Of a DNA stretch of 64,000 nucleotides, positions 1 to 64,000 are shown piece by piece. Both the position numbers and the translations under genes were made by a program. How positions within the stretch are numbered: position 1 is the stretch's first letter; each line of letters opens with the position of its first letter. Source of the DNA: Patescibacteria group bacterium (lineage in GTDB: Bacteria; Patescibacteriota; Minisyncoccia; Minisyncoccales; CAZWNE01); the NCBI GenBank assembly GCA_038078735.1, contig JBBTTI010000003.1, positions 8,538 through 72,537 of the forward strand, written 5' to 3'. A model generated the notes under the pieces. That model did no database searches and had not been told where the DNA came from. It saw only the letters and a program-made list of their open reading frames with translations.

Positions 1-1
1 A

Positions 2-691
2 CCTGTTAAGATTATTGCTGAAAAATATAATATTCCTGTTGGACATTCAATGTCTAACATAAAAGACTTGAAACCAGATTTAATTGTGGTGGCTGCTTAT
101 GGTCAGATTTTACCTAAAGAGATTTTGGAAATTCCTAAATATGGCTGTTTAAATGTTCATCCTTCTTTGCTACCAAAGTACAGGGGTGCAACCCCTGTAC
201 AATCTGCTATTCTAAACGGCGATAAGGAAACCGGAGTCAGTATTATTAAAATGGTAGAAAGGGTTGATGCGGGCGGAATAGTATCTAGTATTAAGTGTTT
301 AGTATCCAGAGACGAGACTTATAAAACTCTCTCTGACAAATTAGCGGACTTAGGGACTAAGTCCCTAAGTGAAGTAATCCCAGATTGGGTGGAAGGGAAA
401 ATAAAAGCTTTGCCGCAAGATGAAACAAAAGCGACTTATACGAAAATGATTAAGAAAGAAGATGGACTTATTGACTGGAAGAGCTCAATAGATTATATTG
501 AAAAGCAAGTGCGAGCCTTAAATCCGTGGCCTAGCACCTATACCCTATATAACGGGAAAATATTAAAAATACTAAAGGTAGAAATAACAAACAATAAGCT
601 AATAATAAAAGAGGTCCAGCCGGAAGGAAAAAAACCGATGAATTTTGAAGATTTTCTCCGCGGACATAATGATTTTAAAATACCATGTTAA
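2..691 (+). CDS. fmt: methionyl-tRNA formyltransferase (5' end outside window)
   Basis: Open frame runs to base 2. Translation has Fmt motifs (VAAYGQILPKEIL, NVHPSLLPKYRGATPVQ) and the C-terminal domain. Confidence 0.85.
   Translation, partial: PVKIIAEKYNIPVGHSMSNIKDLKPDLIVVAAYGQILPKEILEIPKYGCLNVHPSLLPKYRGATPVQSAILNGDKETGVSIIKMVERVDAGGIVSSIKCLVSRDETYKTLSDKLADLGTKSLSEVIPDWVEGKIKALPQDETKATYTKMIKKEDGLIDWKSSIDYIEKQVRALNPWPSTYTLYNGKILKILKVEITNNKLIIKEVQPEGKKPMNFEDFLRGHNDFKIPC
349..369. repeat. family D palindrome inside fmt (CTTAGGGACT-a-AGTCCCTAAG)
   Basis: Perfect 10-1-10, in-frame (DLGTKSLSE). A further family-A-like site (GGACATTCAATGTCTAAC) lies at 38..58, also inside fmt. Confidence 0.75.
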
Positions 692-1254
692 CGCATAACG
701 ATTTAAAAAAAGGAATAATCGCTGTCATAGATGGCGAGCCATACGAAATTATTGAATCCCAGTCGGTAAAAATGGCCCAAAGAAGGCCGATTATTCAGTC
801 AAAAATAAAAAATTTAATTACCGGCAGAACAACTGAAAGAAATTTTCAGCAGGGCGATACTTTTGAAGAAGCGGAACTTATAAAACTTGAAAAAAAGTTT
901 TTATATTTTCACAAGGATCGCTATTTTTTTTGCGATGCAGATAATCCTTCAAAAAGATTTGATTTGAGCTTAGAACAAATAGGCCAGGGCGCCAAATTTT
1001 TAAAACCCAACCAAATTATGGAGGTAGTAACTTTTCAAGATAAAATAATCAAAATTTCTTTGCCGATTAAAATTCAACTAAAAGTTATCGAAGCGCCACC
1101 GGGAGTTATGGGAGATCGCGCTCAAGGCGGGACCAAATCCGTTACCTTGGAAAGCGGAGCTCAAATTAATGTCCCTCTTTTTATTGAGCAGGACGACGTT
1201 ATTGAAATCAACACTGAAACCGGCGAGTATACAAAACGAGTTGAGGCGGAATAG
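685..1254 (+). CDS. efp: elongation factor P
   Basis: 189 aa with EF-P fold signature (KMAQRRPIIQSKIKNLITG...). Start overlaps the fmt stop by 7 nt. Confidence 0.9.
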   Translation: MLTHNDLKKGIIAVIDGEPYEIIESQSVKMAQRRPIIQSKIKNLITGRTTERNFQQGDTFEEAELIKLEKKFLYFHKDRYFFCDADNPSKRFDLSLEQIGQGAKFLKPNQIMEVVTFQDKIIKISLPIKIQLKVIEAPPGVMGDRAQGGTKSVTLESGAQINVPLFIEQDDVIEINTETGEYTKRVEAE

Positions 1255-1256
1255 GA

Positions 1257-2270
1257 CTAAGCGTTGTGTTTTATTTCAATAACATCGCCGTCTTGAACGA
1301 TATATTCCTTGCCTTCGGTGCGGATTAAGCCCTTCGCGCGGCTCAGGGCAAAACCGTTTTCATTTAGAAGATCCTGCCAATTTATTACTTCCGCCTTGAT
1401 AAAATGGGTTTCAAAATCGCTGTGGATTTGGCCTGCGGCTTGAGGCGCTGTCTGGCCTTTTTTTATTGTCCAAGCCCGGGTTTCATCCGGTCCAGTTGTA
1501 AAAAAAGTTATTAAACCAAGTATTTCATAAGCTTTTCTAACTAAAATATCCATTTCTGAATCTAAGGGCAGGCCGAGCTCCAATCTTTCTTCTTTGCTTA
1601 AACCGGTGGCTTCAAACTCAGTTAAAATGTCTATTATTAAAAACGGCCAATTATTTTTTTTAAATTCTTCTATTATATTTTGCGGGACTTCTTCATCCCG
1701 GCCATTCAGTAAATATAATCTCGGCTTCATCGTCAGCAGTTGATACGGCTGAATAATTTTTAATTCTTCGGCGCTGAAATTCTGCTCGCTTAAAATTTTC
1801 CCATTTGCCAGAAAATCCTTAACCCTTCCCGGAACTTCTATTTTTTTCTCAACCGTTTCCATATCTTTCAGTATTAATTCCGTATCCAATATCTCCTTAT
1901 CAAATAATGGGTTCACTACCGATTGAGTGTTTATTATGTCTGATTTTAAGAAAGCTCTTAGAATGTAAACAATGGCGTTTGTTTCCCTGATATTAGCCAA
2001 AAATTTATTGCCCAAACCTTCGCCCTTATTGGCTCCTTTGACCAAACCGGCAATGTCAAAAAATTCAATCGTGGTATATATTTTTTTTAGGGATTTAGTT
2101 AATTCGGCCAGTTTATCCACCCTATCATCTGCAACCGCAACCACGCCCACATTTGGGTCAATAGTGCAGAAAGGATAATTCGCTCTATCCACCTGCTTTT
2201 TAGTTATTGTTTCAAAAAGAGTTGACTTGCCCACATTAGGCAAGCCGACTATCCCGATAGATAAAGGCAT
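1257..2270 (-). CDS. ychF: ribosome-binding ATPase YchF (Obg-family GTPase)
   Basis: G1 motif GIVGLPNVGKSTLF and a C-terminal TGS domain. Confidence 0.9.
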   Translation of the reverse strand: MPLSIGIVGLPNVGKSTLFETITKKQVDRANYPFCTIDPNVGVVAVADDRVDKLAELTKSLKKIYTTIEFFDIAGLVKGANKGEGLGNKFLANIRETNAIVYILRAFLKSDIINTQSVVNPLFDKEILDTELILKDMETVEKKIEVPGRVKDFLANGKILSEQNFSAEELKIIQPYQLLTMKPRLYLLNGRDEEVPQNIIEEFKKNNWPFLIIDILTEFEATGLSKEERLELGLPLDSEMDILVRKAYEILGLITFFTTGPDETRAWTIKKGQTAPQAAGQIHSDFETHFIKAEVINWQDLLNENGFALSRAKGLIRTEGKEYIVQDGDVIEIKHNA

Positions 2271-2275
2271 ATATT

Positions 2276-2641
2276 TTATTCCTCGGCTTCTTGTTTAGTC
2301 TTATGGATTGTTCCGTCGGCATGATTTGGCGGAGCATAAATAGTATAGAGTTTAAGCGGTTCGTTTGAAGAAGTATTGATAATATTATGTTTTGTTCCGG
2401 CTGGGACGACTAAAACAAAGCCGTCTTTAATTATTGATTCCTCGCCCTCTAAAATTACTTTACCTGTCCCCTTTTCAAATCTGAAAAACTGATCCAAATT
2501 TTCATGCACTTCCTCCCCTATTTCCTCCAATGGTTTCAAAGACATCAAAACCAACTGGCAATTTTTTGCCGTAAAAATAACTTTTCTAAAAAAATTATTA
2601 TTTCGGACGTCTTGTTCTATATTTGTAATAAATCCCTTCAT
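2276..2641 (-). CDS. cupin-domain protein
   Basis: 121 aa with a cupin-like beta-barrel signature (VLVVPAGTKHNIINTS). Confidence 0.45.
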   Translation of the reverse strand: MKGFITNIEQDVRNNNFFRKVIFTAKNCQLVLMSLKPLEEIGEEVHENLDQFFRFEKGTGKVILEGEESIIKDGFVLVVPAGTKHNIINTSSNEPLKLYTIYAPPNHADGTIHKTKQEAEE

Positions 2642-2650
2642 GTTTTTATC

Positions 2651-3244
2651 TTACCATAGCCATTTGGGAATTGGAATAGCGATTGTCTTTATCTCGTCCT
2701 TTGTTGCTAATTTAAAAGAAATTGAGGTAGCGCAAAGGCAGATGTTTCTATCTTGGCGAACAATAGAATGACCCAATAATTCTAACTGATTGCGAATTTG
2801 GTGGAATCGTCCGGTCTTAAGATTAATCTTAAGAAGAGAGTATTTATTATTAGAAGTAATAACTTCATAGTCAAGTTCGGCTCTTTTTGGTTTACCCGCA
2901 TCGCCTTTTTTAAGAAAATTTACTAAGTTTCCTTTGTTTTGTTTCGGCCTTCCTAAAATCAAGGCGTGATATATTTTCTCAATCGTTCTATTTCTAAATT
3001 GTTCTGAAAGCCGGGAAGCCCCTTTGCTGGTTTTAGCAAATAAAACAATGCCTGAAGCCGGTCTGTCCAAGCGGTGCAGCAAACCCAAAAAGACGTTTCC
3101 GGGCTTCTTATACTTCTCTTTGAGATAAGACTTCACCTCATCCATCAAGCACCTATCGCCCGTAATGTCTCCCTGCGTCAAAACCCCTGCCGGCTTAAAC
3201 ACCGCAATCAAATGATTATCCTCGTATAAAACTTTTAAATCCAT
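2651..3244 (-). CDS. RluA-family pseudouridine synthase
   Basis: HRLDRPASG catalytic motif of RluA/RluD-type synthases. No S4 domain. Confidence 0.75.
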   Translation of the reverse strand: MDLKVLYEDNHLIAVFKPAGVLTQGDITGDRCLMDEVKSYLKEKYKKPGNVFLGLLHRLDRPASGIVLFAKTSKGASRLSEQFRNRTIEKIYHALILGRPKQNKGNLVNFLKKGDAGKPKRAELDYEVITSNNKYSLLKINLKTGRFHQIRNQLELLGHSIVRQDRNICLCATSISFKLATKDEIKTIAIPIPKWLW

Positions 3245-3247
3245 ATT

Positions 3248-4486
3248 TTATACCGCAGATTGGCCGGCGAGAAAACCGGTGCTCCAGCAAAGCTGGAGAT
3301 TATAGCCGCCCGTCGGGCCGTGTAAATTAATAATTTCTCCGGCAAAAAACAAATTTTCAATCAATTTTGATTTCATAGTTTTTGCATCAATCTCTTTTAA
3401 AGAAACGCCTCCTGATGTGATTATCGCCGTTTCAAATCCTAATAACGATAAAACTGTCATTTTTAACCCTTTTAATAATTTAACCAATCCCTGCCTTTCT
3501 TCCTTTGTTATTTCGTTCACTTTTTTCAAGGGATTAATCCCTGATAACTCAATAATAATGGGAATTAATTTTTGAGGCAATAAATCCCTTAAAGAATTCT
3601 TAAAAAATTTCGTCCTATATTTTAGAAAATCGCTTTGAATTCTTTTATCTAGTACTTGTAAGTTAAGGGCGGGTTTCAAATCCAAATTTAATTCTACCTT
3701 ACCTTTATCTAAAAGTTCCCCTACTTTTCCGCTTAAATCCAAAACAATGGGACCGGATATGCCAAAATGAGTAAAAAGAAATTCGCCAAAACGGCTGTCT
3801 TTTTTCTTGCCATTCAGAAAAACCGTCAACTCAACATTTTTTAAAGATAGCCCTTGGGCCATTTTTGGCCAGGCCTCTTTTATTCTCAAAGGAACCAAGG
3901 CCGGTCTTAGTTTTTCAATCTTATGACCTAATTTTTCTGCCCATTGATAGCCGTCGCCCCGAGACCCGGTCTCGGGATACGATTTCCCGCCGGTAGCAAT
4001 AATGTAATTTTTAGCCGCGATTGTTTTATTATTATTTAAAATAATTTTTGCTATCTTATTATTATCTCTAATAATCTCTTTTACTCCGGAATTTGTAATA
4101 ATTTCAACCTCGCTTTTTTTCAGATAATCAATTAATATATCCAGCACATCGCTGGCTTTATCGCTTTCGGGAAATATTCTTTTTCCCCGTTCAATTTTTG
4201 TTTTCAATCCCCTCTTTTCAAAAAATTCAATGGTTTTTTCCACGCTAAGGGCCGCCAAAGGACTTAAAAGAAAATCCCCTTCTCTGCCATATTTTTTAAC
4301 AAGTTCTTGGGGATTGAAATCAGCTCTGGTGATATTGCTTCTCCCTTTTCCGGTAATTAATAATTTCCTGCCCAAAGAAGCGTTTTTTTCCAGCAACGCA
4401 ACTTTTCCTCCCAGCTCTCCGGCCCTTCCTGCCGCCATCATCCCCGCCGGTCCCCCGCCAATAACCACAACATCATAATTGAGCAT
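3248..4486 (-). CDS. NAD(P)/FAD-binding flavoprotein, HI0933/BaiN family
   Basis: N-terminal DVVVIGGGPAGMMAA Rossmann motif followed by GRKLLITGKGRSN, typical of the HI0933-like family. Confidence 0.7.
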   Translation of the reverse strand: MLNYDVVVIGGGPAGMMAAGRAGELGGKVALLEKNASLGRKLLITGKGRSNITRADFNPQELVKKYGREGDFLLSPLAALSVEKTIEFFEKRGLKTKIERGKRIFPESDKASDVLDILIDYLKKSEVEIITNSGVKEIIRDNNKIAKIILNNNKTIAAKNYIIATGGKSYPETGSRGDGYQWAEKLGHKIEKLRPALVPLRIKEAWPKMAQGLSLKNVELTVFLNGKKKDSRFGEFLFTHFGISGPIVLDLSGKVGELLDKGKVELNLDLKPALNLQVLDKRIQSDFLKYRTKFFKNSLRDLLPQKLIPIIIELSGINPLKKVNEITKEERQGLVKLLKGLKMTVLSLLGFETAIITSGGVSLKEIDAKTMKSKLIENLFFAGEIINLHGPTGGYNLQLCWSTGFLAGQSAV

Positions 4487-4500
4487 AAATAGTTTAATTT

Positions 4501-5472
4501 TTAATAATTTGTCGTAATCGTTCGGTGATAAGGCAATAACGGTTCATTTTCTTTAGATAAAACCCATAAAATCCAATCGAGATTACTTGATGTTAAACCC
4601 CTGCCTAAGCCGTTTAATTCCCCAAGGAGCAATTCACAAGCATAAATGGTATTTGTCCTTATTTCTATTTCTTCCCGAGAATTCTTTTCAATTAACTCAT
4701 AATTCGCGAGCTTATTCTTTAATTTTTCACTATAAACTAGTATCCCCTCTGACTCTAAAAGTTGTGGCAACTTATAATCGGCAAATATAGTTAGATCTTC
4801 CATGTTTTTAAAATATCCCGTATTCTTATTTTGAAAAGCGTAATTTATATCACTGACAAATAATTGGGCTCTTTTTAAAAAATATATCTTTTGTCCATTG
4901 GATTCGAAATAATCATTAAAACTTGGGAAATCATTAATAATTAACTCCACAAGTTTATTAACGTTATTTTTTGCCGCCGTAACTAAATTTATAGCCTTGC
5001 CATTATATTTTTCTTGAAGTATTTTAAAGTTTTCTCGGATAATTTCGTGTCGTTCTTTCAACAGTAATAACTCTCCCCTACTCTCAAAAATCTTAGCAAA
5101 TTCGTCAAAAGTTATTTCCGACAAATATGATGCATCAAGTAATTTTTTATCAGCTAAAAACGCTTTTTTAATCGCGTAAGAAAAAGCGTAATAGCCATGC
5201 AGCCACTGGTCGTCTTTTTCAAACTCCCACCGTTTTTTCTCTTGAGTATTCCAAAAACAAAAATTAATACTATCTAGAAAAAAATAGTATTGAACAGTTT
5301 CTTCGGGACTCCCTAAAAATTGCAAGACATTATCCCAGCCAGGAATAGGATATTTTTCAAGTTTTTTTGCTAAAAGAGTAATTTTCGAATTATCTATCCT
5401 AACCGAAGAACTGTTTTTTACAACAGGATCAATTGATCTTAAAATTTTTTCTTTGATAGAAATATTCTCCAT
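4501..5472 (-). CDS. DUF2419/Qng1-like queuosine salvage family protein (tentative)
   Basis: 323 aa. Motif pattern (IPGWDN, FFLDSINFCFW, LHGYYAFSYA) is recalled from the Qng1/DUF2419 family. The assignment is from memory and is not certain. Confidence 0.45.
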   Translation of the reverse strand: MENISIKEKILRSIDPVVKNSSSVRIDNSKITLLAKKLEKYPIPGWDNVLQFLGSPEETVQYYFFLDSINFCFWNTQEKKRWEFEKDDQWLHGYYAFSYAIKKAFLADKKLLDASYLSEITFDEFAKIFESRGELLLLKERHEIIRENFKILQEKYNGKAINLVTAAKNNVNKLVELIINDFPSFNDYFESNGQKIYFLKRAQLFVSDINYAFQNKNTGYFKNMEDLTIFADYKLPQLLESEGILVYSEKLKNKLANYELIEKNSREEIEIRTNTIYACELLLGELNGLGRGLTSSNLDWILWVLSKENEPLLPYHRTITTNY

Positions 5473-5522
5473 AATAAATCTATCATATCAAAAAATCGCC
5501 CCGATGAAAGAGGGACGATTTT

Positions 5523-5580
5523 TTTACTCTATAAATGTCAGGGCCTTGCCTTTTTTGTTCCAGCGGCCGGTTCGGCCGAA
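5523..5580. repeat. 58-bp copy of the helicase 3' end (direct repeat bounding island 1)
   Basis: tttactctataaatgtcagggccttgccttttttgttccagcggccggttcggccga nearly equals 6536..6592, which encodes ...GRTGRWNKKGKALTFIE-stop of the DEAD-box helicase. Confidence 0.8.
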
Positions 5581-5618
5581 TTAAGTGACTCCCGAAGTCG
5601 CTTAACTCCACAAATAGA

Positions 5619-5643
5619 ATGTTAGACACTAAGTACCTAACAT
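5619..5643. repeat. REP-like palindrome, family A (GTTAGACA..TGTCTAAC type, imperfect)
   Basis: atgttagacactaagtacctaacat. Shares the GTTAG..CTAAC arms with copies at 5937, 11598, 36102, 48340, 49009, 55250 and 55651. Confidence 0.7.
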
Positions 5644-5792
5644 CCGACCAGTAGTATAGTAGAGACCCGATCTCTACCTAAGACTTTGGCGATAAAATAA
5701 AAAACCACCCTTCAAATTCATCGGGATGATTTCTTATCCTACGTTATTAAACATTGAATGTTTGATAAACTACAAGTTTCTTTGCTAATAAG

Positions 5793-5917
5793 GGTATTTT
5801 TGAGTTGTCTATCTGGACAAAAGAACTGTTTTTTATAACAGGATCAATCGATCTTAAAATTTTCTCTTTTATAGAAATATTCTCCATAATATATTTATCC
5901 TATCAAAAAATCGCCTG
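5793..5917. pseudogene. duplicated 5'-end fragment of the DUF2419 gene (start codon + first ~30 codons + upstream hairpin)
   Basis: About 125 bp at ~88% identity to 5381..5507 (aagaactgttttttacaacaggatcaattgatcttaaaattttttctttgatagaaatattctccat...). It has no downstream gene body. Confidence 0.75.
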
Positions 5918-5936
5918 CTTGGCGATTCTTGTTGAG

Positions 5937-5961
5937 ATGTTAAACACTGAGTACCTAACAT
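5937..5961. repeat. REP-like palindrome, family A (degenerate)
   Basis: atgttaaacactgagtacctaacat. Confidence 0.6.
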
Positions 5962-6028
5962 TCTATTCTACTGGCACCCTATTGAAGTCAGGCTTCAATA
6001 GAGAGACTTTAACAGAGACTTAAAATAA

Positions 6029-6063
6029 AAAACCACCCTTTAATAAACTCAGGGTGATTTTTT
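6029..6063. terminator. bidirectional rho-independent terminator (A-run, CACCCT/AGGGTG hairpin, T-run)
   Basis: aaaaaaccaccctttaataaactcagggtgatttttt. A diverged paralogous copy lies at 5686..5720. Confidence 0.55.
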
Positions 6064-6214
6064 GTCCTAAATAAATCTTCTTTTGAACACTTACTTAGGG
6101 GAAAGAGAGAAGGGAGGAAAGGTTCTTGTTCTATCCTTAACTTTGTAATTACTCACAAAGGAAGTCCAATTACCCTTTTTAGGATTTCTCCACCTTGCCT
6201 TCTCTCTTATTGGG

Positions 6215-6436
6215 TTACGAGATTGCTTTCATCTGTTTTTGAAAAACTTCTTCTAACAAGCTCTTTGAAAGCTCAAGAAGTTCTTCAGCCGTTACGTGGA
6301 TGGCAACCATCTCTGGTTCCTTCACGGAATTACCAATATTCCGTTTAATATTGGCAATATCCCGAAGAGCCATTTCTTTCCGAAACTGAGCTTTTACAAG
6401 GGCTAAAGCTATCTCGCCTTTTCTCCTCTCGTCCAT
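6215..6436 (-). CDS. hypothetical 73-aa protein carried on island 1
   Basis: Strong SD (aaggaggtgagaacaATG) sits before MDERRKGEIALALVKAQ. The protein is charged, helical and unrecognised, and lies inside the inserted segment. Confidence 0.45.
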   Translation of the reverse strand: MDERRKGEIALALVKAQFRKEMALRDIANIKRNIGNSVKEPEMVAIHVTAEELLELSKSLLEEVFQKQMKAIS

Positions 6437-6536
6437 TGTTCTCACCTCCTTTCTGTAAAAATTTGGAAACGAGAGAGAAACCTTTAAGGTGCTTTGGAAA
6501 GAATTCTACTCTCTTTCCATACCATATGATAACACT

Positions 6537-7736
6537 TTACTCTATAAATGTCAAGGCTTTGCCTTTTTTGTTCCAGCGGCCGGTTCGGCCGATTCTGTGG
6601 ATATATTCGTCAAAAGTCGCCGGCACATCAAAATTAATAACATGGCTGACATCGGCAATATCAAGACCCCTAGCCGCCACATCAGTTGCCACTAAAATTT
6701 GAATACGGCTTTCTTTAAACATAGTTAGGGCTTTTTGGCGCTGGGAGTGATTTTTATTTCCGTGGATGGATTCCGCCCTAAAACCTTTTTGAATAAGTAT
6801 TTTTGAGAGCCGTTCCACTCCGTGCTTGGTTCTGCCGAAAATAAGCACCTTGGTAAATTCCTCTTTAATCAAAAGATTATCAAGAACATCTATTTTATTT
6901 TTACCCCGATCTATTCTGACAATATCCTGATCAACATTACTTGAAGTGTCTCTGGTTTTTACCGAAACTCTTATCGGATTTTTAAGAAATTCTTTGATAA
7001 TTTTTTCCACCGAGTAAGGAATGGTTGCCGAAAAAAACAGCACCTGTTTTTCTTTTGGCAAACCGTTCATTATAAAACGGGTGTCCTGGATAAAACCCAT
7101 ATCAAGCATCCGATCAGCTTCATCCAAAACAACGGTATTAAATCTGGATAAATTAATCATCCTTCTTTCTATCAGGTCCTTGAGCCGGCCGGGCGTGCCG
7201 ATAATTAAATTATAATTATAGCGAAGCTCGGAAATTTGTTTGCCGATGCTCATTCCGCCGACGCAGCAAACGGAAAAAATCCGCATTCCTTTAGTAAAAG
7301 ATTTAAGCTCCTGGTCTATTTGAATGGCCAACTCGCGGGTCGGAGTGACAATCAAAACTTGTTCTTTCGGATTTAATAAAATTTTATTAATAAGGGGTAT
7401 GAGAAAAGCGGCTGTTTTGCCCGTGCCGGTATTGGCAATACCGACAACATCCGAACCGTCAATAATATGAGAAATAATCCGATCTTGGATGGGCGTAGGC
7501 GCATCGTAACCTTTGGCCAAAATAGCCCGAATTATTCGCTGGTCAATTTTAAAATCCTGAAATTTGTGTTCAGATATAAAATTCTCCATTCCTTCTATCT
7601 TTTCAACTACGACTGCTTTATTAATAAATCTTGCCGGATCTATTCTTTCTCCGCGTGAAAACCCCCTTCCTCTAGAAGGGGGCGCTTTAGTCAAGAATTT
7701 TCTTGATCCCGTGTAATGAAAGTTTCTACTATACAT
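6537..7736 (-). CDS. DEAD-box ATP-dependent RNA helicase
   Basis: Q-motif, Walker A GTGKTAAF, DEAD (VLDEAD), SAT and HRIGRTGR motifs. Confidence 0.9.
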   Translation of the reverse strand: MYSRNFHYTGSRKFLTKAPPSRGRGFSRGERIDPARFINKAVVVEKIEGMENFISEHKFQDFKIDQRIIRAILAKGYDAPTPIQDRIISHIIDGSDVVGIANTGTGKTAAFLIPLINKILLNPKEQVLIVTPTRELAIQIDQELKSFTKGMRIFSVCCVGGMSIGKQISELRYNYNLIIGTPGRLKDLIERRMINLSRFNTVVLDEADRMLDMGFIQDTRFIMNGLPKEKQVLFFSATIPYSVEKIIKEFLKNPIRVSVKTRDTSSNVDQDIVRIDRGKNKIDVLDNLLIKEEFTKVLIFGRTKHGVERLSKILIQKGFRAESIHGNKNHSQRQKALTMFKESRIQILVATDVAARGLDIADVSHVINFDVPATFDEYIHRIGRTGRWNKKGKALTFIE

Positions 7737-7758
7737 ATAATAAAATTATACACTATCA

Positions 7759-8868
7759 CTATTGCTTTGTCAATAAATATTGCTTACCCTTTAATTTATC
7801 GGGTAAAAATGACTCTTTGGAGTATTTATCGTAACCGTTGCCGGGATTGTTACGCAGTTCCATGGGAATGGGCAAATTGCCATATTGTTTGACATCGGCC
7901 GTTGCCGCTATATAAGCTTCGTAAGCGCTCCGATCTTTTTTAGCTTGGCATAAATAAACCACTCCGGTTGCCAGATTAATGCCGCATTCAGGCAAACCGA
8001 TTATTTCTACTGCCCTAAAAACATCGTTAGCCACCACCAAGGCCGTAGGCAAAGCTAGGCCGATATCTTCTGAAGCAAAAATAACCATTCTTCTGGCGAT
8101 AAATTTGGGATCTTCCCCCGAATCAATCATCCGCGCCAAATAATACAAAGCCGCATCTGGCTGCGAAGCCCTCATGCTTTTAATAAAAGCGGAAATAGTG
8201 TTGTAATGCTCATCCCCTGCTTTGTCGTATCTTAAAAATTTTGACTGGAGAGCATTTTTTAAATTCTCTTTAGTAATTTCCTTATAAAGTTCTCTAGTAT
8301 TTTCCAGCATAGTTATCGCCTGCCTGGCATCGCCATTGGCCATGTTAATCAGCCAGTCCTCGGCTTCTTTATCCATTTTTAAACCGATTCTCTTGATAAT
8401 GGCTTTCATATTATCTTCTGAAAGTTCGTTCAAAACAAAAACTCGACAGCGAGAAAGCAGAGCCGGGATAACTTCAAAGCTTGGATTTTCAGTTGTCGCG
8501 CCAATCAAGGTAATCTCCCCTCTTTCAACATAAGGCAGTAAAAAATCCTGTTGTGATTTGTTAAAGCGATGGATTTCATCTAAAAATAAAACCTTGGGCA
8601 CTCCCTGCGAATCTTCTTCCAGTAATTTTTTTATATCTGCCTTGCCAGCTGAAACAGCTGATAATTCATAAAGCTTAGCGTCTAAACTATTGGCATATAT
8701 TTTAGCCAAAGTCGTTTTTCCTGTTCCCGGAGGCCCCCACAAAACAAAAGAAAACAAATGCTTTTGCTTTATAGCAACATTCAAGGGCCTATTCTCCCCG
8801 ACCAAATGTTCTTGCCCGACAAATTCCTCCAAATTTTTCGGTCTGATTTTCGACGCCAGCGGTTCCAT
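7759..8868 (-). CDS. rarA: replication-associated recombination protein A (AAA+ ATPase)
   Basis: [11 protein letters not shown] Walker A and a MgsA/RarA-type C-terminal domain. Confidence 0.85.
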
Positions 8869-8943
8869 AAATTTAGCTTACCTTTTCATTTCATCTCCGC
8901 CAAGAGACAACTATTTGGACATCGGATGTCCAAATAGCGTAGG

Positions 8944-9078
8944 CTATTTTTTATTTATGTATTTTAATAAAGCGATTATGCCTAAAACCAACAGGGTAGT
9001 CGCTAAAGTATAGGTAATCCAAGAAAAAAACATCATCCCGCCGCCTGCTCCGCCCATCATATAATTATAATCCATCAT
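8944..9078 (-). CDS. possible 44-aa Met/Gly-rich membrane peptide
   Basis: MMDYNYMMGGAGGGMMFFSWITYTLATTLLVLGIIALLKYINKK. It falls below the ORF-track cutoff, has no clear SD, and hairpins lie just upstream. Confidence 0.2.
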   Translation of the reverse strand: MMDYNYMMGGAGGGMMFFSWITYTLATTLLVLGIIALLKYINKK

Positions 9079-9261
9079 AGATCAAGTCCGCCTCTGGCGG
9101 ACGCAGATAAAGATGAAGCAACAGCTTCATCGCCTAATCGACCTTTCTATATTTTATTATACACTAAATTTTTAATTTATTATCAAACCCCACCAGTAGT
9201 AATAACTATGCTATAGCAATGATATTACTATTCCTAAATTTTATATTTGAATAAATAAGAA

Positions 9262-9292
9262 CGGGTAAACGCGAATGCGTTTACCCGTTTTA
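9262..9292 (+). terminator. hairpin + T-run (GGGTAAACGC..GCGTTTACCC-TTTT)
   Basis: Perfect 11-bp stem followed by tttta. Confidence 0.4.
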
Positions 9293-9374
9293 GCTCAATC
9301 TGTTGCCGAGCTTCTGTTATGCAGAAGCGAAGGCGAAGAAGAGATTTATCTCTTCGCCTAATTGTTTTGGCCAG

Positions 9375-10127
9375 TTATTTCTGGCCGAAGTAACCGGTCA
9401 ACACAGCGATTGGTCCAACCTGGTACTGGGCTAAAGAATTTAGGCCGACAAGTCTTCCTTCTTTATTAAAGTCGGGCTTATCTGTTAAAGGAATTAATCG
9501 GATATCATAACCGTGACCCTTCATACCAGGTGGTGGTCCGGGAGGACCATATTGATTCGCCGGCATACCAAATTCTTTAAAATTAGTCGTTATTTCTAAC
9601 GATCCTGCCGGCATCTTCCCAGGACTCGCGCCTTCAGGCAGTCCGTTAATTTCTGGCGGGAGTAATGCTGCCCAATGTAAGAAAACGTCTCCTGGGAAAG
9701 TACTACAAGGGGGCATTTTCCCATACACAGGCACCTCTTGATTACAAGGAAAGTCAGGATCGGTCATTACCAATAAAAGAGCCTTTGTCCCGACTGGAAT
9801 ACCTCCCCATTTAAGAGGTGGAGAAACCGCTTTTTCGCCTGCATATTTTTGTGGAATCACGCCACCGGATATGAAAGCTGGCGAATATATAAAAAGTTGA
9901 AAACCAGCATCACCTTTCAGACCTGCTGGACCTGCCGGACCACGATCACCGGCTGAGCCAGCTGGACCTCTTTCTCCGGGCGGACCGTTGACTCCGTTTT
10001 TACCTGCCGGCCCTACTGGGCCCATTGGTCCGATTGGACCTTGAGAACCAGTTATCCCGGGTGCCCCTTGGCATGCCACAACTAAAACCAAAATCAGTGC
10101 CAATGCTACCAAGTATATTTTTTTCAC
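9375..10127 (-). CDS. lipoprotein with collagen-like GXY repeats fused to a PEBP (YbhB/YbcL) domain
   Basis: Signal peptide plus lipobox (VVAC). 18 consecutive Gly-X-Y triplets ([25 protein letters not shown]...). C-terminal PEBP motifs ([31 protein letters not shown]). GC content is locally elevated. Confidence 0.7.
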
Positions 10128-10215
10128 CTTTCCTCCTTATTTTTTTACAGATTGAGCTGGGTTGCTGGCGTTATATTAACATCCTCCAAAGCTTTGTCAA
10201 TTAAATTGCTTCTTG

Positions 10216-10244
10216 TTGATGTATTTTAATCCAAGTGGTATATT
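10216..10244 (+). promoter_or_regulatory. sigma70-like promoter (TTGATG-17-TATATT) upstream of the SWIB gene
   Basis: Hexamers at consensus 17-nt spacing, 47 nt before the ATG. Confidence 0.35.
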
Positions 10245-10290
10245 AAGATAGTAAGGTAAAGGTCGGGCAATAAATTTTTAAAAAAATACT

Positions 10291-10545
10291 ATGGCAAAAT
10301 CTAACTCTGCGTTCATGAAGCCGATGAAAATCAGCTCCGAGTTGGCTGAAGTCGTCGGCAAAGGGCCCATGCCCAGATCCGAAGTTGTTAAAAAACTTTG
10401 GGTATATATCAAAAAGAATGCGCTTCAAAATCCCAAGAACAAAAGAAATATACTGGCTGATGCAAAATTGAAGGCGGTATTCAGCGGTAAGGGCGAGGTT
10501 TCGATGTTTGAAATGACCAAGCTTGTTTCAAAACACTTGTCTTAA
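10291..10545 (+). CDS. SWIB/MDM2-domain protein
   Basis: 84 aa aligning to the SWIB fold (SSELAEVVGKGPMPRSEVVKKLWVYIKKNALQNPKNKRNI...MFEMTKLVSKHL). Confidence 0.7.
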   Translation: MAKSNSAFMKPMKISSELAEVVGKGPMPRSEVVKKLWVYIKKNALQNPKNKRNILADAKLKAVFSGKGEVSMFEMTKLVSKHLS

Positions 10546-10557
10546 GTTAAGAATAAG

Positions 10558-10602
10558 AAAGAGCGGATCTACACATGGTGTGCAGAACCGCTCTTTTTTT
10601 TG
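10558..10602 (+). terminator. rho-independent terminator
   Basis: AGAGCGG...CCGCTCT stem followed by an 8-T run. Confidence 0.7.
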
Positions 10603-10637
10603 CGTTAAAAGGGTAAGACGTCAGTCGTCAATAATCA

Positions 10638-11387
10638 TTAATGAACTTTGGCGAGACCAGTTCCTCCCCTAAGATTCGCACCCCCAGTCTTGCAGTAGCC
10701 CTCGATAACTCCGCAGGCATTATTGAAAAGATCCACATTAAAGCCCGATCCATAGGTTTTAGCCATCTCAAGAGAAATATCCCAAGTTTTTATTTGGCCA
10801 TTCTTGAGGAGCTGCTCCAGCACCGTTTTTTTGCAAATAGTATCCATCTGCATCTCGACCCAGGGAGGGCAATAGGGATCCAATCGTTTCTTATACTCTG
10901 CCAGCTTTATCTTGAGTTGGTTTTGACGTTTCTTATCTTCAGGCAAAACAAGAACCGGTGATTCCTTCTCTTTTTCGAGCCTTTCGATGATATTCTGGAG
11001 ATCACCCCGTAAACCTTCTACTATTCTTTCGGGTTTCAGAAAATCTTTAATGATTTCGGGAAGAACCCAGTTTTTTGACTCTTCGCCAGGTTTTGGATTG
11101 GCATCTTTTACGTGAATACGAAAACGTGGACTATCATTAATGCCAATCACGACACCGTCCCATTTGTCTTTCTCTTCCTGGGTAAGTTCCCGGGTCGTAG
11201 CCTTGGGGAATTTAACATTGATGAAGCCGAATCCTTCAACCCAGTTCCCGATGTAATTTTCATCGTCTTCCCCATGGATACTACACAGGTTGGGAGTCTT
11301 GCTACTAATGTCTCCGAGCAGGTGTATAGCTTTTGTTGCCATCATGTAGCGATGCGGTATGTCCTTCCATTTTTTCTCCTCTGCCAT
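10638..11387 (-). CDS. hypothetical protein (249 aa)
   Basis: Long ORF with locally higher GC and no recognisable family. The charged central region is followed by a Cys/Gly-rich C-terminus. Confidence 0.5.
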   Translation of the reverse strand: MAEEKKWKDIPHRYMMATKAIHLLGDISSKTPNLCSIHGEDDENYIGNWVEGFGFINVKFPKATTRELTQEEKDKWDGVVIGINDSPRFRIHVKDANPKPGEESKNWVLPEIIKDFLKPERIVEGLRGDLQNIIERLEKEKESPVLVLPEDKKRQNQLKIKLAEYKKRLDPYCPPWVEMQMDTICKKTVLEQLLKNGQIKTWDISLEMAKTYGSGFNVDLFNNACGVIEGYCKTGGANLRGGTGLAKVH

Positions 11388-11597
11388 TTTGTTTCCCTCC
11401 TTTTTTTATTTATATTAAATCCTATATTAAATGGTTTTATTCAAACCCATCTCTTTTTTAAGTTACGATCTAATAAAAAACAATATCATATTTTTGTAAT
11501 ATTGTCAATGATTTTAGGTAATGTATACAGACATATTGCACTTTTGTAGGTAATCTGGTGGCATATGAAAACTATGCCAAAATCCACAAAAGTGGTT

Positions 11598-11618
11598 GTT
11601 AGACATTGAATGTCTAAC
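11598..11618. repeat. REP-like palindrome, family A (perfect 8-5-8: GTTAGACA ttgaa TGTCTAAC)
   Basis: Perfect inverted repeat in the intergenic space. Confidence 0.8.
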
Positions 11619-11645
11619 ATCCTAATTGTGTCGGGGGGAATGTTT

Positions 11646-13097
11646 TTATTTATCTAAATCAATAATTTCGTCTATCCTTATCTGTTTTACAAACTCCGGA
11701 ATGTGGCTGACTAAAATCATCGCTCCCTCATATTTATTTAAAGCGGCGGCGATAATCGGCAAATGGCGAAAATTAATGTGATTAGTCGGCTCATCCAGAA
11801 TAAGAAGCCCCGGTTTTTGCATCACTATTCTGGCAAAAGACACCAATCCTTTTTGCCCCTCGGATAAACTGCCGATTTTGGAATAAATTAAATCGCCAGT
11901 TATCAAAAAACTTGCGGCCAAAGAACGGAGACTCTCTTCGGAAAAATTTTCAGCCACCGAACTGAGAGAGTGGTAAACTGTGTCATCAAAATTAAGAGTG
12001 GAAAAATCTTGGCGGTAATATCCGACCCTAACATCCGGAGAGATTTTAGCGCCCTTGGCTTTGCCCGAGGCCAAGGATTCAAGCAGCGTGGTCTTGCCGA
12101 TGCCATTGGGCCCAACAAGAAGCAAACGCTCTTTCTTTTTTAAAGAAATACTGACCTCTCGGCGCACTGATTTATAATTTTTCATAACAGAGAAAGAGGT
12201 AATGCTTAAAATTTCTCCGACAATATCCTGCTGAGAAGGAATAATAAATGGCCTGATTGTTTTATCTTCTTTTCTGACTTCAACTTTTTCTTCTTCCATT
12301 GTCTCGGCTTTCTGCCGCATTTTTTTCGCCAAAAATCTCAATTGCCCCCCTTTATGGGCAAAATAATTTGCCTTATCTTTTTTCTCTTGGATTTGTTTTG
12401 CCAACTGGGCGTTTTTTCTGTTTTCTCTTTCTATTCTGGCCTCAATTTCAACCAATAAATCAAAATAATTTCCGATGTACTGCTCAACCTTGCGGGTAAA
12501 TACATCCAAATACAAAACGCCGTGGGTAAACGCATTTAAAAAATTAGTGTCATGAGAAATGACAATGCAGGTTTTTTTATAACCAATGAGGAATTGCGTC
12601 AGCGACGCAATTCCTTCTTTATCAAGGTTATTAGTCGGCTCGTCTAAAAGCAGTATATCGGGATCTTGAATAATAGCCGAAGCCAATAAAAGCCGGGCTT
12701 GCTGACCGCCGGAAAATGATTTGATAATTTTGTCCTTATCGGCAGTAAGATTAACTATTTTAAGGACTTCGTCAATTTTCGGATCAATATCGTATACTTT
12801 TTCCTTAAAACAATTCTGAAAAAATTCTCGGAGAGTTAAATGAAGCGAATCCCGGGGAATTACCTGCTTTGCTTCGGCGACCGTAATTCCGACACCGATA
12901 TTGATCGCTCCGGAGTCGGGTTTAATGGCTCCCGTAATAAGATTAAAAATCGTGCTTTTTCCGGCGCCGTTCTGGCCCATCAAAGTTATTTTTGATCCTT
13001 GCCTGACGGAAAAATCAACCTCATCTAATATGGGTTTATTGCGCCCGTAGGCGAAAGACACTTCACTGAATCTTAATATTTTTTCTCCGTAATTCAT
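11646..13097 (-). CDS. ABC-F family ATPase (two ABC domains, no TMD)
   Basis: Two Walker A sites (GQNGAGKST, GPNGIGKTT), two signature motifs (LSGGQQ, LSEGQK) and a charged linker between them. Confidence 0.85.
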   Translation of the reverse strand: MNYGEKILRFSEVSFAYGRNKPILDEVDFSVRQGSKITLMGQNGAGKSTIFNLITGAIKPDSGAINIGVGITVAEAKQVIPRDSLHLTLREFFQNCFKEKVYDIDPKIDEVLKIVNLTADKDKIIKSFSGGQQARLLLASAIIQDPDILLLDEPTNNLDKEGIASLTQFLIGYKKTCIVISHDTNFLNAFTHGVLYLDVFTRKVEQYIGNYFDLLVEIEARIERENRKNAQLAKQIQEKKDKANYFAHKGGQLRFLAKKMRQKAETMEEEKVEVRKEDKTIRPFIIPSQQDIVGEILSITSFSVMKNYKSVRREVSISLKKKERLLLVGPNGIGKTTLLESLASGKAKGAKISPDVRVGYYRQDFSTLNFDDTVYHSLSSVAENFSEESLRSLAASFLITGDLIYSKIGSLSEGQKGLVSFARIVMQKPGLLILDEPTNHINFRHLPIIAAALNKYEGAMILVSHIPEFVKQIRIDEIIDLDK

Positions 13098-13118
13098 GAT
13101 TAATTACCTTTAACGCAT

Positions 13119-13487
13119 TTAAAAGAATAAGCGAATCGCAAAGAAGCTAAGTATTACGCCCAAAATAGATGTAAAGATATCGTCTAACGAAATACCTTTA
13201 TCTAAAAATTCTTTCCCTCCAGCCAAAATAGCGCCGGCAATCAAAGCTGATGTCAATGAAAAATCATTAGAAGCATTTAGGAAATATTTGTAAAAAGAAA
13301 ATATAATTATTGCGAACAAAATAATTATTCCAACTTTAAAAAAATGATGATACAGACGACCCCACTTGAAGAAAAAATTTATTGGCGATGTTTTTTCGTG
13401 GATATAGCGGTCGGGATCTCTTTTCAAAAACAACCACCCGCCAGCGGCAATTAGAATTAAAATAATTGTTGCTATCCAAATTAACAT
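13119..13487 (-). CDS. small integral membrane protein
   Basis: 122 aa with about 4 predicted TM helices. Confidence 0.45.
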   Translation of the reverse strand: MLIWIATIILILIAAGGWLFLKRDPDRYIHEKTSPINFFFKWGRLYHHFFKVGIIILFAIIIFSFYKYFLNASNDFSLTSALIAGAILAGGKEFLDKGISLDDIFTSILGVILSFFAIRLFF

Positions 13488-13699
13488 AAATTATTAATTA
13501 AAGCTAATTTCTTTTTTCAAGATTATTTGTGCAACCGATATAAAAAGATCCATCGGCACATTCTAAAAGATAAGTGTAAAACATAATCAATGCCTTTCGT
13601 CGTCCCTTATATTACTCGGGACTCCTCAGGGACTTCTTCTTTTTTATATATGGGCCGGAGGCACTGATGAGCCTCCGTCACAAAGGAGGCGAAGAAGTG

Positions 13700-13771
13700 C
13701 TGCCGGGCTAGGAGTCGAACCTAGAATATACGGCTTCAAAGGCCGTTGTCCTACCATTAGACGACCCGGCA
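13700..13771 (-). tRNA. tRNA-Gln (anticodon TTG)
   Basis: Cloverleaf on the minus strand: TGCCGGG acceptor, TAATGGTA D-loop, CTTTGAA anticodon loop, GGTTCGACTCC T-arm. Confidence 0.8.
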
Positions 13772-13774
13772 AAA

Positions 13775-14026
13775 TTAATTATTTTTTCTTAATTCTGTTT
13801 TTTCTCTCGAACCAATTTCTTTTGATTTTAACTGCCATTCCCGCCACATTGCTTCCTTACGACTTCCAAATTCCTCTGACTTGATAAGTATAAACGGTTT
13901 GCGATGTTTTGTAGATTTAACCTTTCCAGAATTATGGGCATTTATTCTATTTTTAAGATTAGAGGTGTATCCAGTATAAAAATTCCCATCTTTTAAACTT
14001 TTCAAAATATATACGTAATAAGCCAT
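13775..14026 (-). CDS. GIY-YIG nuclease-domain protein (YhbQ-like)
   Basis: YYVYILKSLKDGNFYTGYTSNLKNRINAHNSG matches the GIY...YIG...R...N motif set. Confidence 0.75.
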   Translation of the reverse strand: MAYYVYILKSLKDGNFYTGYTSNLKNRINAHNSGKVKSTKHRKPFILIKSEEFGSRKEAMWREWQLKSKEIGSREKTELRKNN

Positions 14027-14039
14027 AGGTTTAGGTCTA

Positions 14040-14095
14040 CGATCCGTAGGGTCCTACCATTAGCCTACGGCCCGTAGGGACGATCCCGCAATGGC
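14040..14095 (-). other. tRNA-like fragment / nested palindromes (CCGTAGG..CTAATGGTAGGAC..CCTACGG)
   Basis: Contains the D-loop string CTAATGGTAGGAC shared with tRNA-Gln but no full cloverleaf. Confidence 0.3.
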
Positions 14096-15192
14096 TAATT
14101 TATACCACAGACTTCAATAATCGCCAACTCTAAGGGCAACTGGGGAATCGGCGAATATTTCATTTTATTTTGGGCTTCAAGAAAAAGGTTTAATATATTT
14201 TGAATTTGCGTTTCGCTGAAGATTGCCGCTTGAGATTTAATTCTTTCAAATTCTTCTTTGGTCAAACCGACAACAAGCGAACTGCTTATTTTTGACAGCA
14301 TAACCTGCCTTAAATAATTAATCAAAGCTTTGGCAAATTCCTGAAAATCTAATCCCTTGTCCCCCGCTTCGTTTAAAAAATCAATGGCTTCTTTCGGTTT
14401 TTTCTGAGCCAAAAAATCGCAAAACTGGGCGATCAGTTCTGTTTCCACTAACCCCAAAATTTCTTTAATATCCTGCGCCTTGAGCTCCCTGCCCAAATCC
14501 CCGGCAAAAGTTATTGTTTGGTCTAGCAGGCTTAAGGCGTCGCGGATAGCTCCGGCCGAATTCAAGGCAATTAATTCTAAAGCCGCTTTCTCTATTTTTA
14601 TTTTCTCTTTTCCGGAAACTATTTCCAGCGATTCTATAATTTCCGGCACCGTCAATTTTCTAAAATCAAACCGCTGGCAACGGGAAATAATTGTCGGAAT
14701 CATTTTATGGATTTCGGTGGTGGCTAAAATAAAAATAGCGTGAGAAGGCGGCTCCTCTAGGGTTTTTAAAAGAGCGTTGGAGGCCTCTTTCGTCAGCTGA
14801 TGCGACTCATCAAAAATAAAAACTTTATATTTTGATTTTGTCGGGACAAATTTTATTCCTTCTTTCAATTCTTTTATTTCGTCTATACCCCGATTGGAGG
14901 CGGCGTCAATTTCAATTATATCCATCGCATTCCCCTGATTAATCTCTAGACAAGAAGGACATTTATTGCATGGTTCTGCTTCGCCTTCTTTTCTATTTTG
15001 ACAATTTAAGGCTTTAGCCAAAAGCCGGGCAATAGTAGTTTTGCCCGAACCGCGGGGACCGTCAAATAAATAAGCGTGGGAAATCAGATTAGCCGAAAGA
15101 GCGTTGGTTAAAGTTTTAACCACGTGCTCCTGGCCGATTACTTCGGCAAAAGTCTGAGGCCTATATTTTCTATATAAAACTAAATTTGCCAT
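14095..15192 (-). CDS. dnaX: DNA polymerase III subunit gamma/tau
   Basis: YRPQTF, GPRGSGKTT and a zinc module (CNKCPSC), with the AAA+ clamp-loader pattern. Confidence 0.9.
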   Translation of the reverse strand: MANLVLYRKYRPQTFAEVIGQEHVVKTLTNALSANLISHAYLFDGPRGSGKTTIARLLAKALNCQNRKEGEAEPCNKCPSCLEINQGNAMDIIEIDAASNRGIDEIKELKEGIKFVPTKSKYKVFIFDESHQLTKEASNALLKTLEEPPSHAIFILATTEIHKMIPTIISRCQRFDFRKLTVPEIIESLEIVSGKEKIKIEKAALELIALNSAGAIRDALSLLDQTITFAGDLGRELKAQDIKEILGLVETELIAQFCDFLAQKKPKEAIDFLNEAGDKGLDFQEFAKALINYLRQVMLSKISSSLVVGLTKEEFERIKSQAAIFSETQIQNILNLFLEAQNKMKYSPIPQLPLELAIIEVCGIN

Positions 15193-15618
15193 CTATTTCT
15201 TAAAGACTATAAACTTGTAGCCGATAAAGTTCCAAGCCATAGCCGCAAACGTGGCGGCCAAGGCGCCGGCGTTGGCCCAAATCTTGGCTGAAATGCCGAG
15301 GGAAGCAAACGGATTACCTATAAAATTTACGACTAAAGAAGCTACTCCGACATTAATTCCAAAACCAATTAAACTGACTATAAAAAATTGTAAAAATTTT
15401 CTGCCGGTACCTTTGAAAGTCCAGAGTTTATTCAGAAAATAAGAATTAATCACCGCAACCGTAAAAGATATCCCCTTAAAAATAGAATACCCCGAACCAG
15501 ACACAATCCCTGTTATAAAAATAAGCAAATTCAAAACCCCTAAATCAATAAGAGTGTTCAAACCGCCGACTAAAACAAATTTAACGGCTTGCCGAATGAC
15601 GATGGGTAAGTTTTGCAT
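15193..15618 (-). CDS. GtrA-family membrane protein
   Basis: 141 aa, 4 TM, GtrA-like N-terminus (FVLVGGLNTLIDLGVLNLL). Confidence 0.65.
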   Translation of the reverse strand: MQNLPIVIRQAVKFVLVGGLNTLIDLGVLNLLIFITGIVSGSGYSIFKGISFTVAVINSYFLNKLWTFKGTGRKFLQFFIVSLIGFGINVGVASLVVNFIGNPFASLGISAKIWANAGALAATFAAMAWNFIGYKFIVFKK

Positions 15619-16207
15619 ATAGATAATAACCGACTATTAAAATTATTAATACTAATATAACCCAATCAAGTTTTCGGAAATAAACTTCCAAATTTTTCCA
15701 ATTTTCTCCGGCGATAAGCCCCGAATAAGTTAAAAGGATAGACCAGGGCAAAGAGCCTAAAAACGTGTAAAGGCAAAATTTAAAAAGGGGCATTCGGGCA
15801 ATTCCGGCCGGCAGAGAAATAAAGGTTCTGACGACTGGTAATAATCTGGAGAAAAATATGCTGGCTGATCCATATTTATTAAACCATTTTTCAGCTCTTT
15901 CCACATCATCCGGCGACACTAAAATATATTTTCCGTATTTTAGAACCAATGCCCTGCCGCCATATCTTCCGATAAAATAAGCGATTAAGGAGCCTGCCAA
16001 ATTTCCGATAGTGCCCCAAAGAATTACCGGCCACCAAGAAAATTTTTCATCCCAGACCAAAAAACCGGAAAACGGCATAATAATTTCCGAAGGAATCGGA
16101 ATCAAAGCGCTTTCCAAAGCCATTAGAATAAATATTCCCCAATACCCCGCGCCGGAAATAAAACTGACAATCCAATTACTTAAAAAAGCCAGTAAATCGT
16201 AAACCAT
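15581..16207 (-). CDS. DedA/SNARE-associated family membrane protein
   Basis: DedA signature regions (GYWGIFILMALESALIPIPSE ... SRLLPVVRTFISLPAG). Confidence 0.8.
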   Translation of the reverse strand: MVYDLLAFLSNWIVSFISGAGYWGIFILMALESALIPIPSEIIMPFSGFLVWDEKFSWWPVILWGTIGNLAGSLIAYFIGRYGGRALVLKYGKYILVSPDDVERAEKWFNKYGSASIFFSRLLPVVRTFISLPAGIARMPLFKFCLYTFLGSLPWSILLTYSGLIAGENWKNLEVYFRKLDWVILVLIILIVGYYLYAKLTHRHSASR

Positions 16208-16252
16208 TTAAAAATTTTACCACAAATTCCCAAAAAGTGCTAAAATAAAAAA

Positions 16253-17686
16253 ATGCTTAAACTTTATAATACTTTATCGCGAAAAAAGGAAATATTGAGA
16301 CCCTTCGCTAAGGCTCAGGGCGAAAAACTAAAGTTTTTCATCTGCGGGCCGACGGTTTATGATTTTTCTCACTTAGGCCACGCCAGAACCTATATTGCTT
16401 TTGATATGATCGTGAAATATCTAAGGCAAAAAGGATATGATGTTTTTTATCTGCAAAACATAACTGATCTTGATGACAAAATCATAAAACGTGCGGAGGA
16501 AAAAAATATTACGCCCCAAAAGTTAGCCAGAGATTTTGAGAAAGAATATTTAAAAGATATTAAGGCCCTTAAAATAACCAGCGTTTCAAAATACGCCAGA
16601 GCCACGGATTATATTAAGGAAATTATCAGTCAGACAGAACGACTTTTGAAAAAGGGTTTTGCCTATCAAATAGAAGACGGAATTTATTTTGATATTTTAA
16701 AATTTAAAGATTACGGCAAACTTTCACGGAGAACGGTTCTCCGGGCCGAAGACGGAGTTTCTCGGATTGATGAAAGTGTTAAAAAAATAAATAAAGGCGA
16801 CTTCTGCTTGTGGAAATTTTCAAAACCAGAAGAACCAACATGGACTAGTCCGTGGGGTCAAGGCCGGCCCGGGTGGCATATTGAAGATACGGCCATTACG
16901 GAAAAGTTCTTTGGATCGCAATACGATATTCACGGCGGCGCCAGAGATCTGATATTTCCCCATCATGAAGCGGAAATATCCCAAATGGAAGCGATTTCCG
17001 GTAAAAAACCTTTGGTAAAATATTGGCTTCATACCGGATTTTTAACCGTCGATGGCCAGAAAATGTCAAAATCACTGGGGAATTTCATTACTATCCAAGA
17101 TTTTCTCAAAAATCACTCGCCCCGCTTACTCCGATTTTTAGTCATAAAAAGCCACTATCGATCTCCGATTGATTATAGTGAGAAAGTTATTTCTCAAACT
17201 AAAAAAGAATTGGAACGGATAGATGAATTTATTGATAAACTATTGAGGCCGAACCTCCATAGTTTAAAATCGGGGAGGTTCGGCCTCTTAAAATTCAAGA
17301 ACGCTTTTGATAACGCTATGAATGATGATTTTAATACGTCAAAGGCAATAGCTGTAATTTTTAATTTGATTAATAAAGGAAACGCTATAATTGCCCAAAA
17401 TAAATTATCTTCTAGCGATGCTAAAAATATTTTAGGCTTTTTAAAAATAATTGATAAATTCTTTGGTTTTATCTTTTGGCAGAAATCCGAAAATAAGCAA
17501 CCTCAGAGGTTGCTTAGCCTAGTTAAGCAACGGCAAAAATATCGGGAACAGGACAATTGGCAAAAAGCTGACGAGATGAGAGAGGAAATTAAAAAACTAG
17601 GATATTCAATAGAAGACACAAGTAAAGGACCAGTAATTAAAAGAAGCTTAGCTTCTCACTTAGAAGCTAAGCTTCTAAGTACCTAA
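16253..17686 (+). CDS. cysS: cysteine--tRNA ligase
   Basis: HLGHARTY and KMSKSLGN class I motifs. The last ~12 codons are encoded by a family B palindrome. Confidence 0.9.
   Translation: MLKLYNTLSRKKEILRPFAKAQGEKLKFFICGPTVYDFSHLGHARTYIAFDMIVKYLRQKGYDVFYLQNITDLDDKIIKRAEEKNITPQKLARDFEKEYLKDIKALKITSVSKYARATDYIKEIISQTERLLKKGFAYQIEDGIYFDILKFKDYGKLSRRTVLRAEDGVSRIDESVKKINKGDFCLWKFSKPEEPTWTSPWGQGRPGWHIEDTAITEKFFGSQYDIHGGARDLIFPHHEAEISQMEAISGKKPLVKYWLHTGFLTVDGQKMSKSLGNFITIQDFLKNHSPRLLRFLVIKSHYRSPIDYSEKVISQTKKELERIDEFIDKLLRPNLHSLKSGRFGLLKFKNAFDNAMNDDFNTSKAIAVIFNLINKGNAIIAQNKLSSSDAKNILGFLKIIDKFFGFIFWQKSENKQPQRLLSLVKQRQKYREQDNWQKADEMREEIKKLGYSIEDTSKGPVIKRSLASHLEAKLLST
17495..17515. repeat. intragenic perfect palindrome AAGCAACCTC-A-GAGGTTGCTT inside cysS
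   Basis: 10-1-10 inverted repeat read in-frame as ...KQPQRLLS... Confidence 0.7.
17642..17676. repeat. REP-like palindrome, family B (AGAAGCTTAGCTTCT cactt AGAAGCTAAGCTTCT), copy 1
   Basis: Perfect 15-bp arms. It forms the C-terminus and stop region of cysS. Near-identical copies lie at 19683 and 33072, with a variant at 32942. Confidence 0.85.
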
Positions 17687-17743
17687 AAATGCTTGTCAGG
17701 ATTTTTTTTCTGTGGTAATTTGAGATATGGTTAATATCTCAAC

Positions 17744-19099
17744 ATGCCAGAGCAATTAATAGACAAACTTCCTCCTCGATCAATTGAAGCCGAGCAATCG
17801 CTTTTAGGCTCTTTATTGTTGGACAAAGACGCCATAATAAGAGTGGCTGACCTTTTGGCGCCTGACTCTTTTTATCAAAAATCTCATCAGGATATTTACA
17901 GAGTTTGCCGGGAACTTTTTGAAAAAGGAGAGCCGATTGATCTTTTATCAGTTTCCAATCGGTTAAAAGACAAAGGGATTTTAGAGCAAGTCGGCGGCAG
18001 CAGTTATCTTTCTGAACTGATAAATATGGTGGCTACTCCGGCCCATGCCGCAAATTACGGGAAAATTGTTCATCGAAAAAGCATCCTGCGCGACTTAATC
18101 AGCGCTTCTCACGATATCTCAAGATTAGGCTATGACGAAAGCGAAGATATTAATGTTCTTTTGGACAAGGCTGAAAAAAGAATTTTTGGCATCGCCCAAA
18201 GCGGTTTGAGCCAAGATTTTGTGCTGGTCAAAACTACCTTGGAAGACGCTTTCACCAGAATAGATCAGTTATCGCGCGAAGGCGCAGGGCTTCGCGGATT
18301 AGCCACCGGCTTTTCGGCTTTAGATAATATTTTGGCCGGTCTGCAAAAATCCGACTTGATAATTTTAGCCGCCAGGCCTTCTCTTGGAAAATCGGCTTTG
18401 GCTTTGAATTTTGCCCTTAATGTCGCTATCAACGAAAAAATACCCGTTGGAGTTTTCTCTTTGGAAATGTCCAAAGATCAAATTGTTGACAGGCTGATTT
18501 CCTCAATCTCAATGGTAGACTTATGGAAAATAAGAACCGGAAAATTATCCCATGAAGGCGAAGATAATGATTTTACTAAAATTAGGGAAGCGATGTCGGT
18601 TTTATCGGAAGCGCCGCTCTATATTGATGATGCTGCCTCACCGACTATCTTGCAAATGAAAGCCATGTGCCGACGATTGCAGGCTTCAAAAGGACTGGGA
18701 TTAGTTGTTGTTGATTACTTGCAATTAGTTGAACCGTTTAATCCGGATGCTCCGCCTGTTCAACAAGTGACAGAGGCTTCCAGGGCATTAAAAGCTTTAG
18801 CCAGAGAATTAAATATTCCGGTTTTGGTTCTTTCCCAGTTATCAAGAGCCGTTGAGAGCAGATCTCCCCAAATTCCCCGTTTAGCCGACTTAAGGCAATC
18901 AGGCAGTATTGAACAAGACGCGGATGTGGTTATGTTCATTTATCGCGAAGACAGATACCGGCCGGAAACCGAGAAAAAAGGAATTGCTGATATTATCATA
19001 GCTAAACACCGCAACGGTCCGGTTGGCCAAGCAGAAGTTTATTTCGATGAAAGAACAGTCACTTTTAGAAATTTAGAAAAAAGATACTCTGAAGAATAA
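17744..19099 (+). CDS. dnaB: replicative DNA helicase
   Basis: DnaB N-terminal domain and RecA-like core (ARPSLGKSALALN Walker A). No intein. Confidence 0.9.
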   Translation: MPEQLIDKLPPRSIEAEQSLLGSLLLDKDAIIRVADLLAPDSFYQKSHQDIYRVCRELFEKGEPIDLLSVSNRLKDKGILEQVGGSSYLSELINMVATPAHAANYGKIVHRKSILRDLISASHDISRLGYDESEDINVLLDKAEKRIFGIAQSGLSQDFVLVKTTLEDAFTRIDQLSREGAGLRGLATGFSALDNILAGLQKSDLIILAARPSLGKSALALNFALNVAINEKIPVGVFSLEMSKDQIVDRLISSISMVDLWKIRTGKLSHEGEDNDFTKIREAMSVLSEAPLYIDDAASPTILQMKAMCRRLQASKGLGLVVVDYLQLVEPFNPDAPPVQQVTEASRALKALARELNIPVLVLSQLSRAVESRSPQIPRLADLRQSGSIEQDADVVMFIYREDRYRPETEKKGIADIIIAKHRNGPVGQAEVYFDERTVTFRNLEKRYSEE

Positions 19100-19677
19100 T
19101 GCACTCCCCTACTATTCAAAAATTAATTGATTTGTTTTCCAAATTTCCAACGGTTGGTTCCAGAACAGCCAGCCGTTTTGTTTTTTATTTATTAGGATTA
19201 AAAAAAGAAGAGGTCAGAGAATTGCTGAATAGCATCGCAGATATCCGAAATAAAGTTAAAATCTGCCCTTCTTGTTTTAATCCATTTGAGCCCTTCGACG
19301 CGACTCAGGGTAAATCCGACGTTTGTTTGATTTGTTCTGATCCAAGACGGAATAAATCTCTTCTTTGTGTTGTGGCTAATGAAACCGACTTAGAGGCGAT
19401 TGAAAAAACAAAAAAATATAAAGGTTTTTATTTTATTTTTGAAAAATTAAGGATTAAGGAATTGGAAAAAAAATTAAAAGAACATCCTGAAATTGAAGAA
19501 ATTATCTTGGCTATGAATTCTACCACTGAAGGCGAAGTCGCGACTTTATATTTACAAAGATTATTGGAACCTTTTAAGAAAAAAACAACTCGCCTTGGGC
19601 GAGGTCTGCCAGTCGGCGGTGAATTGGAATATGCCGACGAAGAAACTCTCTCTTCGGCTTTGGAAGGCAGGAAGTAG
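19099..19677 (+). CDS. recR: recombination protein RecR
   Basis: HhH region, C4 zinc finger (CPSCFN...C..C) and Toprim domain. Confidence 0.9.
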   Translation: MHSPTIQKLIDLFSKFPTVGSRTASRFVFYLLGLKKEEVRELLNSIADIRNKVKICPSCFNPFEPFDATQGKSDVCLICSDPRRNKSLLCVVANETDLEAIEKTKKYKGFYFIFEKLRIKELEKKLKEHPEIEEIILAMNSTTEGEVATLYLQRLLEPFKKKTTRLGRGLPVGGELEYADEETLSSALEGRK

Positions 19678-19682
19678 TTAAA

Positions 19683-19717
19683 AGAAGCTTAGCTTCTCAC
19701 TTAGAAGCTAAGCTTCT
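19683..19717. repeat. REP-like palindrome, family B, copy 2 (between convergent recR and rplU; overlaps the rplU stop codon)
   Basis: Identical 15-5-15 palindrome. Confidence 0.85.
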
Positions 19718-20033
19718 AAGACTTGAGGTCAATGGTTTTAATCTCTACTTCAGTAAATTGCTGACGATGGCCCTTTTTGAGGTGATAGCGTTTTTTGGCT
19801 TTATATTTAAAAATAATTACTTTTTTGGCCTTTCCCTGACTTAGTACTTTTCCCGTCACCTTAGCTCCTTTAACAGTTGGAGATCCGATCTCCAATTTAT
19901 CGTCTTTCTCCAAAAGCAAAACTTCGTCAAAGATAACCTCTTTGCCGTCTTCAATTTCCAGTTTTTCAATTTTAACTTTTTCTCCGGGTTTAACAATATA
20001 TTGCTTTCCCCCGGTTTTAATCACAGCCAACAT
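19716..20033 (-). CDS. rplU: 50S ribosomal protein L21
   Basis: MLAVIKTGGKQYIVKPGEKVKIEKL. Start placed at the internal Met that matches the bL21 N-terminus. Confidence 0.85.
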   Translation of the reverse strand: MLAVIKTGGKQYIVKPGEKVKIEKLEIEDGKEVIFDEVLLLEKDDKLEIGSPTVKGAKVTGKVLSQGKAKKVIIFKYKAKKRYHLKKGHRQQFTEVEIKTIDLKS

Positions 20034-20055
20034 ATTTTCAAATATAGCAAATTGA

Positions 20056-21027
20056 TTATTTTTCGTCAACGAGCTGTTTGGTCTCACCTATTTCTACCAG
20101 TTTTTCTACCTTTTCGTCAAGTAGGGAAAGCCTTTTCTCTGAATCTTCGTAAGCCGAACCGGCATTCTTTATATGGCTTCCCAGCTTCCTAAAGTCATCC
20201 ATCAACTTACTGGCGTCTTGATGGACCTTGGCCAGTTTCTTTAGAATCTCCTGCGTTTGCTTGGAAATTTGAGTGTCTTTAAACCAATGCTCAATTGTTC
20301 GCAGAGTTAAATAAATTGTGTTCGGCGAGGTTAAGATAATTTTTTTAGACCAGGCAAAAGCGGCCACATCCATTTCTTTGCCTAGACTGTTGATTATTTC
20401 ATAATAAATAGCTTCGGCCGGAATATAGATTAAAGCAAAGTCGGTCGTGCCTTCCGAGGGTAAAAGGTATTTTGAACTGATTTCCTGAATCCTATTTTTA
20501 ACGTCTTCTAAAAAGTTTTTTTTGAAAAAATTCTTTTCAATATCAGTCGCAGCGTTGATCATTTTATCAAAATTTTCTGAAGGAAATTTAGAATCAATCG
20601 GCAAAACCCGGCCGTTGGGCAGTTTTAAAACCGCGTCAACCTGTTCGCCCGAAGAAAAAAGATACTGGATTTTATAAAGTTCCTGCGGAAAATGCTGGGA
20701 CAAAATATGCTCCAAGCTGGCCTCGCCCCATTGGCCCCGTAGTTTAGGCGATTTAAAGATATCCTGAAAAGTGGAAACATCTTTTACCGACTCTTCAATC
20801 TGTTTTAAATTATCTTTTATCTGGGTAGTTTCTTTAGTGAAAGAATAGATTTGCTCGTTCATTGTTTTTGACTGCCCCATCATCAAATCCGTCAACCGCC
20901 TCTCTAGATTTAAAATCGCTTCGGATTGCTTTTCATCAGTTCTTGTTTTTTTGCTTAAGAAAAAAAATACCGCAACAAAAACCGCTACCGCTAAAGCTAT
21001 TCCTAAGATTAAAATTAAACTAGTCAT
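20056..21027 (-). CDS. rmuC: DNA recombination protein RmuC
   Basis: N-terminal TM, coiled coil, and the RmuC core (LRGQWGE...LPNGRVLPIDSKFP). Confidence 0.8.
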   Translation of the reverse strand: MTSLILILGIALAVAVFVAVFFFLSKKTRTDEKQSEAILNLERRLTDLMMGQSKTMNEQIYSFTKETTQIKDNLKQIEESVKDVSTFQDIFKSPKLRGQWGEASLEHILSQHFPQELYKIQYLFSSGEQVDAVLKLPNGRVLPIDSKFPSENFDKMINAATDIEKNFFKKNFLEDVKNRIQEISSKYLLPSEGTTDFALIYIPAEAIYYEIINSLGKEMDVAAFAWSKKIILTSPNTIYLTLRTIEHWFKDTQISKQTQEILKKLAKVHQDASKLMDDFRKLGSHIKNAGSAYEDSEKRLSLLDEKVEKLVEIGETKQLVDEK

Positions 21028-21064
21028 AAAATTATTTTAGCATTTTTAAAAATTTAACCAAAAC

Positions 21065-21833
21065 TAGCGAGAAGTGTTCTCGCTAATATTTATTCAATTA
21101 CAACTTGATCAAAATCGGCTAATTCTTTTTTAGATTGCAACCAATCGTTAACAAATCTTTGGCAGCCTTGAACGCCGCCCATTAGTTCGGTTAGAAATTC
21201 CCTGCTGGTTAAAGATGGAAAATTTTTCTCGTCTAAATAATCTATGTAGCTTGACCAGCGATATTTCTTTAAAAATTTTAATACTTTCTGAAAGTCCCCA
21301 CCCTTAATCCCCTTTTCTTTCCAACCCGGAACTATTATCGCCACAGGGTTAGTATGAATATAAACAAAAACGGTCATTAGTTGATTGTCATTTTTAATAT
21401 GAACTAGCTTATATCTTCCATCAAACAAATGTCCGCTTCTTTTATATTTTTTATTATAATATCCGCCGTACCCAGCGCCAAGCTTTCTCATAAATTTACT
21501 AATCCCACCTTCGCCAAGCTGTCTAAGCAATAAATGGATATGATTCGGCATCAAACAAAACGCCAATATCTCCACTAATAGTTTTCTCTTCCTTCTTTTA
21601 TCCCTTTCTAATAGTCCGAGAAATGTTCTCGAACTATTGAAACTTCGACGAAAATTCCATAACGCTGGCGCTTCATCGTTAAATTCAAACAGATCATGAA
21701 TCATCCTAAAATAATCTTTTTCGTCGCGAAAAAGCTTCAAGCCTTCTATCGCTCTGATTACAACATGGTATATTTCTCCAGTAACTAATGGCGGTCGTTT
21801 TGTGGACATATAATGTGCCGAGAAATGTTCTCG
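21065..21833 (-). mobile_element. RAYT/IS200-like unit 1: Y1 transposase gene flanked by CGAGAA..TTCTCG hairpins
   Basis: TAGCGAGAAgtgTTCTCGCTA at 21065..21085, CGAGAAatgTTCTCG at 21819..21833, and an intragenic copy at 21617..21631. Confidence 0.6.
21090..21809 (-). CDS. COG1943 / IS200-like HuH Y1 transposase (REP-associated tyrosine transposase-like)
   Basis: HuH motif LMPNHIHLLL and the YIHTNPV tyrosine motif. Paralogous to 40181..40879. Confidence 0.7.
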   Translation of the reverse strand: MSTKRPPLVTGEIYHVVIRAIEGLKLFRDEKDYFRMIHDLFEFNDEAPALWNFRRSFNSSRTFLGLLERDKRRKRKLLVEILAFCLMPNHIHLLLRQLGEGGISKFMRKLGAGYGGYYNKKYKRSGHLFDGRYKLVHIKNDNQLMTVFVYIHTNPVAIIVPGWKEKGIKGGDFQKVLKFLKKYRWSSYIDYLDEKNFPSLTSREFLTELMGGVQGCQRFVNDWLQSKKELADFDQVVIE

Positions 21834-21863
21834 CTAGTTTATAATAACACAGAACCTTTCTAT

Positions 21864-22814
21864 CTATTTTGTCAAGATTTCGACGATTAAAAATATAATA
21901 TAAATTGCCAACAAGAAAAGGCCTTCTTTTTTGGTGATTTTATGGCCGGTTCTGATGGCTAGTAAAAAAACCAAAGTTGCAATAATTAAAAAGAATCTGG
22001 AAATTAAAAATGGAGAAAAATTAGTAAAGATAATCGGCTGGATTAAGGCCACGATTCCAAGCACCATAGTGGCGGTATTAACTACTCCGCCCATCAGATT
22101 TCCTAAAATCATCCAAGTCTCTCCCCTCTTTACCGAAATAAGGGAGAAAAAAGTTTCCGGCATAGAATTTCCCAATCCGACGATTAGTATTCCGATTAAA
22201 CCCAGAGACATATGAAAAGAATCAGCAAAGAACATCGCTGATTTTATAATTCCTTGAGCGCTAAAAAATAAAATAGCGGTTGCCAAAATAATTAATCCTA
22301 TATTTTTCAAAAAGAACGAAAATTTTGTAGAGATATTTTCTTCATAAACCTTTGTAAATCTTTCCTTTTTTTTGAAAAGCCATGCCGCATAAAGAAAATA
22401 AGATAAAATTAAGACAAAACCGTCAAGTCTGCCCAGAACTCCGTCTATTGCCAGAAAGAACGGCATAAGGGCAAAAATAACGGTAAAAATAGCGGTTGAC
22501 TGAACCACTCGGCTTTCTGCCTCCAACCCCTTTTTTGACATAAAAACAGCTATGGCCATGACTACAGTCAAATCAATAAGATTTCCGCCCATAACATCTC
22601 CAAAAGAAAGCTCGGGAATACCCTGAACAGCAGAAATAATACCCAAAAAAAGATTGGGAGCGGAAGAGGCAAAAGCCATCATAAAAAAAGCGACGATGAA
22701 TTCTTTCCAGCCTAAAAATCTGGCGATATAAGAAAGCGAAGAAACAACCATTTTACTGGAAACGATTATAAAAAAAGTGGAAGCAACAAAAATTAGAATA
22801 TAGAGCCAGATCAT
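21864..22814 (-). CDS. Na+/Ca2+ exchanger (CaCA) family membrane protein
   Basis: Two alpha-repeat signatures (SSAPNLF..., GLGNSMPETFFSL) and about 10 TM helices. Confidence 0.7.
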   Translation of the reverse strand: MIWLYILIFVASTFFIIVSSKMVVSSLSYIARFLGWKEFIVAFFMMAFASSAPNLFLGIISAVQGIPELSFGDVMGGNLIDLTVVMAIAVFMSKKGLEAESRVVQSTAIFTVIFALMPFFLAIDGVLGRLDGFVLILSYFLYAAWLFKKKERFTKVYEENISTKFSFFLKNIGLIILATAILFFSAQGIIKSAMFFADSFHMSLGLIGILIVGLGNSMPETFFSLISVKRGETWMILGNLMGGVVNTATMVLGIVALIQPIIFTNFSPFLISRFFLIIATLVFLLAIRTGHKITKKEGLFLLAIYIIFLIVEILTK

Positions 22815-23857
22815 TTTATTTTTCTTTTTATTTTTTTATACATTAATAAAACCAATATTCCTTCTATGACCAGCGTAATTGAGCCGACGAAACCAATAAT
22901 ATTAATAAAATCTTTCAGCCCGGCCAAAAACAAAATAATCGGAATAAAAGAAACTAAAAACCAAGCTGAAATTTTCGGGATCTTAAAATCATAATAAAGC
23001 ATATTTTTTAAATAGAGACCGACAATAATGAAGGAGGTAAAAGTGGCTAAAAAGCCAAAAAGAAAACCTAACCTTAAAACTCCTTGGCTTAAAAGTCCGG
23101 CTAATCCCGTTAAGCCGAATTCGCTTGTCTGACGGCCGCTGATTCCTAAGATGAAAACAGTAAAAAGAGCATAAACGACGGCGGCAATTAAAATTGAAAT
23201 CAAAATAACCTTTTTTAAACTCTTTTTGTCGCCAATGAGTATTTCTTCTATCTCCGGAATCATTGTCGCCCCCCACAAAGAAAAAATAATCGGTCCGATC
23301 GGCAGAAAAATATTTTGCAAGTTGAAATTGCCAGCCAAAAGATTTTCCGGTCTGAATAATGGCATACCTTTAAAAAAAAGAAAAACCAAGGCGGCTAAAA
23401 ACAAAATTAATCCCCAAAACTCTATCCGGACAATAGCTTTGACCCCGATAAGGATTGACAAAGCGCCTAAGGCAAAATATAAAAACGTATAGAAAAAAAC
23501 GCTGCCGCCTAAAAAATCGCTAAATAAATTTCGCAGAAATTCGCCGCCGACAATCAGATAAGCTAACAAGGAGCCGAAAGAGCCTATCGCTAAACTTAAT
23601 AAAGCCAAACTTCTGGCCCAATTGCCTAAATAAAGTTTAGCATAACCGGGCAAACGCAAAAAATCAGGCGTAGCTAAGGCCACATCGGCATAAAGATAAT
23701 GGATTAATAAAACAAAAAATCCCAAGATAAAAAAATAACCAGCCATAACGACGATGCCCACTTGGGAGGCGATATAAGGCAGAGAAAAAATCCCCACTCC
23801 AATAATCGTTCCCGACAAAGTCGCTGTTGCCAAAATAAAAGTTTTAATCTTAGACAT
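22811..23857 (-). CDS. amino acid permease (Trp/Tyr-permease/HAAAP-like)
   Basis: 348 aa polytopic protein with a HAAAP-like N-terminus (GTIIGVGIFSLPYIAS). Family assignment is approximate. Confidence 0.5.
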   Translation of the reverse strand: MSKIKTFILATATLSGTIIGVGIFSLPYIASQVGIVVMAGYFFILGFFVLLIHYLYADVALATPDFLRLPGYAKLYLGNWARSLALLSLAIGSFGSLLAYLIVGGEFLRNLFSDFLGGSVFFYTFLYFALGALSILIGVKAIVRIEFWGLILFLAALVFLFFKGMPLFRPENLLAGNFNLQNIFLPIGPIIFSLWGATMIPEIEEILIGDKKSLKKVILISILIAAVVYALFTVFILGISGRQTSEFGLTGLAGLLSQGVLRLGFLFGFLATFTSFIIVGLYLKNMLYYDFKIPKISAWFLVSFIPIILFLAGLKDFINIIGFVGSITLVIEGILVLLMYKKIKRKIK

Positions 23858-23996
23858 AATCTAATTGTAATAAAAAAAGGGGCTCATTTAAAGCCCCTCG
23901 GACGCCTACACCTTAAGATAAGAAATAAAAACAGGCGCGCTAACCATTTTTTGATTTCTCCTTTCTTATATTCAGTTGGAAAAGAAACTTTTCCAG

Positions 23997-24071
23997 CGGC
24001 CCCAAGCGGATTTGAACCGCTGTTCCAAGAATGAGAATCTCGTGTCCTAGACCAGGCTAGACGATGGGGCC
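23997..24071 (-). tRNA. tRNA-Glu (anticodon CTC)
   Basis: GGCCCCA acceptor, anticodon stem-loop CGAGA-TTCTCAT-TCTTG, GGTTCAAATCC T-arm. Confidence 0.75.
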
Positions 24072-24075
24072 AAAT

Positions 24076-24122
24076 ACTAAATTTCTAATTACTAATTACT
24101 AATTTCTAATTAACTATTACCA
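24076..24122. repeat. short tandem heptamer repeat (TAATTAC/TAATTTC x ~6)
   Basis: ctaaatttctaattactaattactaatttctaattaactattacc. Confidence 0.5.
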
Positions 24123-24139
24123 AAAAATAAAGAAACTGT

Positions 24140-25711
24140 CTACTGGTAATCGGGAGGAATTTGATAAAGATGAATGATGTAGTCGGCTAAATCGCGGAAA
24201 ATGGGCAGGGCGGAATATCCGGCGGTTTTAGTTTGGGGATCATCCAATTTTACCAAGATTAAAAATTGAGGGTGAAAAGCCGGGAAAAATCCGACAAAAC
24301 TCTGAATTGTCTTATCTGACGAGTATCCCCCCTTTTCGGCAACTTGAGCCGTGCCAGTTTTTCCGGCGATATAATAACCGGGAATCTTAGCTCCCTTAAC
24401 AAGACCATTGTCCACCACGCTGACAAGCATAGAGGTTATTTGGGAAGCAGTTTTGGTGGAAATAATTTGCTCGGAATTTTCCAACGGGAAATTATCAGCC
24501 AAATGCGGCGTCGCTAATTTTCCGCCATTAGCTAAAGCCGAGTAAGCCTTAGCTAATTGCATTAAAGTGACCTGTATCCCCTGACCAAAAGCGGCATTGG
24601 CAAAATTAATTTCGTAGCCCTTTTTAAATTCCTTATTTTGGGAATAAACTTCGCTTAAGTCAGCGCCGGTTCTTTTAAAAAACCCAAATTTTTCCAGATA
24701 TTTCAGAAAAAGATTATTGCCCAGCTGCCTTTCGGCAAAAACAGCGCCGGTGTTGATTGATTTTTCCAGAACATTGGTCATTGTCTGCAATCCATAAACC
24801 TTATCATCGTAATTCTTAATTGAATAACTTCCGATCTGGACTATGCCCGTGTCTGTATATTTCGTATCAGGAGTAATTTTATCCTCTTCTAAGGCAGCGG
24901 CCATTGTAATCGGCTTGAATATCGAGCCGGGTTCAAAAAGCGAAAGAGTGGCTTCATTTTGGAATATTTCTAATTTTTTGTCTTGAGCATATTCTTGATA
25001 AGAATTTGGATTAAAATTAGGAAAATTTGCTAGGGCCAAAATTCTGCCGGAACTTGGCTCTAAAATTAAAATAGACCCTTTGGCAATTTTAAGATTTTGA
25101 GCTGCTGCGCTCAATAATTTCTCGGCATAAAATTGGACATTGTAATCAATGGTCAGATTTAAATCTTTGCCTTTCCCGCCGTTTTTGCCGGTTAAAATAT
25201 TATTATAGTATGCTTCTAAACCATATTGGCCATGAGAATTGGCATCAACAAAACCGATTAATTGAGAGGCCATTGTCTCTTGAGGAAAATAACGGCCCCT
25301 CTCTTCTTTGATATAAATGCCGGATAATTTTGCTTTTTTTAACCCGTCAACTGCTTCGTCGCTGATTCGGTTTTTTATCAAGGAATATAAAGTGCCTTCT
25401 TTATTTAATTTTTCTAAAATAAAATCAACGGGTAAATTTAAAATCTGATTCAAAATTTGAGCTGTTTTTTCCGGATCATTAATTTTAGGCGGCTCGGTAT
25501 AAACCGAAAAAAAACTTTTATTGATAGCTAATGATTCGCCATTTTTAAAAAAAATTTCGCCCCGCTCCCCGTTCTTAATCTTTGACTGCAAAAAAAAGCC
25601 TTCAGATAAGGCCTTGTTTTTTTCTCCTTGAATTATTTGGATACTAACTAGTTGGCCGATAATCGCCAGCCCAAATAAGCAAAGAGCAATAAAAACGATG
25701 TTAGTTCTCAT
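24140..25711 (-). CDS. ftsI: peptidoglycan D,D-transpeptidase (PBP2/FtsI class B PBP)
   Basis: N-terminal TM, dimerisation domain, and transpeptidase motifs (SxxK, SxN, KTG: GSIFKP, KTGTAQ). Sits in the dcw cluster. Confidence 0.85.
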   Translation of the reverse strand: MRTNIVFIALCLFGLAIIGQLVSIQIIQGEKNKALSEGFFLQSKIKNGERGEIFFKNGESLAINKSFFSVYTEPPKINDPEKTAQILNQILNLPVDFILEKLNKEGTLYSLIKNRISDEAVDGLKKAKLSGIYIKEERGRYFPQETMASQLIGFVDANSHGQYGLEAYYNNILTGKNGGKGKDLNLTIDYNVQFYAEKLLSAAAQNLKIAKGSILILEPSSGRILALANFPNFNPNSYQEYAQDKKLEIFQNEATLSLFEPGSIFKPITMAAALEEDKITPDTKYTDTGIVQIGSYSIKNYDDKVYGLQTMTNVLEKSINTGAVFAERQLGNNLFLKYLEKFGFFKRTGADLSEVYSQNKEFKKGYEINFANAAFGQGIQVTLMQLAKAYSALANGGKLATPHLADNFPLENSEQIISTKTASQITSMLVSVVDNGLVKGAKIPGYYIAGKTGTAQVAEKGGYSSDKTIQSFVGFFPAFHPQFLILVKLDDPQTKTAGYSALPIFRDLADYIIHLYQIPPDYQ

Positions 25712-26042
25712 CGACTTTTACTAGAGGAGAGTAAATCTGGATATATTTTGTTTGCTTAGACTTTTCAAAATTTTGGCTTAAAAAATAAGCGTCTAAGTTG
25801 GTCAGTGATTGAATTTTAGAAAAATTAATCTCCAACGCCCCTCTTTGTTTCACTAAATCAGTTAATTTTGTTTGGCTGTCCTTTAAAACATATCTGTCTT
25901 TAGCCAATGATGTCACTTGAAAAATATAAAAAATTAATAAGGAAATAATAAAAATCAAAGATATCGCCCGAAAGAATTTTAAATTCAAATTTGGCTTTAT
26001 AAACACTGAAACCGGAAAATTTAAAGTTAAAGTGGTTGACAT
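25701..26042 (-). CDS. ftsL: cell division protein FtsL-like
   Basis: 113 aa with one TM then a coiled coil, at the ftsL position between rsmH and ftsI. Confidence 0.4.
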   Translation of the reverse strand: MSTTLTLNFPVSVFIKPNLNLKFFRAISLIFIISLLIFYIFQVTSLAKDRYVLKDSQTKLTDLVKQRGALEINFSKIQSLTNLDAYFLSQNFEKSKQTKYIQIYSPLVKVDEN

Positions 26043-26884
26043 AATTTTACTGCGGCTCTTAATTTTGCTGAACGCGCTCTATGATTAATTTTAATTTCTT
26101 GAAAAGATGCAACGACTGGCTTTTTTGTTAAAATTTTTAACGAATCTTGTTTAAAAAAATTTTTAATAATTCTGTCCTCTAGGGAATGGAATGAAATTAC
26201 AATTATTCTGCCATCTTTTTTCAGAACTTCTAAAGATTGCGGCAAGACCTTTTCTAAATTGTTCAATTCATCATTAACCGCTATTCTTAATGCCTGAAAA
26301 GTTCTGGTGGCAATGTTTATTCTTTGACTTTGGTACCAGACAGGGGTGGCTTTTTTTATGATTCCCACAAGCTGGAAAGTATTTTGGATGGGATTTATCT
26401 GCCTTGAGGTTATAATTTCTCTGGCAATCTCCTTAGCAAACTTTTCTTCGCCGAAATCAGTCAAGATTTTTTCTATTTCCAGGGCTGACCAGAAATTTAC
26501 TATTTTTTCTGCGGTTAATTGATTTTCAACGCTATATCTCATGTCCAAGAGTTCTTGTTTTTGAAAACTGAATCCCCTGCCCGATTCTTCCAAATGCCAA
26601 CTGGACATTCCCAAATCAATTAAGACTCCGTCTGCTTTGCCAAATTTTGTTTTTTCAACTATTTCTTTCAGGTTGGTAAAATTATCTTCCGCAAGGACTA
26701 ATCGCTCATGATTCTTAATTCTTAAATTAAAATCTATCCCAAGTACTTTTCCATTAGGCTTTGTTCTTTCGAGAATAGCTGATGTATGCCCGCCTTCGCC
26801 TATTGTGCAATCAATGAAATTCTCGTTTGGCTTTGGGTCAAGATATTCTATAACCTCTTTTTGAAGAACAGGTATATGGTCCAT
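26027..26884 (-). CDS. rsmH: 16S rRNA (cytosine1402-N4)-methyltransferase
   Basis: HIPVLQKEV and DCTIGEGGHT SAM-binding motifs. Confidence 0.9.
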   Translation of the reverse strand: MDHIPVLQKEVIEYLDPKPNENFIDCTIGEGGHTSAILERTKPNGKVLGIDFNLRIKNHERLVLAEDNFTNLKEIVEKTKFGKADGVLIDLGMSSWHLEESGRGFSFQKQELLDMRYSVENQLTAEKIVNFWSALEIEKILTDFGEEKFAKEIAREIITSRQINPIQNTFQLVGIIKKATPVWYQSQRINIATRTFQALRIAVNDELNNLEKVLPQSLEVLKKDGRIIVISFHSLEDRIIKNFFKQDSLKILTKKPVVASFQEIKINHRARSAKLRAAVKLCQPL

Positions 26885-26887
26885 TCT

Positions 26888-27319
26888 TTAAATTCCTAAT
26901 TCTTTTATTTTCCCAGCAATATCCCCTATTTCTCCCTCCACTTTTTTCCTATAAATTTCCCAACTATCGGCATTCCAAATTTCCAATCGGTTGTATAAAC
27001 CGCAAACCACAACATTTTTTACTAAACTGGCGTAATTTTTTAAATAATCCGGCACAAGAATTCTGCCTAATTTATCCAATTCCACTGCCATAGCGCCGGC
27101 CAGCATAATTCTGGCGAATCCCCTGGCTTCCGCTTGCCCAGATGGCAATTTACCCAATTTGTCTGACATAATCTCCCATTCTTTTTGGGTATAAACAACC
27201 AAGCAGTTATCTAGTCCTCTGGTGATGATAACCATTTCGCCGAGTTCCTTGCGAAACTTAGCTGGCAAGGCCAGTCTTTTTTTGGCGTCAATTGTATGGC
27301 GAAATTCTCCTATAAGCAT
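26888..27319 (-). CDS. mraZ: transcriptional regulator MraZ
   Basis: Duplicated MraZ domains (EFRHTIDAKKRLALPAKFR). Confidence 0.9.
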   Translation of the reverse strand: MLIGEFRHTIDAKKRLALPAKFRKELGEMVIITRGLDNCLVVYTQKEWEIMSDKLGKLPSGQAEARGFARIMLAGAMAVELDKLGRILVPDYLKNYASLVKNVVVCGLYNRLEIWNADSWEIYRKKVEGEIGDIAGKIKELGI

Positions 27320-27325
27320 AAATAG

Positions 27326-27366
27326 TTATCCACAGATTAAGGCACTTATCCCACACTTATCCACAA
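27326..27366. promoter_or_regulatory. three TTATCCACA-type boxes (DnaA-box consensus; on the mraZ strand, GTGG(G)ATAAGT direct repeats) immediately upstream of the mraZ start
   Basis: TTATCCACA at 27326, TTATCCCACA at 27346, TTATCCACA at 27358. They resemble MraZ operator GTGG repeats and also the DnaA box. Confidence 0.45.
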
Positions 27367-27502
27367 CGTGCCATTTCATACCCTTATGTATCCTTTATAC
27401 CCCACCTCAAGCCACATCGTCAACAAAATTCCCCACTTCTAAAAATAAGGCTAAAATCAAGATTTATGCACACCTTTTCCCCACCACACATAAATAAAAC
27501 AT

Positions 27503-27585
27503 CAGAGGGGTGTCCTCCGCTGTTTTCTGTGGTTGGCTTAGCCAACCACAACTACTGCTTAATCTGGAAGGTTTCAGGGTTAATT
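27503..27585. repeat. ~83-bp direct repeat (left copy) duplicating the 3' end of the clpB-like gene; boundary of island 2
   Basis: cagagg..tcctccgctgttttctgtggttggcttagccaaccacaactactgcttaatctggaaggtttc is about 93% identical to 29175..29259. This left copy has in-frame stops. Confidence 0.8.
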
Positions 27586-27597
27586 TTTATTCGAAAT

Positions 27598-27618
27598 GAT
27601 AGACGTTCAACGTCTATC
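27598..27618. repeat. REP-like palindrome, GATAGACGTT-c-AACGTCTATC variant
   Basis: Perfect 10-1-10. Sister copy at 35690..35710. Confidence 0.7.
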
Positions 27619-27662
27619 ATTCGTCTATTACTATGTTTATCACTATTTTAATAATAAAAAGG

Positions 27663-27697
27663 CGGCGAGATTTAAAACCTCGCCGCTTTGCGATTAT
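27663..27697 (-). terminator. rho-independent terminator of the island gene
   Basis: AGCGGCGAG..CTCGCCGC hairpin followed by a T-run on the minus strand. Confidence 0.5.
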
Positions 27698-27702
27698 TGA
27701 TA

Positions 27703-28782
27703 TTAACTCAGCTCTCCGATTGCTACGCCACGAAACTGCTTACGCTTTTGAAGACTTTGCTCTTCAAGAATTTTGCGGTTTGCCGGTGTAATGGTAGCAA
27801 TAATATCGCCGATCGAATCGGATTTGCCTTGCGACATTTTGTAGAGATTCGCTATTCCCGCGAGCGTCATCTCCCGACCATCTTTGGCAAAATGGTTAGC
27901 AACCCAAGCGATCATTCTTGCATCCTCACCGACATAAGCGATGTCGGAAAGCGCGAAAACTCGGCCCTTGCCATTAAACATCATTGTCAGACCCTCGCCC
28001 TTGAGCCACTCCACGACCTGAACATCAGTCTGGCTGTCCCCGACATACATCACCCTCCTTTTTGGAATGCCGAATCTTTGACAAACCGTTTCCATTACCT
28101 CCCGCTTCTGGGTTTGGCCAACAGGATGAACCGTCCTTAGTAATCGGCCGACAGGCATATTGTAAACCTTGTCCCAAATAAATCTGGTGAATTCGTCGTA
28201 GTCGGCTTGATGTTCAGGAACGATATCCCCTGTTTCTTTGTAGTAATCAACAACTGGTTTTCTAGCGATTGATACCATGAAGCCCAGGAGTTGCGCTGTT
28301 TCTGTCGCACTGATAGGAATCTCATCAAACCCCGTAACTCTAGTACAGTTGGTCTGACTGAAATTGAATCCCACCTTGTGACAATACGCCCTGACAAACC
28401 ACTCGTAGCTGGTGGAAATCATCCAGACATTGCAGCCGCGACGAAGATCGGTCAAGGCCTCTTTGACAAAAGGCACCACTCGGAGACTCTTACTGGAAAA
28501 ATCTTGTAACCATCGAGAGTCAGCTCCCATCGCCTTGAAGAACGGCAGAACAACTTTCAAGGTATGACCGGAAGAATAGTTTGGGTCTTGGGGAATTAAA
28601 TGACAGTCGCCCCATACGTCATCAATCCCACTAAACCTCGCGTAGGCGCGCTCCCCGATTTCTTTACCTAAGCCGGACTTTTCAGCCAATGCCACCATAA
28701 TCTGTTGAGCATTGTCATTAATGACTTGCGGCCCTTCCAAATCCAGGATAACCCAAATTCCATTTATTTTTACCCACCTCAT
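27703..28782 (-). CDS. hypothetical HAD-like hydrolase-fold protein (atypical motif I) on a GC-rich island
   Basis: 359 aa at about 48% GC. N-terminal WVILDLEGP has DxE in place of DxDG. C-terminal VMYVGDSQTDVQ resembles HAD motif IV. Family assignment is tentative. Confidence 0.4.
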   Translation of the reverse strand: MRWVKINGIWVILDLEGPQVINDNAQQIMVALAEKSGLGKEIGERAYARFSGIDDVWGDCHLIPQDPNYSSGHTLKVVLPFFKAMGADSRWLQDFSSKSLRVVPFVKEALTDLRRGCNVWMISTSYEWFVRAYCHKVGFNFSQTNCTRVTGFDEIPISATETAQLLGFMVSIARKPVVDYYKETGDIVPEHQADYDEFTRFIWDKVYNMPVGRLLRTVHPVGQTQKREVMETVCQRFGIPKRRVMYVGDSQTDVQVVEWLKGEGLTMMFNGKGRVFALSDIAYVGEDARMIAWVANHFAKDGREMTLAGIANLYKMSQGKSDSIGDIIATITPANRKILEEQSLQKRKQFRGVAIGELS

Positions 28783-28789
28783 TTCTCTT

Positions 28790-29099
28790 AACTCCTTTCA
28801 AATTTTTTCCACTGCGGCGTTGATTTCCGCAGTCAGATCGTAGCCGTCTACCAAAAGCGTTCTCCTTTCGGCCAACATTTTTCCGGTTTAAATCGGAGCG
28901 AAGAAAAAGTTACCAAAGGTATTCCGGCCGTTTGGATATTACGAATCATCAAATCGCCGAAACGAGTTTCGCTTTGGTCGCGACTGACAAAGGCAAAACT
29001 TAATTGGAAGTTTTTGGAAATCTCATTAACTAACTCCCAAGCAACCTGGTCCCAAGCTGAAGTAAATACCCCTATTCTAAACATTAAACACCTCCTCAA
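28790..29099 (-). pseudogene. frameshifted formyltransferase-N-terminal-like fragment
   Basis: ORF 28848..29099 (MFRIGVFTSAWDQV...GIPLVTF) stops and the reading continues in another frame (..LLVDGYDLTAEINAAVEKI) up to the next gene's SD. Weak resemblance to PurN/Fmt N-terminal domains. Confidence 0.3.
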
Positions 29100-29174
29100 T
29101 TTTTATTCAGTTTCAAAAGGACTTCTGTCCTCCTTTATGTTTAGATTAACCATAAATCAATAAAAGTCAAACAG

Positions 29175-29259
29175 CAGAGGTCTGTCCTCCGCTGTTTTCT
29201 GTGGTTGGCTAAGCCAACCACAACTACTGCTTAATCTGGAAGGTTTCGGGGTCGATTTC
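29175..29259. repeat. ~83-bp direct repeat (right copy), overlapping the intact clpB-like 3' end and stop
   Basis: See 27503..27585. Includes the GTGGTTGGCTaAGCCAACCAC hairpin. Confidence 0.8.
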
Positions 29260-31761
29260 TACTTTACTGCCGCGCTTTATTTGATCAGAGAGAATGGCTG
29301 TGGCTAGGACATTGCCGATTTTGTCTTGGATAACTCTTTGCATCTGCCTGGCGCCAAAAGTCGGATCATATCCTAATTCCACAATCTTTGCTTTCAACTC
29401 GGGAGTTATAACAAATTCAATTTCCTTTTCCGCTAAATTCTTTTTCAGCTTCTTTAACAGAAGTTCGGCTACGCCTAAAAGATTATTTTTTGATAATGGA
29501 CCAAAGACAACCACTGAATCAAACCTGTTAATAAATTCCGGTCTAAAGATCGCTTTCTCAAAAACAAAATCCAAAAGCTTTGCCTTGACTTGGTCCCAAA
29601 CAGTATTTTCTTTTAACGCTTCGAGAATTATCTGATATCCGGCGTTTGACGTGGCAATAATAATTGAGTTTTTAAAATCAGTTTTCCTGCCCAAACCATC
29701 AGTCAACTGGCCCTCATCCAACACTTGCAAAAATAAATTTAAGATATTGGGATGAGCTTTTTCAATTTCATCTAAAAGTATTAAAGAGAAAGGCGCTTCT
29801 CTAATTTTAGTGGTTAACAACCCCTCTTGGCCGGGAGAACCGATTAAACGGGGAATATCGGCAATGTCTTGGAATTCCGACATATCCAGCCGAATCATTT
29901 TATTTTCCGAACCAAAATAAATTGTGGCCAAGGCCTTAGCTGTTTCAGTTTTGCCAACGCCGGTCGGTCCTAAAAATAAGAACGAACCGATCGTGCCTTT
30001 TCTGATACTGACTTCGGCTCTCGCCCTTCTTAGAGCCGAAGAAACCTCCCTAACAGCCTCTTCTTGATTAATAATCCTCTGATGAATTAAATTTTCCAAA
30101 TTTAAAAGGACTTCTTTTTCTTTTGTTTCTATTTCGCCAACCGGAATCTGGGTTTTTTCTGAAACAATTTTAAAGACATCTTCCGGCAAAAGTATTCTGG
30201 CTTTTTTCTGAGAGGCATAGACTATTATTTCATCCAATAATTTTATTACTTTTTCAGGATTAGTCTGCGAGGGCAAATATTTATCGGAAAGCCGGACGAT
30301 TTCCCGCAAGCTGGAATAAGAAATAAAAATCCTGTATCTTCTTTCCAAAATTAAAGATAAATTCTCTAAAAGCAATAATGTCTCCCGCTCTGAAATTTCC
30401 GCCACTTCAACCTTTTCAAAAAGATCTAAAATAGAAGAATTCTGCTCAATATTTCTGTGAAGGCCCTCAAAAGTGGTGATGGCTATTACCGGGAAATTTG
30501 GCAAAGCCAAGTAGGGCAAAATCACCCCGGAAATATTTAAAAAATTATGAAACTCGTCAATGACTAAAATAATATTTCCGGCAGTCGCTACTTCATTAAA
30601 AATAGCGTTTAAAAGGCTCTCCGGAGCTCCCTGATTGGTCAGACTTGCCAAATCAAGTTGCACTACTCTTTTATAATTAACTTCTTTTAAGCTCTCGCCC
30701 AAAACACTTCTTTTGGCTATAGCCTGAATTATGCTTTTTCTGCCGGACCCCGACTCTCCCACCATCAAAACGTTATTTTTTTCTCTGCGGGATAAAATTC
30801 TTTCTATCGCTTGAATTTCTTTTTGATGGCCGATAGTTTCCGGAAAGCCCTGCCTTTTGACCATATCTGACAAATCAAGAGAAAATTTATCCAAATTTAA
30901 AGTGTATCCGGCTGTCCAGTTTTTTGCCAGAGAGCCCTGTTTTATTAAATTTTTCCATTCCCAGAATTTTTTTCTCTCTTCAATATCTTCTTTCAGCGAC
31001 TGAAGCCACCAATTTAAATTTTTAATATCCTGATTCTTTAAATTAACGGCAACCAAGTACTTTTTGAAAGTAATATCAATTTCGCTGAAGGCCGATATTA
31101 AGTCCCCTACGCCGATTCTTTCTCCTCCTCGGTCTTTAGCGGCCTGAAAAGCAAGTAAAATAACTTTCTGGAAATCAAGGGAAAAAATTTCTTCCCCTGA
31201 ACGAGCTGAAGGGTCTCCCCGGAGCTTATCTAAACAAATTTTCAAGTCTTTTTTTATCCCCTTTAAATATAAAAGGGCCCGGGTAAATATAAAATTAATC
31301 TCCTTGCCGTCTTTAAGCGCAAAATAAAGCAGGGCCTCGGAAGAAATTTCGGCTAATTTTTTCTTGCGGGAAAATTTGATTGCTTCCCAACAAGCATTAG
31401 CCGCCCCAAGACTTAAAAATTCAGCTAAATTTACTCCTTCTTTATAATCTGGCAACCGAGGTTTTTTTAACTCCGACGCGCTTCCTAGCGGTCGGAGCTC
31501 CGATACTGATGGTCGTCGGAGTTTAGTTTTGAAAAAAATTTCCAAAAGCCAAAAAGTAATTGCCGAGGATAGAGTGATTAAGGAAAGCGCCAAAAATCTT
31601 TCCGGGAAGGAACGATAAAAAAGGGCCACCAAGAAAAAGAAAAATAAAGCAAAAAATAACCTTCTGATTAATTTGGCAAATCTGAAAACCGGAGTTTTTC
31701 CCCATTTTACCGCCGTAAATATTTTTGCTTTTTTTAAATTAAAATAGAATTGAGAATCCAT
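29224..31761 (-). CDS. ClpA/ClpB/ClpC-like double AAA+ ATPase with N-terminal TM segments and non-canonical D1 Walker A
   Basis: Clp N-domain repeats. D1 has GESGSGRKS in place of GEPGVGKT, with Walker B DEFH. D2 is canonical (GPTGVGKTE, sensor 2 GAR). The hydrophobic N-terminus is FFALFFFFLVALF. Confidence 0.75.
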   Translation of the reverse strand: MDSQFYFNLKKAKIFTAVKWGKTPVFRFAKLIRRLFFALFFFFLVALFYRSFPERFLALSLITLSSAITFWLLEIFFKTKLRRPSVSELRPLGSASELKKPRLPDYKEGVNLAEFLSLGAANACWEAIKFSRKKKLAEISSEALLYFALKDGKEINFIFTRALLYLKGIKKDLKICLDKLRGDPSARSGEEIFSLDFQKVILLAFQAAKDRGGERIGVGDLISAFSEIDITFKKYLVAVNLKNQDIKNLNWWLQSLKEDIEERKKFWEWKNLIKQGSLAKNWTAGYTLNLDKFSLDLSDMVKRQGFPETIGHQKEIQAIERILSRREKNNVLMVGESGSGRKSIIQAIAKRSVLGESLKEVNYKRVVQLDLASLTNQGAPESLLNAIFNEVATAGNIILVIDEFHNFLNISGVILPYLALPNFPVIAITTFEGLHRNIEQNSSILDLFEKVEVAEISERETLLLLENLSLILERRYRIFISYSSLREIVRLSDKYLPSQTNPEKVIKLLDEIIVYASQKKARILLPEDVFKIVSEKTQIPVGEIETKEKEVLLNLENLIHQRIINQEEAVREVSSALRRARAEVSIRKGTIGSFLFLGPTGVGKTETAKALATIYFGSENKMIRLDMSEFQDIADIPRLIGSPGQEGLLTTKIREAPFSLILLDEIEKAHPNILNLFLQVLDEGQLTDGLGRKTDFKNSIIIATSNAGYQIILEALKENTVWDQVKAKLLDFVFEKAIFRPEFINRFDSVVVFGPLSKNNLLGVAELLLKKLKKNLAEKEIEFVITPELKAKIVELGYDPTFGARQMQRVIQDKIGNVLATAILSDQIKRGSKVEIDPETFQIKQ

Positions 31762-32128
31762 AATAAAAACCGCTGATTAAAAGAAAAGGCAGGGCTAACC
31801 AAGCCAAAAAAATGATTAAACCGGCGGATAATATAAAAACTTCAAATAAAATGCCGGAAATTATTAAAAATACTCTGACGATCGCTCCTAAGATCCGAGA
31901 AATTAAATTAGAGAAAAAAACCTCGAGATATCTTTTGATGTCAAAACCCCTGCCGTAAGACCAGCTGTATCTCCGCCAAGGAGAAAATAGGGTTTTTAAT
32001 AAAAGAGGCAAAGAAAAATAATTAAGTCCGAATTTTAAAAAATTCTTCCATCCGGCTAAAACATTTTTGGGTGACTCCAAAAATTGCCAAACAATATACT
32101 GAAAGATAATATTTTGAGCCATTATCAA
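31739..32128 (-). CDS. small membrane protein, co-operonic with the clpB-like gene
   Basis: 129 aa with 3 TM helices. Overlaps the downstream gene start. Confidence 0.45.
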   Translation of the reverse strand: MIMAQNIIFQYIVWQFLESPKNVLAGWKNFLKFGLNYFSLPLLLKTLFSPWRRYSWSYGRGFDIKRYLEVFFSNLISRILGAIVRVFLIISGILFEVFILSAGLIIFLAWLALPFLLISGFYYGFSILF

Positions 32129-32134
32129 ATTATA

Positions 32135-32458
32135 CTACTCCCTTAAGATACTGTCTAACTCGTCAAGGATATCTTGGGGCACTGGTATGGACTTGCCGAT
32201 TGGACTTCTGGCCGGATACCGCCAAGTACTAATAATTTTTATTTTTGATATTTGATTTTTAATTTTAGTTATCACATACATCAACCATATCTCGGTTGGA
32301 TGTTTCTTGGTGCCGGTAATTTGCATTGCGGCCAAAGTGTCAGGCGCTATCCCCTCTTCTTTTCTGTCGGGCCGACGCAAAACTCGCAGAACCCTTTGTT
32401 CGGAAAGCCGATACTGCCGCATTTTAATTTTTGAATGTTGAGTCCAACTTAATAACAT
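32135..32458 (-). CDS. hypothetical protein (possible small toxin-like fold)
   Basis: About 95-107 aa ending ...KIKIISTWRYP. Weak resemblance to DUF4258-type proteins. Overlaps the prmC 3' end. Confidence 0.35.
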   Translation of the reverse strand: MLLSWTQHSKIKMRQYRLSEQRVLRVLRRPDRKEEGIAPDTLAAMQITGTKKHPTEIWLMYVITKIKNQISKIKIISTWRYPARSPIGKSIPVPQDILDELDSILRE

Positions 32459-33063
32459 TTGAGATAACGATATTTTTTAAATTGGTCTTTAAAAAATTGA
32501 TATTTTTTATAACCGAATTTTTCCAGCATTTTTTTGATATCTTCTTTTTGCAATGGATCGAATTCCATAAAGATCATATTACTTTTGTCTTTAGCTTCTC
32601 TCAAAAATATCTTAATAATATCTAATCCTTTTTCTCCGGAAAAAAGAGCGATGTGCGGTTCTTTTTCCAAAACCGAAAGTTGGACTTCATTGATGCGTTC
32701 CGTTGCTATATAAGGCGGGTTGGCAAAGATGACATCGTATTTTTTCCTTCTGATTTTTTCAAACAAATCTGATTTATAAATTTTATATCTTTTTGGAGAT
32801 ATTCTATTAAGCTTTAAATTAATTTTAATCTGCTTAATCGCGCCTTCATATATATCAACGAAGTCTACTCGACTATTTTTAATATTTTTCAAAACAGCAA
32901 CCCCAATGCATCCCGAACCGGCAAATATATCTAACGCTTTTAGAGGCTTAGCTTCCTTTTGGAAGCTAAGCCTCTTCAGAGCTTTTTCTACCCAGAATTC
33001 AGTTTCAATACGAGGAATCAAAACTTTTTCCCTTAAATCAATTTGACAGTTTAAAAATTTCAT
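32449..33063 (-). CDS. prmC: release factor glutamine N5-methyltransferase PrmC/HemK-like
   Basis: SAM-binding DIFAGSGCIG and the NPPY motif (FANPPYI). An in-frame family-B-variant palindrome lies at 32942..32975. Confidence 0.8.
   Translation of the reverse strand: MKFLNCQIDLREKVLIPRIETEFWVEKALKRLSFQKEAKPLKALDIFAGSGCIGVAVLKNIKNSRVDFVDIYEGAIKQIKINLKLNRISPKRYKIYKSDLFEKIRRKKYDVIFANPPYIATERINEVQLSVLEKEPHIALFSGEKGLDIIKIFLREAKDKSNMIFMEFDPLQKEDIKKMLEKFGYKKYQFFKDQFKKYRYLKCY
32942..32975. repeat. family B variant palindrome (AGAGGCTTAGCTTCC tttt GGAAGCTAAGCCTCT) inside the prmC coding sequence
   Basis: Perfect 15-bp arms, read in-frame as ..KRLSFQKEAKPLKA.. Confidence 0.8.
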
Positions 33064-33071
33064 ATCCCAAA

Positions 33072-33106
33072 AGAAGCTTAGCTTCTCACTTAGAAGCTAA
33101 GCTTCT
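33072..33106. repeat. REP-like palindrome, family B, copy 3 (between the tgt stop and the prmC start)
   Basis: Identical to copies 1 and 2. Confidence 0.85.
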
Positions 33107-33109
33107 AAT

Positions 33110-34258
33110 TTAAAATTTGCCTTGCTTGATTTTATTTCTGATGCCTTCAATGTAAGTGTTGAAAAAATACAGGTTGTGGAAAGTCAGTAATTTTAAGGCA
33201 GTAATTTCTTTAGCCCGAATAAGATGAGAGACATAATTTCTTTTATAATTTTGGCAGACAAGGCAAAAGCACTTTTTGTCTAAAGGATTTTTATCCGTCA
33301 GAAATTTTGTCTTAGCCATATCCATTTTACCACCAGAAGTGAAAGCAATGCCATGCCTGGCGTAATGAGTCGGGATAATGCAATCAACCGTATCAATGCC
33401 ACTTTTAAAAATTTTTATTAAGTCGCCGATATGGCCATTACCCAATAAATGCCTTGGCTTTTCTTCCGGTAAAACTTCGGTAACCCAATTTAACATTTTG
33501 AACATTTCTTTCTTATCAAATCCTAATTCGCCGCCTATGCCAAAACCGTCAAAATCAAGCCCGCTTATAAATTTAGCGCTTTTAATTCTTAAATCTTTAA
33601 ACTTGCCCCCTTGCACAATGCCATATAATGCTTGTTTTGCTTGCCCTGAGCTTGTCGAATGGGATTCAAGACAAATTTTCGCCCAAGAATGAGTCCTCTC
33701 TATTGATCTTTTCGTATACTCGTAATCGGCAATTGGCGGCGGACATTCATCAAAATTAAAAATTATGTCAGCCCCTAACTGCTCTTGTATTTTAATAGAC
33801 TCTTTCGGCCCTAAAAATAATTCACTGCCGTTGATCGGCGATTGGAAAAATACGCCATCTCTGGTAATTTTTAAGGATTTCGGCTGCCTGCCGGATTTAA
33901 TAGATAAAGATTCTTCTTTATTCAACATCTTTCCCATTTTAAAGTCCTTGCCAAAGCCCAGAGAAAAAACTTGATATCCTCCGGAATCGGTCATCAAGGG
34001 CTTTTGCCAATTCATAAATTTATGAAGACCGCCGGCTGATTTCACAATTTTTTCTCCCGGCTTTAAATGTAAATGAAAAGTATTACAAATTAAAATTTGG
34101 CTTTTAGTTTGTTCAACCTCTTCTGAAGTCAAGGTTTTTATAACCGCTTGAGTAGCCACCGGCACCAAACACGGCGTTTCCACCACGCCGTGAGATGTTT
34201 TCAAAATACCTAACCTCGCCCGAGATATTTTAGATTTTTTTAGAATCTTAAAATCCAT
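33110..34258 (-). CDS. tgt: queuine tRNA-ribosyltransferase
   Basis: TGT catalytic region (DSGGYQV, LHLKPGE) and C-terminal zinc site (CFCLVC...H). Confidence 0.9.
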   Translation of the reverse strand: MDFKILKKSKISRARLGILKTSHGVVETPCLVPVATQAVIKTLTSEEVEQTKSQILICNTFHLHLKPGEKIVKSAGGLHKFMNWQKPLMTDSGGYQVFSLGFGKDFKMGKMLNKEESLSIKSGRQPKSLKITRDGVFFQSPINGSELFLGPKESIKIQEQLGADIIFNFDECPPPIADYEYTKRSIERTHSWAKICLESHSTSSGQAKQALYGIVQGGKFKDLRIKSAKFISGLDFDGFGIGGELGFDKKEMFKMLNWVTEVLPEEKPRHLLGNGHIGDLIKIFKSGIDTVDCIIPTHYARHGIAFTSGGKMDMAKTKFLTDKNPLDKKCFCLVCQNYKRNYVSHLIRAKEITALKLLTFHNLYFFNTYIEGIRNKIKQGKF

Positions 34259-34295
34259 TTTATTATCTTATCATAAAACCGAGCCCCGTAAACGT

Positions 34296-34330
34296 GAAAA
34301 GGAGGTGTCGTAGAATTGACACCTCCTTTT
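34296..34330. terminator. perfect 12-bp hairpin (AAAGGAGGTGTC..GACACCTCCTTT) + T-run
   Basis: Lies between the tgt start and the island ORF. Confidence 0.5.
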
Positions 34331-34405
34331 TATTCTTTCGAATTTACCTTAGACCGCTAGCGCGATCTGGGCCGACAAGGCGCCGGCTCTGCCCGGGATT
34401 TCGGG

Positions 34406-35281
34406 CTAAAATTGGTCGTCCGATCCGTCCGCGAAATCATCGTCCGATGTGCGGACTGGGCAAATTGCCGCCTCCAAACTCTGGCGAATTTGGGCGAACC
34501 GCCGGGACTTAGAAATCCCTTTGGTCGCCGCAAGGTCGGCGACGGCCTTCTGGACAGCCAGTTTTAGGATGGCGAGGTCCAGTTTGGACTGAACTACTAT
34601 GGTCTCCGCCATCGCCCTAGCGATCTCCTCCTTGGTCTGCTGTTCTCGCCTTACCTCGGCGAGTTCGGCGGACTTAGAAGAGATTTGCACTTGGAGTTGG
34701 GAAATTTCCGCCCTTAGACCTGAAACGGTTTTCTTTTCCGTCTCAAGGTCGTAATGGAGGCGATTTATTTCCTCTCTTTCCATCGACCGCTCAATTTTAG
34801 TAGTAATCTCCCTACTGTAATCGAACGACTTACCGGTGACCTCTGTAAACCCTCTCCGAAAAAATTCGGCTGCTTGAGCAACTATGACTTCGACTTTCTC
34901 CGAAGCCTTCCCCCACCCCCCTCCAAAGGAAGTGAGAAAACCCTCTACATCATCGAGTACATCCCCATGAGGGGATGTACCACTGGCCCAGCTAGGACTC
35001 TTAATTACTATTTCGACTTTACCATCCCGGCCGGGTCCATTTACCAATTCTCCGGGGCGATAAAAGTCTAGGTAACCCCACAATAGTTTCCCCTCTAAAG
35101 CAATTTTGGCGGCCACGAATAATCCGTGGTCATCATTATGCGTTGGCAACACCCGCAACCTCCGCAACTCAACCCTATCCACCTCCTCCATCCCCGCTAC
35201 CACTGCAGCCACTTCCTCTCCTACTTTGCCAGCGAAAGTCTTTATTTCTTCCACTCTATTATTAATCATCTGGGTTTTCAT
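34406..35281 (-). CDS. hypothetical coiled-coil protein on a GC-rich island
   Basis: 291 aa at about 52% GC against ~35% background. Central coiled coil and an acidic C-terminus. No family recognised. Confidence 0.5.
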   Translation of the reverse strand: MKTQMINNRVEEIKTFAGKVGEEVAAVVAGMEEVDRVELRRLRVLPTHNDDHGLFVAAKIALEGKLLWGYLDFYRPGELVNGPGRDGKVEIVIKSPSWASGTSPHGDVLDDVEGFLTSFGGGWGKASEKVEVIVAQAAEFFRRGFTEVTGKSFDYSREITTKIERSMEREEINRLHYDLETEKKTVSGLRAEISQLQVQISSKSAELAEVRREQQTKEEIARAMAETIVVQSKLDLAILKLAVQKAVADLAATKGISKSRRFAQIRQSLEAAICPVRTSDDDFADGSDDQF

Positions 35282-35689
35282 TTTTTTCGTCCTTTTTCTT
35301 TTCTTTTTCCGCCTTCATTTCTGCAACTCCTTGTCCTGTTTTTTCTTGGCCTCCTTGCCAGAAAAACTCATCAAGTCGTTCAGAAAGCCGATCGGAAATA
35401 TTGCTGCGAAGCAGCAATAAAATGACTAATTAATAATCAGCTTATTGCTACTTCGCAACTCCTTATTAAATTTTTAAAGAAGCTGGTTTCAATGCCTAAA
35501 TTATATCATACTACTCCAACTTTGTCAAGTTTTTGTACTGGTTCACATAATATGATACACCCAGCACTTGAAAAATATGAAAGGCAGGTACAATGGTTGC
35601 CGTATGACAATCTACGGCACAATTCTGCCCGGAGCAGCCGCTATTGCCCGTTCGGCGTTCCTGACAGATAAATTAACGGAGCGTGAGAT

Positions 35690-35710
35690 GATAGACGTTG
35701 AACGTCTATC
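35690..35710. repeat. REP-like palindrome GATAGACGTT-g-AACGTCTATC
   Basis: Perfect 10-1-10, followed by CATTAC as at 27619. Confidence 0.7.
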
Positions 35711-35748
35711 ATTACATTTCTCTCAAAAAAAAGGCACGGTGGAGAAAT

Positions 35749-36009
35749 TCAAGGCCGTGCCCGAGAGATAAGCTCTCCTTGTTGAGGAAGCGATTGAGCA
35801 ATTTTAGCATCTTTCTGAGCTATAGTTATGGCAGTTGCCATTGCTTGCGCCCCTTCTTTTTGTATCAAGTGCACAAATTGTCCAGGCAGAATTTGACCCT
35901 TAATATCATAGCCGTCTTTCCTTACCCAAGGAGCTTCATTTAGAACGAGATAATAGAAGATAAAATGAGATTCCGGAATAGAAATTCTTTTCTGTTTTAT
36001 TCCTAACAA
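35749..36009 (-). CDS. hypothetical small protein (doubtful)
   Basis: 86-aa ORF in the GC-rich island with no family match. May be a gene remnant. Confidence 0.2.
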   Translation of the reverse strand: MLGIKQKRISIPESHFIFYYLVLNEAPWVRKDGYDIKGQILPGQFVHLIQKEGAQAMATAITIAQKDAKIAQSLPQQGELISRARP

Positions 36010-36101
36010 TCTATTGCCTCCTCCATATTTTATTCTAAATAAACTACTAATCTACTAATTAAACTATATTATATATCTCAAATTTAATCAACAATTAGAA
36101 A

Positions 36102-36122
36102 TGTTAGACGTCTGGCGTCTAA
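36102..36122. repeat. REP-like palindrome family A variant GTTAGACG-tctgg-CGTCTAAC
   Basis: Perfect 8-5-8. Identical core at 55651..55671. Confidence 0.8.
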
Positions 36123-36146
36123 CATTACATCGCACAACTTGCGAGA

Positions 36147-36467
36147 TTATTTAATTTCAAAACCATGAAATTCGCCATTATAATTTTCCCAAATGATTTC
36201 CATGTTTTCCACTTTGGCCAGAAAAGGGCCTCTTTTAGCCCATTTTATCATCTCTTCAATTTTATCTTTCTCCCCTTCAAAAATCGCTTCTACCCGGCCG
36301 TCGGCTAAATTAGCCACCTGGCCGGTTAAACCCAATTTTTGGGCCATTTTTTGCGTATTATGCCGATATAAAACACCTTGCACCCTGCCTAAAACAAAAA
36401 TATGAACCCTAATCCTTCGATCGGGATTAGTCCTGAACTTCGTTGAAGGACTTGCTTTTTCTGACAT
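36147..36467 (-). CDS. acyP: acylphosphatase
   Basis: VQGVLYR and GxVxNxxDGSVE-like motifs in a 106-aa protein. Confidence 0.8.
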   Translation of the reverse strand: MSEKASPSTKFRTNPDRRIRVHIFVLGRVQGVLYRHNTQKMAQKLGLTGQVANLADGRVEAIFEGEKDKIEEMIKWAKRGPFLAKVENMEIIWENYNGEFHGFEIK

Positions 36468-36475
36468 AAATTTGT

Positions 36476-36550
36476 GGTGGGCGCTGCTGGGATCGAACCA
36501 GCGACCTCTTCGATGTGAACGAAGCGCGCTACCACTGCGCTAAGCGCCCT
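36476..36550 (-). tRNA. tRNA-Val (anticodon CAC), CCA encoded
   Basis: AGGGCGC acceptor, GCGCAGTGGTAGCGC D-arm, TTCACAT anticodon loop, GGTTCGATCC T-arm, CCA. Confidence 0.85.
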
Positions 36551-36615
36551 TATTATTTATTTTAATCGATTTTTTCAAAAAATAAAGGGGCGCCAAAGCA
36601 CCCCTTTTCCCATCA

Positions 36616-37071
36616 CTAGCGAATTACTATGAAAATAAGCCTGAATAGCATAACCATAGGAAACCAACCGATTATGACCAACCAAGCTGGAGTATTATAT
36701 TTCCAATTACGCGCCTTTAAATTAGGAAGCTCGTGGAATAAAAGGAGTATCAACGTCACAACTATAAACGCTGATAATGACACTCTCAATGATGGCCCCA
36801 TTAGCGCTATTATCCATTCCCAAAGGAGATTTATTGCCACGCCGAAGACTCCCCAGGCTGACACCACAATTGAAAAATATTTCCAACTTAGAAAAGGTTG
36901 CCGGGAGTAATACCATAAATTCATCATTTTTACTCCCACAATGTCAAAAAAGAAACCTCCTATCATACCGAGACAGAAAGAAATTGTCAGTTCTCTCAAC
37001 TCACCCCTGAAATAAGCAACAGTGAGAAGAGTGACACCTAGTGCCCAGACAAACCACCTTACTCTTATCAT
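36616..37071 (-). CDS. membrane protein (4 TM), unknown function
   Basis: 151 aa, strongly hydrophobic. Confidence 0.45.
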   Translation of the reverse strand: MIRVRWFVWALGVTLLTVAYFRGELRELTISFCLGMIGGFFFDIVGVKMMNLWYYSRQPFLSWKYFSIVVSAWGVFGVAINLLWEWIIALMGPSLRVSLSAFIVVTLILLLFHELPNLKARNWKYNTPAWLVIIGWFPMVMLFRLIFIVIR

Positions 37072-37187
37072 TACTCTCTCGCCTACCTTTCTAAAAAGTT
37101 ATTGTAGATAAACTAATTTTAGTATAAATAAAATTAATAAAAAGTCAATCCCATAATGTTTTTTAAAAAATCTGATATAATAAACTA

Positions 37188-39104
37188 ATGCAGATTTTTG
37201 AATTTCATTTTAACCCGAAAGTAAAACCTGATTTAATTTTTAACGCTTTTTGTTTTGAACCGGGAAATATTTACGAAAAACGGCTGGGCGGCCTTTATCT
37301 GGCAGGAGATCTGAAAAACGTTCTGCCCCAAAATATTCATCTTTTAGAACATTTAACCCAAACGATAAAACAACAATATTATAAAAACAGCTTAAAAAAT
37401 CCGGCGAAAGCTCTTCAAGAGGGTTTAAGACTGGGCAATACTTTCTTAGAAAATATTTCCAAAAAAGGAGATGTCAGTTGGCTTGGGAATTTGGATTTTG
37501 CCGCTCTTTCTTTAAAAAACTACGACCTCAATTTTACTAAAACCGGCGAGATAAAAATCTATTTGCTGAGAAAGGGCCAGGTTATTGACATTGATAAACG
37601 ATTAAAATTTGAAGAGATAGATCCTTATCCTTTGAAAATATTCGGCAATATTATTTCCGGAAAACTTTCCGAAGACGACATAATTCTGATTTTAACCGAA
37701 GAACTGCTGGATCCGTTCCAAAAATTACTAACAGAAATTGCCGCCCTATCCCCTTTCAGCGATAAGAAATTGAAAGAAATTTTTAAAAAGAAAGAAGAAA
37801 TCCTTTCAAAAACTTCCGGCCTTTGCCTTTTGATTTCTTTAAGCAGGGCTATTTTGCCCCGCAAGAAAGAAATGATTTTAGGTAACCAGCAACCGAAAGA
37901 ATTTGCTTTTAAAAATATTGTCTCTCCTATTTTAAAAAAAATTAAGAAATTAATAAAAATAAAAAAACCGATTTTCAAATTACCTTCCATTAAATTGCCC
38001 TCTTTTAAAATTACGCTTCCGAAAAAGAACACAATCCTAATCTTAACTTTAATTTTATTTCTAGCCTTAGGTTTCTTTATCTCCCAAAAAGAAGAACAGA
38101 AAAAATTTAAAACTTACCAGGAAACCTTCCTGCAAATCCAACAAAAAATAAACAAAGCTGAAAGTTATTTAATTTTAAAAGACAACCTTCCGCTTCAAGA
38201 GAAAGCCGATTCGCTTTTAAAGGAAAGCCAAAATGATATTTTAAATCTACTAAAAATTTCCTCGACAGCTCCCGCAATTTTTAGGAACCAAATTGACGAG
38301 CTTGAGAAAAAAATCTCTGATAAGCTTTTTACGTTGAATAAACTGACGGAAATTATTGACCCTGAACTGATTTTTGAAACAGACCCCCAAAAATTTATCC
38401 CTCAAAAAATAATTTCAAATAATAATTCTCTTTATCTTTTTAGCCCTTACGTTCAAGGTATCTTTAAAATAAATGGGGAAAAAGGCGAACTTATTAATAA
38501 AAAGTTTAACACGGCGGCTGTTTCCGATAATTTTTTACTGCTTTTTTCCAAACCTAATGAGCTTACTATTTTAAAGGAAGGTCAATTTCAGCAGACAATA
38601 AACATTCAAACCTTATCAAATTATGTTTATAATGATTTTTCTTCTTACCAATTAAATCTTTATTTTTTTGATGAGGAAAAGGGACAAATAATAAAATATT
38701 CTTATTTAGGAGATTATAAGTGGAGTTCTCCCGAAGTTTGGCTTTTATCTTCAACTAAAAAAGCTATCGGAGCAAAATCAATAGCTGTGGCCGGAAGCGC
38801 CTGGATTCTTAATAAAGATAATTCCTTATCCAGGTATTATGCCGGCCAACTGCAAGAAACTTTAAAATTGAATATTTTCCCCGCAGCTAAGGATTTTTCT
38901 AAAATTTTGGCCATCCCCGAGCTTTCTTATATTTATATCTTAGACCCCCAGCAAAAAAGAGTGGTTATAACAAACAGAACTGGCGAAATAATTCGCCAGT
39001 TCCGAAGTGATAAATTCAATAATTTATTGGATTTTACGGTCTCTCAAGACGGAAAAACTATTTATTTGCTCAACGGCTCAAAAGTATACAGAATTCTATT
39101 TTAA
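37188..39104 (+). CDS. large hypothetical membrane protein (cytoplasmic N-domain, one TM, extracytoplasmic C-domain)
   Basis: 638 aa. The N-terminal ~200 aa may be PPM-like ([14 protein letters not shown]). TM at [15 protein letters not shown]. The C-terminal region is repeat/beta-rich. Confidence 0.6.
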
Positions 39105-39518
39105 TTCTACTTTTGCTCCTGCCGCCTCAAATTTCTTTTTCATTTCTTCCGCTTCTTCTTTCTTAACATTCTCTTTCACTACCTGAGGTCCGGCTGCTGA
39201 AGCATCGACTAAGTCTTTAGCTTCCTTCAAGCCCTTTTCAGTGATGTCTCTGACTACCTTGATTACTTCAATCTTTTTGTCGCCGGTAGCAACCAACACA
39301 ACATTGAAAATAGATTTTTCTTCCTCGGCTGGGGCTGCTTGCCCTGAGCCCGTCGAAGGGGCTGCCATCATCGGGGCTGCGGCTGAAACGCCGAATTTCT
39401 TTTCCATTACTTTTACCAATTCCGCTAAATCCAAAACAGAAAGTTTTTCAACATCTTCCACTAACTTTTTGAATTTTTCTGGAACCTCTATTTTTTCTTC
39501 TTTTATTTCATCTGCCAT
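39096..39518 (-). CDS. rplL: 50S ribosomal protein L7/L12
   Basis: N-terminal dimerisation helix, Ala/Pro/Gly-rich hinge and conserved CTD ([23 protein letters not shown]). Confidence 0.9.
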
Positions 39519-39519
39519 A

Positions 39520-40032
39520 TTATTTTTTTATATTAGCTAATATATAAACCAGACCTTTAATGTTTCCTTGCAATACTCTAACAAAACCTGACATCGGACT
39601 GGCAATACTGCCGACTAATCTTGCCAAAAGCTCTTCCCTGCTTGGTAATTGGGCTAAGGCGACTATCTCCTCAATCTCTTTGAATTTATTTTCCAAAAAT
39701 CCGCCTAATATTTTAATGGCCGAATTTTTTTTTGAAAATTGGTAAACGATTCTCGCAGAAGAAACTTCATCATCAAATCCAAAAATCATAGCCACTTCGC
39801 CTGTCAGCTTGTCTTTAGTTATCTCTAATTTATTTTCTTTCAAAGCTAAATTTAAAAGAGTCTTTTTTGCCACCTTCATCTCATTTTTGTCTTTTTTCAA
39901 TTCCTTCCTTAAGCGAGAAATATCTTTTACTTTCAGCCCCGTGAAGTCAACAAAAACCATCGCTTTCTGTTTAGCAATTTTCTCTTTTAAATCTTCGATT
40001 ATTTTTGTCTTCTGATTTTTATTTAACGGCAT
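39520..40032 (-). CDS. rplJ: 50S ribosomal protein L10
   Basis: [18 protein letters not shown]... uL10. Start taken at the second Met. Confidence 0.85.
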
Positions 40033-40157
40033 AAAAAAAACGGCTTCCGCCGCAGGCAATAAAAAATACTCACCTCGAGAGGACTTAAATGCCCCTTGTC
40101 TGCGGATATTTATATATTACTCACCCCAAGATCTTTGTCAAGAGCCGAAGATGAACC

Positions 40158-40939
40158 GTAGATGTTTGACATCTACAAGCCTAATCAATTGATAATTTCC
40201 CAAGAATTTCTTTAGTATTTCTAACTAAAAGAGCATTATAAATAAATTCCTTATAACTTTTATTATTACCAGATGATAGTCCTAAACTATTTCTATCCCC
40301 TTCATCTATAATAAATAGATTACGTTTTAATAAAGTATCCTGAAGACTGCTAAAAGAATAATTTGTAGCAAAATCAAAAGCCTTATCAAATTGTTTAACG
40401 GCCGCCTCTGTCCCTCCGGGATAAAGTTCAATTGGATTCAAAACTTGAATATAAGCGTCAAGATACTGGATATACTCATCATTTTTTATTGTTTTTGACT
40501 TATATGATCCTTGGAAAACTTTCCCCGATTCTTTATATTTTGTATTAATATAATTAGTGAAACCACCACTAAGTTTTTTCATAAACATACTTACTCCGCC
40601 TTCCTTTATTTCTTTTAGCAGCAAGTGAAAATGGTTTGGCATTAAACAAAAAGAGAGAATTTTTACTAACGGTTTTGGCACCGGCCATTCTGCTGGCCTA
40701 CTAAAAGTATTATTTTTTACTTGACGAAAAATATTAGATAAAGAATATTCGTCATTAAAATAACGAAGAATTTTCAAAAAACGCCATTTATCATTATCGT
40801 CTTGTGTAATCGGCATTTTCCGATTACCTCGATTATAAACGTGGATATAATCACCCACCGTAAATGCTTCTTTTCTCATAGGTTTATTTTAATCCAATCC
40901 ATCCGTAGGTGTCAAACCGTAGATGTCAAACATCTACGG
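40158..40939 (-). mobile_element. RAYT/IS200-like unit 2: Y1 transposase gene flanked by GTAGATG..CATCTAC hairpins
   Basis: GTAGATGT-ttg-ACATCTAC at 40158..40176 and CCGTAGATG-tcaaa-CATCTACGG at 40917..40939, plus a degenerate half-copy at 40902..40915. Confidence 0.65.
40181..40879 (-). CDS. COG1943 / IS200-like HuH Y1 transposase (RAYT-like), paralog 2
   Basis: LMPNHFHLLL HuH motif, GGVSMFMKKL, YIQVLNP tyrosine-region motif. Paralogous to 21090..21809. Confidence 0.7.
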   Translation of the reverse strand: MRKEAFTVGDYIHVYNRGNRKMPITQDDNDKWRFLKILRYFNDEYSLSNIFRQVKNNTFSRPAEWPVPKPLVKILSFCLMPNHFHLLLKEIKEGGVSMFMKKLSGGFTNYINTKYKESGKVFQGSYKSKTIKNDEYIQYLDAYIQVLNPIELYPGGTEAAVKQFDKAFDFATNYSFSSLQDTLLKRNLFIIDEGDRNSLGLSSGNNKSYKEFIYNALLVRNTKEILGKLSID

Positions 40940-40952
40940 ATATACGAGTACC

Positions 40953-41789
40953 CTATTTTAAATACTTTGCTCGGGCGAGGTTGTGCTCTTCCAGGGTTCT
41001 ACTGAAAATGGTTTGGCCTTCTTTAGCAGATAAATAATACCAATAAGGGCTGGCTTTGGGATTTAAAGCGGCTAAAATTGATTCTAACCCGGGATTGGCG
41101 ATAGGAGCCGGAGGAAGGCCTCTATTTTTATAAGTCCACATTTCAACATCCACCTGCAAAGGCATACCGACCCTTAATCTTTTCCATAAAAGTCCCGAAA
41201 CTAATTCTTTATCTTCTTGGGTCCTGACTTCTTTTTCTATTAGAGAGGCCATAACAACAATATCATTAGTTATTTTAAGATCAGCCGTCTTTTTTTCAAA
41301 ATTATCTTTCATTATCTTGACAACTTCCTCTCCGGTTGCGCCAAATGGGAGATGATAAGTATCGGGGAAAAGGTATCCTTCCAAATTGTCTCCGGGCAAT
41401 TTCAAGTTTAGAGCTTCTTCAATTTGTTTTTGAGTCCAACCCTCGGGTATAGTTATTGTTATTTTAGCAGTATCGCCGGAAATAATTTTATTGGCAATTT
41501 TAGCAATACTTTCCGAAGGAGAAATAAAATATTTTCCCGCTTGAAGTCTTTTTTGATCCCCCGCTAAAAAAATATAAAAACTAAAAAATAATTTACTGCT
41601 AATCAGCCCTTCTTTCTCTAAGTTTTCAGCAATTTTAAAACTTCCCTGCCCCTTTTCCACAGAAAATATCTGTTCTTTGCCTATTGAAGAAACAGGCAAA
41701 AAAATCCCCCAACTCAAAAACCCGATTAAAACCAACACCAATAAGACTAAATATTTTTTAACTGTTTTTTGAACTTCCATTTTTGCCAA
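40953..41789 (-). CDS. mltG: endolytic murein transglycosylase MltG (YceG family)
   Basis: N-terminal TM and a YceG-like domain (GYLFPDTYHLPF ... catalytic E in LIEKE). Confidence 0.8.
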   Translation of the reverse strand: MAKMEVQKTVKKYLVLLVLVLIGFLSWGIFLPVSSIGKEQIFSVEKGQGSFKIAENLEKEGLISSKLFFSFYIFLAGDQKRLQAGKYFISPSESIAKIANKIISGDTAKITITIPEGWTQKQIEEALNLKLPGDNLEGYLFPDTYHLPFGATGEEVVKIMKDNFEKKTADLKITNDIVVMASLIEKEVRTQEDKELVSGLLWKRLRVGMPLQVDVEMWTYKNRGLPPAPIANPGLESILAALNPKASPYWYYLSAKEGQTIFSRTLEEHNLARAKYLK

Positions 41790-42214
41790 AAGGGAATTTT
41801 ATCTAATATCAAAATGCCGTCTAAATGGTCGATCTCGTGCTGAAAAATTCGGGCTAAAAGCCCCTTGGCTTTTATTTTGATACTCTCCCCTCCTTCTTTT
41901 TGAACTTCAATTTCAACCTCTATCGCTCTTTTTATTTTTAAAAATAATCCCGGAATACAAAGACATCCTTCCTCTTTAATTTCAGTTTCTTCAGATTTTT
42001 TTATAATTTTCGGATTTAAAAACGCTTCTTTCTCAACGATAATTATTCTTTTTAATTCGCCGATTTGAGGAGCAGCTAATCCTACCCCTTGAGCGTGCTG
42101 AAGAGTTTCTTTCATATTAAAAATCAACTCCTTAATTTCAGGAGTTATCTCTTTTACTTCTTTCGCCTTCTTTCTCAAAATAGGATCGCCAAATTTTTTA
42201 ATTTTCAGTACCAT
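41747..42214 (-). CDS. def: peptide deformylase
   Basis: GVGLAAPQIG, EGCLCIPG and HEIDHLDG motifs. Start taken at the internal Met. Confidence 0.85.
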   Translation of the reverse strand: MVLKIKKFGDPILRKKAKEVKEITPEIKELIFNMKETLQHAQGVGLAAPQIGELKRIIIVEKEAFLNPKIIKKSEETEIKEEGCLCIPGLFLKIKRAIEVEIEVQKEGGESIKIKAKGLLARIFQHEIDHLDGILILDKIPFWQKWKFKKQLKNI

Positions 42215-42503
42215 TAAAGTTTGATTTTTTAGTAATGATTTTATAAATATTTTCAATAAAGTCGCCGCCGGCGTAGCCAATAATAAAGCCGAGCGCCGGG
42301 GTAAATAAACCCTCTAAAGTGAAACCGATTTCTTTAATGGCTATCACCGAAATCAGACCGACTGCTCCTGAAAGAAAACTCATCGCTAAAAAATAGCCTA
42401 ATTTAAAAGGCGTATTTTTATAAGAAAACTGATGTTTGATAAAGCCGATTAAACCCCTTAACACCCCGCCGCCAAATCCGGCAATTAAAATATAAAAATA
42501 CAT
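42198..42503 (-). CDS. small membrane protein
   Basis: 101 aa with 3 TM helices. Confidence 0.4.
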   Translation of the reverse strand: MYFYILIAGFGGGVLRGLIGFIKHQFSYKNTPFKLGYFLAMSFLSGAVGLISVIAIKEIGFTLEGLFTPALGFIIGYAGGDFIENIYKIITKKSNFNGTEN

Positions 42504-42506
42504 AGT

Positions 42507-42872
42507 TTAAGATATTTTATGCAATATTTTATACCAGTCCGGATAAGAAAATATCCCCTGGATTATCAGTCCGGTTAAAAAACCTGATCCTAAAAACAAT
42601 AAAACGCCGGGTATTTTGTATTTTTTGGCCAAATAAGAAAACATAAAAATTAAAATCGCCAAGCTTATCAGCCAATGATGCAAATGTAATTGCCAGTCTC
42701 CAAAATTAAAAGTATTAAATTGGAATCTGCCCTGTTCTCCGGCCGATCCTCCGCTAAAAAATCTGCCCGTAAGATAGCCTGGGGCCAAACCAAAATAAGT
42801 TTCCAGCCGGGAAAAAATTCTGAGAATAAAGAAAATAATTTTTTCCTTAAATATCTTAAAGATTATTGCCAT
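42507..42872 (-). CDS. small membrane protein
   Basis: 121 aa with 3 TM helices. Abuts tRNA-Trp. Confidence 0.4.
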   Translation of the reverse strand: MAIIFKIFKEKIIFFILRIFSRLETYFGLAPGYLTGRFFSGGSAGEQGRFQFNTFNFGDWQLHLHHWLISLAILIFMFSYLAKKYKIPGVLLFLGSGFLTGLIIQGIFSYPDWYKILHKIS

Positions 42873-42943
42873 CGGGGACGCCAGGATTCGAACCTAGAAC
42901 TCTTCTTTTGGAGAGAAGAAGTTTACCATTAGCCTACGCCCCC
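42873..42943 (-). tRNA. tRNA-Trp (anticodon CCA)
   Basis: GGGGGCG acceptor, anticodon stem-loop CTTCT-CTCCAAA-AGAAG, GGTTCGAATCC T-arm. Confidence 0.75.
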
Positions 42944-42954
42944 TCTCTACTAAA

Positions 42955-43116
42955 TTATTTTTTTCCTTCTTTGTGCAAGGTATGCTTTTTGCACCATTTG
43001 CAGTATTTTTTCAATTCTAACTTCTTCTCACCTGCCTTTTTGGATTTGTGAGTGTAGTAATTGATTCTCTTGCAAGCTTCACAAATAAGTTTTATAAACG
43101 GTTTTTTTGTCGCCAT
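42955..43116 (-). CDS. rpmG: 50S ribosomal protein L33
   Basis: 53 aa [27 protein letters not shown]...[17 protein letters not shown] with the Cys4 pattern. Not in the supplied ORF track because it is under 60 aa. Confidence 0.8.
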
Positions 43117-43143
43117 GGATTTGTATTATGTTAATTATTTATG

Positions 43144-43216
43144 AGCCCACGCGCAGATTTGCACTGCGGACCTCATCATTACCAATGATGTGCTCTACTG
43201 GCTGAGCTACATGGGC
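43144..43216 (-). tRNA. tRNA-Thr (anticodon GGT)
   Basis: GCCCATG acceptor, GCTCAGCCAGTAGAGC D-arm, anticodon loop TTGGTAA. Confidence 0.8.
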
Positions 43217-43218
43217 GT

Positions 43219-43302
43219 TGGGCAGGGAGGGATTCGAACCCCCGAAGTCCAGAGGACGACAGATTTACAGTCTGTTGCGATTGACCGCTCCGCCACCTGC
43301 CC
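43219..43302 (-). tRNA. tRNA-Tyr (anticodon GTA), type II with long variable arm
   Basis: GGGCAGG acceptor, anticodon loop CTGTAAA, long variable arm, GGTTCGAATCC T-arm. Confidence 0.8.
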
Positions 43303-43330
43303 CTGCAAAATCATCTTATCAAAATTTTCT

Positions 43331-44008
43331 TTAATTGCCAATATTTTTGCCGTATCTTGATCGCCACTCCTGAATTTTTTTGTGGTTGCCCGAAATCAAA
43401 ACCTTGGGCACTCGCCACTTTTTAAAAATTTCGGGGCGCGTATATTGCGGATATTCAATAAAGCCTTTAGTTTTTGTAATTCTCTCTTTCAATAATTGAG
43501 GTTTGCCCAAGACTCCGGGGATTAATCTTGCTACTGTTTCCGTTAAAACCATTGCCGGCAATTCCCCGCCCATCAAATCATAATCCCCTATTGATAATTC
43601 CATATCTGCCAAATTTTTTGCCACTCTTTCATCCACCCCTTCGTATCTGCCGCAAATCATAATAATCTGATTTAATTTTGAAAGTTTGTAAGCAATCTGC
43701 TGATTAAATTTTTTCCCGCGAGGAGTAAATAAAACCACTTTTCGCTTAGAGGGACTTAGTCCCTTTTTTAAGGGACTAAGTCCCTTAACGGCTTTATATA
43801 TCGGTTCGATTTTTAGTACCATACCAAGGCCCCCGCCAAATGGCCGATCGTCAACCGTCCGGTGGACATCGGATGTCCACTTCCTTAGATTATGGACATT
43901 AATCTTGATCAATTTTTTTGCTTGGGCTCTGGCAATTAAGCTCTCGCTTAAGTAAGAACTGAATAAATTTGGAAAAATTGTTATTATGTCAAAAGAAAGC
44001 CGCGCCAT
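43331..44008 (-). CDS. trmD: tRNA (guanine37-N1)-methyltransferase
   Basis: SPOUT knot motifs (HRTVDDRPFGGGLGMV, ICGRYEGVDERV, IGDYDLMGGELPAM). Confidence 0.9.
   Translation of the reverse strand: MARLSFDIITIFPNLFSSYLSESLIARAQAKKLIKINVHNLRKWTSDVHRTVDDRPFGGGLGMVLKIEPIYKAVKGLSPLKKGLSPSKRKVVLFTPRGKKFNQQIAYKLSKLNQIIMICGRYEGVDERVAKNLADMELSIGDYDLMGGELPAMVLTETVARLIPGVLGKPQLLKERITKTKGFIEYPQYTRPEIFKKWRVPKVLISGNHKKIQEWRSRYGKNIGN
43750..43785. repeat. family D palindrome inside trmD (AGGGACTTAGTCCCTT tttt AAGGGACTAAGTCCCT)
   Basis: 16-bp perfect arms. Each arm is itself a GGGACT-t-AGTCCC palindrome. Read in-frame as KGLSPLKKGLSPSKRK. Confidence 0.8.
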
Positions 44009-44051
44009 CTTATGATAATAGCACGGCTTTCTGAATTAGTAAACCTTAGGT

Positions 44052-44372
44052 TTACAGCTTAAGTTCGTCTAAATCTCCGCCGGCTGAGGGAGCTGTCCTC
44101 TCGCGAGGAACCCTCGTACTGCCTTCCGGTTCTTCGATCTTCAAATTCACTCTAGCGTGATTTTTAAGACCGACAATTCGAACCAAGGATCTTATTCCTC
44201 TGGCAGTATTGCCTTCCTTGCCGATAACCACTCCCATGTCTTCGGGATTCACTTTCAAAGAAAGTAGAACTCCCATTTCGTCAACCTTGCGGTCGACTTT
44301 GACATCATCGGGATTATCAACCAGGGCTTTGATTATAAATTCAAGAAATTCCTGATCAGATGATTTTGCCAT
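44052..44372 (-). CDS. KH-domain RNA-binding protein (KhpA/YlqC-like)
   Basis: GxxG KH motif (VIGKEGNTARGIR) in a 106-aa protein within the rpsP-trmD operon. Confidence 0.75.
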   Translation of the reverse strand: MAKSSDQEFLEFIIKALVDNPDDVKVDRKVDEMGVLLSLKVNPEDMGVVIGKEGNTARGIRSLVRIVGLKNHARVNLKIEEPEGSTRVPRERTAPSAGGDLDELKL

Positions 44373-44474
44373 AGTCTCTTCGGTTTTATCTTTTAATTCT
44401 TATATTCAAGCGACCTTTACTTGTATTGATATTTTATTCCTTCCAAATCCTTTGTCAACCCCTTAAAAAACTTT

Positions 44475-44530
44475 CCCATCTTTCAGCCCACCCTTCGGCT
44501 CGCTTAAGGCAAGCCAATGATGAGCTGAAA
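44475..44530. repeat. CCCATCTTTCAGCC...ATGAGCTGAAA element, copy 1
   Basis: 7-bp closing stem TTTCAGC/GCTGAAA around a variable insert. Copies 2 and 3 are at 48371 and 49064. Confidence 0.65.
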
Positions 44531-44596
44531 TTGGGAGGCGAGACAAAAGAGTAAGCTCCCTTCCGTTTCGCCTCAGATTTGGCGTAGGTAAAACGT

Positions 44597-44980
44597 CTAT
44601 TCCGAAAGATAATCTTTATAATTTTCCCTTACAGCATATCCTAATTTTTTTGCTGCTTTGCAGGGTTTCCGGAACTCGGTTTCAATGCGCTCTTTTAATA
44701 TTAGCTCCCTCTCCATTTTCATACGATAATTCGTTATTCTTTGGCCTATATCGATAGGAGGAGGCGCTCCTTGCATAAACTGTTCAAGTCTCCAATCTTC
44801 TTTCATGGCTTTATTGAGAATGCGCATGCGCTCAGAAAGTTTAGAGTCAACAATTTTTTGTTCCCCTTCCCGCTCTTTAGGGTTCAATGAGGGTTTAAAT
44901 CCAAAATATTCCCTGAACTCCCTTAAGAGCCAAAATTGAAAGATTCCCCGGATAATACCCTTAATAAGTCTCTTATTCAT
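44597..44980 (-). CDS. hypothetical protein (127 aa)
   Basis: Charged helical protein between rpsP and the KH gene, at the position where rimM would be expected. Not RimM-like. Confidence 0.45.
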   Translation of the reverse strand: MNKRLIKGIIRGIFQFWLLREFREYFGFKPSLNPKEREGEQKIVDSKLSERMRILNKAMKEDWRLEQFMQGAPPPIDIGQRITNYRMKMERELILKERIETEFRKPCKAAKKLGYAVRENYKDYLSE

Positions 44981-45101
44981 TTTATCCCCCTTATTAAAAA
45001 GCTATTTCTAATTTTTTTTATATCATAACTAAATAATTTGTCAATGGGCGAAGCTCCATTTATGGAGCGAGACGAAAGATGAGAGTCGTAACTCTCATCG
45101 C

Positions 45102-45130
45102 ACAAAAACCCCCAACATATCGTCGGGGGC
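45102..45130 (-). terminator. rho-independent terminator after rpsP
   Basis: GCCCCCGACGATATGTTGGGGG + TTTTTG on the minus strand. Confidence 0.6.
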
Positions 45131-45153
45131 TAATAAACTTAGAAACTCCGTTT

Positions 45154-45465
45154 CTAAGTAGCGGGAACTGGGGCGGGAGCTGCGACTGGGGGCTTCTTGC
45201 TCTTCCTCTGCAAAGGAATTTTTTTGGCTTCAATAATCTTTTCGGCAATAAACAAATTATGAATCGTTGGCGAGGGCTGAGCGCCTATTCCCAACCAATA
45301 TTTTATTCTTTCTATTTTAAAACCCTTTTCCTTAGTTCGGGAATTATAAAATCCGACTTCCTCGGTAAAACGGCCGCTTTTGGGCGGATTTTTCTTATCG
45401 GTTACCACTATCTTAAATGACGGCTGATTTTTTTTACCTACTCTAAATAATCTTATTGTTAACAT
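45154..45465 (-). CDS. rpsP: 30S ribosomal protein S16
   Basis: MLTIRLFRVGKKNQPSFKIVVTDKKNPPKSGRF. Confidence 0.9.
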   Translation of the reverse strand: MLTIRLFRVGKKNQPSFKIVVTDKKNPPKSGRFTEEVGFYNSRTKEKGFKIERIKYWLGIGAQPSPTIHNLFIAEKIIEAKKIPLQRKSKKPPVAAPAPVPAT

Positions 45466-45471
45466 ATATGG

Positions 45472-46164
45472 TTACCAGTTATTTATTTTTAAACCATTTT
45501 TGGCGGCTACTTCTTCCGCTTCCTGCTTAGAAGAACCTTCTCCCTTGGCTATTAATTTTTCTCCTAAAAATACTCCGATGACAAAATTTTTAGCGTGATC
45601 CGGACCCTGTTCGCCCAGAACTTTATAAATTGGAGTGATCTTACTTATTTCCTGGGCCTGCTCCTGAAAGTGCGATTTGGCATCCCGGAAAAGTTTGTTC
45701 TCCAATATTTTCGGCAGTTCTTTAATCAAAACTTTGTCAATAAACTCTTTTGATTTTTTATAACCTTGATCAAGATAGACTGCGCCGGTAAATGACTCAA
45801 AACTGTTGGCCAGAATATAATCCCTTGCCTTGCCAAGATTGTCTTTGGACTCGCCCTTGGAAAGCAATAAATAATCATTGAATCCGAGCTCTTTAGCAGT
45901 CTTGGATAAAGTGTCGGCATTGACCAACGCCGCTCGCCAAGTTGTTAATTCTCCTTCCGGTTCTTTGGGAAATTCTTTGTAAAGATACTCTGTTACCGCC
46001 AGCTCCAATACGGCATCGCCTAAAAATTCCATTCTTTCATTATGCGCCAAATAAAAGGTCGGGTTTTCGTTCAGATAAGAGCGATGGGTAAATGCCTGAG
46101 TTAACAAGTCCTTATTTTTAAATTTCAAACCTAATTTTTTTTCTAAACCCGAGAAATCTTGCAT
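45472..46164 (-). CDS. rnc: ribonuclease III
   Basis: RNase III signature ERMEFLGDAVLE plus a C-terminal dsRBD. Confidence 0.9.
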   Translation of the reverse strand: MQDFSGLEKKLGLKFKNKDLLTQAFTHRSYLNENPTFYLAHNERMEFLGDAVLELAVTEYLYKEFPKEPEGELTTWRAALVNADTLSKTAKELGFNDYLLLSKGESKDNLGKARDYILANSFESFTGAVYLDQGYKKSKEFIDKVLIKELPKILENKLFRDAKSHFQEQAQEISKITPIYKVLGEQGPDHAKNFVIGVFLGEKLIAKGEGSSKQEAEEVAAKNGLKINNW

Positions 46165-46165
46165 A

Positions 46166-46585
46166 CTATTTATCTATTTCTTTATACACCGTGCCCAATA
46201 CTCCGTTAATAAATTTCCCTGAATTTTCTCCGCCAAAACTCTTGGCCAATTCTATGGCTTCGTTAATCGCCACCTTTGGAGGCACGGCAGTTTTGTCTTC
46301 ATATAAAAGTTCGTACAACCCCATCCTTAAAACATTCCTGTCTATAATTGAAATTTGATCAATCGGCCATTGGGGCGCGGCTTTTTCAATAATTTTATCT
46401 ATTTCCTGTATGTGCTGGACTATGCCCGTCACCAACTGCCAAGTAAATGACTTATCTTCCAGCCCGGGTCCGAACTCCCCTATATTTCTTTCCGTAATTT
46501 TTTGCAAATCAGATTTCTTTTCAGAAAAATCCCATTCATATAACGACTGCATTGCTATTGAACGCGATAAATGTCTGCTTGCCAT
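46166..46585 (-). CDS. nusB: transcription antitermination factor NusB
   Basis: All-helical NusB fold motifs ([22 protein letters not shown]). Confidence 0.85.
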
Positions 46586-46586
46586 A

Positions 46587-46880
46587 CTATTTTTTGCTAA
46601 GCCCTTCCCAATTTAATGGTTTTTCTTTTCCAATTGTTTTCCCTTCGGCTTCCTTGACGGCCATCTCTCTTTCTTTCATCTTTCTTTCTTTTTTATTTAA
46701 TTTCTTTAAAACATCTATCGCCTCCACCCCTTTGTAATATCCGCAACTATGGCAAACCGTATGCGCCAAAACCGCCTTGCCGCATTTCGGGCAGACAGCT
46801 TTGCCGGGATTCGCCAAAAAAATATGCATCCTTCTTCTATTTCTCCTATTTTTTGTATGCCTTTGTTTAGGTTGAGCCAT
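46587..46880 (-). CDS. rpmF: 50S ribosomal protein L32 (with Lys/Glu-rich C-terminal extension)
   Basis: RRRMHIFL...[22 protein letters not shown] zinc ribbon. Confidence 0.8.
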
Positions 46881-46882
46881 AG

Positions 46883-47557
46883 TCAGAATTTGAAACTATT
46901 TCTATGTATAGCACATCGTCCAAATCTTTTCAACATTTCAAGGTGTAATTTCGTTCCATAGCCCTTATGAAGATCAAATCGGTATTTTGGGAACTTTTTA
47001 TGATACTTGAGCATTATTCTGTCCCTCGTCACTTTGGCTAAAATTGAAGCCGCGGCGCAGGAAAAAACTTTTTCATCGCCCTTCACGATTAGTTTGTAGT
47101 TTATAATTTTTAGTTTATAGTTTTTGATATTATTGCCGTCTATTATCAAAAAATCGGGCTTCAACTTTTTAATCGCTCTTGCCATCGCTAACTCTGCCGC
47201 ATTTTTAATATTAATCTTATCTATGATTTTTTCTGAAACAATGCCAATCCCCCATCTTATATTTTTATCTTTTGTTATTAAGTTATAAAAAAATTCCCGC
47301 TGTTTTGCAGATAATTGCTTTGAGTCCCTAATTTTTAGGAGAACGCTTCTCCCTTGGAGAAACGTTCTCCAATTTATTATCACCGCTCCTGCCACCACCG
47401 GCCCGGCCAACGGCCCACGGCCGGCCTCATCCAACCCAGCCACATTCTTAAATCCTTTTTTCCACAATTTTTTTTCTTCCGCTAGTGTCGCATACCGCAT
47501 GTTTTTTATTTTAGCACAAAAAAAGATGGGAAAGTTAGATAAATCTAACTTTCCCAT
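46883..47557 (-). CDS. rnhB: ribonuclease HII
   Basis: GLDEAGRGPLAGPVVAGAVI and later DSK...AASILAK motifs. The true start may be the internal Met (MRYATLAEEK). Confidence 0.85.
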   Translation of the reverse strand: MGKLDLSNFPIFFCAKIKNMRYATLAEEKKLWKKGFKNVAGLDEAGRGPLAGPVVAGAVIINWRTFLQGRSVLLKIRDSKQLSAKQREFFYNLITKDKNIRWGIGIVSEKIIDKINIKNAAELAMARAIKKLKPDFLIIDGNNIKNYKLKIINYKLIVKGDEKVFSCAAASILAKVTRDRIMLKYHKKFPKYRFDLHKGYGTKLHLEMLKRFGRCAIHRNSFKF

Positions 47558-47569
47558 CCTAAGGACTAA

Positions 47570-47761
47570 TTACCAAAGATCCTTATTCTTTTCGAGCCAC
47601 TCTTCGGCTCTTGGGTTATTTTTCACTTGAGCAATCGCTCTAGTAAAAGATTGTTTTACCTCCGTCCGAAGAGTCCCATTTCCACCGATAGCTTCCACCC
47701 TATCTGTGAATTTCATTTCTGTAAGAGTAAGGTATTTTTGATTTTTTTCTGTCTTTCTCAT
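47570..47761 (-). CDS. small hypothetical protein (~63 aa), translationally coupled to the upstream ORF
   Basis: GGAGG SD. The start abuts the stop of 47765..48181. Higher GC. Confidence 0.35.
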   Translation of the reverse strand: MRKTEKNQKYLTLTEMKFTDRVEAIGGNGTLRTEVKQSFTRAIAQVKNNPRAEEWLEKNKDLW

Positions 47762-47764
47762 CAC

Positions 47765-48181
47765 TTACTCCTCCGCACTCATTCGGTCCGCGCCACATTT
47801 AGAGCAATAGCGCTGACCTACCACTACTAAATGTTCGCAAACAGGATGTTTCTCTAATTTTTGGGGAATAATCTCCCCAGCGCGCGAATGAGGTGAGTAA
47901 CGAGCGTCTTTTAACTCTACTAATACCCCGGGTAAAAGCTCAATCATATCGCCCGTCAAATCCCAAAAATCCCTCTTTTTTATACGTACCACATGTCTTT
48001 TCCCATTCTTAAGAGTAATTTCGACATCCCCACCCCTAAGAAAAGCGGTCATAAGATCCAGCTCCCCTGGGCCGTTAACGATTTCAACTTTATCTAAAAC
48101 ACCACTAGCCATAACGGCTTCCTCCTTTAGAAATACTGCGCATTTTCTCTCCCATAACGGTGAGAGTGCGGATTTCTCCAT
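47765..48181 (-). CDS. hypothetical protein with C-terminal Cys/His cluster
   Basis: Up to 138 aa, ending ..HPVCEHLVVVGQRYCSKCGADR, a zinc-ribbon-like cluster. About 50% GC. Confidence 0.4.
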   Translation of the reverse strand: MEKSALSPLWERKCAVFLKEEAVMASGVLDKVEIVNGPGELDLMTAFLRGGDVEITLKNGKRHVVRIKKRDFWDLTGDMIELLPGVLVELKDARYSPHSRAGEIIPQKLEKHPVCEHLVVVGQRYCSKCGADRMSAEE

Positions 48182-48339
48182 AGCAGCGAACTAAACACTA
48201 ATTTTATAATGTCCACTTCGCCGCTATAAAGATTTTTTTAAAGAGCCTACCAGTAAACTTTCATTAAATATAACACATATTGAACAATTTGGTAAGCCAT
48301 ATAAATTAAGTTTGATTTTTTATTATTCGTGTTAGGGTT

Positions 48340-48360
48340 GTTAGGTACTCAGTATCTAAC
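48340..48360. repeat. REP-like palindrome family A (GTTAGGTACT-c-AGTATCTAAC)
   Basis: Preceded by a gttagg half-site. Immediately 5' of CCCATCTTTCAGCC copy 2. Confidence 0.7.
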
Positions 48361-48370
48361 ATGTGCCTAT

Positions 48371-48409
48371 CCCATCTTTCAGCCTACAAATTTATTTATG
48401 AGCTGAAAA
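48371..48409. repeat. CCCATCTTTCAGCC...ATGAGCTGAAA element, copy 2
   Basis: Identical core to copy 3. Confidence 0.7.
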
Positions 48410-48484
48410 GTGGAGGAAAACAGATATTGCCGATATTAAATCTGTTTTCCTAGAGGTGCCCCTGTCGGCACAGGAACTTAATTT

Positions 48485-48661
48485 TTAATGCCTCAGTGCA
48501 TACCATAATGCAACTGCAATAAAAATTACAAGCATTACCAAAATTATGATCATGACAATCTCGCCCAAGGGATTGCCAAGCCAGTTCATTAGTAATTTAG
48601 TTAAAATTATTGTTAGGAGCACAATTATTGCTCCTCGTAATCCCTTTATTTTCTTTTTCAT
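48485..48661 (-). CDS. 58-aa two-TM membrane peptide
   Basis: MKKKIKGLRGAIIVLLTIILTKLLMNWLGNPLGEIVMIIILVMLVIFIAVALWYALRH with SD GAGGAAAAAATG. Under the ORF-track cutoff. Confidence 0.35.
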   Translation of the reverse strand: MKKKIKGLRGAIIVLLTIILTKLLMNWLGNPLGEIVMIIILVMLVIFIAVALWYALRH

Positions 48662-48689
48662 TTTTTCCTCACTTTATTTTATTTTTCAG

Positions 48690-48990
48690 TCCGCCAAGGC
48701 GAACTGCTATTGCCAAAGAACCATCTTAATTGATATAGGTGGGAGTTGTCGCAAGCCGGTCTGGCTTAACCCGACAACTCCCAACTTATTTTAGAGGAAG
48801 GCTTCGAACTTTTCCTTGCGGAAACCAGCGAAAAATATAGAATGGCACGCTTCTATATTTTAGCCGGAAGTCCGAGCCGTCTATCTGCAATCGCAATACA
48901 GGATGGCCCGACCGTACGTGCCAAACTTCGGTTGTGGGCCAGATAGACATTCCTTCCTCTCGGAAATTCCCGATATAGAAACTTCCGAAA
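48690..48990. ncRNA. densely nested structured region (candidate ncRNA or long structured 5' leader)
   Basis: Long-range GAGGAAGG/CCTTCCTC closure around GTCTATCTG/CAGATAGAC, GGCCC/GGGCC, TATAGAA/TTCTATA and TTTCC-GCAA-GGAAA helices, plus a 12-bp GGGAGTTGTCG/CGACAACTCCC stem. Strand undetermined. Confidence 0.35.
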
Positions 48991-49008
48991 AAAAAGATAT
49001 TTTAGGTT

Positions 49009-49029
49009 GTTAGATACTCAGTACCTAAC
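49009..49029. repeat. REP-like palindrome family A (GTTAGATACT-c-AGTACCTAAC)
   Basis: Immediately 5' of CCCATCTTTCAGCC copy 3. Confidence 0.7.
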
Positions 49030-49063
49030 ACGTGTCTATCCAATAATTTATAATTTGTTGATT

Positions 49064-49102
49064 CCCATCTTTCAGCCTACAAATTTATTTATGAGCTGAA
49101 AA
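49064..49102. repeat. CCCATCTTTCAGCC...ATGAGCTGAAA element, copy 3
   Basis: Followed by a GAGGAGTT..AACTCCTC hairpin and a GC-hairpin/T-run. Confidence 0.7.
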
Positions 49103-49171
49103 TGAGAGAGGAGTTGTTTTATTTTATGCCGAAACTCCTCTTCAACTTCGCCCGTTCGGCCCGGGCTTTTT

Positions 49172-49447
49172 TTATTTCACGCAGCGTAGCTGCTCACTAT
49201 TGGTATTGGGTGACGCTAAACGAAAACATATGATTCCACCCATAAGAGGATCGTAATACCTGTAGAGATTCGGATTTTTCGCTACAAGCACCCAACCTGT
49301 AATTTCTTCCGTGGGTGGCACGGGTATTGGCACGAGCATCTTAGGTGCACATGCACCCAAGAAAACTGAAATAGCAACCAAAAAGATTCCAAGCAAGATT
49401 ATCCTCACGATTTCCTCCTTATATATTCCTCTTCCTTTTACCGACAC
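49172..49447 (-). CDS. small lipoprotein, hypothetical
   Basis: Signal peptide with lipobox LGAC. 91 aa. Confidence 0.4.
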   Translation of the reverse strand: MSVKGRGIYKEEIVRIILLGIFLVAISVFLGACAPKMLVPIPVPPTEEITGWVLVAKNPNLYRYYDPLMGGIICFRLASPNTNSEQLRCVK

Positions 49448-49489
49448 ACTTCGGCGCCAAGAAATGAGGTTATTTCTCTTAAAGAACTG

Positions 49490-49861
49490 CTACGCCTCCT
49501 TTGAAATTATTTTTATAGGATAAGGGTAATTTTCTTTTACCCTTCCTATGAACTCGTCCTCCTTGTCTTTCGGCAGGACGACCATAATGCCATCCGGGGC
49601 GGCATAACGAAGAACATAAAATGATTTCTCCCCCGCCAGCGAGAAGGCCGTTCTCACTAAAGAGTTAAAATATTCAATAGTGAAAGGGACTCTTCTTTTC
49701 GGATTTATGGAAATCCGAACGTAGTTGGGAAGAAATCCGTTCTCCTCATCCGCCCGAACACCCCTAGTTATCTCAATCTCTAAAGGCATGACTTGCCCTC
49801 CTCTCTTTCTTTTATTTATGCCCATAGTATAGCATGGTGATTTTGACATGTCAAGTGGCAA
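49490..49861 (-). CDS. hypothetical protein
   Basis: 123-aa ORF. The likely real start is the internal MPLEIEITRG. No family recognised. Confidence 0.35.
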   Translation of the reverse strand: MPLDMSKSPCYTMGINKRKRGGQVMPLEIEITRGVRADEENGFLPNYVRISINPKRRVPFTIEYFNSLVRTAFSLAGEKSFYVLRYAAPDGIMVVLPKDKEDEFIGRVKENYPYPIKIISKEA

Positions 49862-49937
49862 GCCCCTTCAATTTTTGCTTTTAGAAAACAATTTCTGTAA
49901 GATAAACAATGCGATGCCAATATGCTAATACATACTA

Positions 49938-50333
49938 ATGATACAAATAAAAAATAATAAATTAATCTATCCTGAATTATCTTATTTAATTACGGGAATA
50001 TGCTTTGAGGCGCATAACAAATTAGGGAGATATGCTAGAGAAAAACAATATGGCGATTTATTGGAACAAAAGTTTAAAGAAATAAAAATTCCCTACAAAA
50101 GAGAGTTAAGGATATTTAAAACTGGCAATACAATAGATTTCCTTATTGATGATAAAATTCTTTTAGAATTAAAAGCGAAACCGTTGATTGTCAAAGAAGA
50201 TTATTATCAAACGCAAAGATATTTACAGTCGCTTAATATAAAACTCGCCTTATTAATAAATTTTCGGAACCGCTATTTAAAACCAAATAGAATTATAAGG
50301 ATAGATACTGATATAAAAAATAAATTTCTCTAA
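49938..50333 (+). CDS. GxxExxY-family protein (PD-(D/E)xK nuclease-like fold)
   Basis: LSYLITGICFEAHNKLG..EKQYGDLLEQ... then DFLIDDKILLELKAK..LINF. Matches the GxxExxY family layout. Confidence 0.75.
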   Translation: MIQIKNNKLIYPELSYLITGICFEAHNKLGRYAREKQYGDLLEQKFKEIKIPYKRELRIFKTGNTIDFLIDDKILLELKAKPLIVKEDYYQTQRYLQSLNIKLALLINFRNRYLKPNRIIRIDTDIKNKFL

Positions 50334-50375
50334 AATTAGTATCATTAGTATTAATTCGTATATTAGCATCGATTT

Positions 50376-53300
50376 ATGAAGTTTACTCATTTACATGTTC
50401 ACTCTCATTACTCTCTTTTGGACGGCTTGCCGAAGATTGACCAGCTTTTGGATTATGTCAAAGAACTGGGAATGGATTCGGTGGCTTTAACCGACCACGG
50501 AGTAATTTACGGCGCCGTGGAATTTTATAAAAAAGCCAAAGCCAAAGGAATCAAACCAATCATTGGCTGTGAAATGTATGTTGCTTTTGAAGGAATGCAC
50601 CAGGAGAGGCCCAATATAGATGATAAAAAATACCATTTAATTTTATTGGTAAAAAATGAAACCGGCTATAAGAATTTAGTTAAACTTATTACCAAAGCCC
50701 AGCTTGAAGGATTTTATTACAAACCCAGAATTGATGAAGAACTTTTAGCTCAACATGCCGAGGGATTAATCGGCCTGACTGCTTGTTTACAGGGCAAAAT
50801 CCCCCGCTTGATTCTGTCCGGTAAAATTGATGAAGCTGAAAAAATCGCTTTGAAATATCAAACAATTTTCGGCAAAGATAATTTTTATCTGGAACTGCAA
50901 AGCCATCCCAATATTCCGGCTCAAGATAAAGTCAATAAAGTATTAATTTCTCTTTCTAAAAAATTAAATATTCCTTTAGTTGCCACCACTGACTGCCATT
51001 ACCTTCGGCCCGAAGACAGCGATGCCCAGGATGTTTTAATGCTCATAAACACCGGAGCCGATATCAATGACCCCGAACGTTTAACAATGAAGGGAGAAGA
51101 CTTTTCTATGCACTCTGCGGAGCGCATGGCAGAAGATTTTAAGGAAATTCCCGAAGCCATTGAAAATACCCAAAAAATTAAAGACGCCTGTAATTTTGAA
51201 TTTAAATTAGGCGAAATAAAACTTCCTTCTTTCCCCGTGCCAGATAATAAAACGCCAGACGATTATTTAAAAGAACTTTGTTATGAACGATTGGAAAAAA
51301 GATTTCCGGAAAAATCAAAAGAAGTTATTGACCGGTTGGAATATGAACTATCAACGATTGCCAAGTTCGGGTTTGCCCCATATTTTTTAATTGTCCAAGA
51401 TTTCGTTAATTGGGCCAAACAGAACCGAATCGTTGTCGGTCCGGGCAGGGGTTCGGCCGGAGGCTCGTTAACAGCTTATGTTTTGGGAATTACCAATATT
51501 GATCCATTAAAATATAATCTTTTATTTGAAAGATTTTTGAATCCCGGTCGCAGCGCTTCGCCGCCCGATATTGATTTGGATTTTACCGATAGAAGAAGAG
51601 ATGAAGTGATAAATTATGTTGCCGAAAAATACGGCCGAGACAAGGTTTCCCAGATTATTACTTTCGGCACAATGGCCGCCCGAGCTGTTATTCGCGATGT
51701 CGGCCGGGCTTTGGCCTATCCTTACAGTTTTTGCGACCAACTGGCTAAAATGGTTCCTTTTGGTATGACTCTTGATCAAGCATTGGCCAACGTTGCTGAT
51801 TTACGAAAAATATATCTTGAAGATTCGCAAGCTCAAAAATTAATTGATTTTGCTAAAAAACTGGAAGGCGTCGCCCGCCACGCTTCCACCCATGCCTGCG
51901 GCGTGGTTATTTCCAAGGAACCCTTGGACAATATTATTCCTTTACAGCACCCGACCCAAAATGATAAAAACATTGTTACCCAATATGAGATGCATTCAAT
52001 TGAAGATTTGGGAATTTTGAAAATGGATTTTCTTGGTTTAAAAAACTTAACGATTATTGAAGATGCTTTAGCCAGAATTTATAAAGTACAGAATAAATCA
52101 ATTGATATTGAGAATATCCCATTAGATGATAAAGCAACTTTCAAATTATTTCAAAAAGCCGAGACGGTCGGCGTTTTTCAATTAGAATGTTTGTCAGGAG
52201 ATACTATTATTTCAAATACTACAATTAAAAAATTATATGAAAGAAAAAATAAAAAAAGATTGACATCTATCTATTTGGATGAAGGCAAGGTTCATTTGAA
52301 TAAAATTATTGATGTTTTTGAAAGTGGTGAAAAGGATGTTTATTCTTTGATCACGGAGAATAATTGGTATATTAAGTCAACTAAAAATCATTATTTTTTA
52401 ACAAAAGATGGCTGGAAAAAATTAGAAAATATAAAGCCGAACGACGAAGTTTTAATTGGTAATAAGGCCAAACATTTAATTTATAATAACTGTGAAACAT
52501 GCGGAAAACAAATAAGCGGACAAAAAGAAGGTAAAAGCAAATTTTGTTACCATTGTTCGGCTATTTTTTACAAGAATCCAAGTAAAAGAGAATCGAGAGA
52601 AAAAATTAGTGCGGCAAGAATAAAGTTTTATCAGCAAGGTGGTAGGCCTTGGAATATCGGAATAACTACTGAAAATAACGAAGTCTGGAAAAGAACTGCT
52701 AAAAAAATATCTCAAGCGCTAAAGGGCAGAAGCCTAGAAGAATTATGGGGGAAAGAAAGAGCAGAATATTTTAAACAATCTCATTCGAAGAGGATGAGGG
52801 GAGAAAATAATCCTATGTTCGGGAAAAAATGCCCTCATCGAAAAGGTGGCTTTAGAGAAGATTTGAAACATTATGTTCGCTCTACCTGGGAAGCAGATTT
52901 TGCCCGAATTTTAAAACTTAAAAATTTAGATTATCAATATGAACCATCAACTTTTAAATTAACAAGGCGAAATGGAGAAATCCTCCATTACACGCCGGAT
53001 TTTTATGTTAAATCTAATAATACTTTCTATGAGATTAAAGGCTTCCTTAGAGATTTAGACGAAGAAAAAATGGAATTATTTCAACGGCAATATCCGCAAT
53101 ATAATTTTATAATAATCAACACAACTAAATTCGCTGAATTTGCCCTACAATATAAAACACTGGTTAATTGGGAATGTCCGCAAATACCAAAGAAAAATTA
53201 CGAATTTATTAAAGTAAAAAAAATAAAATATAGCGGGCGAGAAAAAACTTACGATATTAAGATGCAGTCGCCGGGCAATAATTTTGTAGCTAACGGTTTT

Positions 53301-54674
53301 ATAGTTCACAATAGCGACGGTATGCGCCGATATTTGAAAGAATTAAAACCAAACGGCTTAGACGATATTATTGCCATGGTCGCCCTTTACCGACCTGGTC
53401 CGATGCAGTTTATTCCTGATTATATTTCCGGGAAACAAGGGGAAAAAATGATTGAATATATACATCCCAAATTAAAACCGATTTTGGAAGAGACTTACGG
53501 CATTTGCGTTTATCAGGAACAAGTTATGAGAATTGCCAGGGATTTAGCCGGGTTTTCTATGTCAGAAGCCGATATTTTAAGAAAAGCCATCGGTAAAAAA
53601 ATCAAAAAACTTCTAATGGATCAGGAAGAAAAATTTATTAAAGGCTGCGAAAAAAACGAAATTCCGAACAATATCGCCCAGAAAATCTGGCGCTGGATTG
53701 AGCCGTTTGCCCAATATTCATTCAATAAATCTCACGCTACGGCTTACGCTTTAATCGCCTACCAAACCGCCTATTTAAAAACTAATTTCCCGGCTGAGTT
53801 TATGGCTTCATTTTTAACTTCGGAAAAAGCTGACGTAGAAAGAATCGGCTTCATAATCGGCGAATGCAAAAAAATGGGTTTGGAAGTTTTAGCTCCCGAT
53901 ATTAATGAAAGTTTTGCCTTTTTTAGCGTGGTTCCTCAAAGAAACCAAATCCGCTTTGGGCTAACTGCCATAAAAAATGTTGGAGAAAATATTGTTAAGG
54001 CTATTGTTGAAGAAAGAAAACAAAATGGCCCTTATCTCTCAATCTCCGATTTTGTCAGCCGAGTTAATTCTAAAGACTTGAATAAAAAATCATTAGAAAG
54101 TTTAATCAAAGCCGGCGCTTTTGATAAATTTACCGAAAGAAACCAATTATTGCAGAATATGGAAAAATTATTGGAATCGGCCAGAGAAACTCAGAAAAAT
54201 AAAAACAACGGCCAGCAAGGTCTTTTCCAAGGAATTTCTCAAAATACTGATTTTTCTCTTCAGCCGGCAGTTTTGGCTACTAAAGCGGAAAAGCTGGCTT
54301 GGGAAAAAGAATTACTGGGATTATTTGTCAGCTCGCATCCTTTGGAAAATTTCAGCAAGATTTTAGAAGAAAAAACTCAGAGCATTGAGAAAATAAAGGC
54401 TAATTTTACAAAGTTAGTTCGCAAGCCGGTTAAAATTGGCGGGATAATTTCTTCAATCAAAAAAATTATCACCAAAACCGGCCGGCCGATGTTTTTTATG
54501 AACTTAGAAGATATGAAAGACAAAATTGAAGTGGTCGTTTTTCCTAACGCCATTGAAAGAAACCCCTCGGCCTTTCAGGAAAATAAAATCGTTTTTATTT
54601 CAGGCAGAGTTGACGACCGAAACGGCACGCCCAAAGTCATCTGCGAATCAATAGAAGAAATTATTGAAAGCTAA
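50376..54674 (+). CDS. dnaE: DNA polymerase III alpha subunit, interrupted by an intein
   Basis: PHP domain (HLHVHSHYSLLDG), palm/fingers motifs, OB fold. The host sequence ..VGVFQLE / SDGMRRYLKEL.. is split by a 375-aa insertion. Confidence 0.9.
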   Translation: MKFTHLHVHSHYSLLDGLPKIDQLLDYVKELGMDSVALTDHGVIYGAVEFYKKAKAKGIKPIIGCEMYVAFEGMHQERPNIDDKKYHLILLVKNETGYKNLVKLITKAQLEGFYYKPRIDEELLAQHAEGLIGLTACLQGKIPRLILSGKIDEAEKIALKYQTIFGKDNFYLELQSHPNIPAQDKVNKVLISLSKKLNIPLVATTDCHYLRPEDSDAQDVLMLINTGADINDPERLTMKGEDFSMHSAERMAEDFKEIPEAIENTQKIKDACNFEFKLGEIKLPSFPVPDNKTPDDYLKELCYERLEKRFPEKSKEVIDRLEYELSTIAKFGFAPYFLIVQDFVNWAKQNRIVVGPGRGSAGGSLTAYVLGITNIDPLKYNLLFERFLNPGRSASPPDIDLDFTDRRRDEVINYVAEKYGRDKVSQIITFGTMAARAVIRDVGRALAYPYSFCDQLAKMVPFGMTLDQALANVADLRKIYLEDSQAQKLIDFAKKLEGVARHASTHACGVVISKEPLDNIIPLQHPTQNDKNIVTQYEMHSIEDLGILKMDFLGLKNLTIIEDALARIYKVQNKSIDIENIPLDDKATFKLFQKAETVGVFQLECLSGDTIISNTTIKKLYERKNKKRLTSIYLDEGKVHLNKIIDVFESGEKDVYSLITENNWYIKSTKNHYFLTKDGWKKLENIKPNDEVLIGNKAKHLIYNNCETCGKQISGQKEGKSKFCYHCSAIFYKNPSKRESREKISAARIKFYQQGGRPWNIGITTENNEVWKRTAKKISQALKGRSLEELWGKERAEYFKQSHSKRMRGENNPMFGKKCPHRKGGFREDLKHYVRSTWEADFARILKLKNLDYQYEPSTFKLTRRNGEILHYTPDFYVKSNNTFYEIKGFLRDLDEEKMELFQRQYPQYNFIIINTTKFAEFALQYKTLVNWECPQIPKKNYEFIKVKKIKYSGREKTYDIKMQSPGNNFVANGFIVHNSDGMRRYLKELKPNGLDDIIAMVALYRPGPMQFIPDYISGKQGEKMIEYIHPKLKPILEETYGICVYQEQVMRIARDLAGFSMSEADILRKAIGKKIKKLLMDQEEKFIKGCEKNEIPNNIAQKIWRWIEPFAQYSFNKSHATAYALIAYQTAYLKTNFPAEFMASFLTSEKADVERIGFIIGECKKMGLEVLAPDINESFAFFSVVPQRNQIRFGLTAIKNVGENIVKAIVEERKQNGPYLSISDFVSRVNSKDLNKKSLESLIKAGAFDKFTERNQLLQNMEKLLESARETQKNKNNGQQGLFQGISQNTDFSLQPAVLATKAEKLAWEKELLGLFVSSHPLENFSKILEEKTQSIEKIKANFTKLVRKPVKIGGIISSIKKIITKTGRPMFFMNLEDMKDKIEVVVFPNAIERNPSAFQENKIVFISGRVDDRNGTPKVICESIEEIIES
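52188..53312 (+). mobile_element. DnaE intein (Cys1...His-Asn, +1 Ser) with embedded zinc-ribbon / 3x NUMOD3-like / PD-(D/E)xK-like endonuclease module
   Basis: Block A CLSGDTII, block B TKNHYF (TxxH), blocks F/G YDIKMQSPGNNFVANGFIVHN. Insert has CETCG...CYHC, three repeats such as SREKISAARIKF, AKKISQALKGR and HSKRMRGENNPMFGKK, then HYTPDFYV...YEIKG. Confidence 0.85.
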
Positions 54675-54724
54675 AACCGTTGACATCGATTTGCAAAATG
54701 ATAAACTAAAAATAGAATTAAAAT

Positions 54725-54973
54725 ATGTCTAAAAGATTACAAAAAATTTCATCGTACTATGCGGTTTTTGATCTAGCCCAAGAGGGCGGATATAACGTTT
54801 CTTTCCCGGATTTTCCCGGCTGTGTTACCTTTGGAAAAACCTTTGAAGAATCTAAAAAAATGGCAAAAGAAGTATTGGAACTTTGGCTTGAAGAACTTTC
54901 ATCTCAAAAAGAGGAAATCCCGATTAAAACTTTTAGACCGATTATTGATGAAGTAGAAGTCGCTCTTCCTTAA
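54725..54973 (+). CDS. hicB: HicB-family antitoxin (short form)
   Basis: YYAVFDLAQEGGYNVSFPDFPGCVTFGKTFEESKKMAKEVLELWLEE matches the HicB/UPF0150 fold. Confidence 0.75.
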   Translation: MSKRLQKISSYYAVFDLAQEGGYNVSFPDFPGCVTFGKTFEESKKMAKEVLELWLEELSSQKEEIPIKTFRPIIDEVEVALP

Positions 54974-54976
54974 ATT

Positions 54977-55189
54977 ATGAAGCCGCTTGCCACTGGTAAA
55001 TTGATAAAAATCTTAAAAGAAAACGATTTTGTATTATCTCGCCAAAAAGGCAGTCATCAAATTTGGAAAAACCTAAAAACCAACATAATCGTTCCTGTTC
55101 CTCTGCACGGTAAATCAAATCCTATCCACCTCGGAACATTTATCGCCATAATAAAACAATCAAAAATTCCAAAAGAAAAATTTAAATAA
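54977..55189 (+). CDS. hicA: HicA-family mRNA interferase toxin
   Basis: LKENDFVLSRQKGSHQIWKN...VPVPLHGKSNPIHLGTFIAIIKQSKI matches the YcfA/HicA fold. Confidence 0.75.
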   Translation: MKPLATGKLIKILKENDFVLSRQKGSHQIWKNLKTNIIVPVPLHGKSNPIHLGTFIAIIKQSKIPKEKFK

Positions 55190-55200
55190 ATTATTTCTAT

Positions 55201-55237
55201 AAAAAACAGCTCCGCCAAAACGGAACTGTTTTTTTAT
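55201..55237 (+). terminator. rho-independent terminator after hicA
   Basis: AAAAAACAGCTCCG..CGGAACTGTTTTTTT. Confidence 0.65.
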
Positions 55238-55249
55238 AGGGATGTTAGT

Positions 55250-55270
55250 GTTAGGTACTCAGTGTCTAAC
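55250..55270. repeat. REP-like palindrome family A (GTTAGGTACT-c-AGTGTCTAAC)
   Basis: Preceded by a gttag half-site. Confidence 0.7.
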
Positions 55271-55650
55271 ATCCTAACCGGCGCCTATTGTAACTCTACC
55301 CAAAGAGTTGTGAGAACCATCGCTAGCCTCGAAAAAAATACTATTATCATTGACCAAAACGGTCAATGATGGCAGTCCTAGACTGCCTAAGCGATGGGCC
55401 TCAGTTCGGAATGATTCCCAATTATCGCGAAGTAACCTCTCCGCCCTTTTGGCTGCCATATCGAATTCCATTTTTTCCTCCTTCTCACGCCTGCCTAAAT
55501 AGGTCAGGACTTATAGAGTACAAGGCCGCTATTTCCCTAGCGGCGAGATGAACACCAGCGGAGAACCGTTCTCCGTTAAGCTGACGATCATTTCGCCGCC
55601 AAGGAATTTTATAAAAGAGCTTTCCCAAATCTGAATTCGCAATTTAGAAT

Positions 55651-55683
55651 GTTAGACGTCTGGCGTCTAACACCACGTCTAAC
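55651..55683. repeat. REP-like palindrome family A variant (GTTAGACG-tctgg-CGTCTAAC + extra CGTCTAAC arm)
   Basis: Same core as 36102..36122. Confidence 0.8.
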
Positions 55684-55744
55684 AACATTTCGAACTAAGA
55701 TTTAGTGTGGGGCGAGAAGCATTTTATTGCTCCTGCCCCACTTT

Positions 55745-55978
55745 TTAACCACCCTTTTTTCCTCCTTTCTTCCCCCTCAGCCGACCCATGGCCCAGCCGA
55801 TAAGGAAAATAAAAATGGTTATTGTTAGCAACGGTTGCCATACCGCTGCTATCGCCCTCGCTAAGAGGGCTCCGAACCAATGTGGGTTGACGATAAATAC
55901 TATCGCCGCCAACCCCACCACCACCCACAGCGTCCTCCTCGGGTCCCCAAGGAGAAAAGATACCCATCTCCTTCGCAT
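55745..55978 (-). CDS. 77-aa two-TM membrane protein on a GC-rich islet
   Basis: Strong SD (AAGGAGGGAAAATG). MRRRWVSFLLGDPRRTLWVVVGLAAIVFIV...GKKGGKKGG. About 55% GC. Confidence 0.4.
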   Translation of the reverse strand: MRRRWVSFLLGDPRRTLWVVVGLAAIVFIVNPHWFGALLARAIAAVWQPLLTITIFIFLIGWAMGRLRGKKGGKKGG

Positions 55979-56166
55979 TTTCCCTCCTTAAAAAATCTTT
56001 TTATTTTTCTATAATTTCTTACCGTTTTTTCGCGGCAGCGAGGTGGCCTCTCTTTGACATAAAGCCCGAAAGGCCACTTCGCTACTGCGAATATTTATAG
56101 TATAGCATACTGCCTTGAACTTGTCAAGGGATTTAACAACCGCTGGTTTTATGCTATTATAATGAA

Positions 56167-57864
56167 ATGGAAAAAATAGAGACAATCAGGCATTCGTTGG
56201 CGCATATTCTGGCTTATGCGGTTCAGGACCTTTGGCCTGCAACCAAATTTGGCATGGGGCCTGCCATTGATAACGGCTTCTATTATGATTTTGACTTTCC
56301 CTTCCCTATTTCCGAAACCGACTTGGTGAAAATTGAGAAAAAAATGCGAGAGTTACTACGGCAAAACATCACTTTTGAAAGAAAGGAAATTGCCAAAGAT
56401 AAGGCAAATATTTTATTTAAAAACCAGCCATATAAACTTGAACTCATAAAAGATACAGAGAACGGGTCTCTGTATGTTTACCGAAGTGGCGAATTTACGG
56501 ACTTATGCAAGGGCCCTCACATTGACTCAACAAAGGAAATCCCGTTTGACGGATTTAAGCTGACCAAACTTGCCGGGGCTTACTGGCGGGGTTCAGAAAA
56601 AAATAAAATGCTGACAAGAATTTATGGCGTGGCATTTACAACAAAAAAAGAACTGGAAAAATATATCAAACTTCAAGAAGAAGCCGGAAAACGAGACCAC
56701 AAAAAAATTGGCGAGAAATTAGATTTATTCAGCTTTCATCCTGAAGCCCCAGGAATGGCATTTTGGCATCCGAAAGGGATGATTCTTTGGAATGAACTGG
56801 AAAAATTTGGAAAAGACTTAAGAAAAAAATACGGCTCTAAAGAAATTCAGACTCCCCAGCTTGCCAAGAAAATTTTATGGGATACATCCGGGCATTGGGA
56901 TCATTATAAAGACAATATGTTTTATTTTGATGTTGAAAAAGAAACCTACTGCCTCAAACCGATGGATTGCCCGTTTAATATTAAAATTTATCAGACCAAA
57001 CCGCGATCGTATAAAGAACTCCCAATCAGATACACCGAAATTGGCAGGGTTATGAGAAATGAAAAATCCGGCGAGCTCAACGGTCTATTTAGAGTTAGGG
57101 CTATCACCCAAGATGATGCTCATATATTTGCCGCCAAAGACCAGGTAGAAAAAGAAATTTCCACTCTTTTGAAAATGGTGAAAGAATACTATCGGGCATT
57201 CAAAATTAAGCCTGAATTCTTTTTCTCTACTCGCCCCGACGACTTTATGGGAGAGATACCTATTTGGGATAAAGCGGAAGAAAATCTCAAAAACGCCCTC
57301 AAAAAAGAAAAAATCATTTATGGGGTCAAGGAAAAAGACGGGGCTTTTTACGGACCAAAAATTGACATAAATATAAAAGACGCTATCGGAAGATCGTGGC
57401 AGTTAGCTACTATTCAGCTGGACTTTCAACTGCCGCAAAGATTTAATTTAGAATATACGAACGAGAAAGGAGACAGGGAAAAACCAGTCATGATCCACGC
57501 CGCTATTTTCGGATCATTTGAAAGATTTATCGGAATATTAATTGAACATTTAAACGGCGATCTTCCTTTTTGGCTGTCCCCTGTTCAGGTGGAAATAATT
57601 AATATCGGAAAATCGCAATCAAAATACGCCAAAGATATTTTGAAACAATTGGAAGAAATTAGCATAAGGGCGGAAATTGCCAAAGAAGATATGACTCTCG
57701 GCAAACGCATTCGAGAAGCTGAAATGCAAAAAATTCCCTATATTTTGATTATCGGCGATAAAGAAGTTAAGGCAAAGTCCATTAGCGTAAGACAAAGAGG
57801 AAAGGGTGACTTAGGAGCAATGAAATTGAGCAAATTCATAAAAAAAGTTAAGCTAGAAGCATGA
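56167..57864 (+). CDS. thrS: threonine--tRNA ligase (no TGS/N1 domain)
   Basis: Editing-domain HSLAHIL, class II motifs (FRVRAITQDDAHIF, GSFERFIG) and anticodon-binding domain. Confidence 0.9.
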   Translation: MEKIETIRHSLAHILAYAVQDLWPATKFGMGPAIDNGFYYDFDFPFPISETDLVKIEKKMRELLRQNITFERKEIAKDKANILFKNQPYKLELIKDTENGSLYVYRSGEFTDLCKGPHIDSTKEIPFDGFKLTKLAGAYWRGSEKNKMLTRIYGVAFTTKKELEKYIKLQEEAGKRDHKKIGEKLDLFSFHPEAPGMAFWHPKGMILWNELEKFGKDLRKKYGSKEIQTPQLAKKILWDTSGHWDHYKDNMFYFDVEKETYCLKPMDCPFNIKIYQTKPRSYKELPIRYTEIGRVMRNEKSGELNGLFRVRAITQDDAHIFAAKDQVEKEISTLLKMVKEYYRAFKIKPEFFFSTRPDDFMGEIPIWDKAEENLKNALKKEKIIYGVKEKDGAFYGPKIDINIKDAIGRSWQLATIQLDFQLPQRFNLEYTNEKGDREKPVMIHAAIFGSFERFIGILIEHLNGDLPFWLSPVQVEIINIGKSQSKYAKDILKQLEEISIRAEIAKEDMTLGKRIREAEMQKIPYILIIGDKEVKAKSISVRQRGKGDLGAMKLSKFIKKVKLEA

Positions 57865-59450
57865 TTATATCTCAACAAACGCAAAAATTAATCCAGCGCT
57901 ACCAAGCCTGGCAAAGGGGTCTGGAACCGGCCAAACAAGGAACGGCGGTTATTCATGTGGACGAAGTTGCCTCAAAAGTGGCGGTTTTTTACGAAAAAAT
58001 CCGAGGAGTGATTGATTGGCGGGAAGAACATTTATTCAGAAGAGCCGGGATAGAAAGAATTTTGAAAAGAAGGCTGTTTTTGACAAAAACCGGCGAAAAT
58101 TTAGCCGAATCTTTTGTTTTAGAACTAATTCGCGGAGGATATTTTCCAAATGACCGAATAGAAGAAACGAAAATTCAAGATGTCCAACGGATTCTTGATA
58201 AATATATTTTTATTCTTCAGAAGAGCCGCGCCATTAGCGGAGAAAAAATAAAATTTCAACTTTATGACTGGCTGCTTTCTTTGGCAGCTTGTGAAGTGGA
58301 AGAAATTTTAGAGCCCAACCGCCGAGAACGGGCTTTGATTGAATTTATGGAAGAATCAATGCGGGAAAAAATAATTGCTCCGACCGGAATGCCAGACAGC
58401 GAAAAAAATACTCAAATTTCAATCGGCGTGCAGCAAGCTCTGTTCAAATTAGATAAAAACACCATCAGCTATCAACTCTTAAAAGAGAAATATCCCGATT
58501 GGTTCAATTTACCGCAACTCCGGCTTGAAGAAATCAGCCAAAATATCTATTCAATCTGGAAGACTATTGAAAAAGACCTTGCCCACCCTTTGGCCGGAAA
58601 ATTCTATAAGATTTTAGAAAGATATGATACTCCATATTTAATTTTGGGCGATGTCCTTTCTGTTGATCCTCAAAAAGCGCAAGAAATGATTTTGGATACC
58701 GGAACTCTGGAGGGCGCGATAAAAGAAACTTATTCTAAAAGATTACATAAATTAAGCTCCCGATTAAAAAAAGCAGCTATTTTCAGCACTATTTCAATTT
58801 TTCTGACTAAAATGGTGCTGGCATTCATCGCCGAAATTCCCGTTGATATATATATATTACACAATCAACTTAATCTGCAAGCTCTGGGATTAAGCGTTAT
58901 TATCCCCCCCCTCTTAATGTTTGCTATGGTTCTTAGTATCAAGCCCCCGAAGAAAAGCAATTTAGAAAAAGTAATAATGGAAACTACCAAAATAATTTTT
59001 ACAACAGAAAAAAAAGATAATTATAAAATTTACGCTACCAAAAAACGGGGATTTCTTTTAAGCGCGATAATCTTTATTGTCTATCTTATTACTTTCTTTG
59101 TGTCTTTCGCATTTATTTTATGGTCCCTGGATAAATTAAGTTTTGGGTTGATGTCTAAAATAATATTTATCATCTTCTTCTCTCTTATCTTTTTTGCCGG
59201 AGCAAAAATCAGAGAGAGATCGAAAGAATTGACGGTTGAAGAAGAAAAAGGCGGATTATTTTCTTTTTTATTTGATTCTTTTTCTTTGCCATTTTTACGT
59301 TTAGGGCAATGGCTCTCCGGGCAATGGACGAGATTCAATATAGTTATGGTTATGATCACGGCTTTAATTGATATGCCATTCCATCTTTTCACCGAACTCT
59401 TGGAACAATGGCGTTATTTTATCAAAGAAAAAAAAGATGAAATACGATAG
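57861..59450 (+). CDS. hypothetical protein: ~330-aa cytoplasmic domain + ~6 TM C-terminal domain
   Basis: 529 aa, ATGA-overlapped with the thrS stop. No family recognised. Confidence 0.55.
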   Translation: MIISQQTQKLIQRYQAWQRGLEPAKQGTAVIHVDEVASKVAVFYEKIRGVIDWREEHLFRRAGIERILKRRLFLTKTGENLAESFVLELIRGGYFPNDRIEETKIQDVQRILDKYIFILQKSRAISGEKIKFQLYDWLLSLAACEVEEILEPNRRERALIEFMEESMREKIIAPTGMPDSEKNTQISIGVQQALFKLDKNTISYQLLKEKYPDWFNLPQLRLEEISQNIYSIWKTIEKDLAHPLAGKFYKILERYDTPYLILGDVLSVDPQKAQEMILDTGTLEGAIKETYSKRLHKLSSRLKKAAIFSTISIFLTKMVLAFIAEIPVDIYILHNQLNLQALGLSVIIPPLLMFAMVLSIKPPKKSNLEKVIMETTKIIFTTEKKDNYKIYATKKRGFLLSAIIFIVYLITFFVSFAFILWSLDKLSFGLMSKIIFIIFFSLIFFAGAKIRERSKELTVEEEKGGLFSFLFDSFSLPFLRLGQWLSGQWTRFNIVMVMITALIDMPFHLFTELLEQWRYFIKEKKDEIR

Positions 59451-60426
59451 GCGAAAATACTGGATTATTACATATGGCTGCCAAATGAATGAGTCTGATT
59501 CCGAACGAATTTCTTCAGTCTTGGAAAAAAAAGGTTATTCTGCGGCTTCAACAATAAATGAAGCCGATTTTATTGCGGTCAATATGTGCTCAGTCAGACA
59601 ATCGGCGACAGATAGAGTTTTTGGCATCGGTCAAAAATTGATTAAACTAAAAACAAAAAATCCAAAAATAAAAACTGTCCTGACCGGATGCATACTCAAA
59701 TCTGATAAAATAAAATTCCACAAAATTTTTGATGAAATTTGGAATAAAAAAACTTTACTTAGCGACAGACCATCTTCTTATATTCCAATTTCTAACGGTT
59801 GTAACAATAACTGCAGTTATTGCGTTGTACCATTAACGCGAGGCCGCTTAATTTGCCGACCTCACAAAAAAATATTAACAGAAATTAAAAATGCCGTAAA
59901 AAATGACTTAAAAGAAATTTGGCTTTTGGGCCAGAACGTTAATGATTATAATTCAGAAGGTGTAAATTTCGCAAAACTCCTGAAAATGGCGAGTAATATT
60001 CCGGGAGATTTCCAAGTCAGATTTATGTCGCCTCATCCTGCTTATTTTACCAATGAGTTGATTGACACCATGGCTAAACATAAAAAAATAGCCCGCTATT
60101 TGAATCTGCCCGTGCAATCGGGCGATAATAAAATTTTAAAAGCAATGAATAGGCCATATACGGTTCTACAATATAAAAATTTAGTTAAAAAAATCAGAAA
60201 AAAAATCCCCGATATCAATCTTTCCACGGATATTATCGTCGGCTTTCCCGGAGAAACAAAAAAACAATTTGAAAATACGGTAAAACTTTTTAAGGAAATA
60301 AAATATGATATGGCCTATATTTCTAAATATTCTTCCCGCACCGGCACTGCCGCCTTTAAATTAAAAGATAATATCCCTATAAAAGAAAAAAAACGAAGAT
60401 GGAAAATCTTAAACGACTTATTGTAG
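59437..60426 (+). CDS. miaB: radical-SAM methylthiotransferase (MiaB/RimO family; TRAM domain reduced)
   Basis: MTTase N-domain (YWIITYGCQMNESDSE) and radical SAM CNNNCSYC. Adjacent to miaA. Confidence 0.8.
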   Translation: MKYDRRKYWIITYGCQMNESDSERISSVLEKKGYSAASTINEADFIAVNMCSVRQSATDRVFGIGQKLIKLKTKNPKIKTVLTGCILKSDKIKFHKIFDEIWNKKTLLSDRPSSYIPISNGCNNNCSYCVVPLTRGRLICRPHKKILTEIKNAVKNDLKEIWLLGQNVNDYNSEGVNFAKLLKMASNIPGDFQVRFMSPHPAYFTNELIDTMAKHKKIARYLNLPVQSGDNKILKAMNRPYTVLQYKNLVKKIRKKIPDINLSTDIIVGFPGETKKQFENTVKLFKEIKYDMAYISKYSSRTGTAAFKLKDNIPIKEKKRRWKILNDLL

Positions 60427-61250
60427 TTTTAGGACCGACGGGTTCGGGGAAGTCGAATTTAGCCGTTAAGCTTGCCAAAAAGTTCAATGGCGAGGTGATT
60501 TCGGCTGATTCGCGCCAAATTTATAAGGGTATGGACATCGGCACGGGAAAAATAACTAAAAAAGAAATGGAAGGTATCCCCCATCATCTTATAGATGTCG
60601 TTTCTCCCAAAAGAAGATTTACTGTTACCCAATACAGAAATTTAGCCCTTCGGGCTATAAATAAAATTTTTAAGAAAAATAAAATTCCCGTTCTTTGCGG
60701 CGGTACCGGTTTTTACATTCAATCTGTGGTTGACGGAATAGTGATTCCGGAAGTTAAGCCTGATTGGAAATTAAGAAAAAAACTGGAAAAAAAATCAGTA
60801 AAAGAATTGCATAAACTATTAAAAAAGCTTGATCCCGAAAGAGCAAAATCTATTGATAAATTTAATCCCAGAAGAGTAATCCGGGCTATAGAAATTATAA
60901 TGAAAACCGGAAAACCGATTCCGGAATTAAAGAAAAACCCTCTACCATATTCGGTCTTAATCATTGGACTGAAACTGACAAAAAATGAACTTGAAAAAAG
61001 AATCAAACAAAGAGTAGAAAAAATGATTAAGCTTGGATTGGAAAAAGAAGCAAAAAAATTTCTTGCGCCGATAATCGGTTATCAAGAATGGTCTCTGCCC
61101 AACCCCAAAGATTTAATTATTCAACACACTATTCAGTATGCCAAGCGCCAAATGACTTGGTTCAAAAAAGATAAGAGAATTATTTGGTTAAAAACTCAAA
61201 AAGAAGCTGAGAAGCTAACTAAGAAATTTCTGCAAAATATCTCCCACTAG
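60399..61250 (+). CDS. miaA: tRNA dimethylallyltransferase
   Basis: P-loop GPTGSGKS and the DSRQIYKGMDIGTGK motif. Confidence 0.9.
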   Translation: MENLKRLIVVLGPTGSGKSNLAVKLAKKFNGEVISADSRQIYKGMDIGTGKITKKEMEGIPHHLIDVVSPKRRFTVTQYRNLALRAINKIFKKNKIPVLCGGTGFYIQSVVDGIVIPEVKPDWKLRKKLEKKSVKELHKLLKKLDPERAKSIDKFNPRRVIRAIEIIMKTGKPIPELKKNPLPYSVLIIGLKLTKNELEKRIKQRVEKMIKLGLEKEAKKFLAPIIGYQEWSLPNPKDLIIQHTIQYAKRQMTWFKKDKRIIWLKTQKEAEKLTKKFLQNISH

Positions 61251-62594
61251 TTTGGGATTAGCCCGGCCCTTGCTTTTGGCCATTACTTGGCCGGCTAAAA
61301 ATTGTAGAACATTAGTTTTGCCTTTTTTATAGTCTTCCATTGCTTTTGGATTTTGTGAAATAACTTCTTTAATAATTTTTTCCAAATCTCCTTCGCCGCT
61401 CATCTGCTCCAATCCTCTCTCTTTTATAACTTCCGAGGGCTGTTTTGTTGTTATTTCGGGTAAAATTTCTTTGGCTGTCGTTTTAGATATCTTTCCGTCT
61501 TTTATCAAAGTTATCATCTGTGAAAAATTTTCAGACGGGATATTATAGTTTTTTATTTCAGTGTTGATTAAGAAATCTGCCGCTGATTTAATTAAATCAA
61601 AAGATAAGCCCTTAGCAACTGCTTCAAAATACTCTCCTAAGTTTTTATCGTAAACCAGAACATCGACATTTTTCTCGTCTAACCCGTAATCTTTGATAAA
61701 TCTTTCTTTTCTTTGTTGGGGTAATTCGGGAATTTCTGACCTAATCTTATCAATAAAATCTGCTGTAAAATGCAAGGGCGGCAAATCTGGCTCAGAGAAA
61801 TATCGGTAATCATGCGCCGACTCTTTTTCTCTTTGGCTAACCGTTATCCCTTTCAGATCATCCCAGCCGCGAGTTTCCTGAATGATTTTTTCTCCCTTAT
61901 CCAATAATTCCGTCTGCCTTTTAATTTCATAATCAGCTGCTCGTTCTACTGAACGAAAAGAATTTAAATTTTTAATTTCTGTCTTAGTACCTAATTCCTT
62001 ACTTTTTGAAATGGATAAGTTAATTTCAACTCTCATCTGTCCTTTTTCCATATCAGCGTCGGAAACATCAAGATAATGCATAATCAGATGCAAATCTTGG
62101 GCAAATTGCCTCGCTTCCTTAGCCGAAGCGATATCCGGCTCTGTCACTAATTCCATTAAAGGAACTCCTGCCCTGTTAAAATCAACCAAGGAATAGTCTT
62201 TTTCGTGGATTAATCTTCCCGTATCTTCTTCAAGGTGAATTTCCCTTATTCTTATGCGCTTAGTTTCTTTTAGTTTAAGATATCCGTTTTTGCATAATGG
62301 TTCGTAAAGCTGACTGATTTGATAACCCTTTGGCAAGTCGGGATAGAAATAATTTTTTCTATCAAACTTGGAAAATTCCGGAATCTGACAATTTAAAGAC
62401 AGCCCTGTTTTGATAACTTTTCTCACCGCTTCTTCGTTGATTACCGGGAGAGTTCCGGGCTGGGCCGTACAGATGGGACAGATATTAACATTGGGGTTGC
62501 GCTCATCGGGATTATTTGAACAAGAACAGAACATTTTGCTCTTTGTATTCAATTCAATATGGATTTCAAGGCCAATAGTAGGCTGATATGTCAT
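61215..62594 (-). CDS. gatB: Asp/Glu-tRNA amidotransferase subunit B
   Basis: GLEIHIELNTKSKMFCSC, followed by the GatB/YqeY C-terminal domain. Confidence 0.9.
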   Translation of the reverse strand: MTYQPTIGLEIHIELNTKSKMFCSCSNNPDERNPNVNICPICTAQPGTLPVINEEAVRKVIKTGLSLNCQIPEFSKFDRKNYFYPDLPKGYQISQLYEPLCKNGYLKLKETKRIRIREIHLEEDTGRLIHEKDYSLVDFNRAGVPLMELVTEPDIASAKEARQFAQDLHLIMHYLDVSDADMEKGQMRVEINLSISKSKELGTKTEIKNLNSFRSVERAADYEIKRQTELLDKGEKIIQETRGWDDLKGITVSQREKESAHDYRYFSEPDLPPLHFTADFIDKIRSEIPELPQQRKERFIKDYGLDEKNVDVLVYDKNLGEYFEAVAKGLSFDLIKSAADFLINTEIKNYNIPSENFSQMITLIKDGKISKTTAKEILPEITTKQPSEVIKERGLEQMSGEGDLEKIIKEVISQNPKAMEDYKKGKTNVLQFLAGQVMAKSKGRANPKLVGDILQKFLS

Positions 62595-63256
62595 AATTTT
62601 TTTGATTCTTCCACTATTTCCACTCCGGAAGACGTGCCGATAATATCTGCGCCAGCTTCCAGCATTATTTTAACATCAGACAGTGTTCTCACCGCGCCAG
62701 AGGCCTTAACTAAAATTCCCGGAGCCGATTCCCGCATAATCTTTATATGTTTGGCTTTTTCCGCCAACTCGGCATTGTCTAAAGGATCTTCAATTGTGGC
62801 GGTTTTAACGTAAATTGCCCCGGATTCTTTCACCATTTCCGAAGCCTTTTTTATTTCTTCATCAGTCAGATATCCTGAGCCGATTATAACTTTAGTCGGT
62901 AAAATTCTGCATAATTCTTTTAAATCTTCTGACACTTCCTGGTATTTTTTATTTTTAAAACTATCTATCTGCATCACCAGTTCAATTTCATCGGAACCGT
63001 CTTTTTTGGCCTGCTCGGCTATTTTTATTCTTTCTTCGTGAGAGCTGGCGCCAGTCGGCGCATCAACCAAAGTTGTGACCTTAACGCCAGAATCCTTTAA
63101 AAATTCTTTGGCCCATTTTGTATGTTCAGGATAAACACAAAACGCCCGAAAATCGTATTCCTCGGCCTCCTGGCAAACCTTTTTTATTTCATCCTCCCCC
63201 GCTCCCTTTTTTAAAAATGTTTGGTCTACTATTTTAGCAATATTTTCCATACTCAA
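62591..63256 (-). CDS. deoC: deoxyribose-phosphate aldolase-like (DeoC family)
   Basis: TIM-barrel aldolase pattern with the Schiff-base Lys region (YVKTAT) and a DeoC-like N-terminus. Confidence 0.7.
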   Translation of the reverse strand: MSMENIAKIVDQTFLKKGAGEDEIKKVCQEAEEYDFRAFCVYPEHTKWAKEFLKDSGVKVTTLVDAPTGASSHEERIKIAEQAKKDGSDEIELVMQIDSFKNKKYQEVSEDLKELCRILPTKVIIGSGYLTDEEIKKASEMVKESGAIYVKTATIEDPLDNAELAEKAKHIKIMRESAPGILVKASGAVRTLSDVKIMLEAGADIIGTSSGVEIVEESKKL

Positions 63257-63293
63257 ATTTTAGCAAAATTTCCCCAAAATAAAAAGCTCCCAA

Positions 63294-63917
63294 TCACTTG
63301 GGAGCTGCCTTTTTATAATATCGGCAATCTTTAACTTCCGGACATTTACCATAAGTGATGCACTGCGGTTCAGCCCACTCTTTGAAAGCTGGTATAGTGT
63401 CTTTTATATATTTCGCGATCTGCCAGGCGATAATTCTAATTTCCCATTGGGCTTCAACACAGGTTCTCTTTCCTTTAGTATGCCAACTTAATTGGGTTGT
63501 TATGCCGGCCGGTAAAAATCCTCTTAAAATATCAAAGGCTCTGGCTTTAATCGCTTTTTTATAAACAATTTCGTCGTCTGCTTCTTTTTTAGGATACTTG
63601 CCCGCCAAAAATTCCTCCATTATCGGCAAACTTTCTAAATAAAATTTCATCCAGTTTTGAAACACAGCCCTTGATTGGTCAGTTGCAATCGGGTCGATTA
63701 TCGGTTGTTGTGACATATCTACATAACGAGTGCTTGTTTCTTGACCACTATATAATGGCCAATCCTGGATTGCCTTATCGCCAAGAATGCTGATGCCTTC
63801 AATAAATATTGTCGTGCTGCCGCAATCAGCAATGCTTGCGTGACCGTAGCCAACGTAAAATTGCTCCATGAATTTGCCTGAACCTGTTTTTTTTACTTTT
63901 TCAACATGTTCTGCCAC
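63294..63917 (-). CDS. ThyX-family (flavin-dependent thymidylate synthase-like) protein with divergent RHR motif
   Basis: Aligns to the ThyX core (GYGHASIADCG...SGQETSTRY). DWP replaces RHR. GTG start. An in-frame TGA lies 5 codons upstream, near the window edge. Confidence 0.5.
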   Translation of the reverse strand: MAEHVEKVKKTGSGKFMEQFYVGYGHASIADCGSTTIFIEGISILGDKAIQDWPLYSGQETSTRYVDMSQQPIIDPIATDQSRAVFQNWMKFYLESLPIMEEFLAGKYPKKEADDEIVYKKAIKARAFDILRGFLPAGITTQLSWHTKGKRTCVEAQWEIRIIAWQIAKYIKDTIPAFKEWAEPQCITYGKCPEVKDCRYYKKAAPK

Positions 63918-64000
63918 GCTTTGCGGACTTCAGGAATAAAGCGCTTGCATCATTGCTATATCCTCCGGCGGAAATTCATCGTATACAAATATTTTTGCCA

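Follow-up and report, generated by a model that had tools for sequence, protein, structure and literature searches.

A short stem-loop sequence recurs three times among small genes near the khpA and dnaE genes of a Patescibacteria group bacterium, which raises the questions of whether these repeats are related by more than chance, on which strand they act and what they do. In the window, that is, the whole 64,000-nucleotide stretch of DNA that was analyzed, a search with CCCATCTTTCAGCC found three exact plus-strand sites, at 44475 (copy A), 48371 (copy B) and 49064 (copy C). With up to two mismatches allowed, shuffled sequences gave 0.58 matches on average and reached three matches in 3 of 100 shuffles. 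The paired pattern TTTCAGC..GCTGAAA, for which the chance expectation is about 0.01–0.03, was seen at all three copies and at one unrelated site, 22913. The initial annotation had given copies B and C an identical core of 39 nt, which proved to be 40 nt long (48370–48409 and 49063–49102), and it was right that copy A keeps the closing stem around a different interior: both conserved halves are kept, with an insert of 35 nt versus 17 nt in B and C. The three repeats are real members of a conserved two-hairpin family, beyond chance or local duplication. The earlier view that the similarity is not random is upheld by a conserved family with independent copies in many metagenomes, and these independently conserved copies also dispose of the alternative that the element is simply part of a larger duplicated block.

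Relatives were identified on JGI metagenome contigs by an exact-pattern scan, which yielded 25 loci (referred to by L numbers), 21 of them with the full architecture including the unselected flanks. A covariance model made from these metagenome loci recovered diverged copies that the pattern had missed, and 36 distinct copies were collected, from groundwater and sediment metagenomes. On contigs encoding KhpA homologues at 78–84% identity, a sample unselected for the element, further copies were located upstream of khpA in L071, L073, L081/L083 and L087/L088, and in the khpA-oriented loci the better-scoring match of every element was on the khpA strand. The best named relatives of KhpA were from Candidatus Nealsonbacteria and Patescibacteria. 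Apart from one doubtful match, the element was absent from four related genomes (L067–L070). A 16-mer of the 3' arm had 12 matches in IMG/VR, none of them confirmed by the covariance model, and the element is not phage-borne there. The exact pattern also matched 15 sites in GTDB representative genomes, which were attributed to chance, as they were in unrelated taxa and the flanking features were absent. No family of Rfam 15 (including hammerhead, twister, pistol, hatchet, riboswitches and sRNAs) matched the window over the element at the gathering score, none matched 44300–49400 at E ≤ 10, and none matched in 14 related loci. We found no published description of the element in the literature or in Rfam. 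The element is thus undescribed, and the kind to which it belongs, repeated structured intergenic modules that flank accessory gene cassettes, is known.

The functional strand of the element is the minus strand of the window, which is the sense of all neighboring genes. On this strand the order is the stop codon of an ORF, a spacer (with a small extra hairpin in B and C), a first hairpin (H1), a linker of 0–7 nt and a second hairpin (H2). The further hairpins mentioned in the initial annotation are therefore real, and correspond to H1 and the short extra hairpin. The three copies and the genes next to them are as follows.

44431..44458, minus strand: khpA promoter-like site, TTGACA-16-TAAAAT, 14 nt past copy A and present in the cassette-free locus L014 too.
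44473..44536, minus strand: H2 of copy A, UCCCAA-UUUCAGCUCAUC, a 9-bp inner hairpin and GGGUGGGCUGAAAGAUGGGAA; covariance-model match at 44470–44542, 61.8 bits.
44537..44574, minus strand: H1 of copy A, GAGGCGAAACGGAAGGGAG...CUCGCCUC, with a purine-rich 5' arm and a pyrimidine-rich 3' arm.
44597..44980, minus strand: 127-aa ORFan before copy A, with no Pfam or PHROG family.
48370..48413, minus strand: H2 of copy B, CCAC-UUUUCAGCUCAUAAAUAAAUUUGUAGGCUGAAAGAUGGGA; covariance-model match at 48366–48420, 67.5 bits.
48414..48451, minus strand: H1 of copy B, AGGAAAACAGAU...AUCUGUUUUCCU, inside the stretch 48394–48457 that is 98% identical to L030.
48485..48661, minus strand: 58-aa hydrophobic ORFan before copy B.
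49062..49108, minus strand: H2 of copy C, CUCUCA-UUUUCAGCUCAUAAAUAAAUUUGUAGGCUGAAAGAUGGGAA; covariance-model match at 49059–49113, 70.8 bits.
49107..49141, minus strand: H1 of copy C, AGAGGAGUU...AACUCCUCU.
49172..49447, minus strand: 91-aa lipoprotein-like ORFan before copy C.

In every copy, H2 starts about 50–70 nt past the stop codon of a small ORFan on the same strand. Its consensus is (C)CCAUC-UUUCAGCUCAU, a tip of free length (4–45 nt) and RYGGGCUGAAAGAUGGGAA, which form a hairpin of about 20 bp (extended, 17–22 bp) with an internal loop between the outer CCCA/UGGG stem and the inner stem. The initial annotation had read the element on the plus strand, but every copy is in the sense of its ORF and H2 was more stable in that sense in 25 of 29 copies, by 5.1 kcal/mol on average. 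The three window copies gave folds of -59.3, -43.9 and -37.3 kcal/mol on the minus strand versus -44.3, -37.0 and -30.5 kcal/mol on the plus strand. G·U pairs in H2 numbered 59 in the ORF sense versus 17, a count in which many wobble positions are common by descent and hence are not independent events. H1 showed no strand bias in folding and differs in sequence in every window copy. About 32 of 36 copies have it within 0–7 nt of H2, its median length being 12 bp, and it was polar in 34 of 36, the 5' arm being 79% purines (GGAAG/GGAGG-like) and the 3' arm 21% (CUUCC/CCUCC-like). Compensatory changes were seen between orthologous H1s, with GGAGAAAGC/GCUUUCUC in L033 corresponding to GGAGGAAGC/GCUUCCUC in L045.

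A covariance-model search had been proposed as a check on the element, and besides further copies it showed that the closing stem is kept through compensatory and wobble changes around a variable tip. Standard pairs filled 86.5% of the H2 cells among the 36 distinct copies, and 11 of the 19 pairs were changed on both sides, values that none of 500 shuffles equaled; when the partner was slid by 1–3 columns, pairing was 35–55%. Double changes include CAGUUC/GGACUG in L087_3054 and UCUUAG/UUGAGA in L081_2825, and the outer stem of L036_2243 is wholly different (CACCUCC/GGAGGUG). The 3' arm of H2 is nearly invariant and far more conserved than the 5' arm. Even among the 15 copies recovered by the model only, 10 were exact over the 13-nt GGCUGAAAGAUGG and 3 over the 9-nt UUUCAGCUC. 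With G in place of A, GAAAG would keep its pairing with UUUC; the sequence conservation of the purine-rich 3' arm GGGCUGAAAGAUGGGAA therefore makes it probable that a sequence-specific factor reads it.

Neither H1 nor H2 is a canonical intrinsic terminator, because no U-tract directly adjoins them: H2 is followed by GAUGGGAA and A-rich sequence without a U-tract, and H1 by 4–6 non-U bases and then UUU(U)C. A terminator scan of the minus strand flagged other hairpins, not H1 or H2, and the canonical hairpin-then-U-tract form is used by this genome at 45078–45099 and 47523–47560. The latter is a perfect 17-bp hairpin with a U7 tail on the minus strand, after a 64-aa ORF. Its arms hold GAUGGGAAAG and CUUUCCCAUC, with a 10-mer identical to the H2 base, which may reflect derivation from the element or coincidence.

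The initial annotation had further described two of the copies as fused to REP-like palindromes, directly 3' of them. The palindromes beside copies B and C are of the form GTTAG.TAC...GTA.CTAAC and belong to a separate family dispersed through the window.

48340–48360, no strand assigned: REP-like palindrome GTTAGGTACTCAGTATCTAAC, 10 nt from copy B and outside the element.
49009–49029, no strand assigned: REP-like palindrome GTTAGATACTCAGTACCTAAC, 34 nt from copy C and outside the element.

The description holds for copy B, is loose for copy C and does not apply to copy A, which has no REP. Fusion to REPs is specific to this genome, as a GTTAGGTACTCAGTATCTAAC-type palindrome adjoins none of the 33 related copies from other organisms. 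The neighboring palindromes therefore stand apart from the element, and their association with it is local and incidental. The minus strand encodes two IS200-like Y1_Tnp (RAYT-like) genes, at 21090–21809 and 40181–40879, and GTTAGAC...GTCTAAC palindromes are scattered in the window, for example at 37, 5620, 5938, 11597, 35689, 36098, 55249 and 55645. The Y1_Tnp genes plausibly act on these scattered palindromes.

Gene-context analysis showed that the element is restricted to two places. All related loci have the order thrS-dnaE (opposite strand), rnhB-rpmF-nusB-rnc-rpsP and khpA-trmD and, wherever flanks were recognizable, the element was found only in the dnaE|rnhB and rpsP|khpA gaps of Nealsonbacteria-like bacteria. 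The dnaE|rnhB gap holds copies B and C of the window and those of L030 and L047, and the rpsP|khpA gap holds copy A and those of L031, L033, L039/L051, L045, L048, L050, L071, L081 and L087. The only three copies in the window are thus at 44.4–49.2 kb, in two hotspots and a single orientation, and elsewhere, flanks of up to 18 kb had none within or between core genes. Copies are arranged in tandem, co-oriented arrays, with 5–6 copies 300–500 bp apart in L036, three in L039/L051 and two each in L030, L033, L035, L048, L050 and L054. The content of the rpsP|khpA gap varies: L014 (a strain variant), L067 and L069 have no cassette there, the window has one and L051 three, L071 has six small ORFs, and L033 has four ORFs together with two complete elements and an isolated 3' arm. 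The cassette ORFs tested had no significant Pfam match and no PHROG family, with one sub-threshold Pfam match (RyR domain). Some recur between loci, namely a GPGxxDLM family (including 47765–48112 of the window), a VGEFxLRPDSDSG family and a TM family. The 127-aa ORFan has its own upstream promoter-like TTGACA-17-TATAAA (by eye), and each window copy is followed by a promoter-like site (found by a scan, for copy C by eye). In some relatives the SD and ATG of the next ORF are within 25–35 nt of H2, so the element can be internal to a polycistronic transcript.

Other features were observed at the edge of the dnaE|rnhB hotspot. The plus-strand DnaE at 50376–54674 is 1432 aa long, versus about 1055 aa in L067–L069, and apparently contains an intein with an insert resembling a homing endonuclease; Hom_end_hint and Intein_splicing were matched in the L071 orthologues, and in L067 it is the neighboring rnhB that carries an intein. 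At the dnaE-proximal edge, on the strand opposite to the cassettes, 49938–50333 (plus) encodes a 131-aa protein of the PD-(D/E)XK nuclease superfamily (PDDEXK_3, E 3e-18).

To trace cassette turnover, we compared loci that share flanks. L044 is 97% identical to L033 up to the end of H2, the identity ending right after GATGGGAA; it then carries about 900 bp extra, comprising two ORFs and a second H1–H2, and rejoins the post-H2 sequence of L033 at 88% identity. This difference is an indel bounded by two H2 copies. In L014, about 700 bp of the window (promoter, 127-aa ORF, H1 and H2) are missing, up to a point just before the khpA promoter. The 64 nt at 48394–48457, which include the extra hairpin, H1 and the H2 5' arm, are 98% identical between the window and L030, with adjacent dnaE genes that are 79% identical and with different upstream ORFs and H2 tips. 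The H2 tips are of a few recurrent types, freely combined with different H1s, and gene conversion is indicated by copies B and C, which have a common tip and 3' arm but different H1s. The H1–H2 modules of L031 and L050 are orthologous though the upstream ORF differs. Within the second conserved module of these arrays (type a, described below), the relation of L048 to L033 changes from no similarity to 99% identity, and breakpoints were also found inside H2. A lone H2 3' arm, GUGGGCUGAAAGAUGGGAA, without 5' arm or H1, is located at L033 5317–5336 (equal to L048 996–1015), between a 64-aa TM ORF and the SD of the next ORF, 10 nt upstream of that SD. The strain pairs L071/L073/L077/L079, L081/L083 and L087/L088 were collinear across the arrays and therefore gave no junctions. 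In related lineages that lack H2, the rpsP-khpA gap holds repeated intergenic modules of another kind, such as a unit of terminator plus -10 in L070, and since the same gap is variable in them, H2 is not required for hotspot variation. Taken together, scattered breakpoints, within-genome homogenization and lineage-specific modules fit homologous exchange better than a single site-specific crossover. L014 is a scaffold in which a run of N at 683–692 joins two alternative sequences upstream of khpA, a sign that strains of a single sample differ at the rpsP-khpA gap.

Several non-coding stretches besides H1–H2 were observed in these arrays. One of them, which we call the type a module, lies in the 5' UTR of the cassette ORF that follows it.

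48180..48235, minus strand: type a module, a long-range hairpin formed by AUAGCGGCGAAG...UUCGCUGCUAU.

The probable real start of that ORF is the ATG at 48112. The layout of the module is TAGTTCTTTGA..TTCATAGCGGCGAAGTGG ... GCTCGCCGCTATGA, then AAAGGAGG and the ATG, and it was also seen at L033 3500–3620 and 4966–5090, L039 5695–5813 and 7005–7104, and L048 ~577–735. No Rfam family matches it, and it may be a cis-regulatory RNA in its own right. The region 48662–49008, about 350 nt of non-coding DNA between copies B and C, folds at -132.9 kcal/mol with a z-score of -7.7 on the minus strand (-5.5 on the plus strand). It has no Rfam match either and contains GGAAGUCCGAGC, reminiscent of RNase P CR-I; within it, 48720–48782 (minus) looks like a decayed H1–H2 plus type a module. 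In three loci (L037 1210–1330, L045 1507–1640 and L054 595–730), a conserved stretch after H2, GAAUUCGCGAGAAAUUCGCGUG.GAGCUAUAUGCUC...UUUCCAUAAAAAAGCGCGCAAUGAGUGACC...GGUCACUGAUU, ends just before the SD and may be another structured leader.

Our leading explanation, to which we give a little under half of our confidence, is that H1–H2 is a transcribed intercistronic or 3'-UTR module that acts in cis, with a sequence-specific reader, and doubles as a recombination junction. The element would form the end of each small ORFan cassette at the two hypervariable sites of a conserved housekeeping operon. The mRNA-sense RNA would fold into the abutting H1, with its SD-like purine 5' arm and CCUCC-type 3' arm, and H2. 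As a stem-loop for 3'-end formation, processing or insulation, this structure would keep the cassette message apart from its essential neighbors. Homologous exchange at H2 would add, remove and reshuffle cassettes; a role as exchange site is suggested because the same ~45 nt are repeated after every cassette and are common to lineages. Among the guesses of the initial annotation (sRNA, attenuator or recombination site), the recombination site stays a live alternative. Against this explanation, an invariant 17-nt arm is more than a hairpin with a purely stabilizing role would require.

Such a double role, as transcript module and shuffling junction, would resemble that of the PeSLs (promoter-early stem-loops) of T4-type phages, mobile regulatory cassettes made of promoter plus stem-loop units between ORFans in hyperplastic regions that mediate modular shuffling (Arbiol et al. 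2010, PMC2839356; Comeau et al. 2014, PMC4122927). By analogy, we regard PeSL motifs as the closest precedent. In both cases, short conserved non-coding stem-loop motifs are repeated between small ORFans and interrupt conserved core gene blocks, and insertions, deletions and replacements are bounded by the motif. PeSLs contain a strong sigma-70-like promoter, their stem-loop terminates transcription and mini-circles form (PMC2839356, PMC4122927). In contrast, H2 has no consistent -35/-10 inside it or at a fixed distance (by eye), promoter-like sites follow only some copies, and the hairpin has no U-tract and one sequence-invariant arm. The hosts are cellular CPR bacteria, not phages, with zero copies in IMG/VR.

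One alternative, itself unlikely, is that H2, alone or stacked on H1, is a site for RNase III or another nuclease or cleaves itself. The polycistronic transcript would be cut between cassettes, so that the message downstream would begin with the conserved 3' arm. The intercistronic position of the element, the 17–22 bp of the extended H2, which is the size of an RNase III substrate, the presence of rnc in the same operon between the hotspots and the lone 3' arm 10 nt upstream of an SD all fit this idea, but RNase III has no need of a conserved sequence. Small self-cleaving ribozymes do occur between small unknown genes in arrays. For a ribozyme core, however, it is unusual that the conserved nucleotides are in a helix, not in junctions or loops, and no Rfam ribozyme family matched even at E ≤ 10.

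The main rival, though about as unlikely as RNA processing, is that the folded single DNA strand of H2 is the recombination site of an integron-like cassette system, with a distant recombinase that cuts the hairpin base near GAUGGGA|A and inserts or excises cassettes as units. In integrons, attC sites have extrahelical bases and their bottom strand is recombined by IntI. As in attC and CALIN arrays, the element directly follows an ORF, and the small ORFs of the co-oriented arrays mostly have no known function, some of them being without promoters. The hairpin that ends each cassette is imperfect and folds strand-asymmetrically; it has a conserved base, a variable terminal structure and, between outer and inner stem, an internal loop where attC has its unpaired spacer, and the taxon-specific sequence conservation is as in VCR-type attC. 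The invariant 3' arm opposite a drifting 5' arm, the lone 3' arm at L033 5317–5336, the stop of L033/L044 identity right after GATGGGAA and the likeness of GATGGGA to GTTRRRY and of TCCCATC to RYYYAAC (5 of 7 positions each) also favor it. Nevertheless, the outer stem (T)CCCATC ... GATGGGA(A) has the triplets ATC/GAT, not the AAC/GTT that define the core site of attC. Neither the 64-kb window nor the genes called on the look-up loci (up to 18 kb) yielded a tyrosine or serine recombinase, and the arrays are embedded in a ribosomal-protein/RNase operon, between housekeeping genes, without a nearby integrase, attI or Pc. H1 has no attC counterpart, the H1–H2 of L031 and L050 are orthologous with differing upstream ORFs, and mosaic breakpoints inside the hairpin and inside another module fit homologous exchange better than a fixed crossover.

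A selfish MITE- or REP-like element beside terminator-like hairpins, mobilized in trans, for instance by IS200-like Y1 transposases, is improbable. Y1 (HUH-type) transposases of the IS200/IS605 kind recognize single-strand hairpins and cut a few nt 3' of them. The two Y1_Tnp genes of the window (21090–21809 and 40181–40879), the fixed small distance of H2 from a variable hairpin and the H0-H1-5' arm block that is 98% identical between genomes with 79% identical dnaE would suit such an element. Like REPs and BIMEs, which can stabilize upstream mRNA and promote rearrangements, H2 is an intergenic imperfect palindrome of the kind transcribed in 3' UTRs, in a genome with Y1_Tnp genes. REPs, however, are short and have many dispersed copies in both orientations, which fits the GTTAGAC...GTCTAAC palindromes of this genome, whereas H2 is longer, has a variable tip and is confined to cassette arrays in one orientation, with three copies in 64 kb at two hotspots and none in or between core genes elsewhere in flanks of up to 18 kb. 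Correia/NEMIS MITEs, which RNase III processes, share inverted-repeat arms of ~20 nt, a variable center, RNase III-size hairpins and, probably, co-transcription with flanking genes, but H2 has no TA target duplication, is not dispersed and is always right after an ORF and a preceding hairpin. There are no terminal inverted repeats beyond the hairpin, and no target-site duplication is visible at the three window copies, the sole empty site (L014) lacking the ORF too.

Least credible is the first reading of a free-standing plus-strand sRNA or attenuator, with a 5' stem CCCAUCUUUCAGCC...GCUGAAA, variable 3' hairpins and a terminator, antisense to ORF 3' ends: copy C does have a promoter-like CTAACA-18-TATAAT (49025–49054) ending about 7–10 nt before the core and a terminator-like hairpin with a T-run at 49150–49166 (weaker at 48461–48474 in B), but this promoter is in a 24-nt insertion missing from B, A and all relatives, the fold is worse in 25 of 29 copies, G·U pairs turn into A·C mismatches on that strand, no regulable target lies downstream on the plus strand, and in relatives the element is inside co-directional operons whose next ORF, in the minus-strand sense, may begin 25–35 nt past it.

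Other candidates were set aside. A promoter in the 3' arm (CTGAAA/TTGAAA) or in the tip (TAAAAT) was inconsistent across copies in spacing and partner hexamers (by eye), and a hammerhead core (CUGAUGA...GAAA) has no room for stem II. The likeness to lambda boxB and BoxA is superficial only. A Xer/dif-like site, with two 11-nt arms and a center of 6–8 nt, is out, as the center varies from 4 to 45 nt. A mini-ORF from the AUG of GAUGGGA would have 2–42 codons without an SD and is not conserved. Type I toxin–antitoxin systems were dismissed, as small membrane proteins are only some of the upstream ORFs.

The genomes of CPR bacteria are tiny, and little is understood of the ways in which these bacteria gain and express new genes. 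Here, ORFan cassettes are swapped between lineages at two fixed slots of an essential operon (dnaE|rnhB and rpsP|khpA) and carry the same element as a tag, an unusual place and an unusual group for structured modules that flank cassettes. Were the attC-like reading true, unlikely as it is, there would be an unknown CPR cassette-capture system with the core YCCCAUC...GAUGGGR that loads ORFans into fixed slots of a highly expressed housekeeping operon as a functional analogue of integron attC, and it would be a second, independent solution to cassette capture. The element itself is a candidate new cis-acting RNA with a putative sequence-specific reader, and its covariance model is a searchable marker for accessory-gene arrays in metagenomes.

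Follow-up and report, generated by a model that had tools for sequence, protein, structure and literature searches.

The stretch 48687-48997 of the analysed window (64,000 nt of DNA from an uncultured groundwater Patescibacteria MAG) is a structured region of about 310 nt with a highly non-random fold, lying in the variable dnaE-rnhB island (Table 1). It is tentatively read as a minus-strand 5' leader, or as an intercistronic segment following a lipoprotein gene, that would act in cis, be specific to the lineage and set the translation of a gene for a 58-aa peptide. This leader model, predicted from a single sequence located in a strain-specific island, is plausible yet unproven.

Table 1. Features of the structured locus and of its surroundings (positions in the window; letters are those of the strand given)
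Feature	Position	Strand	Remarks
Intrinsic terminator, 16-bp perfect hairpin + T7	47518-47558	-	ends the accessory transcription unit before rnhB
63-aa ORF	47570-47761	-	orphan
115-aa ORF	47765-48112	-	orphan, strong SD; downstream; stop overlaps start of 63-aa ORF
Module A	48336-48485		abuts stop codon of peptide ORF; 23-nt palindrome 48339-48361; 40-nt element 48370-48409; 12-bp hairpin 48414-48451
GC hairpin + T-run of module A	48461-48485	+	reads as terminator
58-aa ORF, MKKKIKGLRG...WYALRH	48485-48661	-	ATG 48661-48659; GAGGA 5 nt upstream
A/U-rich linker, 25 nt	48662-48686	-	carries SD GAGGA (48670-48666)
Hairpin CAGUUCGC-CUUG-GCGGACUG	48687-48706	-	sequence, minus-strand fold
Long stem-loop around 12-bp stem	48737-48786		15 nt at 93% complementarity; 20-nt loop with small GCC/GGC hairpin
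Perfect 12-bp stem TGGGAGTTGTCG / CGACAACTCCCA	48740-48751 with 48772-48783	+	inverted-repeat listing
Helix GAGGAAGG / CCTTCCTC	48794-48801 with 48952-48959	+	closing helix in the model of the initial annotation
CCUUCCUC	48794-48801	-	3' strand of closing helix; predicted anti-SD
Hairpin UUUCC-GCAA-GGAAA	48811-48824	-	arms TTTCC 48811-48815, GGAAA 48820-48824 (+ coordinates)
11-bp all-Watson-Crick hairpin AAAATATAGAA / TTCTATATTTT	48832-48842 with 48851-48861	+	8-nt loop; sequence, folds
12-mer CUCGGACUUCCG	48865-48876	-	unpaired in the model of the initial annotation
9-bp helix GTCTATCTG / CAGATAGAC	48879-48887 with 48940-48948	+	closes domain 48879-48948
Helix GGCCC / GGGCC	48905-48909 with 48936-48940	+	inside domain 48879-48948
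Inner ACCG/CGGU helix and 3-bp UGC/GCA hairpin	inside 48879-48948		sequence, folds of both strands
H1, 21-bp 5' hairpin	48951-48997	-	arms UCUUUUUUUUCGGAAGUUUCU (48997-48977) / GGGAAUUUCCGAGAGGAAGGA (48971-48951); MFE and centroid
GAGGAAGG	48952-48959	-	5' strand of closing helix; SD-like anti-anti-SD in the model
Module B, direct repeat of module A	49005-49176		palindrome 49008-49030; 10-bp hairpin
Promoter-like site CTAACA-18-TATAAT	49025-49054	+	10/12 matches
40-mer of module B	49063-49102		identical to module A 48370-48409
Terminator of module B	49150-49176	+	abuts stop codon of lipoprotein ORF
Predicted lipoprotein ORF, 79 aa	49172-49411	-	immediately upstream; LGAC lipobox read from translation

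Folding of 48662-49005 (344 nt) gives an MFE of −113.9 kcal/mol (z −5.9) on the plus strand and of −132.9 kcal/mol (z −7.7) on the minus strand, and none of 100 dinucleotide shuffles matches the fold on either strand. The strong multi-helix structure described by the initial annotation is thus real and unusually stable. All the helices named there are found in the sequence (plus-strand coordinates), the TATAGAA/TTCTATA pair being lengthened to 11 Watson-Crick pairs. Structure is indeed present over the 48690..48990 that had been given as its extent, but on the minus strand it reaches past that end, to 48997. Among the 127 tiles of 344 nt of the window, 48662-49005 has rank 1 by z on both strands and rank 2 by raw MFE, the phase of the tiling having been set so that one tile coincides exactly with this stretch. 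With windows of 150 nt it does not stand alone, since z < −7 is also obtained for several stretches elsewhere between genes, including 48101-48250 and 48301-48450, which belong to the same long intergenic gap. The GC content is 0.45-0.47 in the region vs. 0.28-0.33 in the adjoining non-coding DNA.

The nested core (about 50 pairs) is 100% Watson-Crick with zero G.U pairs, thus it is equally good on both strands. It must be noted that such a core is expected of a palindrome cluster that is young or at the DNA level as much as of a selected RNA. It is rather unlikely that the region has no function at the RNA level and is a cluster of nested DNA palindromes, left behind by mobile or REP-like elements or by recombination in a hypervariable island. 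A cluster of this kind would fold well simply by virtue of its perfect inverted repeats, and the absence of G.U pairs in the core agrees with it. The same holds for three features of the surroundings: (i) palindromes and repeats abound between the genes of this genome, a 23-nt palindrome being present in 11 compensated copies; (ii) the dnaE-rnhB island is prone to indels, with partial gene duplications beside such palindromes; (iii) other intergenic regions fold about equally well. However, the structured region is single-copy and GC-enriched, unlike the AT-rich spacers around it, and neither terminal inverted repeats nor target duplications are seen by eye at its edges. Moreover, a minus-specific hairpin with G.U pairs (H1) and stable tetraloops would be needless for a strand-neutral DNA element.

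The minus strand is the likelier RNA because of its GCAA and CUUG tetraloops, its G.U pairs and the minus-only 21-bp H1. Both MFE and z are also lower on this strand, which is thus the better supported one, in agreement with the initial annotation, where the structure, if read on this strand, would be the 5' leader of the peptide ORF. The GNRA tetraloop (GCAA) of the hairpin 48811-48824 is present on the minus strand only. The loop of the hairpin 48687-48706 is a CUUG tetraloop on the minus strand, and its stem shows there a U.G pair, which is a C.A mismatch on the plus strand. H1 contains many G.U pairs and captures the GAGGAAGG strand in the minus-strand MFE and centroid structures. The structure so read has the same orientation as all the neighbouring genes. 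The 12-mer CUCGGACUUCCG is complementary to CGGAAGU (48987-48981) plus UCCGAG (48964-48959), with a duplex of −16.6 kcal/mol, thus a pseudoknot with the 5' region, or another helix with it, is possible. The pseudoknot is not favoured, the state in which its strands are kept free lying about 15 kcal/mol above the MFE (naive sum).

The 58-aa ORF looks coding from its sequence: it has a good SD and gene-like codon usage (score of 0.117, as compared with 0.18 ± 0.07 for real genes and −0.005 to −0.07 for local spurious ORFs), and it is also called by an independent gene caller (ENA contigs). In the NCBI annotation, as judged from its locus-tag numbering, both the peptide and any RNA appear to be missing at this place. 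Two segments of the peptide are hydrophobic, at about residues 7-29 and 32-56, with Kyte-Doolittle 19-residue means of about 2.0 and 3.0-3.4, respectively. The small hydrophobic ORF with a good SD that had been proposed is thus retained. The peptide has zero homologues among 5.8 billion clustered proteins. None is found either among 1.84 billion representative proteins, where the only two matches lie in hydrophobic parts of proteins of 653 and 870 aa. Pfam, PHROG and PADLOC give no family above noise.

In all the models holding the whole ORF and the leader, the SD is paired with 48794-48798 (in CCUUCCUC) at a probability of 0.95-0.99. In the truncation series: (i) the full leader keeps the SD closed (pairing 0.97-0.99); (ii) trimming of the 5' arm of H1 leaves it mostly open (0.22-0.42, with reversals to 0.92-0.93); (iii) loss of GAGGAAGG closes it again; (iv) removal of CCUUCCUC opens it (0.15). 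In the predicted folds, GAGGAAGG (48952-48959) and H1 compete for the same strands as the pairing of the SD with CCUUCCUC. When the closing helix GAGGAAGG/CCUUCCUC is enforced, the energy is −168.9 kcal/mol vs. −176.1 kcal/mol for the MFE, i.e., the two states are about 7 kcal/mol apart. In the full-length models, the predicted pairing of the SD with an anti-SD of the leader and the competing helices agree with the idea of a folded-back mRNA, of the kind seen in type I toxin mRNAs (PMC8594479). But this pairing depends on the transcript ends (only 0.1-0.4 when the model takes in only 30 nt of the ORF) and is not distinctive, since values of at least 0.97 are also predicted for 4 of 22 control genes (median 0.73).

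We infer a minus-strand transcript in which 48687-48997 would be the 5' leader of the peptide gene, or the segment between the lipoprotein and peptide genes, and would set the level of peptide translation via mutually exclusive helices. In the full-length RNA, H1 (48997-48951) would take GAGGAAGG, leaving CCUUCCUC (48801-48794) free to pair with GAGGA (48670-48666), and translation would be off. If the 5' arm of H1 were removed or opened, the putative trigger being processing or a bound factor, GAGGAAGG would close the junction with CCUUCCUC and the SD would be released; the junction closed in this way would correspond to the nested fold of the initial annotation. Cutting off the whole structured domain would likewise release the SD. 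Such a leader is comparable to translational riboswitches and SD-sequestering leaders by its multi-helix junction, in which the 3' strand of the closing helix doubles as anti-SD. Unlike riboswitches, it has no match among the 4227 models of Rfam 15 with E up to 10, no conservation and no candidate ligand, and its anti-SD is separated from the SD by about 125 nt, which include two hairpins.

The accessory unit would contain, in this order, the lipoprotein, the leader, the peptide, the 115-aa ORF, the 63-aa ORF and the terminator, and would be strain-specific. On the minus strand, no terminator-like site is found between the lipoprotein and peptide ORFs, nor between the structure and the peptide ORF; the strong terminator following lipoprotein, leader and peptide appears only at 47518-47558. 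The promoter scan gives no promoter-like minus-strand site upstream of the structure and, directly upstream, only a TAAAAT with a poor -35 is seen by eye, nothing there being convincing as a promoter. The minus strand thus shows neither the own promoter nor the 3' terminator expected of a stand-alone sRNA. These results bear on the possibility of an independent structured ncRNA gene, of a new lineage-specific class, trans-acting or protein-binding and merely located upstream of the peptide gene, which is unlikely. A multi-branched and GC-enriched fold, with GNRA and CUUG loops and no Rfam match, would suit such a gene, and palindrome-ended modules bound the structure on both sides. Structured intergenic RNAs without a family are also common in related Patescibacteria loci, e.g., an RNA at about 5790-6010 of locus L013, which lies just before rnhB and has a terminator as well as a TTGACA-17-TAAAAT promoter. 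However, besides the lack of a clear promoter and of a terminator before the ORF, only the 25-nt SD-bearing linker separates the structure from the ORF, and the structure has no paralogue in the window and no homologue in relatives. The block 47765-49411 is missing from the closest relative recovered, thus the structure, which is missing with it, is not a housekeeping RNA.

All look-ups by cluster or by contig lead back to the same population. Every recovered copy of the locus is identical, thus the leader model has no covariation support. With blastn and nhmmer, no homologue of the structure is found in the window or in the loci of 12 relatives, and blastn against phages and plasmids gives nothing for it. 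A 16-mer scan of viral contigs returns 16 matches, all of them in unrelated GC-rich coding DNA, and a 19-mer scan of metagenome contigs returns 46 matches, all unrelated; being exact-match only, these scans would miss diverged relatives. Rfam 15 gives nothing at the gathering threshold, the best sub-threshold match being 6S (16.1 bits vs. 46.4 required, with many non-canonical pairs), and a scan of the whole window at E up to 1 gives nothing. According to the initial annotation, assignment to a known Rfam family would refute its proposal, and no family is assigned by these scans. ARAGORN detects no tmRNA in the structured region. Protein homologue searches leave the 138/115-aa and the 63-aa ORFs without relatives. 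A literature search for structured RNAs in Patescibacteria gives nothing relevant.

Several candidates were rejected. Among them are RNase P conserved elements, the SRP domain IV motif, group II domain 5, T-loops and the R'/R'' order of integron attC, which were compared by eye and are not supported by the Rfam results. The stretch 8944-9380 (structure and small membrane ORF), considered as a paralogue, is a string of local hairpins with a terminator and a promoter. The structured RNA of L013 differs in helix layout and is not evidently homologous.

The initial annotation had proposed a type-I-toxin-like locus. Many type I loci are orphan and strain-specific, and such systems have been described chiefly in Proteobacteria and Firmicutes. 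Their antitoxin is an antisense RNA, encoded in cis or in trans, which forms base pairs with the toxin mRNA. The primary toxin mRNA is folded in such a way that a cis anti-SD sequesters the SD (PMC8594479). Applied to the present locus, this would imply a 58-aa membrane toxin, a primary mRNA made inert by the leader fold and an opposite-strand RNA antitoxin (module B from CTAACA-18-TATAAT and/or module A at the 3' end of the ORF). Such a reading is quite improbable and unproven. The peptide is hydrophobic and of less than 60 aa, as in the published list of features (PMC8309996), but it has two hydrophobic segments, whereas reviews give type I toxins a single alpha-helical transmembrane domain (PMC8309996). 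The two-TM architecture which the initial annotation ascribed to known type I toxins is thus incorrect. The SD/anti-SD pairing and the predicted release on 5' truncation resemble dinQ-type mRNAs (PMC5066626; PMC8594479), but, as seen above, the pairing is not distinctive. The locus is orphan and strain-specific, like many type I loci, and a HicAB pair at 6 kb indicates that the genome keeps toxin-antitoxin modules. No similarity of the peptide to a described toxin family is found in Pfam, PHROG, PADLOC or the protein clusters.

The putative antitoxin would come from the flanking modules. Both are opposite-strand units with plus-strand terminators, and they stop exactly where the peptide and lipoprotein ORFs have their stop codons. 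A 24-nt insert of module B carries TATAAT, and the predicted start site of the promoter-like sequence of this module is the first base of the 40-nt repeat. Given the identity of this repeat in both modules, an RNA from module B could pair perfectly with the 3' UTR of a peptide mRNA reading through module A. However, module A, the nearest to the ORF, lacks these 24 nt and thus the -10 element, and the antisense promoter search gives no promoter-like site opposite the ORF or the leader. Both modules overlap neither the ORF nor the leader, and their duplexes with leader and ORF are no better than those of shuffles (z −0.5 and −1.35 for A and B). Moreover, they fold better on the minus strand and similar palindrome-ended modules are found after other genes, thus they may be ordinary 3' UTR or REP-like elements. 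The lipoprotein ORF, although unrelated, is followed by this module too, which also suggests a generic 3' element.

The 3'-overlapping type I systems of Bacillus subtilis include yonT/SR6, txpA/RatA and bsrG/SR4. As in these systems, a small hydrophobic ORF is adjoined here at its 3' end by a unit of the opposite strand that has a terminator of its own; unlike in them, this unit (module A) does not overlap the ORF, and it is without the promoter-bearing 24 nt of module B. Like the present peptide, yonT has 58 aa, and it is on a polycistronic mRNA (PMC5848175). With dinQ/agrB, tisB/istR-1 and zorO/orzO of E. coli, whose type I toxin mRNAs are activated by 5' processing via mutually exclusive helices, the locus shares a small hydrophobic ORF behind a long folded 5' UTR. 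The leaders of these three systems are shorter than the present one, which has about 310 nt and is multi-branched. The peptide differs as well (58 residues, two hydrophobic segments), no antitoxin RNA with demonstrable complementarity is found here, there is no sequence relationship, and the host is a Patescibacteria MAG. As for these E. coli mRNAs, the SD of the full-length RNA is predicted here to be paired with an upstream anti-SD, and loss of the outermost 5' part would let a competing strand located upstream free the SD (PMC5066626; PMC8594479).

It is highly doubtful that the locus is the founding single-genome example of a new Patescibacteria RNA class, i.e., a three-tier translational switch of about 310 nt (5' hairpin, anti-anti-SD, anti-SD, SD) which would gate a membrane peptide with two helices, perhaps as the first toxin module of a type-I-like kind to be described from the Candidate Phyla Radiation, with an antisense partner originating from the duplicated opposite-strand modules. 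Patescibacteria are reduced, uncultured episymbionts, in which, to our knowledge, almost no non-coding RNAs are characterised and no type I toxin systems are known. If the leader truly gates translation of the peptide, it would give a rare view of RNA-based regulation in this group. Such genomes hold many strongly folded intergenic regions without a family, together with a REP-like palindrome family, and the value of the locus is that of a candidate for mapping and surrogate-host work, not of a discovery.

The 23-nt palindrome of the flanking modules has 11 intergenic copies in 64 kb, most of them located 22-141 nt past a stop codon. Among these copies, 94.5% of cells form a pair, 5 of the 11 pairs are changed on both sides, and the covariation score is reached by 0 of 500 shuffles. 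The palindrome has no match in viral contigs. With many intergenic copies keeping their dyad symmetry, the flanking palindromes (not the structure itself) are REP-like: as in REP/BIME, a short near-perfect palindrome is repeated between genes and its arms stay complementary. Unlike REP/BIME, the 23-nt motif is missing from the loci of related species and its dyad symmetry reaches the central base, the changes in the arms being compensated symmetrically up to the centre.

All the helices described in the initial annotation were found at their positions by a sequence check, and the presence of a strongly structured element is confirmed. The minimum free energy (MFE) of the 344-nt structured region is, for the minus strand, −132.9 kcal/mol (z −7.7) and, for the plus strand, −113.9 kcal/mol (z −5.9); on each strand, none of 100 dinucleotide shuffles was as good. 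Among 127 window tiles of equal length it has the best z on both strands and the second-best raw energy, the tile z values being obtained with 15 shuffles each and the tile phase being set on the region itself. Its GC content is 0.45-0.47 vs. 0.28-0.33 in the adjoining non-coding DNA. The structure had been presented as far denser than its surroundings: this is valid for the long-range, multi-branched fold only, because numerous other intergenic stretches of the genome score equally when 150-nt windows are used, among them 48101-48250 and 48301-48450, both in the gap that holds the structure. Its extent must also be slightly enlarged, the minus-strand fold reaching 48997. No database assigns the element to a family. 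Related genomes often contain structured intergenic regions without an assignment, which makes the finding less surprising.

The nested core, with Watson-Crick pairs throughout, thus gives no information on the strand. The following features exist on the minus strand only: (i) GCAA (GNRA) caps the UUUCC/GGAAA hairpin; (ii) CUUG caps another hairpin, with a U.G pair that is a C.A mismatch on the plus strand; (iii) an 11-bp helix between GGCUCGGACUU and AAGUUCGAAGCC includes a G.U pair; (iv) the 5' hairpin of the leader (H1) has 21 bp without bulges and many G.U pairs. A cluster of DNA palindromes without function, in an island prone to recombination, would agree with the all-Watson-Crick core and with a genome rich in palindromes, but is rather unlikely in view of the GC enrichment, the single-copy region and these minus-strand features.

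Every neighbour is also encoded on the minus strand. Nearly all the genes near the structure are on this strand (rpsP, rnc, nusB, rpmF, rnhB and the 63-aa, 115/138-aa, 58-aa, 79-aa lipoprotein-like and 123-aa ORFs); beyond them lie a PDDEXK_3 gene and an intein-containing dnaE on the plus strand. A consensus scan of the minus strand revealed no terminator-like site from the lipoprotein ORF to the peptide ORF, and the only strong terminator there is located past the 63-aa ORF. Its position thus makes the structure either a 5' leader of the peptide gene or a segment between cistrons of an accessory unit with five parts. A stand-alone non-coding RNA is unlikely, both terminator and promoter being missing. 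Our tentative preference, i.e., the likeliest reading of evidence drawn from one sequence, is a leader acting in cis on an orphan gene for a small membrane protein.

The 58-aa ORF has, as initially annotated, a good Shine-Dalgarno sequence (SD; GAGGA, 5 nt upstream of ATG) and encodes a hydrophobic peptide, with two hydrophobic segments and a lysine-rich N-terminus. Its codon-usage log-odds (0.117) is in the range of the real genes of the window (0.18 ± 0.07), spurious ORFs overlapping the structured region having values of −0.005 to −0.07. The ORF is called as a gene by the ENA pipeline and is apparently missing from the NCBI annotation, as judged from locus-tag numbering. No homologue was found among 5.8 billion clusters (word-indexed search). 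HMMER, run in full on 1.84 billion representatives, gave two matches, both to hydrophobic stretches of larger proteins (653 and 870 aa), and nothing rose above noise among Pfam, PHROG and PADLOC families. The neighbouring 115/138-aa and 63-aa ORFs are likewise orphans.

Folds of the whole-ORF transcript give one consistent ground state, in which H1 would take up GAGGAAGG, the SD would be paired with CCUUCCUC (per-base probability 0.95-0.99) and the start codon would remain open. The closing helix initially proposed, GAGGAAGG:CCUUCCUC, corresponds to an alternative state 7 kcal/mol higher on the minus strand; it belongs to the plus-strand MFE, because H1 cannot form on that strand. The mean probability of the SD being paired was calculated as a function of the 5' end of the model transcript: 0.99 with the full leader (49176 to 48995); 0.34, 0.42 and 0.22 when the 5' arm of H1 is trimmed (48988, 48975 and 48960), with reversals to 0.92 and 0.93 in the same range (48980 and 48965); 0.97-0.99 without GAGGAAGG (48955 to 48800); and 0.14-0.15 without CCUUCCUC (48790 and beyond). 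Mutually exclusive helices in three tiers are thus a reasonable model of the leader. With only 30 nt of the ORF modelled, the partner of CCUUCCUC is instead GAGGAG (codons 9-10), and SD pairing is only 0.1-0.4. In a global fold of like kind, 4 of 22 control genes of the window reach an SD pairing of at least 0.97 (median 0.73). A naive energy sum does not favour a possible pseudoknot of 48865-48876 with the 5' region. For these three reasons the switch is a model, not a finding.

The same logic has been described in certain type I toxin mRNAs (PMC5066626, PMC8594479), and also in many ordinary regulated leaders. In favour of a type I toxin locus are the size and hydrophobicity of the ORF, its orphan and strain-specific character, the predicted leader logic and the opposite-strand units adjoining the 3' ends of ORFs. 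The initial annotation took type I toxins to be two-TM peptides, which is mistaken: one transmembrane helix is described (PMC8309996) vs. two hydrophobic segments here, a difference that counts against a toxin. So does a consensus scan, which showed no promoter-like site opposite the ORF or the leader.

The opposite-strand units are direct repeats bracketing peptide and structure, i.e., modules A and B. Module A closely follows the stop codon of the peptide ORF and module B that of the lipoprotein ORF, both ORFs being on the minus strand. In plus-strand order, the modules contain a 23-nt palindrome, a 40-nt element, a 10-12-bp hairpin and a GC hairpin with a T-run after it, and on that strand they can be read as putative small transcription units ending in terminators. 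The 40-nt element is 100% identical in both and the sequence of the 10-12-bp hairpin differs. Module B has a promoter-like site (CTAACA-18-TATAAT) whose predicted start is base 1 of the 40-mer; in module A, adjacent to the ORF, exactly the 24 nt that hold this region are missing. Complementarity of A or B to leader plus ORF is at chance level. Both fold better on the minus strand (z −4.7 and −5.3) than on the plus strand (z −3.2 and −4.3), thus they may be shared 3' UTR elements; this resemblance to generic 3' elements, with the promoter-less module A and the chance-level complementarity, makes the toxin reading distinctly improbable.

Coordinates of the features (window positions unless a related locus, L, is named)
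Feature	Position	Strand	Remark
Structured region	48662-49005		putative leader 48687-48997
58-aa ORF	48485-48661	minus	
SD	48670-48666	minus	
H1	48997-48977 with 48971-48951	minus	
CUUG-capped hairpin	48687-48706	minus	
GAGGAAGG	48959-48952	minus	
CCUUCCUC	48801-48794	minus	
Strong terminator	47558-47518	minus	16-bp perfect stem, then T7
Module A	48336-48485		
Module B	49005-49176		
23-nt palindrome	37-59, 5620-5642, 5938-5960, 11597-11619, 27597-27619, 35689-35711, 36102-36124, 48339-48361, 49008-49030, 55249-55271, 55650-55672		
Block missing from L005	~47765-49411		counterpart L005 5204-5515, with other small ORFs
Segments shared with L005	49412-49490, 49825-49906		non-coding
dnaE	50376-54674	plus	
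HicB-like/HicA pair	54725-55189	plus	
hicA-thrS gap	55190-56166		
Fold in hicA-thrS gap	55662-56005	minus	−133.1 kcal/mol
Folding stretches	35282-35748, 34162-34505		
Folding stretch	35162-35505	minus	z ~−10 (15 shuffles)
44-aa ORF	8944-9078	minus	upstream region to 9374
Q_salvage gene	4501-5472		
152-nt duplication	5349-5500, 5764-5915		84% identical
57-nt repeat	5523-5579, 6536-6592		96% identical
Helicase-like ORF	6537-7736		
98-nt repeat	27492-27589, 29164-29261		90% identical
48-nt element	17632-17679, 19673-19720, 33062-33109		
Putative RNA	L013 ~5750-6010	plus	
Intergenic folds	L011 8925-9400	plus	z −11.4 (100 shuffles)
	L010 8500-8850	minus	z −11.35 (100 shuffles)
	L014 11780-12585		z ~−12 to −15 (12 shuffles)

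The window originates from an uncultured Patescibacteria genome (Candidate Phyla Radiation, Parcubacteria-like) of a Hainich groundwater assembly. ENA contigs Hain_H14_* encode the 58-aa and 138-aa products, and NCBI entries for the neighbouring proteins (MEK9134855-59) are labelled "MAG: ... [Patescibacteria group bacterium]". Relatives of the RNase HII are found in MAGs of Nealsonbacteria, Wildermuthbacteria and Parcubacteria. In a close relative (L005), RNase HII is 90% identical, and dnaE is nearly identical and contains the same intein (Pfam Intein_splicing), whose large insert is itself identical. This relative shares two short non-coding segments (87-91% conserved), the ORFs between which are unrelated, and a homologue of the 63-aa ORF, and lacks the whole 1.65-kb block containing the structure, which is therefore situated in a hypervariable dnaE-rnhB island, apparently cassette-like. 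This location and the absence from L005 rule out a housekeeping RNA.

Other contigs with the locus come from several Logan runs and three ENA assemblies of Hainich, and all are identical across the structure. Four Logan contigs, independent assemblies of the organism, all end at 49073, inside the 40-nt repeat, which thus breaks short-read assembly graphs. No RNA homologue was found in the window, 12 relatives' loci, viral contigs, metagenome contigs (one exact 19-mer scan), phages or plasmids, the large scans being exact-match ones that diverged relatives would escape.

The 23-nt palindrome, TG(T/A)TAG-N11-CTA(A/T)CA, has 11 copies in the window, every one intergenic and most of them 22-141 nt beyond the stop of a minus-strand gene. 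Arm changes are symmetric to the central base and compensated in 5 of 11 pairs; 94.5% of cells are paired, and the covariation score was reached by none of 500 shuffles. Neither the relatives' loci nor viral contigs contain it. In its behaviour the family is REP-like.

Other small ORFs and folds were observed. The 44-aa Met/Gly-rich hydrophobic ORF (MMDYNYMMGGAGGGMM...) has a promoter-like box (TGTATAAT) upstream, a leader with two short hairpins and no Pfam match; it was rejected as a paralogue of the 58-aa locus. A HicB-like antitoxin/HicA toxin pair (Pfam E 1e-11 and 1e-14) is located 6 kb from the structured region, and the following gap of nearly 1 kb before thrS contains no convincing gene, two palindrome copies and no Rfam match; one stretch of it equals the folding energy of the structured region. 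The strongly folding stretches at 34-35 kb and the very stable folds of L010, L011 and L014 (the last with one tRNA in its gap) have no Rfam assignment. In L013, directly upstream of rnhB, a multi-branched putative RNA of ~220 nt has a TTGACA-17-TAAAAT promoter, five hairpins (one GCAA-capped), a terminator and no Rfam match; its helix layout is unlike that of the present element.

Further repeats are present in the window. The 152-nt duplication covers the start and upstream region of a queuosine-salvage gene (Pfam Q_salvage) and leaves a 46-aa N-terminal fragment ORF adjoining a palindrome copy. The 57-nt repeat (TTTACTCTATAAATGTCARGGCYTTGCC...GGCCGGTTCGGCCGA) has one intergenic copy and one at the edge of a helicase-like ORF. 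The 48-nt palindromic elements (AAAAGAAGCTTAGCTTCTCACTTAGAAGCTAAGCTTCTAAG) are probably shared terminators; one copy overlaps a weak, sub-threshold Rfam L20_leader match (E 0.025). The hairpin-rich 98-nt repeat has both copies intergenic, and its sites rank with the best-folding 150-nt windows (z −8.8 and −7.1).
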